64,000 nt of DNA, taken from the NCBI RefSeq assembly GCF_031769215.1, contig NW_026782330.1, positions 496,001 through 560,000 of the forward strand. Direction: 5' to 3'. Origin of the DNA: Ylistrum balloti (Eukaryota). A model generated the notes under the pieces. The model worked only from the letters and a program-made list of their open reading frames with translations. It did not search any database and was not told the origin of the DNA. Position numbers and translations under genes: made by a program. Numbering within the stretch: position 1 is the stretch's first letter; every line of letters begins with the position of its first letter. Positions 1 through 64,000 of this stretch are shown in pieces.

Positions 1-405
1 TGAAAAAAAATTTATATTATCTTGTTAAGTTTTTTCATACTAATGTAACAGTGTCAAAATTATTATATTGATTGTCAAATTCTGTTGGATATAAAATATA
101 TTTATTTGTTTGTAAGTACAATATACTGAATTGCCTGTTTTTGTATATTATTCTTAAAACTCACGTTACATTTTGCCTGTTAATGTATACTGGTATGTAT
201 ACCAGGTATAGTGCGAGCACATTTCTTTGTTTGAACTTTGTACATATGTATGTGTGCTGTATGTGAGTTGTGGTCAGCTACAGACTGGACAAGACAATGA
301 CACATGACAGACTTTGACGAAGTTGTTAGATTGGTTGAAAGTTTCTGTTTTGTGGGTTTCTTTTATTGTCCTTAGCACTTCATTACATTTGAATTCTATC
401 TCTTT

Positions 406-2004
406 GAGTTAATGGTAGAATTAGTTTGTCAGTAAGTGTAATTGTTCTATAGTTAACAGTAGAATTAGTTTGTCAGTAAGTGCAATTAGTGTAATTGTTC
501 TATAGTTAACGGTAGAATTAGTTTGTCAGTAAGTGTAATTGTGCTATAGTTAACAGTAGAATTAGTTTGTCAGTAAGTGCAATTAGTGTAATTGTTCTAT
601 AGTTAACAGTAGAATTAGTTTGTCAGTAAGTGTAATTAGTGTAATTGCTCTATAGTTAACAGTAGAATTAGTTTGTCAGTGAGTGTAATTGTTCTACAGT
701 TAACAGTAGAATTAGTTTGTCAGTAAGTGTAATTAGTGTAATTGCTCTATAGTTAACAGTAGAATTAGTTTGTCAGTAAGTGTAATTAGTGTAATTGTTC
801 TATAGTTAACAGTAGAATTAGTTTGTCAGTAAGTGTAATTAGTGTAATTGCTCTATAGTTAACAGTAGAATTAGTTTGTCAGTAAGTGTAATTGCTCTAT
901 AGTTAACAGTAGAATTAGTTTGTCAGTAAGTGTAATTAGTGTAATTGCTCTATAGTTAACAGTAGAATTAGTTTGTCAGTAAGTGTAATTGTTCTATAGT
1001 TAACAGTAGAATTAGTTTGTCAGTAAGTGTAATTAGTGTAATTGTTCTATAGTTAACAGTAGAATTAGTTTGTCAGTAAGTGTAATTAGTGTAATTGTTC
1101 TATAGTTAACAGTAGAATTAGTTTGTCAGTAAGTGTAATTAGTGTAATTGTTCTATAGTTAACAGTAGAATTAGTTTGTCAGTAAGTGTATTATTAGTAA
1201 GTGTAATTGTAATTCTCTATAGTTAACAGTAGAATTAGTTTGTCAGTAAGTGCAATTAGTGTAATTGTTCTATAGTTAACAGTAGAATTAGTTTGTCAGT
1301 AAGTGTAATTAGTGTAATTGTTCTATAGTTAACAGTAGAATTAGTTTGTCAGTTAGTGTAATTGTTCTATAGTTAACAGTAGAATTAGTTTGTCAGTAAG
1401 TGTAATTAGTGTAATTGTTCTATAGTTAACAGTAGAATTAGTTTGTCAGTAAGTGTAATTAGTGTAATTGTTCTATAGTTAACAGTAGAATTAGTTTGTC
1501 AGTAAGTGTAATTGTTCTATAGTTAACAGTAGAATTAGTTTGTCAGTAAGTGCAAGTTTGTCAGTAAGTGTAGTGTAATTGCTCTATAGTTAACAGTAGA
1601 ATTAGTTTGTCAGTAAGTGTAATTGTTCTATAGTTAACAGTAGAATTAGTTTGTCAGTAAGTGCAATTAGTGTAATTGCTCTATAGTTAACAGTAGAATT
1701 AGTTTGTCAGTAAGTGTAATTGTTCTATAGTTAACAGTAGAATTAGTTTGTCAGTAAGTGTAATATAGTTGTAGAATTAGTTTGTCAGTAAGTGTATAGT
1801 TAACAGTAGAATTAGTTTGTCAGTAAGTGTAATTGTTCTATAGTGCAATTGTGTAATTGCTCTATAGTTAACAGTAGAATTAGTTTGTCAGTAAGTGTAA
1901 TTGTTCTATAGTTAACAGTAGAATTAGTTTGTCAGTAAGTGTAATTGTTCTATAGTTAACAGTAGAATTAGTTTGTCAGTAAGTGTAATTAGTGTAATTG
2001 TTCT
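406..2004. repeat. Minisatellite with mixed 44 bp and 53 bp units
   Basis: Unit tagttaacagtagaattagtttgtcagtaagtgtaatt(agtgtaatt)gttcta repeated about 30 times; the long unit carries an extra 9 bp duplication. Confidence 0.95.
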
Positions 2005-4241
2005 GTATTACCGTAATGATTACTATTATCTCTTTAAAGTTATATTTTTGTTTAAAGCGATACTATTTTCACTTATTTGTTAAAGTTGTGATTTGTTGAA
2101 GTTTGAATTGTAAGTGGATGTCATATGTGTGACAGTCTGATTTAATTTCATTCTATAATGTTTCAGAATCAATCACACTCTCTCTCTCGTTCTCTTTTAA
2201 TAAAAGTAAACATAACAAGACCCCTGCGACTTTGTTTTTATCATACCGCTACATTTATACTTGAAATAACAATAAATCAGTCGAAGTGTCAAGAAAGACA
2301 ACTGAAGCGCCTATATATGCATCATTTGACACTTTTTTTGTAATTCAGAAAGTTTTGATAAAATATGTTGGGAGCTCTGAGGGAAAACGTCAGATTCCTG
2401 TAGAAACCCTGCCTGTGACTAGTGCATTTACACTTTCAGTTGCAATAGTAAACAAGCATTTTAATGTTTCTGAATATCAGCATGACAGTAGATTACTTGG
2501 AAGATATGTTCCTTTAGCTGTGTTATTGCAACATCCATTTCATGAATTGACCAACAACTCACACGTATGAAACGTACATCGAAACTATTGACCCGTGTCG
2601 TCTTGGTTTGATTTACATTGTCAATAAGCAGTCTAAAGATACATTCTGTGTGTATTCAAAGACAAATTATTTATATCACATTAGACAATATCTAAGGAAT
2701 ATCTTCTGAAAACATTTCTCAACCGCCTTTACCTGTCCAGTAGCTAGCGATCCGGTTCTCGCTTCCTGAATTGGTTAGCCTACTTTTTAGAGTAGCCTCC
2801 CCTGATATGGAGTGCGGAGCACGGAATAGGGCTGGACACAGCCAACAGGATGTTCCCCGCGACGTATTTCGAATGCATCCAGTGTACGCAATTTGATTTG
2901 TATATACAAATATGACGGCTATTTTCCGTTTTGAATGCAAGAGTTGAGCAAATATTCCCGATTTAGAGAGTTCTTCAGATTATCTGGCTTTGATAATATG
3001 CCGTTTCAGATACATGTCTTTTATACCATCGCGCCAGTCTGTGGATAGACACACAGACAATTGCATCAACGATAATCAGTGTTACACACAAAATGGTACT
3101 GTAACACAATTTCCGTATTTGTTATGAACTAAAAGACATTTATCTATTTTTATTTATTTATATCGATCGTTCTTTCATGGGGTAAACTAACGAACGTTTG
3201 CTTTACTGTGATGTACGCCAGATTGGTATGCAGAACCAATATTGTCAAGATGCGCGATAATACATTATCTCGGTCATAAAATAGAAGCATTTTTGGCGAG
3301 GATGAAGAAATAAAAAATGGCGAGTTTCTAGCGAGCCACTCTTTTTCTTTCTGTCCGAGCATAAATGTAGCTTATATTTTAAGACACTGACAATGTATTA
3401 GGCCTGTATCAATCTTGCAACAATACTGATAATAAAATATGTTTAAATCACAAGGACAAATCGCTTATTACCACAACCATTTATATTTCTGAATGTAATA
3501 TTTAAGTAAATTCAGTGAGTGTTTCTGTCGAACTATTGCAAGTGCTCAAAATACAGCTGTTTCCGTCAGTGCCGAATACAGCAAAAAAACATGTGGCATG
3601 CGTATTCCGACAATGGCGGTGCCAGTTGCAGGATAAATTTCGTCCATAAGCTGGAATCAGAAAACACGTTTTATCTGCAGTTAGCTATTTAAAAAGCGAA
3701 AGGGAAAACTGAGCGCATGAAAGTTGATATATTTAACTTGGAACCGTTTTTTTTTAAGAATCTATGTCGAACGGGTTTTAAGCGTATTGTGATGCAAGGG
3801 AAGTGATAATATTATCTAATGTAATTAGTTCCGACGTTATTTATTATATCATTTTTTATTTTTTCTTTCTAGATACACGTTTATAGAACGTCTACTATCG
3901 ACCGTAAGGTAATTTTTATGTACCGCGGCAATAGTTGAAAAAATGTATTCGGCGGCCTGGGTCATTTCGGGTGGACTTTCGGACCGTACGCTCCCTGCCG
4001 TTCCGTCTCCGTACGGTGATGCTTTATTAAATACTTAATGCGTTTCTATGCACAAAAACATGAAAGGATATTATCAATGCCTCATTAGACGTTGTTTGCT
4101 GTATTTTTTTATCATTTTGAACTGAAATGTAGAACATACGTCAGCTTTCTCTTCTGTTTTTTGTATCATCAGAGCAATCCAACTTAGGGATTACTCCCTA
4201 TTCACAGAACACCAGGTGGCGCATAATGCACAATATACAAA

Positions 4242-7200
4242 ATGGCACAGACCGTGTTTCTTCTTATGGCTGGTGGGCAAATCGAATCGGCAGAGGTGAT
4301 TATTTCATGGTGGCACCTAACGTTGTATTTATCTTCAATATGAAATTATTTGGTTATAGTAAGGGCAAAATATTGATTACGTGTGATTGATAAATATGAT
4401 AACTAACGATAAATATTTGGCGATAAAACGTAAACAAGCTTGCACATGTTTGATGTCATAGCTGACAGTTCAAATAATTTGGTTTATATATATCAGAATT
4501 ATCACTGTCTGGTGTCATTTTGAACTGTAACTGTATGATATGTAACAGTTCATTTTGAGACAGATAAATCTGAATATAGTATAGAGTTCTTGCAATTAAT
4601 TGTCAGCTGTTCAGAGGTGGGATAGTTCATCGTCTTTCAATAACCTCATGATGGTTAAATATTTTGTGAATTTATTCCTTTATATACAATGTACGTGCAT
4701 TTCATTCGTAGTTGAGACTAGTCCTAATTATTCTGACATTATATCAAGTCGATTGAATGTCAGTACAGGTAAGTTTATACATTGTATAAATGTAGCAGAA
4801 CTGGACTGGCCTGTGTTGGTCGTCGTCGACCATGTTCCGTCCAGAATTCAATAGCTATAAAAAGCCAGTATATACATTGTTATAGCACTTCTTAGATATT
4901 TTATTGACAGAATGTCAAACTCCTGTGGTAATAAATTCTATAACATATGGATTATTTAAGCAATAAAAATCAGTTCAGTCCTTATATTCATCATTTCTAA
5001 TACTTTCCAATATCCTGATTCCTTTGTCATTGCATGAGCTGGTTTTACATCATAACACTTAACATCATAGCTACAGCTGTATTCTATACATGTACAATGG
5101 TAAATATTGAATATAAAGATAGCATTTTGATTGAAGTCAAGGATTTCTTCAGAAATATTTTTTTATGTGAGATGAATCTGACTATAAGTGATTTAGATTG
5201 ATTTATCTCAGTCCATTCTGTAACAAAGTCACTTTCAAAGCAAAAACAGACTGGGTTTTCTCATACATTATAGTGTCAAGATTAACTTAAATCTTTCTCA
5301 ACATGTTTCCCTTTCAGATTCTTCTATTCTGTGAGATTACCCCCCTTTGTGGTTATATGCCAAGAGTATTTATCATGATATCATTTTAATGATAATGTTA
5401 CTTAGCACTAAATATCATGTAGAGATACCAAACAGACTGGACAAGAATCTGGCACTTTGTAGTGCATGGTATTTCCTTGTCTCATGAATGAGAATTAATA
5501 TTATAGATATGTATTGATTATTTTAATTTGTGAATTTACGATTTAAATTATTTTGTCTTTTCAGTTTCCAGAGTTTGATGATATATATTGTAAATACTGC
5601 TTTACGTATGGATCTGATTGGTTAATAACTTCGGTGAGTCAGTGAAAAAGAGATTAGCTAAAATTTATATACTTTATATGTCTATGGGTCCATGATGAAA
5701 GATTTTGTAGATGCTGTTTGTGTTAATAAATTTTGAAGGAATGTATTAAATGTTATAGTTTTATGCATCCATCATAAAATTTTATTTGTCCAGAGATCTT
5801 GTAATACAATTTTAACCATATTTAATAATAACAATGACTTGGAATTTTGCATCCTTTTATGGCAGTGATTCAATTGTATTTGTAAGTTATTGCCCCATGT
5901 TTTACTATGTAAATCTTGGAAAGAGATCTCTCCCATTTTTCAATGAGTTTCTTTCAATCTTATAGGTTTAGTAATTAACAATGATATGAAGTTTTGTTTG
6001 CCTTAATTGCAGTTTGCTTCAACTGAGTTACTGCCCCTTGTTCTTTTCATATTGCTGTTATTGTCCAGATATCTCATCCTAGTTTCCCAATTTCTTTCAG
6101 ACTTGGTAGGCTTTATAATTATGACTTGGAATTCTGTTTCCTACACAGCAGTTTTATTTAGTAATTTAAGAAGGAGTTATTGCCCCTTCTTTAGCTTTTT
6201 GATTATGTACAGAAATCTCCCATCAATTTTTTCCCATTTGTCTTTGTAGGTAGCTTTTGTAAAAAGAATAATTAGTTGACACTGTTTGTCCATTTGAAAA
6301 AAACTATTTGAATGTTCATTATTTGATGGAAAGGAATATTTGTAAGTTTTTAGAATTCACTTTGAATTAACAATAAGATTCCTAATTGAGTTGGAGACAA
6401 CCAATGTTCCAGTTGCCTTCCATCATAGATCAGTTCTTGAAGGAATCACAGATGGATGAGAAATAGGATAAACTACAGTTACATGCATTTTGAAATGTTT
6501 ATGTTTTCTTAATGTCCTATGAATCTCAATTTTTTGAAATTTGCAGGGTTTGGAAGAAGGCATCACACAAATAACTAAGAAGAGTAAAGATGAGAGACAA
6601 GAGTTTGTGTGGAACTTTCCCCTAGATATCACATTTAAGAGTACCAATCCGCATGGATGTAAGTTAACAATTCTGATATATAGTCACAGTATTGCTTTTT
6701 CCTGACAAAACAAACATTATTCAAAGATTGATTTAGATAAAAAAGGAAGAAAGAAAGGAACTTGGGATAAACGTATTGCTGCTGTGATTACAGTTAGCTT
6801 GTGCAGTAGTCAGTAATTCATAGATAGTACATCAAAAGATTAGGGCAAGTAAGTAAGCTTTTATTAACACTTCCCAACCCTACTTATTATAAGAACAGTA
6901 TCAGTCCAGGACTTGGAGTCTCAGAAGTCATGGAATCTTTGAAGGTATTAGTTTATTAGGTCATCAGCCTGAAGGGTCATGATGTCCTATAACCATTGTG
7001 CTTCGTTGTCTGCCATGTGCTGTCCACCATGCATAAACATTTGACGGACTTCTTCTAAAGTTTCGACCATGGAATTGAGTTTAATTTAATTCATGTCTTG
7101 GGCCACCATTAATGTAATTTATGTCCCAGGGCAATCATTATTGTAATTTATGTTTCAGGGTCACCATTATTGTAATTTATGTCTCAGGGTCACCATTATT

Positions 7201-8744
7201 GTAATTTATGTCTCAGGGTCACCATTATTGTAATTTATGTCTCAGGGCCACCATTATTGTAATTTATGTCTCAGGGCCACCATTATTGTAATTTATGTCT
7301 CAGGGTCACCATTATTGTAATTTATGTCTCGGTGTCACCATTATTGTAATTTATGTCTCAGGGCCACCATTATTGTAATTTATGTCTCAGGGTCACCATT
7401 ATTGTAATTTATGTTTCAGGGTCACCATTATTGTAATTTATGTCTCAGGGTCACCATTATTGTAATTTATGTCTCAGTGTCACCATTATTGTAATTTATG
7501 TCTCAGGGTCACCATTATTGTAATTTATGTCTCAGGGTCACCATTATTGTAATTTATGTCTCAGTGTCACCATTATTGTAATTTTTGTCTCAGGGCAATC
7601 ATTATTGTAATTTATGTCTCAGGGTCACCATTATTGTAATTTATGTCTCAGGGTCACCATTATTGTAATTTATGTCTCAGTGTCACCATTATTGTAATTT
7701 ATGTCTCAGGGCGGTCACCATTAATGTAACCTATTCTCAGGGCCTCCAATTTTGTAATTTATGTTTCAGGGACACCATTGTTGTTATTTATGTCTCAGGG
7801 CCACCATTATGTAATTTATGTCTCAGGGCCACCATTATTGTAATATATGTCTCAGTGTCACCATTATTGATTTTTATGCCACAGGGCCACAACTTGTCAT
7901 TCACTGCTATGGAATTGATGTATTTGGACAAGATGTTGTGAGAGGTTATGGTATGTGCCATGTCCCCATCACACCAGGAAGGTGAGATATGAGATAACAA
8001 GAACAGAGTAAATAAGAAAATATCTCTTCAGTATTATTTATTACAGTGTTACTACATCACATCAAAATAAGTTTTCTCTCAAGATAGGTATTCTTTAAGG
8101 TCCAACTTGTAACTTAAACATCGAGAGTTTTGTTTCCCTCATAAAAGTTTTATGAATAGTTTTCTAAAGTTTTATGAACATAATCAAGAATTAGGACATA
8201 CTTGTAGTTGTAGAACTTGCCTATTTAGGTAATGTTGCCAGATATTTTACATCAATTTATATGCATTTATTGTTCAGTTTTTTTGTTTTTTACAGACACA
8301 AGCGGAAAATACCAATGTTTGTTCCAGAGTCCGCATCAGCACTTCAGAAATTCACAGCGTGGTTTCTAGGGCGACGACCAGAATTTGTTGATCCTAAGGT
8401 GGTTGCTCAAGGAGAAGGAAGAGAAGGTAAGTATCAGGATAAACACATTTTAATTCTAAACTGAAAATTTGTTGAGTTTGATTCAAATTAGCAAATTCTT
8501 AAAGTAAGAACATCCTAAGGAAAGATAACTTTGAATGATAGTAATAGTTTGGAAGTTATTTCTGAATCTGTTGTTTGTTTCCTTTCCAGTGACACGGGTG
8601 CGATCTCAAGGTTTTGTGACAGTGTCTTTCAATATTGTTTCAAAGGACATGAAAAAATTAGGTTATGACGTTATTCCATCTGAAGTTTCTACAACAGTTT
8701 TACCAGAAAATGTCGGCGTAGCCAAAGGACAGTCAGAGGCATAG
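4242..8744 (+). CDS. B9D1: B9 domain-containing protein 1 (ciliary transition zone, MKS module)
   Basis: Exons 4242-4295, 5565-5633, 6547-6658, 7885-7981, 8296-8426, 8590-8744, all GT-AG and in phase. Translation [31 protein letters not shown]..-[71 protein letters not shown] matches B9D1 as I recall it. Confidence 0.96.
7105..7890 (+). repeat. 29 bp minisatellite in B9D1 intron 3, ending at the exon 4 acceptor
   Basis: Unit tcagggtcaccattattgtaatttatgtc, about 26 copies; the last degenerate unit is tttttatgccacag|ggccac, the real acceptor. Confidence 0.93.
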
Positions 8745-8899
8745 TATCATCTTCACCAGGAAGCAATTTCAAATACTGCTTTTAAACCTGGCAAGAATCA
8801 TCATGTGTAAAACACTAGTTTTCTACATTCCATCTATAAGATTGTGGGTGTTCATTTTAAATTAAAATGACACTTAATGATAATTTGAACCAAACATTG

Positions 8900-9352
8900 T
8901 ATTGTTATGAAGTGCTTAGTTGTGTCAGTCCTAGATTAGTCATAAACTACCAAGTTTGTTTAAATGAATGACCTTGACCCTTTTCAAAGTCACAGTGGTC
9001 AAATATGTAAAATTGTTCAAATGACTTCTTCTTAATAACAAAATGCCCCAGGGTCATGATGTTTGGCCAATACCATGCTGGGATGAAGTGCTACTGAGTT
9101 TGTTCAAATGAATGACCTTGACCTTCATTCAAGATCACGAGTCAAATAGGCTAAACTTCAACAACAGACAGTGTTATCAGTTCCATTTAATTGAAAATCT
9201 TGCTTTCAAACTTAAGACACAATAAAAACTTCGTAAGGATGCATATATTAGTTCTGCTCTGTCTGCCCCAATGCTGGGACTGATGAACAAGTCGAAAACT
9301 GTAAAAAGCCTGAAGACCTGAGGTGATCGCAAAGGCCCATGGGCCTGTTGTT
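8900..9352 (-). mobile_element. Truncated non-autonomous Helentron/HINE-like element
   Basis: Reverse-complement core (tgaatgaccttgacc..) and 5' motif aggcccatgggcc shared with the element at 11617-12612. Confidence 0.6.
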
Positions 9353-10224
9353 AATAAAAGTAAGGAAAGTGTCCAAAACAATTTTATGATTACATGGTCA
9401 TGAACAGATATTCGTCCATCATGAATTAATTAGCTGTTAGTTTATCCAGATGTATTATGCTATGATACATATTTTGATGTTGTATGTGGGGAAATAGTAA
9501 GCCTGTTTGTTTTAAATCTTACATAAAACTGGTCTACTTCGGCCATTGTTTTAGCTTTTCAGCTCTAGCATCACACGTTTAGCCCACCTTTTATATCCCT
9601 CCTAGACACAGCAGAGTTTCCCCACATGCTGTTGTAAATCAGTAAATCATTGTCCAAACAACATTCTATCTGTCAAAAGAAAATGCATTTCTCGTTCCAA
9701 CTTTTCATTTTCAAGTGAATGTGCTACATGCTAGCAGCGGAAATAATCAATTTGTGTTTGCACCAAGCATGTCTTCGCAACAGTATATGGGATTAATTTA
9801 TGTTGGTTGTGAATATAACGGACTTGCCTAAATATGCATTCCGTTTATTTTTAAGTAGAAGGGATTTTAGATATTAATTAATTGAAAGTTTTCAGATATT
9901 AGTGGCAATAGATTTTTGCTATTTGTACTCTACATATATGTATTTCTCCGTCCATTCATGTCTACATTCTTTGTGAAACATGCAAAAAATGTGAAAACGC
10001 AACATTTTTATAGTTATAAATTATATGTAAATATAAGATAATTCAATAAATTAAGGTGTATACATTTGTAAAATAATATTCTGTGTTGTGTCATCTGTTT
10101 GTAATACCTGTTAACAAAGTCGTAGTGCAATGTGCTTGAGGACAATCTATAACAACTTACTTGTGAATCAGAGTAAGTGTGGAGAGACTGTAACTGCCAC
10201 ATACAGGTATGTAGCCTTTAGAGT

Positions 10225-11400
10225 AACAGTGAACAGGTAAATATACCATGGTTCATGATATATAGGAAAGTAAAGTGAACAGGTAAATATACCATGTATA
10301 TATTATATAGGAAAGTAAAGTGAACAGGTAAATATACCATGTATATATTATATAGGAAAGTAAAGTGAACAGGTAAATATACCATGTATATATTATATAG
10401 GAAAGTAAAGTGAACAGGTAAATATACCATGTATATATTATATAGGAAAGTAAAGTGAACAGGTAAATATACCATGTATATATTATATAGGAAAGTAAAG
10501 TGAACAGGTAAATATACCATGTATATATTATATAGGAAAGTAAAGTGAACAGGTAAATATACCATGTATATATTATATAGGAAAGTAAAGTGAACAGGTA
10601 AATATACCATGTATATATTATATAGGAAAGTAAAGTGAACAGGTAAACATACCATGTTCATGATATATAGGAAAGTAAAGTGAACAGGTAAATATACCAT
10701 GTTTATGATATATAGGAAAGTAAAGTGAACAGGTAAATATACATGTATATATTATATAGGAAAGTAAAGTGAACAGGTAAATATACCATGTTCATGATAT
10801 ATAGGAAAGTAAAGTGAACAGGTAAATATACCATGTATATATTATATAGGAAAGTGAAGTGAACAGGTAAATATACCATGTATATATTATATAGGAAAGT
10901 AAAGTGAACAGGTAAATATACCATGTTCATGATATATAGGAAAGTAAAGTGAACAGGTAAATATACCATGTATATATTATATAGGAAAGTAAAGTGAACA
11001 GGTAAATATACCATGTTCATGATATATAGGAAAGTAAAGTGAACAGGTAAATATACCATGTTCATGATATATAGGAAAGTAAAGTGAACAGGTAAATATA
11101 CCATGTATATATATTAGTAAAGTGAACAGGTAAATATACCATGTTCATGATATATAGGAAAGTAAAGTGAACAGGTAAATATACCATGTATATATTATAT
11201 AGGAAAGTAAAGTGAACAGGTAAACATACCATGGTTCATGATATACAGGTAAATATACCATGTTTATGATATATAGGAAAGTAAAGTGAACAGGTAAATA
11301 TACCATGGTTCATGATATACAGATAAATATACCATGTTTATGATATATAGGAAAGTAAAGTGAACAGGTAAATATACCATATATGTATTATTTAGGAAAG
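10225..11400. repeat. 45 bp minisatellite
   Basis: Unit aggaaagtaaagtgaacaggtaaatataccatgtatatattatat, about 26 copies; produces the spurious MVYLPVHFTFLYNIY ORFs. Confidence 0.95.
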
Positions 11401-11616
11401 TAAAGAACTCGGGGGAGAAAATAGAAATCGGGTTTCATATCCATATCCAGAATTAAAAAATCAAAAATATTGGTAAAGTTTCACTCTATCACACAAAAAC
11501 ATGTTGGGAGCACTGAAATAGCTTTAAAAACTCTTATTTAGGCAACAAAAATAACTCTAATTGAATCAGTACAATGTAGATTTACAAAACTTTTTGGATT
11601 CTCTTATCAGATGAAA

Positions 11617-12612
11617 AGACAAGAGGCCCATGGGCCTTAACGGTCATCTGACAAAAAGCAAGCCAAACCTAGAAAGTGGGTTGAGGTCATTCATTTGAAC
11701 AAACTTGGTAGCCTCTCCTCCAAGCATCTTACAGGCCCAATATCAGCACTCATGGACTTTTGCTTGTTGAGAAGAAGTCGTTTGTATATTTTAACATATT
11801 TGACCCCTGTGACCTTGAAAGTGGGTTGAGGTCATTCATTTGAATAAACTTGGTAGCCTTTCCTCCCAGCATGCTACAGACCCAATATCGGCACTCATAG
11901 ACTTTTGCTTATTGAGATGAAGTCCTTTGTATATTTTAACATATTTGACCCCTGTGACCTTGAAAGTGGGCCAAGGTCATTCATTTGAACAAACTTTGTA
12001 GGGCTCCATGCCAGCATGCTATGGGCCAAGTATTAGCCCCCTAGGCCTTCTAGTATTTGAGAAGAAGTTATTTAAAGATTTTGACATATTTGACCCCTGT
12101 GACCTTGAAAGTTGTTCAAGGTCATTCATTTAAACAAACTTGATAGCCCTTCATCCCAGCATGCCACAGGCACAATATCAGCAATCTGAGCCTTTTGGTT
12201 ATTGAGAAGTTGTTTAAAGATTTTAACATATTTGACCCCTGTGACCTTTAAAGTGGGTCAAGGTCATTCATTTGAACAAACTTGGTAGTCCTTCATCCCA
12301 GCATGCTACAGGCCTTATTTTAGTTGCCTGGGCCTTTTGATTACTGAGAAGTCCTTTGAAGATTTAAAGACATTTGACCCCTGTGACCTTGAATGAAGGT
12401 CAAGGTCATTCATTTGAACAAACTTGGTAGGGCTTCAGCAAAGCAAGCTACAGGCCAAATATTAGTTGCCTGGGCCTTCCAATTATTGAGAAGAAGTCGT
12501 TTGAATGAAAAGTTTACGGACGGCGCACGGCGGACGCGGCGCACGGCGGACGACGACGGACGAAGCATGATGACTATAGGTCATCGGACCCTTCGGGTCA
12601 GATGACCTAAAA
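11617..12612 (+). mobile_element. Non-autonomous Helentron-associated (HINE/pearl-like) element, apparently complete
   Basis: 5' acaagaggcccatgggcc; subterminal inverted repeats ggtcatctga (~11642) and tcagatgacc (~12598); about 6-7 tandem ~120 bp cores (tttgacccctgtgaccttgaaagtgggtcaaggtcattcatttgaac); (ggac/gacg)n microsatellite at ~12515-12560; 3' hairpin ggtcatcggacccttcgggtcagatgacc followed by an A-tract. Confidence 0.8.
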
Positions 12613-12907
12613 ATGCAGTGCCTAAAATTGATTGAATGTGAAAAACATTTCAGCATTTTTTATAAATGACATGATTTCACATAACACCGTCTTATTATAA
12701 ACAATTACTGTAGAAGGAATTCAGATGTGTTAGTTTCTGAATACAAGGTGGTGTTGTGTCCTAATGAAACGCTGTACAATGTGCAGATACTGCTAAAACC
12801 ATTTTACAGTGATGAGGATTTCAGAGTCATTCAGTTCATACCAGAGTGTTTGAGCCTCTGAATGTCGCGATGTCTTCCACTCAACAGAGGATTAGTTTGT
12901 ACTTGTA

Positions 12908-14893
12908 TCAAATGGAACAGCATTGCTTGATGTCCTTCATCGCCAATTTTCGGAAGAGATGGATACGACCGGCGTAGATGAAAATGTTGATGGCATTGTT
13001 TGTGTATACCAGCATCCGAGTGGAAAGCCTGTCCCAATAAAGATGTCAATGTTGTACTCAACATTTGGTAATTCACATTTAGCAAATCAAAGCGTCCCAT
13101 CAGTTACAATCACTGGACACATGCAAATGATATCTTGTAAACTTTCTTCTACACACATGTATGACACAGTTGGACAAGTTATGACAAGGTAGACATACAT
13201 ATACAAAGATCATTATTTAGTCACATGCCCTTGGTAGTAAGCCATGAATGTCATTACTTTCCAAGGCGTTCTTACACCAAGAAAACCAAAGTTACATTGA
13301 GGTGGGTGATGATACAACAATGCCTTTGAAGGGGATGTTTTGTTATACAGTGTAGTGTTGGTTGCATTCAGTACCCGATTTTTGCTGGTGGGTGTGCGTT
13401 TGAGAATGTGGCATTAATCCCTTGGATTGTACGAAATGTTTACACGCAGGGTGTCATTGATGAGGCAGATGGCACTCTTCCGGAATACATGATCTTATCT
13501 GTGGAAATCATGTATGGGCTATGTGAACATTTCTGTATTTCCTTGTTTTCCTTGAAGGCAGACAAGGATGGTTTCTGTCAGACAGCTGTGCACTATTACC
13601 CCCTTCTACCACAAAAAACAAACAGCGACACACGAAAGGTTATCAAAGGTCTAGAACAAACTGAATCTATTGAATTAAGTGGATGATAAAATCTCTGTCT
13701 CGGCATATAAGTAAATATTTACCCTTCTTTTCTGCCAATTTATGATCCTAGCCCCCAATCCCTGGAATTCCACACTGCTGATCTCATCCAATGTATGTAT
13801 ATACTTACATATACATATATGATTGAGCAGGTACCATATCTTTATTAATATTATTGAATTTGTATTGAAAAGTTCTACACATCGCAAACTTTACTTCATT
13901 ACGTAAAAGATACAGTATTAGAGAATTTTGAAAGAATGTTAAGCATATAATATATACACCTGGGTGTCACTTTATTACATAAAGTGTTGATATTGACAGA
14001 ATGTCAGGTATATAATAAATACACCTGGGTGTCACTTTATTACATAAAGTATTGGATATTGACAGAATGTCAGGTATATAATAAATACACCTGGGTGTCA
14101 CTTTATTACATAAAGTATTGATATTGACAGAACGTCAGGTATATAATATATACACCTGGGTGTCACTTTATTACATAAAGTATTGGATATTGACAGAACG
14201 TCAGGTATATAATATATACACCTGGGTGTCACTTTATTACATAAAGTATTGGATATTGACAGAACGTCAGGTATATAATATATACACCTGGGTGTCACTT
14301 TATTACATAAAGTATTGATATTGACAGAACGTCAGGTATATAATAAATACACCTGGGTGTCACTTTATTACATAAAGTATTGGATATTGACAGAATGTCA
14401 GGTATATAATATATACACCTGGGTGTCACTTTATTACATAAAGTATTGGATATTGACAGAATGTCAGGAACATATGCGAGAGTTTAGATGTGGCGTACAG
14501 ATTTGGTGGGCCCTACCTGATATACGGACTGATGTAACACTGGCAGGCAACACTGTACACGATGTAAGTGCAGTGAGGGACCCACACAAAGGCGAAGTAT
14601 CCTACCAAGAGACTGACTGTCAACGTTGACCTCATCTCACGGCGGAATACATGATGTTTCCCCAGCTTTAGAAAGTCAGCACCACAGCACGCCGCTATAT
14701 CACGTATCTGAAATATTGGGCATTGATTTATTGAACAAATGTTTTTTCAAGTTGTCAATAAAATAGTTGATAAGAGGTTTGTTATATGTGATTAATTAGA
14801 GAACAAAATCCAGAAACCAGGATACAAGTGAACATTATTACACTTATGGTTTTGTGTGCTACACTGATCTGATGTGTTTTATAAGTCGTAAAT

Positions 14894-14948
<55 letters not shown>

Positions 14949-16501
14949 CCCACCTAAAATTTTACCACGTATTTGAAACAAACTCCACTACTCACATGTT
15001 TTCTGGCGATGCGTGCGATGATAGTGTAGAGAACGACCATCACACTAATTGGTATGACACCGCTGAAGATGGTGAGGATTATGCTCTGTGCTTCTGTGAA
15101 AATCAACTCATAACGGCACACTTTTGCTTCCTTGTTGTCTGTGGCTGCAAATAAGTTGATGTTAGTTTCAGATAAGAAGAAAATGTACTGGAATATGATA
15201 TTATCAAGATTCACTCGGACTGAATGAATGAGTCGTGTTAAATGCTTTAATTAATATAAATTAATATGTTTTCAACAAGCATTTAGCTGTCGCTATGACA
15301 ATTTACCTGACGAACAGATGTCTCTGCAACCATTCATTACAGCTACCATTTTGATGTATACAAAAAGCAACTGTTTAAAAGGATTTATACCATAACAATT
15401 TCATGAACTGCCTACATCTTCCCAAAAACAACGGTTTGCAATTTCAACCTTGTTAGAGTTTCCTTCAGGTGTTTTCATCAGTTGCGTACCTCTGTTTGTT
15501 GTAGAGTAAATGGCTGCTGACGTTACTAGAGTAGTTATCCATATTGTACAGATAACTACAGCGGCTCTACGACAGGTCAGATACACGTGGTACTGGAGAG
15601 GCTTGACGATGGCTATGTAACGGTTGATAGTAATGGCGACAAGATGGTACGCCGAGTTCATTTCCAGCCACTGTACAGTGGTGATCAACCCCTCACAAAC
15701 GGTCCTTTGTGCTGTTAAATATAGTTAACACACCTCTATTCTTAGGAATTCGAACTTGCCATTACTATTATCAAATTTTGTATTGGTCAGCACCCATTTT
15801 CATTTGTAATTACTAGGAAAACGAACGTATTTTAATTCTATCGTCAGAAATTCATTTTATAAAAACAAAGAAAATACAGACAATGAACATATCATAATTC
15901 AAACACAAACTTGACAAAACGGGCAAAATTATAACAAAGATATACACATATATAAGACCAGGTGTCAGAAAGGATAAGCGTCCTCTGCTTCATCGACGAC
16001 ACCAGACATGTACATTTTGGTAAATCCAAACAAAGATAAAAACCAACGGGTCCATGAAGCATACTAATGACCATCAATCACGTCAGTCTCCATATCATAC
16101 ACAGAATTAGAATATTTCCCAATAAGACCGTTGTAACGACTGTAAAACTTCCATGAAATCTTTATCAATCCACTTCTCTCGAAACCCTGCTTTCGACATT
16201 AATAGATTCAGTTTTGTGCATGAGCTAGTTACCTACCAAGGAAACGTGTGATGGAACTGTCACGAAGATGGCCGAGGTTGTAGATCGGGTAGAATATCCC
16301 AAATAGGAGATCGGAGACAGCAAGACTGGCTATCATGTAATTGCATGGCTGCTGGAGATCTCGATGGCGAAGCACGGTAACTATGATAACGCAATTTCCT
16401 CCGACAATAATTAAAGTTAGGATTAAGAATATGGTCACGTAAAATACAAAGTACTCAAAATTTGCCTCCCCTAACGGGTTCTCGTTTAAATTTCCAGACA
16501 T
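12908..16501 (-). CDS. Class A (rhodopsin-like) GPCR, adenosine/biogenic-amine receptor-like orphan, ~315 aa
   Basis: Exons 16501-16237, 15711-15490, 15144-14996, 14707-14517, 13028-12908, GT-AG with consistent phases, 948 nt in total. Motifs: TM1 GGNCVII, TM2 IASLAVSDLL, TM3 C..ITINRYIAIVKPLQY, ECL2 VCRYELIF, TM5 IPISVMVVLY, TM6 GYFAFVWVP, TM7 NNAINIFIYAGRIHLFR. The last two exons are not in the ORF track. Confidence 0.9.
13945..14468. repeat. 65-66 bp minisatellite in GPCR intron 4
   Basis: Unit tatacacctgggtgtcactttattacataaagtattggatattgacagaacgtcaggtatataata, about 8 copies. Confidence 0.95.
14895..14947. repeat. Poly-C homopolymer (~53 nt) in GPCR intron 3
   Basis: Uninterrupted C run. 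Confidence 0.95.
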
Positions 16502-17909
16502 TCTTAATAATTAACTGTTCTCCAAACTAAAACGACAAGAATAATTCGAAAAAACATCCATGTGCATGTCTGTTATGCCTTGTTTGATAGATACTGAGTG
16601 ACAATTACAAGCAAGTCCGTCAATATCCCTTTACCACCCAACTTAGTTATGCGCTTCAGCTCCATTCAAAGATTGAAGACTTCGGTAAACTCGCAAAACG
16701 TCGATAAACAGCATGTACTTTATAATTCAATACCACGGCCGAAACAGATTTTGATTTCAAGCCCGACAATGATCAGATATATGGACTTTGAAAAGGGTAT
16801 TGGTTGATGCATGAATAGAAATTAATCAGGATCACTCAAACAACAGTTCTTGGGCAGGAGTTGAACAGCAGGCGATGAGTTTGTATCAGTCAATGTAAGT
16901 GAAACAGATGTTCGGATATGATAGCCTCAGATCTCTCACCAATGTGTTTGGCATTTTATTCCGTTTAATAATTGGATTTATGAGTTGTTGATTACCTTAA
17001 ATAACTAGGTCATTATGGTGATATGAACCATTTAATCACGAAGCAATATCGATGATTCAGTATGACACCTGGCGCCACCTATTCTGCTACAACATGCTGT
17101 TTCGGCCACAATACACAGGTTGTGGATGTTATCTCAATAAATTCAATTTTAATCTAAAAAGATGGCTATTTTTTCTGAGACAAGCTCTTAAATCAATGAA
17201 AAAGTTACACATGATATATTTTAGTCCAAACAATATCATTGTTAACGTTTAGGTAGCAGACCACAGTCACAGCGCTTAGTTAAAAGGTCATGGTCACTCA
17301 TTGTCTTTTATGGAGAACTGGCATTCAGTTATCAAACGTCTATATCTAATAAATACACGTGACAGCGGCTTCACTGTATGGATGTATATGTATGTTGCAT
17401 GACCACGTGACTTTAACCATATGCCCAGCCATACATTTTTCATGCATGATCCGAGATCACGGCCCAAACAGAGCAAACGAAATAGTGATTAATATGACAG
17501 TGTATCAGATGAACGGTAAAAGCCCGTGATAGAATACTGTTATATTACTAGGGGCATAGAATTATGACTATTTCATCACACTTGAGATTATTTGTGAAAA
17601 ACAGAAGAGTTTATCATATTAGTTTGAATGTTTAATTTGAGATAAATGGTTAAATATATATTAGAGGAATTGTACGAAAGACACACAGGAGAATACACAA
17701 GTTTGAAACAGCAGTAGAGCCAGACTGTATGAATCAGTTGTTTCATCCCTAAAGTACGGAGCCCGTTAACTGACATGCTCCATACTTATTTTATTTCGTT
17801 TTTATTGGGAGAGAGATATTTACGATGTGACCACGATGGCGAAACAAGTATATTTAAAATTCCGGTCTAGGTGAGTTTTGTCAGTTACAATGATGTAAAT
17901 GTTTCCGGT

Positions 17910-17921
17910 GAAAGCGAAAGC
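17910..17921 (+). promoter_or_regulatory. IRF-E/ISRE-like element
   Basis: GAAAGCGAAAGC matches the GAAA(G/C)(T/C)GAAA(G/C)(T/C) consensus; it lies upstream of the caspase ATG. Function is inferred. Confidence 0.4.
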
Positions 17922-18799
17922 TGTTATTAAAACGATAGAGTAAGTATACCAAGGCCAGGGGGCAAGGATATATTCCATTTTATGAGGTATTGTATACAGG
18001 TTTTAAAATTTTAACAAAATTGAGACCGGGTTTGTTTACATGGGTTCCCGTTGGAAATTTGCTTTTTATCTGTTTAAAGCATTCAATCTGGAACACGTAA
18101 GTATTTGGTAAGGGGATATTTCCGATTCCAAGTTGGTACTAGACCATTATGGGTAACGAATGTGACACAACATACGTAAAACAAAACAATGAAAACAAGA
18201 GAAAAAACGTTGTGAATGACCTAAAAACTGCTTTTAAAGGTAGTAATCTTTTTATCATATCTACTAAGTTGGCCTAAAGCCATTTTGAACAAGAGAAGGA
18301 GAAATAATGCTCTATATAAGGTTCGGGAATTCTATAGCTTATCATTTCGTAATATATCAGGGTTTCCCCTTTTTAGCGATTGGACAAGAGATAGTCACGT
18401 TCACGTAGATAAATAATTCATCACGTTCAGTATTCAATGCCATGTTTCACAATATAGAACAATCGGACCATATGGACTTCACACCTACATATATTTACAT
18501 TTTGATCAGCCGTACCATATACCGGAATATGATAGGTAATATTGTAAGATAATATTTATATTATCAGCTTTAAGGATATTTTCTGATATGACACTTTTGT
18601 TTATCATTCATTTTCTAAATTGGATTATCGCCCCTACAAGTTGCTGACGCTAGTCATTAAATGAAACAACCTTATCAACATTATCTTCATTACTTGTTTT
18701 ATAAAGTTATGCAGATTAAGGTGATGCATCTATCATATTTTACATCTGTATAATGTGTCTTTTTTCATTTGCTGACTATTTATTTCATTTGTGCTGCAG

Positions 18800-21113
18800 A
18801 TGGCATCAAGGGACGGAATGTCATATGACTTGAAATCGTACGGCCGTGGGATAGCATATATATTTGTGAATAAAAATTATGAAAAAGCAAATGATTATGA
18901 AGATAGAAAGGGTGCAGATGAAGAATATAAAGCTCTCACACGAATGTTTAAGAATCTGTCATTCAAGGTTCGGAGTTTTAAGAATGAAGGGATCATAGAG
19001 AAACTTCAAGATGGTAAATTGTGAGAAATTGGTTAATAGTGTTAACAATGAGTCGTGAAATCTTAAATAGAATTTTACATAATTTTATTTCATTTCTATG
19101 AAGCCTGTAGTGAGTGTTTCTTCAGGATATCCTAACTTCCTAATTACTTTATTTTCGTATGAACTATATTTACTTTACATTTTCCATAATTTATTTTAAA
19201 GTCAGTACACAATGTTATCAAAGTAACAACTCATTATTATTCCTCATATATGTTATAGATGTGAGAAAATCATAGGTATTCAAGTACACTTCACTTATTT
19301 GTCTCAGCCTGCAGCCATCCAACCTTAGAGGACCGATCATGCTTTGTGTGTGTGATATGTTCGCATGGCATAGAAAAAGAGGTTGAAAAAGTCCAACAAC
19401 ATTTCATTGTGGATGGTAAGGGAAATGAGATCAACACCAATGACATCGTGTCTATTGTCTGTGACTCTAAAGCTTTACGAAAAAAACCAAAGCTCTTCTT
19501 TATACAGGTAGGCTATTACTTACACTCTGCAAAACAATACATTAAATCAAGTTGACTGACACAATTTTGTACATGTCTCAGATTCTTTGCAACAATGGAT
19601 TGTAATTTTGACCATGTCATTAACAGGCATGTAGAGAAAATGATAAGAGCAAGAGGGCAGAAAAGCATGACTTTGGTGTACTGATGAAGTCAGTTCCACA
19701 ACAGCCGGTCCCTGTAGGTAACAAAGACGAGACAGACGGTAGCAGTAAGATGGATGTCGCTACACAAAAAGAGGACAGTAAGTTTGTTCATAGCATAACC
19801 CTGGTAAAATACTAGCTGCAGTATACCGCTTGGCTAGGGAGAACTCCTCTGTACCTCGATCAGTTGAGCATCAGACTAGTAAGCCGGGTGTCTTGAATTC
19901 GCATCCTATCGGAGGCATTGAGATAAATAGTGACCTCTGTTATAATGATAATCCATAGGGGCATAGTATTAATGCAAGATTGTGTTTTTATTTGTTTATG
20001 GCACTATGATACAGTTGTATATCATATTGGTATATAAAAAAGGGCCTGGATATGCGAGTCACTGTTAAACAGAAAATTTCCATTGATATTTACATTTCTA
20101 TCTTCAGTGTTCGAGTGTAGGATTGTTCATTTGATATTTTCCCCTATTGTTTATGATTTAACTTTAATGTTTGTCACATGGTGTTACAGTTACATATCCA
20201 CACAAGATAGAATTACATGTATAATTTAATAAACACATTTGAGTTATCACACATTTGTCATTACTTGTTTAAGATGTCGATGTTTCGGATAGTGATACAG
20301 ACACAGATGATGGTCTTTCAGACCGCGAAGAGTTTGATCTCACTAACTACTACAATGATAGACGACTGAAAATTCAGCAGCGGCACCCAGAGAAGACAGT
20401 TCTGTACCATAAGCAGAAAGAACATGTAGGAAGTGATGACAGTGATGATAACAAGTGCGAAGACACCGAGAGACCTATTACAGAAACAGATTCAATATTT
20501 AAACTTAAAAAAAAGCACAGAGTGGACAAACCACCTAATAAGGAGCCAGGCACTGTGATATCCATTCCTTGCTATGAAGATATGCTGATTATGTTTGCAT
20601 CAACTCCAGGTAAGTAGCTGGCTTTTATTATTGAGAGTAAAGTGAGACTTTGCTGGAAGAAAGCACCCCTGGATGATATCAATGATAAACACTGGGAAAA
20701 TGTTGTCAATCTGACAAGTTATACTTAAAAGATTGGCTGTTGTTTCTAGTTTTACCAAATTAATCCAAGATACCTACTTTCATGGAACATGTGCTTGTTT
20801 TTAAGGGAAATATGCTTTTCGGAATGACCAAACCGGTGGATTTCTAGTCAGAAGCCTTTGTGATGTCATCAATGGTTACCTGAAAGAAGATGATGGTAAA
20901 TACCTGGAGAATACTTGCTTTCTGTCCATCCTGACCAAGGTAGTAAATCTGCAGTCCAAAAGGAAAGTGTCCATTGACCCACTACCAGGTGTCCCCTCTG
21001 ATGTCACAACTGTGCCAGTTATATACCACAGACTTACCAAGGATATACACATCCCAATCATGAAACCACAGTCATGGAAACACAAACTAAAGACAGTTAT
21101 GAAGCATCACTGA
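18800..21113 (+). CDS. Caspase (peptidase C14A), short prodomain, long acidic intersubunit linker, ~402 aa
   Basis: Exons 18800-19013, 19308-19507, 19627-19777, 20274-20609, 20806-21113, in phase, 1209 nt. Motifs: GIAYIFVN, DRKGAD, catalytic CVICSHG, KPKLFFIQ|ACRE, small subunit DMLIMFASTPGKYAFRN..HRLTKDIH. Confidence 0.9.
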
Positions 21114-21285
21114 CGAGTCGTGCAAGGACGAAACAGCTGTATGATGAAGCATCACTGACGAGTCGTAGAAGGACGAAACACCTGCATAATGCAGCATCAC
21201 GGACAAGTCCTAGAAGGACAAAACAGCTGGATGATGCAGCATCACTGACTAGTCATAGAAGGATGAAACAACTGTATGGTGCAGT
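21096..21285 (+). repeat. 45 bp tandem repeat (~4 copies) starting over the caspase stop codon
   Basis: gaagcatcactgacgagtcgtgcaaggacgaaacagctgtatgat with units at 21101, 21146, 21191 and 21236. Confidence 0.9.
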
Positions 21286-22719
21286 TTAGTTTATTGTTTA
21301 GCACTAATGTGTCTTACTCTAAATTTGTATTAAAAGATGCTGTTTACTTTTGTGTCTTATGTACACTCATGGTAAAGCCTATAAACAAATGGTGTAACCA
21401 ATGTAACTACATGTACATGTATAATGCAGAATTTTAGTCCTTACCATGTGAGTCGGAAAATAAGACAATGATGACCATTAACAGACAATGATCAACATTA
21501 TAGTATTAAAGATGTATATGTAAAAATATTGAATTTTTTCAATTCATTAATGTGATGAATAATCTGAGAAGGATGAAAAAGATTTTGATGTATTCATTTT
21601 TTAACTTGGCACATGTCATGAATATTTTTTGTTACTGGGTGTGTCTTCTGTATTAATTGTTTTACTTCAACACGATTGATTGAAACTGGATATTAAATGG
21701 TGTTTGTATCATTGTCAGCAGCAGTAGTTTCATACAAGTCAAATCTACCATATATACTGTATTTAATTCTATCTATCATTTTATCAAACAGCATTATATG
21801 CATGATTTTAAAGAATAAATTTGGTGATGTGTTTTCATATTGTTATCGTTTTAACTGTGTGTTACCTAACGCTTTTTTGAAAATATTATTTTGAATCACT
21901 GTGTTGTACCGTTTCATGGCCCTAATGACCTTTTATGTGTTGACGGTCGTTAAGAATGTCAAAATATTGTTTGGGAGCATACATACTCCGAGTATGACTG
22001 TATTTTCGCATAAATACATTTGGATCTCCTAATAGCTGTTGACATTTGCTTCATTTCCGACGTTTTTGTGTAATCTAAATTCCATCGTAAGGACCAGCAG
22101 TTACAGGATAGAAATAGATCTAAGGAGGATTTCATCAGGAATAATGCCATTTGTATCAATAATACTGCATTGTAGTTCAAAAGTCTGCTGTTCTCAGATA
22201 CTCGCTAGCTCCGTCAAAGTTAGTACTGTTAAAAATAAATCATTATGTTTACATGTTTCGATAGTTTTAAACACTTACAGAACAGCTGAACTCACACCAG
22301 GGTAATATGTTGTGGTATTCATCATCATAATAGATACAAATAGGTGTTGTATCTTGGACAAGGAGCGAATGACACAAATAGAGGAAAAATGGTATAACTT
22401 AATTAGGGAGTGATACATATATCAGAATGATATATTTGGAAAAGAAATTATAAAGATTCCTTAAATAAACAGAAACAAAACAGTATATAGGAATAGAGGA
22501 CAAGTCTGGACGTTATATGCGTGAACATTGAACATAAGGAGATGCCGCAGGATAATCACAGAACACATCCATGTATAAAATATTGGAGTAATAACACTGA
22601 CGATGAAAGAAGAAACAGTTTGTGACCCATACCTTGGTGAAGGTAGTAACACACCAAAACTAATTCACGAGAGAAAATGTGAAGGGATAATCCTCAGTTT
22701 AGAGAAGATAGGTATCTAC

Positions 22720-24465
22720 TTCCTGAATGTCATGTCATTACAACTGTTTTATAGTCATATATGTCATGTTATTACAACTGTTTTATAGTCATATATGTCA
22801 TGTCATTACAACTGTTTTACATTCCTAAATAACATGTTCTTATAACAATTTTGTATTCCTAAATGTCATGTTATTACAAGTTTTACATTCCTAAATAATT
22901 TTGTATTCCGAAATGTCATGTCATTACAACTGTTTTACACTCCTAAATAACATGTTCTTATAACAATTTTGTATTCCTAAATGTCATGTTATTACAAGTT
23001 TTACATTCCTAAATAACATGTTGTTATAACAATTTTGTATTCCGAAATGTCATGTTATTACAAGTTTTACATTCCTAAATAACATGTTCTTATAACAATT
23101 TTGTATTCCGAAATGTCATGTTATTACAAGTTTTACATTCCTAAACAATTTTGTATTCCGAAATGTCATGTTATTACAAGTTTTACATTCCTAAATAACA
23201 TGTTGTTATAACAATTTTGTATTCCTAAATGTCATGTTATTACAAGTTTTACATTCCTAAATAACATGTTGTTATAACAATTTTGTATTCCGAAATGTCA
23301 TGTTATTACAAGTTTTACATTCCTAAATAACATGTTCTTATAACAATTTTGTATTCCTAAATGTCATGTTATTACAAGTTTTACATTCCTAAACAATTTT
23401 GTATTCCGAAATGTCATGTTATTACAAGTTTTACATTCCTAAATAACATGTTGGTATAACAATTTTGTATTCCTAAATGTCATGTTATTACAAGTTTTAC
23501 ATTCCTAAATAATTTTGTATTCCTAAATGTCATGTTATTACAAGTTTTACATTCCTAAATAACATGTTGTTATAACAATTTTGTATTCCTAAATGTCATG
23601 TTATTACAAGTTTTACATTCCTAAATAACATGTTGTTATAACAATTTTGTATTCCTAAATGTCATGTTATTACAAGTTTTACATTCCTAAATAACATGTT
23701 GTTATAACAATTTTGTATTCCTAAATGTCATGTTATTACAAGTTTTACATTCCTAAATAACATGTTGTTATAACAATTTTGTATTCCTAAATGTCATGTT
23801 ATTACAAGTTTTACATTCCTAAATAACATGTTGTTATAACAATTTTGTATTCTTAAATGTCATGTTATTACAAGTTTTACATTCCTAAATAACATGTTGT
23901 TATAACAATTTTGTATTCCTAAATGTCATGTTATTACAAGTTTTACATTCCTAAATAACATGTTGTTATAACAATTTTGTATTCCTAAATGTCATGTTAT
24001 TACAAGTTTTACATTCCTAAATAACATGTTGTTATAACAATTTTGTATTCCTAAATGTCATGTTATTACAAGTTTTACATTCCTAAATAATTTTGTACTA
24101 AATGTCATGTTATTACAAGTTTTACATTCCTAAATAATTTTGTATTCCTAAATGTCATGTTATTACAAGTTTTACATTCCTAAATAATTTTGTATTCCTA
24201 AATGTCATGTTATTACAAGTTTTACATTCCTAAATAATTTTGTATTCCTAAATGTCATGTTATTACAAGTTTTACATTCCTAAATAATTTTGTATTCCTA
24301 AATGTCATGTTATTACAAGTTTTACATTCCTAAATAATTTTGTATTCCGAAATGTCATGTTATTACAAGTTTTACATTCCTAAATAATTTTGTATTCCTA
24401 AATGTCATGTTATTACAAGTTTTACATTCCTAAATAATTTTGTATTCCGAAATGTCATGTTATTA
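22720..24465. repeat. Higher-order minisatellite (32+34 bp dimer, switching to 32+18 bp)
   Basis: Subunits aaatgtcatgttattacaagttttacattcct and aaataacatgttgttataacaattttgtattcct (or truncated aaataattttgtattcct) alternate. Confidence 0.95.
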
Positions 24466-25709
24466 TGGCAATCTTTTTTTGCTGATACTTACTTCTTGTG
24501 AAATCAATGATCAACTTTTAAATATTTCTAAACGTTTTGATTTAGCTGAGTTAAATAGAATATTCGGACAGCAGAAGAATGAACCAGTCTGTGGTCAAGG
24601 CTAATTAACCTATTTTCTACGGATCATGATGGGCCTCCATTATGCTGTTCAGAAGGTAGTTACCAGCTACTACAAGAACATTCCTCAAAATGACCCTGAG
24701 TGTTCATGGGGTGATATACCTAGCAAACAGACATTTGAACTACAAACAGGTCTTTTTGTAAAATGTAAGGACAAGTTTCTTAAATGTAAGGATGAGTTCA
24801 GTTTAGCCAGAAGTTCCTCTCTCCAATGGTTACTAGAACTACAAATGACTCTTTTTGTAAAATGTAAGGATGAGTTTCTTAAATGTAAGAATGAGTTTCT
24901 TAAATGTAAGGATGAGTTCAGTTAAACTAGAAGTTTCTCTCTCCAATGGTTACTAGAACTACAAATAGCTCTTTTTGTAAAATGTAAGGACAAGTTTCTT
25001 AAATGTAAGGATGAGTTCAGTTAAGTGGGAAGTTCCTCTCCCCAGTAGTTACTCGTTATACAACATTTGGTTTAGTTTCAAATGATGGAAAGTCAGCGGT
25101 GTTTTAATTGAGACACGCTAATCGCCTGTAAACCAGTTACGTGGGTACTATGCATTAGCTGCCTTACAGCTTTACCAACAGCTACTTTCTTGCCATGTTG
25201 GATGGTCAGAATTATTCTGATGTTCAACTTTCAAATGTTGGTTTTGAGTTCGACTCCAGACCGGAAAAAATTTGAATGTCAAAATAATTCAGTCTACAAC
25301 TTGAAATACTCTCAAAATTTTATGTTCAATATCTTGACGCATGAGCGATTCAGAATAGACTCCAATGCACCCTTCTTAACAGCATTTTTATTTCATCAAA
25401 CCAAAGATAAACTGTATTATCACAAAATGACCTACTGCAACATAATCGTTATCACCAAACATATCAGTGACAAGGAATATACACTTATGTGGGACTGATA
25501 CAATGAAGGTAAATGCCATTTAATGTTTTCCCTTCTCACAATAAACAAAGCAAATTGTTACATAATATCCGGATTTCAGTATGTTGTAACTAAAGAAATC
25601 GACTGGACAAAACATCTGGAAATATGTTATTAATTTGAAATATCAGAATGTAATTAATCATTACAATTTATGGTATCTATGCATTTTCTATGTGTATAAA
25701 CAGGAATAC

Positions 25710-26490
25710 AACCCTTCGAAAGGCGGCCATCTTGGATCTTGACTTTGAAAGATTGTTATCGCTATTTCTTAAGAAGTACCAGATAGGTCTCTGTCAGATT
25801 TCATATGTAATGCCCCCTTTGTCACTAGTTGTACCCATTTAATTTTAGGTCTGATAAGAAAAACAAAATGGCCGAAATGTGGCCATATTGGATTTTGATT
25901 TGCAAGTTTGTTATTGCTATTTCTTGAGAAGTACATGTAGGAACTTTCTTCAATTTCATATATAGGTCCCTAGTTGTGCAAATTTGATTATGCGACTGAT
26001 CAGAAAAACAAAATGGCAGACATCTTAAAGTTTGTTATTGCTATTTCTTGTGAACTACAGCATAGATCTTTCTCAAATTTCATGTGTATGCTTTCCTTGA
26101 TCCCTAGTTGTGCCCGTTTGATCTTGGTACTGAATAGAAAAAACGAAATGGCCAAAAGGCAGTCATCTTCGATTTTGACTTCGAAAATTTATCACTATTT
26201 TATGAGAACTTCTCAATAGATTGTTCTCAAATTTCATGTATAGGTTCCTTTAGATCCCTAGTCATGCCTATTTGAGCTTGGTATTGATCACAAAACCTGG
26301 TCGTCAGGCAACCTTTTTGGATTTTGTCTAGTAAAGATTGTTAGTGCTATTTCTTAAGAAGTACTGAATGGATATCTCTATAATTTCATAGGTATGTTCC
26401 CTTTGATCTCTCCTCGTGCTTGTTGATTTTGGGGACTCATCAGAAGAAACAAAATGGCTTCAAGACGGCCATCCCTCTGGGATCTCGTCT
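25710..26490 (-). mobile_element. HINE-like dispersed repeat with tandem internal cores
   Basis: Repeated cores (gggactgatcagaaaaacaaaatggc..ggccatcttggatttt..gttattgctatttcttgagaagtac) and end motif atccctctgggatctc shared with 54075-54630 and 45125-45565. Confidence 0.7.
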
Positions 26491-27914
26491 TAGAAATGAT
26501 ATATAAACGGATTCTTTATTATGATTAGAGTTCGTAAATTTTTTAGTATTAGCATTGCATGACTATTGCTATGCCTTGGTCTTACTCGAGTATCAAAAAT
26601 GTTTCAAATGCAGTTTGTCATTTACATGATATATTATTTTGATTTAAGTTTCCTTTCTTAAATACTTCGCCACACATAACAACTTTCATGTTTCTTCTCT
26701 TCAGTCATATAAAAAAGAACTTCAAAAATAGTTTGTTTTGGATCCAGGCCTCACGTTAAAAAATGGAAGTCAGACACAATGTTCATACAAAATTGGTCCC
26801 AATTTTCCGAAAAAAGGCTCAAGGTCAACGTGTGGAAATGTCAGAGGGTGGAATTTTTAACGAACTTGCTACATTTTCCATATTAAGCTCTATACCTTTC
26901 GGCCTCAGACTCCTGGTACATATACAAACTTGTATTTCTTTTAACCTGTTAAGCTCAAGATGAAATTCTCACAAAAGTGGGAATATAAATAATTTTCCTA
27001 GTTTCTACAACCACATTTATACAAAATTGTTTCTTGACCAAGCATGGATGCTTCAGACAAAATCGGGACATAATCCTGGCATTCTTATAGAAGAAATATT
27101 TCAAAGAATTTGTTCCATTCCTCACGCATGTCCTCGCGACCTGTTATTTGTACAAAACTTCATCCTCATCACCCAACGAAGTTTCAGACCAAAGTGGGAA
27201 AGAATCTCGACATTCTTACAGAAGCAATTAAAATCATTTGCTCACTTCCCCTTCATCAAATTTGGGCAAAATCTAATCATTCCTATGGGAGTATAATTTT
27301 ATAGAATTTGCTTGATTTCCCATATTGAACAATACACCTCATTCCCCAGGTACCATGACCCACCATTTCCCTTCACCAAATGCTTCTGACCAAATTTGGT
27401 CATCATATTATTAATGATGTGTGCCATGTTTACTTTAATACTTTTGAGCATGATTTTGACCCAAATTCAGTAAACATTCATTGGTGATAAACAGATTCGC
27501 TGTCACTAGAATATACTCATGTGTTGTGTGTGAATGCATGGTTATGAGAAAAGTGACTGAAACATTTTCTCTCTCAGTTTTAAGATGGCAGGTAATCTTC
27601 CCCAAATTTTGTTAACATTGGTTGCAATACCCTGATGAAATTTTCCCCTTTGATCCAGACGTGTAAAGACTTTTCATAGAGTTATGAAGATACTGCTACA
27701 GATTAGGACCCTGAAATCTCAGAAAGCTTTGTGGTGGCTAAAATTTTCCCCAAATCAATTTGAAAATATTGAAAGGAGCTGCAAAGTAGGAACCCATCAA
27801 ATAGAAACTGCTTAAGGATGGAGAGAGCACCAGATGATAGGTTAAAAACATGGAATACACTATTGATCCTGATTTGGAAGTAGAAAACCAACACAAACAT
27901 GGTCAGCCAGATAA

Positions 27915-27920
27915 TTTATT
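27915..27920 (-). terminator. Polyadenylation signal AATAAA of RPL18
   Basis: tttatt on the + strand, about 25 nt past the RPL18 stop codon. Confidence 0.6.
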
Positions 27921-27944
27921 ACAGAATTATAACAGGGAAACTGT

Positions 27945-36143
<8,199 letters not shown>

Positions 36144-36156
36144 TTTGGATTGAATC

Positions 36157-36167
36157 GGAAAAGGAAG
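36157..36167 (-). promoter_or_regulatory. 5' TOP / TCT-type polypyrimidine initiator of RPL18
   Basis: The minus strand reads cttccttttcc 13 nt upstream of the ATG-only first exon, as is typical of ribosomal protein genes. Confidence 0.75.
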
Positions 36168-38898
36168 TGCTGCACCGGAAACGTGGGAAGGGAGGCTACT
36201 CCATATCTCGGACCACTATTTTACATGTAGGAAAGAATAATAACTTGTGCTCCTTTTGATATTGAAAGCCCATCCACATTTCTACACAATGTTTTGAAAC
36301 ATATATGCTCAATATTTGTGACTTTTATAATTGAAAATTATGTTTTTTTTTTCAGGATTACAAGACTGATAAACCATTTGCTTTTCATTTACTCAGTACT
36401 CAGCTGGCTGAGGCCTACGTAGAGTACATACTGGGTCGCGATCATTTATCACGATTGTTTTACCAATTTTCGTACCTTTATAAAATATGGGCAAAAAACC
36501 ACATTGAATTTTACACGAATATAATACAAGTATTGCAACCATCGATTCATGCTGTTTGTAGTGATTTCAAAACTTAGAAGATATACACGTAGTTTCCCTA
36601 CTTATTCTGTAGTTTGATATCAAAACGATTTCACGCTTTTTGAAAGCTGATAAGACACTGATTTTCTATGCCTTCAAACGGTACATCTACTTGTGATTCC
36701 CGAGTCCTGAATCACAAAATTTTGATGGGACTCGAATGATTTGACGGGCTTCAAAATGAGACCCGGGAAAATAAATTGTACATTGATCACCGACCTTCGA
36801 ATAGCTAGGAATGGTTGTCGTTTCCATCGGATAAAAAAAGACAGCATGGACAATGAACATTTCCTTAAAACTGTGTTTGGCGCAGATCTCCTGGGGGACC
36901 ATCGCAATTCTAAGAAATTTCTCCGAGAGTGTGTGATATACCTACGATAAACATCCCACGCTTATTTTTCTTGAAAATATGTCGAGACACGGGTCACACC
37001 CTCCGATAGGAGGTTTCGCTTTAAATGACTGAGCCAAATTATATATATTCAAATCTCTACTTTTCACTTGAATTTTGTCGATTTCTTGTCTTTTGTTGTA
37101 TCTTAATCTGCGCAAGGGGAAAATAAAGAATGATGTATACGTACAAGGCATGTTAAAATGGTCTGGGAACTCATATGCAACAGAATAATTTCTTTATCGC
37201 ATCAAGTGGTTTACACGCAAAATGTGGATTCTTTAAACAAGAGACCCAATTGGTCTGCAGCGCTCATCTGGTATCTTCCGTAAAACCCCGTCAGGTTTCA
37301 TGAGATTTTCCATAGGTCACTTGCAATCATATCGACTGTAATTGCATCAGGAAAAGACAGTAGTGTGAAAAATAGGCTACATTTCAGCATGATCAAATAA
37401 AAAATCTCTGTTTACAAAACAACATGGTTACCTACCACTGCGATATACCACGTGGTATCACCAATATATTTCTATATGGAGGCTCCGTCTCAAAAATCAA
37501 ACAAATCGATATCAAATAACAATACTCAATTCAAAATAGTTTATTGAAACGTCACATGTAAACGCTACAGACATTACAATGTTTAAAAATATCTGCTCTA
37601 TTACACTTACAACCAGACTGCTATACAATTGACGAGACACTTGCTTTTCTTCTACCACACTAGACTGTCAGAGTGGTATATGATTACTCCTACCAGAGGC
37701 ACGAAACACTACAAATTTGTCCGAGTGTTAATACTAGAACAAACATAGCTACAACTTTTGTTGTTGTTACGTATACATATATAATTTAAATATTCGGTAA
37801 ATATTTACTTTTCAAAATCGGAATAGAATTTAGAGTTTTCCATATACATACCCCTAAAACATGCTCCAAACCACATGAAGATATTTTCAGTTTGATATTT
37901 TTTTTTCAAATGGAGTCAGGTGATCTTACCTGAAAAGACCTCTAGTGGTCAAACTTTACCAAATTCTTACGATAAACTGTTAAATTAACATAACAAAAGA
38001 CTCGTGTTTACTTCTGAATAAAGTTTTACAAGATGAAGAAATGATATGATTAATATCATCACAAACACTCTGCAATATATCAACTCAAAGACAATCTTAA
38101 TATATCATGAACATCACATCTCTATATAATTTACATCATTATACAGTGGACTTCGGGTAGTCCGAAAGGTTCTCACTTTTATTTTTCTTTTGGCGGGGGA
38201 CGATCGATTAGACTTAAGATTTATAATCACGACAATTACCGTTTAATAACTAGTTCTACACTGGATTGTAAGGGAAACAACTCTGATGTTAAGGGATAAC
38301 TCAAAGGACACGTACGTTAGTAGAAGTGGAACTCTTTTTCGTGGCGATAACTTATTGAAGTATCAAGTACCGATTTCCTTAATTCAAAATTGATTTTAAC
38401 ACTAAAAGCATGCTTAGGTTGATGATAATGTTACATGTGTTTAAATCATTCCTGCATTTGGAAGAAAAAATAATAACGTGCTCTAATAATAGAGCGGAAT
38501 TAAATACAATATGAGTGGGGGCGACATTACAGGGAAAGATAGTCAGTAGTATGATGACAGATTACCTTAACAATAAGTAACCTCATATACGCCAAGTTAG
38601 GAAGACGTATGTGTGATCCGGCATAGACATGATAATTATTGACCCACGACAGGCTGACTCGAGCTACTGATTTTGTGTAATTCTTTCGCAATGTGACCGT
38701 GTACACGCCCGGGTATGTATACAGGAGAGGTACCGTACCATGGCATGAGGACCGATTACCTATGGTCATTTAGCTTAGTCATCCACAGCCATGTTTCGAA
38801 GTGATTTGGTATGAACACCTGTACACGACATTGATCTTCTATCGCAGTGTTGCACTACACCTGTTGATTGGGAGAAAGATAAAGACGTGAACGGGGAG

Positions 38899-39304
38899 AT
38901 GTGGCCTGGCGGGGACCCCGACCTCCTTCTCACCGGCATATTTACCCTGTACCCGAAACCGGAGTACATGGTTCGTGTTTCATTGTCACCGTGGAGGCTC
39001 TCGTATAGAAACGTAGACGACGAAGCAAGAAGGAAGAACACAGTCAAAAGTGTCGACATTGGAAGTATTATTGGATGTCAGTGTCGTAAATCCAAGACCA
39101 CTGACGACCCTTTGACATATTTCACTGTATATGCATACCCCTCTCGCCACAAAACGTGCAGACCCTCCAAACGGGCTCGTGTTCGCAAGGCGATAACATT
39201 CGGTTGTAACAAGTCGTCCTCGCTCGAGGACAACTTTCGAACGTGTGCTAAATGGAGAAACGTCATATGTAGATTGGCAAAGGGCCAGCACTTGTCTATC
39301 GAAG
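38899..39304 (+). CDS. Sphingosine kinase alternative first exon 1a (N-terminal PH-like domain, 135 aa)
   Basis: MWPGGDPDLLLTGIFTLYP..IGSIIGCQCRKSK..YFTVYAYP..WRNVICRLAKGQHLSIE, ends GAA G|gtattt (phase 1), compatible with the acceptor at 47659. Confidence 0.8.
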
Positions 39305-40919
39305 GTATTTATATGCACTTACTGGTTCATAATTAAACTAAAGCGTTTAAGTTTTGAGTATACATTATGATGGTCATGCTCTAGTTCACTGCTACTTCAG
39401 TGGTACAGGTAAATTATTGATTCGTGTTCAACACCGGTAAACACAAACACTTGAGGGCACCATGACAACACAATCGCAATGTATGTACACAAAATAATAA
39501 GGAAAAAATAATGATATATAAATAGACAATATTAAAGAGGAGTGCTCGTAATTTTGAAATGTTCTAGTTTATATAACTATATCATATAGAACAGCATATA
39601 TATCACCGATACTGTCTTTCATATAACAGACTTTGCACAAAATAATGTTGACAGGTAGTGAAGATTTTCAAATAAACGGAATATGAGATCAACCAATCAA
39701 TACTCAAATACCATAAGAATTTCATCAAAATAGTATGACTACTTTTTATTACTTAATTCACAAGTGAAATGTTGATATAGTATTATATGCCTACGTACAA
39801 TATATTGTATGTATGCCTTGTTTCAGTCCGATTCCTCTTTCTGTAATCATAAAGCTTCGCTCTTTTTAGGCTTCGTCTTTTTCATGTTATAGTAATGAGA
39901 GTCGGTAAATTTAGTGACTTGCTAAAGTGACGTAATTTGGATTATGTACAATCCCTGGTGTCTTATTGGAACGTACTTGATATTACTTTGTGTGTCCGAA
40001 TTCAGTCCAAAAAAAAAAAAAAAAAGAACTTCCTGTCGGCATTCACAATCGAGTCCGTCTTAAACTAAATTCAATAACATTTGATAGCATTGACTTTGAC
40101 CAATTTTTATCAAAACGATTGCATTACACGATTCCCCCGTAGAGAGCAAATGGCTTTGCTGAAAAAGATTGTGTGGAAAGATTTTATATTTAAAACAAGA
40201 AAAGAAAAATCTGCTTCGACCTGTGACCCCGATGAAGCGTTGAATTCAATATTCTCTCTGTAGAAAACGGTGTCATCGAAATTTTGTATAGCTGGGATAT
40301 ATTATGTCCAGCACCTTAAAATCACGATGATCTAAGGAAACACAGTTAACACATATTCTTTTGGATTGTTTATAGAGCAGACTTCGGTAAGATCGAGGTT
40401 TGAGGTAACCCCTGAGTGTAACACAGACAAGTGGATACTTTTTGGCTTGGTCACGTGATCGCCCCACTTATAGACCATGACTGTGTAACTAAGGACTTTA
40501 TATAACTATCAACTTATGTACACATACTTATGCTCTTAAAACGCCTACTGGCAGGAAGATGGCTAACTCATACCTGTGACAAGAGAGAGAGAGAGAATGG
40601 GTGTGTTGGTAATGTAAATGGTTATATAACACGCTTCACACATTTTTTTAAAAAAATTTATTGCTTTGATGTCACGAGGGAAACCAAAAACAGACGTCAT
40701 GTGATCGAAACCAAATACGTATATATCACATGTGTTATATACGTCTCTGTGGAAACTTAATCTGCGAAATGAAATTCACAAAACATCAAATCACGAACTT
40801 TGCCTGTGATTATTTTTTCTGTAATTAAATTAAAATATGTACTAATAATTTTAAGAAAGTCCGCGAATTGTGAACAATGATCTAAGATATGTAACAGAGA
40901 TCCATACGACAAATAAAAT

Positions 40920-41703
40920 TTCACACGGCTAGTTAGTGAAAATCTTCGACACGGAAAAAATTCGACACGGCTAGTTAGTGAAACTCTTCTACACGGAAAA
41001 AAATTCGACACGACAAGTTAGTGAAACTCTTCTACATGAAAAAAAAAATCGACACGGCTAGTTAGTGAAACTCTTCTACACGGAAAAAAATCGACACGGC
41101 TAGTTAGTTAAACTCTTCGATACGGAAAAAAATCGACACGGCTAGTTAGTGAAACTCTTCGATACGGAAAAAAAATCGACACGGCTAGTTAGTGAAACTC
41201 TTCGACACGGAAAAAAAATTCGACACGGCTAGTTAGTGAAAATCTTCGACACGGAAAAAAATTCGACACGACTAGTTAGTGAAAATCTTCTACACGGAAA
41301 AAAATTCGACACGACTAGTTAATGAAAATCTTCTACACGGAAAAAAAATTGACACGACTAGTTAGTGAAAATCTTCTACACGGAAAAAAATTGACACGAC
41401 TAGTTAGTGAAAATCTTCTACACGGAAAAAAATTCGACACGACTAGTTAGTGAAAATCTTCTACACGGAAAAAAATTCGACACGTCTAGTTAGTGAAAAT
41501 CTTCTACACGGAAAAAAATTCGACACGACTAGTTAGTGAAAATCTTCTACACGGAAAAAAATTCGACACGACTAGTTAGTGAAAATCTTCTACACGGAAA
41601 AAAATTCGACACGACTAGTTAGTGAAAATCTTCTACACGGAAAAAAATTCGACACGACTAGTTAGTGAAAATCTTCTACACGGAAAAATATTCGACACGA
41701 CTA
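40920..41703. repeat. ~43 bp minisatellite
   Basis: Unit cgacacgactagttagtgaaaatcttctacacggaaaaaaatt, about 18 copies. Confidence 0.94.
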
Positions 41704-43111
41704 TGGATAGTCCGAACTCGAATACAAAAATAGCATGCCTTCGTCACAGATAAAAATATCTAACTGCTCAACATGACAAACATGGCTATCTATTGTCACG
41801 CTTGGACGCAAACAATAATATCTAACTGTTCGACACGGACAGAAATCCACACAGATATGTCATTTAGAATGAAATAAGAGTATTAGACACTCTTCTTCTT
41901 TTAGGCCTTTTAAAGCATATGTAAAAAGATTCATTGTATACAAATGGTAAATCCAGCAAGTGTAAGAAAAATCAAGAACTAGAAAACTAAGCATTCTTCA
42001 TTGTCGTCTGAGAAACCGAGTGAGCACTGTTAACTTTTCCGAGTGATAGCTTCAGCTGCGTGTCAATACATCCTTGTAAAGGTTCTTATCATTTTTGTTT
42101 TATTTGTCTTATATATGACAATTTCCGACTTGCACTAAGTACAGAATTAGCGAAACGCGTCTGCGAGGGATATGAAATAAGTTGGACTCTGTGCATTGGC
42201 ATTTTCCGCACTAGAGCTCTGAAACCGTTCAAGATGTCTATTTATAACCGCTTTGTACAGTTATCATGTTAGTTATCTTGAAGTACATTTTGATACGGAG
42301 ACGTTCTGCATTTTCTGTTACCATGGAAACAGGCTAAATTACAAATTTCGGTTTTCCCAGACAACAGCTCTGATACTGCTCAAATATCTACTCAAAACTG
42401 TACAGCCATCAAGCTAGCATTCTGCTCGTGCCTTTTGCTATAGAGGAGTTCTCATTTATATATATACATGTATATGTTATTACAGAGACAGGCAAAACTA
42501 CAAATGTTGCTGTCTCTGTAATAAAAGCCGTTTAAGATAACTTCCTGATACTTTAACTTTTCATCCCTCTCTTTAATAAATCTGTTGACGATGAAGGAGT
42601 TACCGCCATGGAAACCGATAGAAACGGTCAAAATTACAAATTTCACGGTTTCTAGAGCATGGCAAGAAAACCGTATCTGAAACTTTATATACTTCGTACA
42701 AGCTAGCGTTCTCTTGTGCTTCTTTTTCGTTTAGGATATTTTCTTTTGTTGTTGTCTGTCAAAAGTAATGTGTAAAGTAAGATGTTCTACGTCAGAATTT
42801 CTCTTCCTCAATTTTATGATGATGTGAAGAATATATGAAGTTCATCTGATAAGTCTTTAGAATTGTCTTCGCTTGAAATTGCCGAGAATTTAAAGGTAAT
42901 TTTGAGGTCAAGTAAATTCACACTCCCAATGGAAAACTATAAAATTTAAACAGAATAATACAACTCGCTTTACGCTATTTCCACTAAAAGACACTTAACT
43001 GTGTATATGATATGCTGCGGGTCCCAAGCGCTGCCTGTGCATCTTTAACGAAGAAAATATCTTTCCATAACATGTCACATGATCAAGTCACATGACACAC
43101 ATACATACAAA

Positions 43112-46100
43112 ATGGCGAGTAAAAAGTCGGAGCAGCTCCTGTTCGGTACATTTTCTTTGTATCCGAGGACAAGACCGTCCTTTAGGGTTTCACTGTCACG
43201 AATGGGAGTAACATATAAAAACATTGATGAATGTGACGAGAAAGACCAATGTGTCCGACACATAAATATGGGCGATATAGTCGGTTGCCGGTGTCGAAGA
43301 TCAAAAACGGCAGACGACTCAACAGCATACTTCACAATATATGCATATCCATTTCGGAAACGGACTATGAGTTCCAAGTTAACACGGATTCGTATGGATT
43401 TTACATTCGGATATAATGCTTCCCCTTCATTTGATGACAATATCCGAATATGTGCAGTGTGGAGAAACGTTGTGACTCGTTTGGCAAGGGGCCAAGATGT
43501 AGCGATGGAAGGTAGTGTTTACTAACACGTCAGTGATGAGTGTTACTTGTGTACTCGCAGCCATAGTGAACACCGGTATAAAGGTGGCCGTTATACAAAA
43601 AAGTTAATAACCATGAAAATGTCGCACTGGTGCGGCATGTTATATTTTACATATTCAATTAAGTAATAAACCTTAAAATGTCTTAAGTCATTGTAACTCA
43701 TTTTGAAGGAAGCCATTTATACATGCCAACATAAGAACACATTTATGAAACACATATTCCAAAACATTAAATGCATCAAACAAGCAGGATATATTACAAT
43801 TCATTGTTGATTATGTGTAGAAAAAAGTTTAAGTATTCATCCTGACATATACCATTAGTATACAAACCTACTGTTTGCTCAAAAAATAATTTCTTATTGA
43901 AAAACAATGGAATGATATTTAAATTATGTCTGAAGTTCAGATATCCCTTTGCATTTTGGTTAATAAGTTTGCTTTGAGTTTGATAATGCAAGCTATATTT
44001 TTCTTTCTTTTTTTTTTTACATTTTATTCAAGTGACACAATTCCACATAAAACCTCATTAGGTACCCCATCACATAGTGGCCTATAGTGATCGCCCTGTC
44101 TGTGTATCTATGCATCTGTCACCCACACATTTGTATCCACTTCATAACTTCCTCACCAATCATGGTAGTGCAATAAAACTTTGTATTCCTATTCACCATT
44201 AATGTTTCAAATACCAAAGTCCTGTTTGCACTGCAAAGGTCTAGTTCTCAAACTTTGGGCTTTTCATGGGACCTCTTTATTTACTACAGAAAGTTGTGTC
44301 CACTTAATCACTTTGTAAATTACTACATTTTGCCATTTCTTTCAATGAATATTGGTTTTTCATAGTTTTTTTAATCTTGGGTATAAAAATTTAGGCCCTT
44401 ACCATCACTGACAAGTCCAAGAAGGACAAACGTTTTTATGACACTGTTCAATTTATTATTTGGCACTAATGTATTCAATTATGAATTTGCATTCAAATGT
44501 GCTTTTTACTCGTGTGCCTTTTATAGATTCTTTGATATGTAACCAGTTATAGTTGATGGATGAAAATTTACATGATTGTTAACCGCTATGAGAGGGTGAA
44601 TCACAAACTTAATTTGATTTGTCCCTCAGGTCAAGGTCTTAAACTTTGGTCTTCCCATTGTAGCTGATATGATGAAAGTTGTATCTGCTCTACAACAGTC
44701 AGTTAAATCTTGCCCTTAGAGATGGTTTCTACTTCCATTTCATCTTGCAAACTTTTTTTATGTTGATTGGCATTGCTTTTTGTAACAGATTTTTTTTTTT
44801 TTTTTTGTTAGTATTGGTTTCACATTATCTGTATGCATTTACATGGTTCTGACTTGTTAAGGTATTTTCAAACACAATTTTCTAATTTTTATGTATTATT
44901 AAGTGTCAACTTGTAGTTTTATATACTTCATAAAAAACACAATTTGTATTTAGTGCCAGTCCACTTTTTTATCCTCTCTTTTTTGTTCCTGACAACTTGC
45001 ACACCACACACCTGTTATTATGTCATTCAGCTACAAATATTCATGCACATTTCTCCCCATGAAATGGTAACTTATACACATGTTACATGTATTATATACT
45101 ACTATAGTAATTTGCTGATATATAGTGTTGTAATCAGTTTTTAGCCCATCTTCCTCAGATGGTAGGTAATTCAGGTTTGTCCAATGACCATGGTCTGCTG
45201 TACATCTGTCCATAAACGTTTTTTGTTATCACTAGTTCTTTAGAAGGACAGGGTGGATTTTTCTCAAATGTAGGGTTTTCCATAATTTTGTTAGTAGTAG
45301 GCTGTGTAGTGAAAGTAGGAGGCTGGCCTGCCGTGTACGTGTAGTCGTGTACAGAACATTATTACAGAACTGGATTGGTGTAGGCGGCCAAATGATCAAA
45401 GTAGCCGGTCAAATTGGCCGTCGACCGGCTCTTATGGAAAACCCTGCAAATGGCCTACATAGGTTCCCCTTGGTCATTAGTTATGCTTTTTAGATTTTGG
45501 GACTGATCAGAAAAACAAAATGGTTGACAGGTGGCCATCTTTATATGATAAGAATTAAAAAAAAAACTCCAAAATTTTGATGATCACATATAGGTCAAAC
45601 AATGGTAGGTACCAGGATCGCTCTTGTACCTCTTATTAATAACAGCACACCTATTTCTTTAATGTTAAAGTAAGCTAACATTAAGTGAAAGTAAAACATA
45701 GGTGAATGTAAATCCAATACCAGTAGTATGGACTCAGATGATAAGACAGTAGTAACCCCAATATTTGATGCTGAAGGACTTTTTATCATTGGCACTAATA
45801 TAAACATATGTGCTAATGTTATTAAATTGATTTAATCATTCAAAAAACACCTGTATGATAAAAAGCTCACCTGTACCTATTAATTACTGTTTACTAGAGC
45901 TACCAACAAAAATGAGTAATGAGGCAAGCTGCAAATAATATTCCTTATCCCTGAAAAAAGTCCACACCAACTTCCATGTTGTCACTTTTGGTTAAGTGTC
46001 AATAATTAGACAGGAAATGGAATGTTAACATGTTTTAGATGGTTTTAGATTTTGGACCTTTGAGCTATAGAAGCAAATTTTCTAACTAATTAACTTCCTA

Positions 46101-49100
46101 GTTACAGGTAGGAATTCAAACCAGTCATCCTACATACATATCTGTGTGGTCAAGTTATCTAGGAGCTAAACGTGTGTTACCTATGTTTATATGAATTGGC
46201 ACCACATTGCCTTGCTATATCCTCAGATTTGTGTACTAAGTGGGACATACATAGTATGATCTTTCACTATAACCAATCTGAACCGGTAGTCAGTATTTCA
46301 ATTTTGTAGACAATCAAGCAATAAATATTTTTACTAGCCATTCTTAATACATTATTTGTATAGTTGGCTACAATTTGATATTATCAAGGAAAGATATCTG
46401 AGTGATATCGGTCACTCAGAGTTTATATCAACAAACAGTGATATCATCTGTTGTATTTAATTGTCATAGGGATGTGGAAATTCTAGACTTGAGGCCCCAA
46501 TTCCAGGGAAAATGCTGGATGCAGAGAGCAATGAGTCATTTTAAGCCATTTTTAATTCATGTCAAAAACTGACACTGCCATCCTATGAAAATTTGACAGA
46601 AAAAAAAAATGGAGGTTAGGTTTCAGCTTTGAGACTCTATGGTCCCCTACTAGATTATCACTGCATTCCTGCACTTAATCATTGCTTGAATATTTTTTTC
46701 TTTGATAAATAATTGGTTTCAGTGCCTCTCTACTGTAATGTGACATCCTTTAGTTACTTACGTGTATCGTGTAGCCTGCACTTCTAAATGACAAGTGTCT
46801 TTGTTGGATGAGACAGAAGGAGTGATGGGAAGCCTTGTGGTACTTATGCATTATCTCTTTCACAAATAGGCAACCAGGTTTTCATTCCCTAGTCTGACAT
46901 GATAAAGATCAGATACTTCCAACTTGGCGAAGAAAAGAGATCAATATGAATTCACCTAACTTGTTTCACTAATATTGTAGATGATTGTAGTTTAACATGA
47001 GATATGTTTCAACAGGTATAGAAAATACAGCTACATCTTGGACAACTACACCAACTTTTGCCCTCTGCTATATGGTAACAATCTCTTAGTCAAAACAATT
47101 GATATTCTTGTCAAGAAGGCACTGGCTTCAGTTGAAATTATGAAGGAAAAGTAGGGAAGAAGTTTTGCTCCATCAAGCTTCAAAAAATCCTGAAGTAATG
47201 ATAAATGAGAATGGAAGACTTTTTGTGCTGTCAGTGCAAGATGTTTCTAACTTGTCCAACCTGCTTGATACATTTAGAAGACATTTACACAGAACAACAT
47301 CTTAATTAAAATTAGATTATAATCCAGTTGTCTTGACGTAAAATCCACGAGGAAGATAATTCAGATGAATAGAAATATTTTGAAATCAGTACATTGAATA
47401 TTGTACAAGAAAAACCTGTGTGTTTCAGATCAAATTATCCCAATCTTAGGTTGACTGTCTCTGACATATTTGACATGTCTTTGATGTAAATCAGGTTTTA
47501 TTATAGAATATTTTGAATGAGATAAATTGATCTTGCTTATGCCTTTACATATTTGTGTTTTTGAAACAGAGGTGGCATCATAAACAAACACTTGAAACTT
47601 CATTAACTTGTAGCTATGGCTGAAAAGTCTAAAATGGTTACATGTGATTTTTAAACAGAGGTGGAGACATGCACACTACCGGAGTCTAAACGCTTGCTGA
47701 TCCTCATCAACCCACATAGTGGTCCCGGTAAAGCCCAACAGATATTTGAAAAGGAAGTAGCTCCAATGCTGAATGAGGCAAATGCAGATTATGAAGTAAA
47801 AATTACAGGTCAGACAACTTTTTTTTGTAAGGATGATATTAGCATATTGTTTAAGATGTAAAGGATAAAGGTCTTGACTCACAAAGGACACCAGTGTTCC
47901 TATGAACAGAATACTTGGAATAGATCATCAAAATGTACCTTATAAGGTAAATGGATTTCTCTTTTGAATTTAAATGGATATCCATTTTACTGTGGCTGGA
48001 TAGATGCAATGGTAGAGAATTGACAGATTTCAAAGTCCATCGGCAAACCAAAAATCATTTTCCTCTTCCCTTCAAATTCTGATACATGAACATTTCATTG
48101 TGTAAAAAGTCCATTATTTGAAATTTTGTTCAATGCAGTTTCAAAGATACAGTCGCATCAATGATCAAGTAAAAACCAAATAGACAGCCAAGGTTGCATG
48201 ACTTATCTCTCCTTGCCAAAATTCTTTATACAATGTCACCATTCTGACCTACATTTTGATCTCTGGCCGATATCAGAGGAAAGGTTTAGACTCCATCTCT
48301 TACACTATTTGTTACTGGAACTCACTGGAGATATGGGTTCACTTGTAGTGCATTCTTTGCATATAATTTCACATTGGTTGGGAGACTGTAATTTGAAAAA
48401 TTTTTTTGGTTGTTTTGTTTTTTCCAAACTATTGCATAGGATTTTTGTTTTTTTTGTAGAACATGCAGGTCATGCCACAGAAATCATGGTCAGTTTGGAT
48501 CTATCTCAGTGGTATGCTGTAATCATTGTATCAGGGGATGGACTGATATATGAGGTGAGAATAACAGATATACATAGCAATTCAGGTACTTCTGTCACCT
48601 GAGACAAAGTGTACAGAGTGACAGGTTACCCGTGACAAAGTGTAAGGGTGACAGGTTACCCGAGACAAAGTGTACAGAGTGACAGGTTACCCGTGACAAA
48701 GTGTAAGGGTGACAGGTTACCCGAGACAAAGTGTACAGAGTGACAGGTTACCCGTGACAAAGTGTAAGGGTGACAGGTTACCCGAGACAAAGTGTACAGA
48801 GTGACAGGTTAACCGTGACAAAGTGTAAGGGTGACAGGTTACCCGAGACAAAGTGTACAGAGTGACAGGTTACCCGAGACAAAGTGTAAGGGTGACAGAC
48901 TACCCGTGACAAAGTGTAAGGGTGACAGACTACCCGAGACAAAGTGTAAGGGTGACAGGTTACCCGAGACAAAGTGTAAGGGTGACAGACTACCCGTGAC
49001 AAAGTGTAAGGGTGACAGGTTACCCGAGACAAAGTGTAAGGGTGACAGGTTACCCGTGACAAAGTGTAAGGGTGACAGACTACCCGTGACAAAGTGTAAG

Positions 49101-52100
49101 GGTGACAGACTACCCGAGACAAAGTGTAAGGGTGACAGGTTACCCGAGACAAAGTGTAAGGGTGACAGGTTACCCGAGACAAAGTGTAAGGGTGACAGGT
49201 TACCCGAGACAAAGTGTACAGGGTGACAGGTTACCCGAGACAAAGTGTAAGGGTGACAGACTACCCGAGACAAAGTGTAAGGGTGACAGACTACCCGTGA
49301 CAAAGTGTAAGGGTGACAGGTTACCCGAGACAAAGTGTAAGGGTGACAGACTACCCGAGACAAAGTGTAAGGGTGACAGACTACCCGAGACAAAGTGTAA
49401 GGGTGACAGGTTACCCGAGACAAAGTGTAAGGGTGACAGGTTACCCGAGACAAAGTGTAAGGGTGACAGGTTAACCGTGACAAACTGAAGGGTGACAGGT
49501 TAACCGTGACAAAGTGTTAGGGTGACAGGTTACCCGAGACAAAGTGTAAGGGTGACAGGTTAACCGTGACAAACTGAAGGGTGACAGACTACCCGAGACA
49601 AAGTGTAAGGGTCACAGGTTAACCGTGACAAAGTGTTAGGGTGACAGGTTACCCGAGACAAAGTGTAAGGGTGACAGACTACCCGAGACAAAGTGTAAGG
49701 GTGACAGACTACCCGAGACAAAGTGTAAGGGTGACAGGTCACCCGAGACAATGTGTACAGAGTGACAGGTTACCCGAGACAAAGTGTAAGGGTGACAGAC
49801 TACCCGTGACAAACTGAAGGGTGACAGACTACCCGTGACAAAGTGTAAGGGTGACAGACTACCCGTGACAAAGTGTAAGGTTGACAGACTACCCGTGACA
49901 AAGTGTTAGCCTTTTGTCCGGCGTCTTGTGTTGTAAAACTTTTTACATTTCCCATATTCCCTGGGGCTTGAGGGGCGAGGCCAAAATGGATCAAATTGAC
50001 TTCAATTTCAGTTCAAAGATGTTCTACTGTTCATGGATGGAAGATTTTATATAGGAGAATTAAAAATGAAAATATTTGAGTTGAATTTCTTTTAATTCAA
50101 GCTTTGTTAGGAGCCTTGTCCAGCAGATAATGTAATGCACAGTTTATATTTGCATTATGTGTACAATGTAGCTAAAGTTATCTTTTCTTTTTAAACAAAA
50201 TCAATTTGACATGTTACAAGCAGCATAGTGACCGTTAAGGTCCTTGGGACTCTTGTTATGAATACACCTAGGATGTCTTTTAAATGCAAGATGGAATTGG
50301 AGCAAATTGAGCTTGTAAGTACAACAAAACAAATGAAAAAGCAATCGTTATATTAGATTCTTAACACCATGTTTGTTAGCATGATTACATGGGAAAAACT
50401 TTACGATAACATGTTAGTACGTTTGGCATGGGAAGTATGGTATTAAATGAGACATACACCTTGTGACCTGACAAAGGGAGGTAAGAGGATGGAATAACTC
50501 GGTGCCTGTACCAGTTAGTTTGGGAGAAAATTGATGTCCTGTTTTCTGAAAAGATCACTGAAAAGTTGAGGGCTGTTACCAGGATGTGCCATTATAGCTC
50601 AGTTAGATCCAAGTAATTTTTCATTGTTCATGGTGGCTGGTGTAAACTGTATATCAGAAAATGTTCATTTCAGGATACATTCACCCTTCAATCAACAAAA
50701 ATGTTTCTGACTATTTCAAAATTTATCCTTACCATACATTTTTACAGTAAGGAGTTGTGAAACTTTTATTGTGTTGCTAAATTCACCTCTCTTACAGGAA
50801 AAATGGACTCTCTATATATACATCATTTCTATTTTAAAAAATTATAAATTATAGATGCCATGCCTTTGTATGCTAAAATCTACTTATTTGATAACCTTTT
50901 TTCACAGACAATTAATGGCCTGATGAAACGACCAGACTGGGAAAGAGCTATCCAGTTTCCGGTGGGGTGTTTACCAGGAGGCTCCGGGAATGCTTTGTGT
51001 TGGACCATCAATTACTTAGCTGGGTAAGATTAGGGCCAGAAATAACTGTGTAAGCTGCCAAGTTTAATGGCTTTTTGAATTATGTACATTTTGTATGTAT
51101 TGAAATACTTGTTGTTTACTTTTTTTATTTAATATTGACAAAGATTATCAGAATGTCATTATTGGGTTAAAATAAAGAATGATAAAAAAATTGTTATTTT
51201 TTCCAACCAACTGGATATTTTACTTCTTTACTAACCTATTTAAGGCACTCTCTGTCACTTAAGACAAAAAATTCAAAAGGAAGGAGCCAACGTCAGGTAT
51301 AAGTAAGTGGGTGTTAGGTGGGTACTTCTCTGTGAGTATGGAGTCCAGACAAAAATTCTAAATCCATCTCTATAGACATGAAATCTGACATGATGAGATT
51401 AAGGTTTTGCTAAGTATTAACCTGTTGGTATCTTTACTATGAAGGTTGTTAAATAAACTTGACCATGACTAATTCTGAACATCATGGAAGTGAGATATGT
51501 TTCCAATACATTGGTTAACAACATAAAACTTCATTGGTAGATAGATTGCGATAAGGAGAGGTGCAGTGTTCAAGAACCTTAACTCTCTTTTGCATAATTT
51601 AGTACTTATTGAAACTTGGTGTATACATTTGTCATACTAAGAGATTGTGTAGTATACCAAATTCAGGGCCTGCAACTTCTAAATTACATAATTATTGCCC
51701 TTTGATTAAATTTCTTGTACAATAAAGCCATTTTCGGAGAGCATTTATCAGTTTCACTGATACCCCAGTTTTGTTTGTGTTTAGGGAGCCAGTAGGGGAT
51801 GAGATGGTTCTTCACTCGACGTTTATACTGCTGAAGCATCGCCTGATTCCCATGGACCTAGTAGTGATTCAGCTACCTACAATTCAGGTCTTTTCCTTTC
51901 TGTCTGTCACTTGGGGAATGATCGCTGACATCGACTTTGAGAGCGAAAAACTTCGGGCATTTGGAGCAGCTCGCTTCACTATCTATGCATTAATCAGAAT
52001 ACTCAGTAAGTGTGACCTCAATAATGACTTTTTTGGTCTATTGTTAGAATACTCAGTAAGTGTGACCTCAATAATGACTTTTTTGGTCTATTGTTAGAAT

Positions 52101-54072
52101 ACTCAGTAAGTGTGACCTCAATAATGACTTTTTTGGTCTATTGTTAGAATACTCAGTAAGTGTGACCTCAATAATGACTTTTTTGGTCTATTGTTAAAAT
52201 TCTCACTAAGTGTGACCTCAATAATGACTTTTTTGGTCTATTGTTAGAATACTCAGTAAGTGTGACCTCAATAATGACTTTTTTGGTCTATTGTTAAAAT
52301 TCTCACTAAGTGTGACCTCAATAATGACTTTTTTGGTCTATTGTTAGAATACTCAGTAAGTGTGACCTCAATAATGACTTTTTTGGTCTATTGTTAAAAT
52401 TCTCACTAAGTGTGACCTCAATAATGACTTTTTTGGTCTATTGTTAGAATACTCAGTAAGTGTGACCTCAATAATGACTTTTTTGGTCTATTGTTAAAAT
52501 TCTCACTAAGTGTGACCTCAATAATGACTTTTTTGGTCTATTGTTAGAATACTCAGTAAGTGTGACCTCAATAATGACTTTTTTGGTCTATTGTTAGAAT
52601 ACTCAGTAAGTGTGACCTCAATAATGACATTTTTGGTCTATTGTTAGAATACTCAGTAAGTGTGACCTCAATAATGACATTTTTGGTCTATTGTTAGAAT
52701 ACTCAGTAAGTGTGACCTCAATAATGACTTTTTGGTCTATTGCTAAAATTCTCACTAAGTGTGCTTTCAATAGGTCCATTTCAATCTTTTGCTAGAATAC
52801 TTGGTAAATGTACCCACTATAATGTGTATTTCAGTCTATTGTTAGAAATTCAGCAAGTGTGCCTTCTATAACATTGCTATACTTCCCCATTAAGTGTGCC
52901 TTCTATAACATTGCTATACTTCCCCATTAAGTGTGCCTTCTATAACATTGCTATACTTCCCCATTAAGTGTGCCTTCTATAACATTGCTATACTTCCCCA
53001 TTAAGTGTGCTTTCAACAGTGTCTGTTTCATTCTATTAATCTTATTTTCATCTTTAACATTCTTAAGTCAGTGGTAAATGTGAATTGATTCTGTTTTTTT
53101 TCTTGGTTTAGGTACATAATGTTTATACATATATTATCACAAGGAAATAACCCCTAATTACTAAGCAATATGCTTGTTGCATTGAAGTATTCTTTATTCA
53201 TTAAAGGACCTCGCAGCTACAAAGGAGAGTTGGCTTTTCTTCCAAAAGGACAATACACTCCCAAGACACAGCAGGCAATTGCCAAGAACACAATTCGTCG
53301 GATGGCCAGTCGTGAAACTGCAGGGTCAGTATGTGAGAATGGAGCAGTGGGAACCTATCGCACAATATCAGAAGACAGTGAGAGATTGCGATCAGTTTCA
53401 GTGCCAGTGATGCCAATTTCCAGCAGTAAACACAACTATGCTAAAGACAATTTGGGTATGGTGTTTGATGAGACTGTGAAAGAAGAGAATCTTTCTGACG
53501 TCAATGGGCACTCCAGCGGCCACCTAGATGAGCATACAGAGGTGAATGGCATGGGTGCATCAAATGTGAGCTTTGATACAGAAATAGGTGGTGCCAATGG
53601 ACCTGTGAATCATTTACAAGCCGATGATAATCGGGATCCTTCACAAGCTTCAGGCAGCTCACCCTATAGTCCCAACGTGTCTTGTTCTCTCCTTCCTCCC
53701 TTGGATAAACCTGTTCCTCCTGACTGGGTCAAAGTGAAGGGAGATTTCCTCACTGTTCTTGCTACATATCAGCCCTATCTAGGCCCGGACAACTTGTTCG
53801 CTCCTGATGCTAGGCTAAATGATGGCTGCATCCATCTTTTGTTTATTCGCTCTGGCATCACAAAAAAGACATTGTTGGAGATTTTTCTTTCTATTGATGA
53901 AGGAAACCATATTAATTCTCCTTATGTTGAATATGTGAAAGTGTCAGCATTTCGACTGACACCAGATGATTTGTCGATTGGAAATCTGATGGTAGATGGA
54001 GAACATGTGGACATGGCGCCAATTCAGGGACAAATATTCCCACAAATGGGTCGCATTATGGGTATTCAGTAG
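43112..54072 (+). CDS. SPHK2: Sphingosine kinase, SPHK2-like architecture (isoform using exon 1b, ~615 aa)
   Basis: Exons 43112-43511, 47659-47808, 48460-48554, 50908-51023, 51785-52005, 53207-54072, in phase, 1848 nt. DAGK-family motifs LLILINPHSGPGKA, VSGDGLIYE, LPGGSGNAL, SVTWGMIADIDFESEKLR, APDARLNDG, LMVDGE. Strict 1:1 orthology to SPHK2 is not established. Confidence 0.92.
44056..44650 (-). mobile_element. Degenerate HINE-like repeat fragment
   Basis: ttattaggtacccc..gtggcctatagtgatcgccctgtctgtg resembles the reverse-complement 3' hairpin plus microsatellite end of this class. Confidence 0.4.
45125..45565 (-). mobile_element. HINE-like fragment of the 25710/54075 family, interrupted by a MITE
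   Basis: Shares ctgtccataaac..ttttgttatcact and gggactgatcagaaaaacaaaatgg..ggtggccatct with 54075-54630. Confidence 0.6.
45271..45446. mobile_element. 176 bp MITE with ~15 bp terminal inverted repeats
   Basis: Left tagggttttccataa, right ttatggaaaaccctg; flanked by the direct repeat caaatg (45265-45270 and 45447-45452). Confidence 0.7.
48592..49907. repeat. 30-31 bp minisatellite in the SPHK intron after exon 48460-48554
   Basis: Unit gtgacaggttacccgagacaaagtgtaagg, about 43 copies. Confidence 0.96.
51996..52760 (+). repeat. 50 bp minisatellite derived from the SPHK exon end and 5' splice site
   Basis: Unit agaatactca|gtaagtgtgacctcaataatgacttttttggtctattgtt, about 15 copies; the first copy includes the true exon end at 52005. 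Confidence 0.96.
52853..53012. repeat. 37 bp tandem repeat, ~4 copies
   Basis: Unit aagtgtgccttctataacattgctatacttccccatt. Confidence 0.9.
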
Positions 54073-54074
54073 AA

Positions 54075-54630
54075 CAAGTCAACAGAATTTTATTATTCAA
54101 ATCGCTCTGCATCCGTGGTTCGTCCATCCATGCATCCGTCTGTCTGTCCATCTGTCCATAAACAAATTTTGTTATCACTACTTCTTGAGAAGTACGGGAT
54201 GGATCTTTCTAAAATTTCATATGTAGGTTTCACTTGGTCCCTAATTGTGCCCGTTTCATTTTGGGACTGATCATGAAAACAAAATGGCAGGAAGGTGGCC
54301 ATCTAGGATTTTACTCAGTTAAGATTGTTATTGCTATTTCTTAAGTAGTACTGAATGATATCTCAAATTTCATATATATGTTCCCTTTGGTCTCTCCTTG
54401 TGCCTGTTTGCTTTTTGGACTGATCAAAAGAAACAAAATGGCTTCAAGGTGGCCATTTTTTGATTTGGCAGGTAAAGATAATTATCGCTATTTCTGCAAA
54501 GGAATGTTCAAATGTCTCATCATTAAGAGCAAAAACAGAGAAGAGAAAAGAAGGGAAAAGATCCAACTTTCAAAGAGCAGATAAAGATCAAATAATGGGG
54601 GGTGTCAAGATCCCTCTGGGATCTCTTGTT
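54075..54630 (-). mobile_element. HINE-like element immediately after the SPHK stop codon
   Basis: (gtcc/gtct)n microsatellite at ~54115-54160, two internal cores, terminal gatccctctgggatctcttgtt. Confidence 0.75.
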
Positions 54631-56429
54631 GGATATTAGGGACGGAGATATCAAAACACAGCTACATGTGTGTTATGATGTAGATTCTAACAAATACTCT
54701 CAGATTCTAGTACTAGTTTTCACATTTTTTAAATTCAGCATTTCTATTTCTTCCATTTAAGTGTTTAATTTACTGAAAAAATATATAAATAGACATATAT
54801 ATATATAAATGATTATCTATATATTTTAATATTTTTATAGAGATTCTGCTTTAAAAAGCGTTTTTCTATGACCATCCAAAATTTAAATGCTCTGTTGTAA
54901 GGTTATTGATTCCATAAGTGTTGAGTGTGATTGTGCGTACATTTAAGTGTAAAGTTTGGAATATATTCATATTATATTATAATGTGGGTATTAGATATGA
55001 TTATGTTTTTCTCCCTTGGAGGTATTATAAGTGAACAATTCTTATACGAAACTTAATCTGTGTTTGTATGGTTGTTATGTTAACCTGTATCAGGATACCA
55101 ACATTTGAACATCTGTGTTTGTGAATGTGAAGAGCAGACTGAATGTGTATGCAGTAACAGATATATAATGTGTAGCACAACGATCATCTTTTTATTTCTG
55201 GTATAAATGTGGATCAAATTTGTATTTTCACGTACACATGTTCTTTCTTCTGATGTTGAACTTTTCATTTCAAGGTAGCTGAGAGAATGCTTATTATTCT
55301 TTTATTATTTTTTTTTCATGATTTTTTTTTTTTAAATTTTTGTTGATTTTTATATAATTTTTTGACCTGTTTTGACTCTTGCTATTGTTACAGGGCATTA
55401 ACATTTAAGACACTCCTACCATCACCTGAATAACATGAATGGTGGGTTTAAGATGTGATTGCTGTATATCATGCCATCTTTTTTGTCAACTTTTTCTGTA
55501 ATGTAGGAGTTCATGTAAATAATGTGTTTGGAATCATCAAGGTAATATAAAGAAAATATATCTAGTGTACATAGTTAACAGTGAATGTTTATATCAGGGG
55601 ATACTGGTTTTGAATATCTCGGCTGATACACAGTGTATAACCAGGTAAAACTATTGAAAGGCTTGGCAAGTGTGATTTCTCTCATATAAAATATACTGCA
55701 ATCCAGTGTATGAAGTATATAGGTAAATTAACTTAATGTGAGAATTATTTACTGTGGATCGTGACATGGTTATGTACGCGATAGCACTTCAAATGCTGAT
55801 CAAAAGGAATGAACTACAGTAGGTAACCATTCATTAAAGCATACAACCATATAAGGTTTCGTGATTTAAAATGACAATAGTCAAAACAATGGCAGAAATT
55901 TATTATGACAAATTCATCTAAAATGCCATTTACCAAGTGTGCTGGCATCTTTTATTAGGCTTTTTAGGGTCATCAGGATTGGATATATAAAAATCATTAA
56001 ACATTGACATCTATATTGAAGTGATGATGCTGTGTAATATAGAAGGATAAAAAGCTATTGAAATTCAAATTACTCACTTCATTTTCTCTTTCCAGGTCAC
56101 TTAAATGTTATTAAGTTCATGTCCCCCCTTTTTTTTTGAATATGAAACAGAAATGTATTTATTATTAACCAAGCAGTTGAGATACCCTGTTGGTGTGATG
56201 GCCAAAGGTATGCCTACAATGTATTGGATAGGTAGCTCAATTATTGTCTTTCATTGTCAATGCTATCGTAGTTCATATGTCTATCTGTGCTTTGGGCTTT
56301 ATTGATGAAGGTGTGTGTATTACCTATAGGAATTATTTGTAGTCAGAGTTAGAGAGAACTTTGGTAAATCTATCACAGCCAAATGATCAGTGTCTTTTGT
56401 ACCACCACAAAGTAACATCAGTCAAAGTA

Positions 56430-58385
56430 AAATTATCTAGTTCTAAGGCTGCAGTTTGTGGGGAATGTAGACTACAGAGACACTGATCTAGTTCTGTGCC
56501 TGCAGTTTGTGGGGAATGTAGACTACAGAGACACTGATCTAGTTCTAAGACTGCAGTTTGTGGGGAATGTAGACTACAGAGACACTGATCTAGTTCTGTG
56601 CCTGCAGTTTGTGGGGAATGTAGACTACAGAGACACTGATCTAGTTCTATGTCTGCAGTTTGTGGGGAATGTAGACTACAGAGACACTGATCTAGTTCTA
56701 TGTCTGCAGTTTGTGGGGAATGTAGACTACAGAGACACTGATCTAGTTCTATGTCTGCAGTTTGTGGGGAATGTAGACTACAGAGACACTGATCTAGTTC
56801 TGTGCCTGCAGTTTGTGGGGAATGTAGACTACAGAGACACTGATCTAGTTCTAAGTCTGTAGTTTGTGGGGAATGTAGACTACAGAGACACTGATCTAGT
56901 TCTATGTCTGCAGTTTGTGGGGAATGTAGACTACAGAGACACTGATCTAGTTCTATGTCTGCAGTTTGTGGGGAATGTAGACTACAGAGACACTGATCTA
57001 GTTCTGTGCCTGCAGTTTGTGGGGAATGTAGACTACAGAGACACTGATCTAGTTCTAAGGCTGCAGTTTGTGGGGAATGTAGACTACAGAGACACTGATC
57101 TAGTTCTATGTCTGCAGTTTGTGGGGAATGTAGACTACAGAGACACTGATCTAGTTCTAAGGCTGCAGTTTGTGGGGAATGTAGACTACAGAGACACTGA
57201 TCTAGTTCTGTGCCTGCAGTTTGTGGGGAATGTAGACTACAGAGACACTGATCTAGTTCTAAGGCTGCAGTTTGTGGGGAATGTAGACTACAGAGACACT
57301 GATCTAGTTCTAAGGCTGCAGTTTGTGGGGAATGTAGACTACAGAGACACTGATCTAGTTCTAAGGCTGCAGTTTGTGGGGAATGTAGACTACAGAGACA
57401 CTGATCTAGTTCTATGTCTGCAGTTTGTGGGGAATGTAGACTACAGAGACACTGATCTAGTTCTAAGTCTGTAGTTTGTGGGGAATGTAGACTACAGAGA
57501 CACTGATCTAGTTCTAAGGCTGCAGTTTGTGGGGAATGTAGACTACAGAGACACTGATCTAGTTCTAAGGCTGCAGTTTGTGGGGAATGTAGACTACAGA
57601 GACACTGATCTAGTTCTATGTCTGCAGTTTGTGGGGAATGTAGACTACAGAGACACTGATCTAGTTCTAAGTCTGTAGTTTGTGGGGAATGTAGACTACA
57701 GAGACACTGATCTAGTTCTAAGGCTGTAGTTTGTGGGGAATGTAGACTACAGAGACACTGATCTAGTTCTATGTCTGTAGTTTGTGGGGAATGTAGACTA
57801 CAGAGACACTGATCTAGTTCTATGTCTGTAGTTTGTGGGGAATGTAGACTACAGAGACACTGATCTAGTTCTAAGGCTGTAGTTTGTGGGGAATGTAGAC
57901 TACAGAGACACTGATCTAGTTCTAAGTCTGTAGTTTGTGGGGAATGTAGACTACAGAGACACTGATCTAGTTCTAAGGCTGTAGTTTGTGGGGAATGTAG
58001 ACTACAGAGACACTGATCTAGTTCTATGTCTGTAGTTTGTGGGGAATGTAGACTACAGAGACACTGATCTAGTTCTATGTCTGCAGTTTGTGGTGAATGT
58101 AGACTACAGAGACACTGAACTAGTTCTAAGGCTGCAGTTTGTGGGGAATGTAGACTACAGAGACACTGATCTAGTTCTATGTCTGCAGTTTGTGGGGAAT
58201 GTAGACTACAGAGACACTGATCTAGTTCTATGTCTGCAGTTTGTGGGGAATGTAGACTACAGAGACACTGATCTAGTTCTAAGCCTGCAGTTTGTGGGGA
58301 ATGTAGACTACAGAGACACTGAACTAGTTCTAAGGCTGCAGTTTGTGGGGAATGTAGACTACAGAGACACTGATCTAGTTCTAGT
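56430..58385. repeat. 51 bp minisatellite
   Basis: Unit tagttctaaggctgcagtttgtggggaatgtagactacagagacactgatc, about 38 copies. Confidence 0.96.
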
Positions 58386-59414
58386 CGCAGCTTTCGATAG
58401 ACCAACTTGTTCTATGTAAGTCAATGGCCTAAATGTTGTGACAGAACTGATATAATATATATATGTAAATTGTTGATACAAATCATGCTTGTTATTTCGC
58501 AGTTACATGTAATGATATGGCACTTCTGCTCAATGTTTGTTATTTTTTATGCACTTTTTGTGTGATATTTTGAGTAATCAATATTTTTTCTATTTATAGT
58601 TTGTTGTCAGATTATGCTTTGTAAATTGTATGTTGTTCATAATTGGATATTTTATTTTTTAGATGCTTATCATGTGAAGTAATGTTTGCTTTGTATCTTT
58701 AATGATGGGTTGTTCCAGAAAGTTGCCATATATAATTAATTCTTGCTCACAAGAATGTCCATTCCCATCAGTGTTCTCATTCTGTTTATACACTTTAAAC
58801 CCAGTGCTTCTAATTATTTCTGTTTTTTGCAATGGGTCAAGTTAAGAATGAACCACCAAGAGCATGTTTTCTGTATAAAAGATGAAATATGGAGCAGCTC
58901 AGTACATCAAATAGTACATGCAGTGTTAATGCAGGGGTTGAAAATCAGATGTCAAGTTTTACATTTCATTGATTAGTATTCCGTTTCATCTATCAGCGTT
59001 AGGTACCACAGGTGTGAGTCTTTGTTTTTAGATTTATGCAGATATTGGAAATATTTTTTAAAGTAATGCAATGCCTTAGAATTACATTCCAAGGGAAATA
59101 TAACACATAATCATTTCTACGTGTTAATTTGTTGATGATTTCCACGTGTTAATTTGTTGATGATTTCCACGTGTTAATTTGCCGCGTGGTATTCAACAGG
59201 ACCGATTGTTTCATTAATCTCATAAATCCAGGGAAAATATCCCATCATAACACTAACATATGTTCATTCATCTTTATTTATTTCATAAGCTCCCTACATC
59301 CCTCCTGTGTACTTTGTAATATGTTTTGTGTACAGGAGGCTGTCTACATAAAATCTCCCAACGATATCAGCCCACCATCATTACAGGGTGGAATTTTTTA
59401 ATTGTATTTGGTAA

Positions 59415-59878
59415 AGGTGAAGGACACTTATGTAAGCTGGCTTGTAGAGGTGAAGGACACTTATGTAAGCTAGCTTGTAGAGGTGAAGGACACTTATGTA
59501 AGCTAGCTTGTAGAGGTGAAGGACACTTATGTAAGCTAGCTTGTAGAGGTGAAGGACACTTATGACAGCTAGCTTGTAGAGGTGAAGGACACTTATGTAA
59601 GCTAGCTTGTAGAGGTGAAGGACATTTATGTAAGCTAGCTTGAAGAGGTGAAGGACACTTATGTAAGCTAGCTTGTAAAGGTGAAGGACACTTATATCAG
59701 CTAGCTTGTAGAGGTGAAGGACACTTATAACAGCTGGCTTGTAGTGGTGAAGGACACTTATGTAAGCTAGCTTGTAAAGGTGAAGGACACTTATGTAAGC
59801 TAGCTTGTAAAGGTGAAGAACACTTATATCAGCTAGCTTGTAGAGGTGAAGGACACTTATGACAGCTAGCTTGCTATA
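59415..59878. repeat. 33 bp minisatellite
   Basis: Unit gtgaaggacacttatgtaagctagcttgtagag, about 14 copies, with internal palindrome aagctagctt. Confidence 0.94.
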
Positions 59879-60134
59879 AGGAGCATTATGACAGTTAGCT
59901 AGCTACTGTTCAGAAATCTTCATGTCCTTTTTTTGTTTTATGCATGTTTCAGATAAGTCCTAGTTGTGCTGTGCAACTTTGAAGAATGGTCAGGTTTATA
60001 CATATAGATTTGAACTTCCATATTTCAGAGTGGTCAATTTATAGTAAAATCATTATGAATGAATGTTGGAATTTTATTCCAAGTGCTCCTGGATACTGTG
60101 TGATGGTCATAGAGTCCAGATCAAGTTAAGTATC

Positions 60135-61025
60135 ATTGAAATGGTAAACACAACACAACATCACAGGTCCAGTAAGTCATACTTATCCTTGTAGTGGTAA
60201 ACACTACACAACATCACAGGTCCAGTAAGTCATACTTATCCTTGTAGTGGTAAACACTACACAACATCACAGGCCCAGGAAGTCATACTTATCCTTGTAG
60301 TGGTAAACACTACACAACATCACAGGTCCAGTAAGTCATACTTATCCTTGTAGTGGTAAACACTACACAACATCACAGGTCCAGTAAGTCATACTTATCC
60401 TTGTAGTGGTAAACACTACACAACATCACAGGTCCAGTAAGTCATACTTATCCTTGTAGTGGTAAACACTACACAACATCACAGGCCCAGTAAGTCATAC
60501 TTATCCTTGTAGTGGTAAACACTACACAACATCACAGGTCCAGTAAGTCATACTTATCCTTGTAGTGGTAAACACTACACAACATCACAGGTCCAGTAAG
60601 TCATACTTATCATTGTAGTGGTAAACACTACACAACATCACAGGTCCAGGAAGTCATCTTTTTCCTTGTAGTGGTAAACACGACACAACATCACAAGTCC
60701 AGTAAGTCATACTTATCATTGTAGTGGTAAACACTACACAACATCACAGGTCCAGGAAGTCATCTTTTTCCTTGTAGTGGTAAACACGACACAACATCAC
60801 AAGTCCAGTAAGTCATACTTATCATTGTAGTGGTAAACACGACACAACATCACAAGTCCAGTAAGTCATACTTATCATTGTAGTGGTAAACACTACACAA
60901 CATCACAGGTCCAGGAAGTCATCTTTTTCCTTGTAGTGGTAAACACGACACAACATCACAAGTCCAGTAAGTCATACTTATCATTGTAGTGGTAAACACT
61001 ACACAACATCACAGGTCCAGGAAAT
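60135..61025. repeat. 53 bp minisatellite
   Basis: Unit gtggtaaacactacacaacatcacaggtccagtaagtcatacttatccttgta, about 17 copies. Confidence 0.95.
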
Positions 61026-61734
61026 CATGATAAGGGATAATCATGTCGAAGTTAAAGCCATAATGATATTATACTTCACAACACAATTTAGGATATTGTT
61101 GGTAATTGACTATAACTGTACATTGATGAAGCTAAAAGATCAAAGTCTTGAAGGTCGTACATTCTATAAATATTTGATCATGTCAGCAACTGCTTCCTCA
61201 GGATAATAACAGTGATACTGTTTACTGATGTGACCTCTGATGATGGGTACCGAAGTACCATCTCTTCATTATTTTATTAATTAGTCCCAAATAATATCAC
61301 TTCACCATCTGCATAGCCACTTATGTATATAAATATGTTTAACTTCTGTCTTTTGTGTGAGGTTATTTTCATATTATATTGTAATTTTATTTATTTATTA
61401 TTTTGAGAAATCATAATACCAGTAATAGTGTGTTTAAAATCATTGTAATACCTGTACCAGTAACAGTGTGTTTAAAATCATTGTAATTAATGTACCAGTA
61501 ATAGTGTGTTTAAAGTCATTGTAATTAATGTACCAGTAATAGTCATTGTAATTAATGTACCAGTAATAGTGTGTAAAATATTCAGTTTTCATGTTGACAT
61601 TATAAGTCACATTTGTAAACATTTTTAAAAAACAACAATGTTTTGATTTAATGAATTTTGGATAATATATGTTAACACTTACAGATTTTTGACATTTCAG
61701 TATAATTCTGAAACTGTATACCAGGTAACCATTA

Positions 61735-61900
61735 TAACTGATAGATTATATCACAAGATTATTACTGATTATATCACATTATTACTGATTATATCACAAC
61801 ACTATTACTGATTATATCACAACATTATTACTGATAGATTATATCACAACATTATTACTGATTATATCACAACATTATTACTGATATTTTATATCACTCC
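61735..61900. repeat. ~23 bp degenerate tandem repeat
   Basis: attattactgattatatcacaac units. Confidence 0.8.
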
Positions 61901-62714
61901 TGTGGAAATTATAAATGTTATCTTTGAATATAATTCCTCTGATTTTGATGACATTTTTATACACATAATTTCTGGTTTAATATTTGCCATTTGAAATTTT
62001 ATTTAAAGAATCGAGATTGATGCTACAGTAGTCCTGAAGCCGGAATTCAAACAAAGTACAGCTCTATGTTTTTTGTTATTGCTGTCAATTTAGTAAAAGT
62101 GCCATTATTTCTATTTATTGCGGAAGCTAAATCAATTGGCCTTCATTTATTCAATAAGTTAAATAAATTGAGGGACTCTTTGATAGCTTAATAAGACAGA
62201 GGAATGAGAAAATAAGCAAGGACTCTCCGATGGCCGAATAAGACAAAGGACTATAAACTGTGACACTAATTTTTTATTGCTGAAACAACTGTATCCGTTA
62301 TTTCTGGCATCACCATAGTGTTATGATACCCGAATCATACCAGATCTATTATTTGTGTATGTTACATAAAGGCCAAATAAGGGAATCAGCTGTAATAAGT
62401 TTGTTTTAATATATAGATATATTTATGTGTGGTAAAGAAATGGATCTCAAAATGTCATTTCTGTCATTACATGTTATATACAATTTAGTGTACAGCATGC
62501 TGTAATATGTTTATTTAACTTACATGCCGGTATTTTGAAACTAATATTTTTGTCTTTCAAGTCTCTCCAAAACACAAATATAATCAGACCATTTACTGGG
62601 ATAGTGAAGTTGTACATACATAACGGGACCAATGCATAAGTAAGAAAGTTTTATTCAATGTTGCTTACATTGATTAAAAAAAAAATGACAAAAAAGGGCA
62701 TTGTGGATCGTAAC

Positions 62715-63315
62715 ATCAATTTCATCAGGAGAGATTAGGGACCAGTACAATAATGACATCAGGAGAGATTAGGGACCAGTACAATAATGACATCAGGAGA
62801 GATAGGACCAGTACAATAATGACATCAGGGGAGATAAGGGACCAGTACAATAATGACATCAGGAGAGATAGGACCAGTACAATAATGACATCAGGGGAGA
62901 TAAGGGACCAGTACAATAATGACATCAGGGGAGATAAGGGACCAGTACAATAATGACATCAGGGGAGATTAGGGACCAGTACAATAATGACATCAGGGGA
63001 GATTAGGGACCAGTACAATAATGACATCAGGTGAGATTAGGGACCAGTACAATAATGACATCAGGGGAGATGACATAGGGACCAGTACAATAATGACATC
63101 AGGGACCAGTACAATAATGACATTAGGGACCAGTACAATAATGACATCAGGGGAGATTAGGGACCAGTACAATAATGACATCAGGGGAGATTAGGGACCA
63201 GTACAATAATGACATCAGGGGAGATTAGGGACCAGTACAATAATGACATCAGGGGAGATTAGGGACCAGTACAATAATGACATCAGGTGAGATTAGGGAC
63301 CAGTACAATAATGAG
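62715..63315. repeat. 33-34 bp minisatellite
   Basis: Unit gggaccagtacaataatgacatcaggggagatta, about 18 copies. Confidence 0.94.
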
Positions 63316-64000
63316 ATTTATTCATCATCACATCAGTTGAAAATATCAAGAATTTCAACTAAAATGCTTGAAGCTGACATCATCTTTACATAGGTTTGTT
63401 TCAAAATTTTAGGATTGTTTGAGAGATGGGTACATGACATGAATCAGATTAGCTCCTTTTGTTTAATGCACTTTTATCTGGCTGTGGTGTCTAGCTTATT
63501 CCTAGACATTGATGTAGATTGAAATTTGTTAGATTACAATTTAATTAATTTTATAGTGTTTTAATCACATTTGAAAATTAAATGTCTGTCTACAATATTA
63601 TGCTGTGATAGGCATACAGTTCACTATTGTAGATGTTCATACTTGTATCATGTACATTGTTGTTTTGCACATCACCTTTGGAGTTACTTGTGATTTTGAA
63701 TATTTAAGAAATATTTGGGAAATGATTGATTTCCTAAGGGCAGATTGAATACGAGTAAGAAAGTGATCACTAGTCGAAGAGTGAGAGTGAAATTTCAGGC
63801 TTCAAGTGCTGTGAATATTTGCATATGATTGGAGTAGTTAAACTTTTTTTTACTATATTACAAAGTTGTTTTCTTGGCCTAAATAAGGTTTGATATATTT
63901 ATTGTCCTCATTGACATGCAGTGGGAAGGTAAAATTATAAGACAGGAAATATTGATATAGGTAGTAGTATTAATATTAAGTTAAGAATGTTTAAACTGCT

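Follow-up and report, generated by a model that had tools for sequence, protein, structure and literature searches.

A sphingosine kinase gene of the scallop Ylistrum balloti with a tandemly duplicated first exon and, probably, two alternative PH-like N-terminal domains

What does a gene encode when a single lipid kinase body is preceded by two homologous first exons, and how would one or the other be chosen? This question is raised by a locus within a stretch of 64,000 nucleotides from the scallop Ylistrum balloti (hereafter the window), which the first-pass annotation had read as a sphingosine kinase with two interchangeable N-terminal exons, 1a and 1b. In general terms, the locus would be a case of alternative first exons through tandem exon duplication, an already known mechanism. 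We consider it quite probable that the first exon was duplicated in tandem, that both copies have been kept and that they provide one core with two alternative PH-like N-termini; from the evidence below we infer the use of two promoters in Y. balloti. Long ago, the first coding exon, which would comprise the whole PH-like N-terminal domain of SPHK2-type kinases, would have been duplicated in tandem and both copies retained. Transcription would start at either 1a or 1b, the latter being intronic in transcripts from 1a, and would yield proteins of 617 aa (1a) or 615 aa (1b) with the same body and different N-terminal modules; complete frames of these lengths are obtained when either exon 1 is spliced in silico to exons 2-6 (Table 1).

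Table 1. Features of the sphingosine kinase locus in the window
Feature	Position	Strand	Description
Ribosomal protein L18 gene	31124..36207	-	head-to-head with the kinase gene; ATG near 36143; based on ORF, blocks shared with L001, and Pfam
Block 5' of exon 1a	38828..38898	+	blastn alignment with M. yessoensis starts at 38828; surrounding intergenic DNA unalignable; includes ACTACACCTGTTG (38854-38866)
Exon 1a	38899..39304	+	from ATG, 135 codons and 1 base; faster-evolving PH-like N-terminal copy (fold predicted)
Exon 1a donor, gtatttatat	39305..39314	+	phase 1; ten intron bases identical in M. yessoensis; blastn block ends at 39314
Block 5' of exon 1b	43063..43111	+	two TCACATGA boxes, 43075-43082 and 43088-43095; conserved with M. 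yessoensis
Exon 1b	43112..43511	+	from ATG, 133 codons and 1 base; conservative PH-like N-terminal copy (fold predicted)
Exon 1b donor, GAAG/gtagtg	directly after 43511	+	phase 1
Exon 2, common acceptor exon	47659..47808	+	phase 1 in and out; DAGK-type catalytic domain begins (LLILINPHSGPGKA); conserved in M. yessoensis
Exon 3	48460..48554	+	SGDGLIYE motif; aligns with M. yessoensis
Exon 4	50908..51023	+	PGGSGNAL motif; aligns with M. yessoensis
Exon 5	51785..52005	+	aligns with M. yessoensis
Exon 6	53207..54072	+	variable linker and C-terminal beta-sandwich (YegS_C), to the stop codon; aligns with M. yessoensis

The gene is predicted to be a sphingosine kinase, within the DAGK-type lipid kinase superfamily, in agreement with the identity first proposed for it. 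With the orthologue from Mizuhopecten yessoensis as the query (its kinase body is 92% identical in protein sequence to that of Y. balloti), the families DAGK_cat (E 1.8e-24, 86 bits, against a cut-off of 23.6) and YegS_C (E 4.4e-12) were matched, and exons 2 and 6 of the window match the same two families. Among solved structures, the nearest is human SPHK1 (E 5e-80), as opposed to acylglycerol kinase (6e-18) and DgkB (3e-6), and the relatives bear the database names sphingosine kinase 1-like or 2-like. Sphingosine kinases are recognised by the motifs C1-C5 (NPxSGxGKA, SGDGLxxE, GSGNAL, the C4 block and DGE), all of which are found in the spliced translation, as LILINPHSGPGKA, SGDGLIYE, PGGSGNAL, SFLSVTWGMIADIDFESEKLRAFGAARF and MVDGE. 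That there is only one catalytic body holds as well: tblastn searches of the whole window, with every exon as a query, return two copies of exon 1 and each catalytic exon once.

The two first exons had been judged homologous over their whole length at about 45% identity; in a BLASTP alignment of 126 residues they share 48% identity, with 67% positives (E 2e-44), and every motif listed as common to them is found in both. In translation, both run from an ATG of their own without a stop, and their donors (GAAG/gtattt in the case of 1a) are both in phase 1 and fit the single acceptor at 47659 (aaacag/AGGTGG), as had been claimed. The consensus G at +5 is absent from both donors, which counts against their reading as two first exons. 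A transcript with 1a and 1b in tandem was considered and rejected: the sole AG just 5' of 1b (43086-43087) comes without a pyrimidine tract and with an in-frame stop. Because 1b lacks a usable in-frame acceptor, the choice between 1a and 1b would be mutually exclusive by construction. When the 1a and 1b exons of Y. balloti and M. yessoensis are compared, 46 residues are invariant in all four, and 32 fixed differences, including the basic hairpin after YAYP, separate the 1a type from the 1b type. Gene conversion was considered for the stretch FGCN..SSS..NFRTCAKW, common to 1a of the window and 1b of M. yessoensis, and this sharing is explained equally well by kept ancestral residues together with extra changes in 1b of the window.

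Both exons are predicted to encode a PH-like fold (understood as a seven-stranded antiparallel beta-sandwich with a capping C-terminal helix), and structure prediction thereby bears out what had been proposed from the letters of the DNA. The AlphaFold2 model of exon 1b (pLDDT 92.8, pTM 0.85) is built of successive strands, in which DSSP counts nine segments, and then a helix at 107-125, and that of exon 1a (pLDDT 84.5) has the same order of elements. At E <= 0.001, Foldseek returns five matches for 1b and nine for 1a, all of them PH, PTB or TFIIH p62/Tfb1 PH domains; beyond that cut-off too, nearly all matches of both are modules of the PH superfold (TM 0.5-0.59). The domain is PH-like by fold only, since neither exon matches a Pfam family at E <= 1 and a sequence search of solved structures with exon 1 finds none. 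This N-terminal domain is present in sphingosine kinases across bilaterians, and a profile search places it also in one shark kinase and one bonefish kinase; the N-terminus of human SPHK2 presumably carries the same motifs. The SPHK2-type N-terminal region has no solved structure (the structure matches span residues 139 onward only) and is structurally little known, and here it appears as a confidently predicted PH-like domain conserved across bilaterians.

The M. yessoensis gene annotated as 'sphingosine kinase 1-like' is the orthologue, with the same exon order (1a, 1b, exon 2) in the same phase, exon 1b lying 6.1 kb downstream of 1a and exon 2 following, and with different intron sizes, at a distance between the species of dS about 0.5-0.75. 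RefSeq models two isoforms of it, X1 (XP_021347414.1, 1a-type) and X2 (XP_021347415.1, 1b-type), and both models, made by automatic annotation, join exon 1 to EVETCTLPESKRLL of the common exon 2. The first-pass annotation knew of no description of such an arrangement: in the literature searched, no paper deals with scallop sphingosine kinase isoforms, mentions their accession numbers or reports a PH-like N-terminus of SPHK2, although automatic annotation had already produced X1 and X2 for M. yessoensis. As for annotation, scallop gene models should retain both first exons. Blastn between the two species aligns the exons, 50-70 nt 5' of either exon 1 and a further pair of short blocks, of which one is intronic and the other lies shortly after the stop codon; the remaining intron sequence is unalignable. 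At the protein level, exon 1a is 71% identical to its counterpart in X1, and exon 1b 86.5% identical to that in X2. Sequencing runs were searched with exon 1a and, as a control, with exon 6. A single run of the species resulted, recognisable as DNA from contigs that are colinear across introns; in this second DNA data set of Y. balloti, exon 1b shows no differences (region compared, 42900-48700).

Pairwise between the window and M. yessoensis, dN/dS is 0.23 for exon 1a (dN 0.174, dS 0.748, bootstrap 0.13-0.39, Fisher p 1e-9), 0.15 for exon 1b (dN 0.069) and 0.057 for the kinase body. Both copies are far below 1, which supports purifying selection on each of them between the two scallops and agrees with the earlier view of an old duplication kept under selection. 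Exon 1a, the less constrained copy, evolves faster than 1b by a factor of about 2.5, and the upstream ATG at which exon 1a begins in M. yessoensis, 4 codons (12 nt) further 5' and inside the conserved upstream block, is GTG in Y. balloti, so that the start is shifted; both points were counted against the use of two first exons. The higher dN and the lost ATG would also suit an exon 1a that is an unused, slowly decaying relic in Y. balloti, but this is very improbable: none of 2000 bootstrap samples reached a dN/dS of 1 (the largest was 0.68), the frame has remained intact over some 0.7 synonymous changes per site, conservation extends to the donor and the upstream block but not to the neighbouring DNA, which is unalignable, and nearly all family-invariant residues are retained. 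Purifying selection on the domain is equally expected if exon 1a were to give rise by itself to a small PH-like protein, as its frame reads through the donor for 10 more codons before a stop at 39334-39336, the ORF 38887-39336 being open (149 aa counted from the upstream GTG). Yet we hold this to be hardly credible, given that conservation covers the phase-1 donor with ten bases of the intron, that this donor shares its phase with that of 1b and fits exon 2, that RefSeq splices 1a to exon 2 in M. yessoensis, and that exon 1a alone as a protein query found no such 1a-type protein in the range of 74-236 aa. No protein fragment across the junction of exons 1a and 2 emerged from searches, the junction-spanning piece of X1 matching only catalytic-domain relatives; X1 region 1-140 gave no match either, which carries little weight since X1 sits in the 90% cluster of X2.

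If both exons are spliced to exon 2, the remaining matter is where their transcripts begin. The block upstream of 1a, which contains no TCACRTGA box, may serve the 1a transcript as core promoter or as 5' UTR. The TCACATGA boxes upstream of 1b resemble M-box or E-box sites of the MiT/TFE type. Tandem TCACRTGA boxes precede 1b and the single exon of other bivalves, and not 1a; the pair is found 16-50 nt 5' of the ATG in M. yessoensis 1b, L003, Sinanodonta and two oyster contigs. Judging from these sequences, 1b retains the ancestral bivalve upstream element, the tandem TCACATGA pair. That 1a and 1b are preceded by different conserved sequences, short blocks in two species, is consistent with separate promoters, and the unlike upstream block of 1a, together with its faster evolution, suggests different transcriptional control. 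Alternatively, one promoter might be shared, for example an old bidirectional one of the neighbouring L18 gene, with a non-coding leader spliced to either 1a or 1b as mutually exclusive internal exons. In Sinanodonta the kinase and L18 genes are indeed arranged head to head, their ATGs a mere 146 nt apart, and L18 is still the upstream neighbour of the kinase gene in both scallops. Against it, nothing aligns from the end of the L18 promoter block (36207) to 38828, neither ATG is preceded by a conserved AG with a pyrimidine tract (where the window has tatcgcag, M. yessoensis has ctgcgg), the ancestral box pair adjoins 1b, 7 kb from L18, and the coding start of 1a in M. yessoensis lies further 5' within the same conserved block. 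A shared promoter is therefore unlikely, if somewhat less so than the relic or the stand-alone protein, and separate starts at 1a and 1b are the reading that we follow. Under it, the two upstream regions offer a testable case of promoter divergence following exon duplication.

How old is the duplication? In trees, 1a and 1b of the scallops form one clade (97-99% support). Of the two, 1b is closer to the outgroups, and Sinanodonta and Solemya, on which the single-copy count is based (the oyster contigs are too short for counting), have one copy of exon 1 each. An old duplication is supported, and its date is approximate, given that an alternative tree in which 1b is nearer to P0152 than to 1a is not rejected (AU p 0.14). 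Scans of metagenomes found nothing. P0039, an exon on a metagenome scaffold, has a phase-1 donor and groups with 1a in the trees; it was rejected as a third 1a in view of the weak robustness of that grouping (AU p 0.30), its very long branch and an upstream CACGTGAC box as in single-copy genes.

What the two modules would do is more speculative. The 32 type-specific fixed residues mark the surfaces likeliest to set localisation or partner choice, and from them it may be speculated that the isoforms differ in one or the other. The basic hairpin of 1a stands, as we assume, where mammalian SPHK2 has its nuclear localisation signal. We only tentatively entertain, with more doubt than belief, the idea of a natural domain swap, in which 1b would have kept the ancestral boxes and module, 1a would have acquired a new promoter along with a module that carries the 32 fixed differences, and the kinase would be sent to different compartments or partners depending on tissue or state. 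If true, this would establish for SPHK2-type kinases a PH-like domain of bilaterian-wide range, for which there is no curated family yet.

Several known systems resemble this one in part. Vertebrate SPHK2 (SPHK2a, SPHK2b/SK2-L), like the scallop gene, has an N-terminal region before a DAGK-type catalytic core; SPHK2 bears signals for nuclear localisation and export, and its isoforms differ at the N-terminus (PMC8160245). In mammals it is an N-terminal extension that sets the isoforms apart, whereas those of the scallop would differ by the swap of paralogous whole-domain copies. We know of no duplicated exon in mammalian SPHK2. Ceramide kinase (CERK) combines an N-terminal PH domain with a DAGK-type catalytic domain, that is, the same domain order as in the scallop kinase, a PH-type fold followed by a lipid kinase of the same superfamily. 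Nonetheless, the scallop body is clearly of the SPHK type, unlike CERK (the CERK_C match is sub-threshold, E 0.027, and SPHK1 is the nearest structure), and the likeness to CERK drawn here is one of domain order. Variable first-exon arrays are represented by UGT1A and the clustered protocadherins, in which, as in the scallop gene, homologous tandem exons in one phase are joined to the same constant exons, and exclusivity follows, there and here, from a first exon having no acceptor. The scallop gene differs from these arrays in having only two copies, in belonging to another enzyme family and in that a complete PH-like domain would be swapped.

The sphingosine kinase gene of the window combines two intact, selected and phase-compatible first coding exons, 1a and 1b, with one body (exons 2-6), and, judging from the sequence, both exons are likely used as alternative 5' coding exons. 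Each opens with its own ATG, is free of stops and ends in GAAG/gt in phase 1, which the acceptor of exon 2 fits, and their products are homologous (by BLASTP, 48% identical and 67% positive across 126 residues at E 2e-44), sharing all the motifs named in the first-pass annotation, whose claims of homology, open frames and matching phases are thereby borne out. The model of exons 2-6 was built from the sequence and then verified by translation, and a tblastn search of the entire window with every exon in turn recovered exon 1 exactly twice and each later exon once, in agreement with the single catalytic body proposed earlier. With 1a as its first exon the predicted product is 617 aa long, with 1b 615 aa. 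That they are sphingosine kinases, as had been claimed, is upheld by Pfam matches of exon 2 to DAGK_cat and of exon 6 to YegS_C (E 1.8e-24 and 4.4e-12 in the 92%-identical orthologue of the scallop Mizuhopecten yessoensis) and by human SPHK1, the best solved relative of that orthologue (E 5e-80), which covers its residues 139-349 and a C-terminal stretch; no solved structure covers its first 138 residues.

Features of the kinase gene and its surroundings in the window and at the M. yessoensis locus (L001)
Feature	Window	L001	Remarks
L18-kinase neighbourhood	31124-36207 (-)	357-5174	Sinanodonta locus (L009) 1-9855
1a upstream block	38828-38866		ACATTGATC...ACTACACCTGTTG
Exon 1a	38899-39304	10001-10415	135 codons + 1 base; L001 donor phase 1
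Intronic block	39370-39448	10517-10603	71% identity, E 1e-5
1b box pair	43075-43082, 43088-43095	about 16093-16113	two TCACATGA boxes
Exon 1b	43112-43511	16128-16527	133 codons + 1 base; L001 donor phase 1
High-depth segment	45228-45615		intron between 1b and exon 2
Exon 2	47659-47808	starts 31837	acceptor aaacag/AGGTGG; AG/GT borders
Exon 3	48460-48554		AG/GT borders
Minisatellite	48700-50000		intron 3
Exon 4	50908-51023		AG/GT borders
Exon 5	51785-52005		AG/GT borders
Tandem array	51996-52760		about 50 bp; begins at exon 5 donor
Exon 6	53207-54072		AG/GT borders
Minisatellite	56387-58420		downstream of gene

Several repeats lie in and around the gene. The tandem array repeats the end of exon 5 with its donor in more than 12 copies (tblastn), and the two long minisatellites create spurious long ORFs on both strands (e.g., a 672-aa QCLCSLHSPQT-repeat ORF on the minus strand). 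The high-depth segment reaches a contig depth of thousands to tens of thousands in a DNA run, and is therefore a very high-copy repeat of the Y. balloti genome.

The same organization is found in M. yessoensis. The top match of a two-exon profile, "sphingosine kinase 1-like isoform X2" (XP_021347415.1, P0001), has a 1b-type N-terminus, while isoform X1 (XP_021347414.1, P0151), included in its 90% cluster, has a 1a-type one, and both run on into the same EVETCTLPESKRLL body. Between the window and L001 (which contains 6,824 N), the sequence that blastn could align comprises the exons, some 70 nt before 1a, some 50 nt before 1b and a pair of short blocks, of which one is intronic and the other lies just beyond the stop; the remaining introns and intergenic DNA gave no alignment. 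The intronic block, about 65 nt downstream of the 1a donor in an otherwise unalignable intron, may help to control splicing or transcription. M. yessoensis exon 1a begins ATGTACGGGGAGATGTGG, and window positions 38887-38901 read GTGAACGGGGAGATGTGG: the first ATG of the M. yessoensis version is lost and the start is shifted four codons downstream.

Nei-Gojobori comparison of the window with M. yessoensis (two scallop genomes), with bootstrap and Fisher test
Part	dN	dS	dN/dS	Bootstrap 95%	Fisher p	Protein identity
Exon 1a	0.174	0.748	0.23	0.13-0.39	1e-9	71%
Exon 1b	0.069	0.454	0.15	0.08-0.30	5e-10	86.5%
Body (exons 2-6)	0.039	0.683	0.057	0.036-0.082	8e-70	92%

Two other readings have to be weighed against alternative use. 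Were exon 1a decaying neutrally, its dN/dS would approach 1, a value reached in none of 2000 bootstrap samples (largest, 0.68); given this low ratio, and a 1a donor that is identical with its first ten intron bases in both scallops amid unaligned introns, neutral decay is ruled out between species, and both exons are kept under selection, as the first-pass annotation held. Compared with each other, 1a and 1b show saturated silent sites and a dN of about 0.45. Within the species, a DNA data set covering 42900-48700 contains 36 single-base differences, none of them in exons 1b, 2 or 3. The second reading, with 1a and 1b in tandem in one product, is rejected: shortly before 1b there is a single AG, which has no pyrimidine tract, and a splice from 1a to it would bring a stop into frame. 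Under alternative use, transcription from the upstream region of 1a or of 1b would yield one of two mRNAs and, since 1b would be intronic within the 1a transcript and that AG is unusable, the two exons would be exclusive by construction.

Probably each exon also has its own promoter. Exon 1a has a conserved block of its own, and upstream of 1b both scallops have a different one, ATGTCACATGAT(C/T)AAGTCACATGAC, which contains the two boxes, 13 bp apart and, in the window, 17-37 nt before the ATG. The P0152 lineage, Sinanodonta and two oyster contigs (loci L003, L004, L007 and L009) likewise carry a tandem TCACATGA/TCACGTGA pair, spaced 13-14 bp, at 16-50 nt from the ATG of the first coding exon. 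The pair is conserved in freshwater mussel, oysters and scallops; it is not present upstream of 1a in either scallop. This pattern fits two separate promoters and a retention of the ancestral one by 1b. MiT/TFE factors have TCACGTGA and TCATGTGA as their CLEAR and M-box sites, and the conserved pair hints at an MiT/TFE-type control of the bivalve sphingosine kinase. The ribosomal protein gene L18 and the kinase gene stand head to head in Sinanodonta, with start codons 146 nt apart, and in both scallops, with L18 upstream on the opposite strand; in the window, the L18 start lies 2.7 kb from 1a and 7 kb from 1b.

As for its age, the duplication is older than the split of the two scallops, as the exon comparison indicates, and most likely occurred on the scallop side of the bivalve tree. 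Sinanodonta and Solemya (L010) have one N-terminal exon each in the gene plus 10 kb upstream, and in the trees the 1a and 1b exons of the scallops group together as a single clade (support 99/95 and 97/96), sister to the bivalve lineage P0003/P0152. The 1a stem has roughly double the length of the 1b stem, and every outgroup is nearer to 1b. The dating goes no further, since the AU test does not reject a tree pairing 1b with P0152 (p 0.14), and P0039, which sits on a long branch, groups with 1a without robust support (AU p 0.30).

Sequence searches with the two exons yield neither a Pfam family nor a solved structure. AlphaFold2 models (1b, pLDDT 92.8, pTM 0.85, 92-sequence alignment; 1a, pLDDT 84.5, 11-sequence alignment) have the same order of elements, a strand run and then a C-terminal helix, and Foldseek at E <= 0.001 returned five matches for 1b and nine for 1a, all PH-type folds (SIN1 PH, ICAP1 PTB, TFIIH p62/Tfb1 PH and anillin PH; TM 0.5-0.59 among the matches), weaker ones being nearly all PH-superfold (FERM F3, Akt/BTK/Dbs PH, Spt16 middle domain). 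The models therefore support the PH-like nature claimed earlier at the level of the fold, but this does not extend to membership of a Pfam family. The profile, run on 1.84 billion representative proteins, gave 176 matches at E <= 0.001; the full-length ones are sphingosine kinases from molluscs, annelid, nemertean, spider, shrimp, tardigrade, sea star, amphioxus, shark and bonefish, and many short ones are the same exon running on into its intron in genomic contigs.

Across the four exons of both scallops, 46 positions are invariant, 32 are fixed differences between types, and 36 vary in 1a only and 15 in 1b only. The fixed differences include the N-terminal lead-in (GDPDLLLTG in 1a versus KKSEQLLFG in 1b), the stretch preceding GC.C (KS.DI versus HINMGD), the helix (NVICRLA versus NVVTRLA) and the basic hairpin after YAYP (RHKTCRPSKR versus FRKRT-MSS), where a difference had been noticed before and which is the least confident part of the 1a model. 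The two modules are both highly basic, their net charges lying between +9 and +13. The SPHK2 nuclear localisation signal presumably sits in the equivalent hairpin.

The arrangement had been thought undescribed. This stands for the literature searched, which makes no mention of scallop sphingosine kinase isoforms, the two accessions or a PH-like SPHK2 N-terminus, but RefSeq's automatic annotation of M. yessoensis already lists both products. Alternative exons from tandem exon duplication are of a well-known kind; to this, the apparent retention of the ancestral box pair by only one of the copies, 1b, and a predicted PH-like domain at the N-terminus of SPHK2-type kinases, shared across bilaterians and not covered by any curated family, would be modest additions. 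It is plausible that the two predicted scallop isoforms differ in targeting. SPHK2, for its part, carries signals for nuclear localisation and export and occurs in isoforms with different N-termini (PMC8160245).
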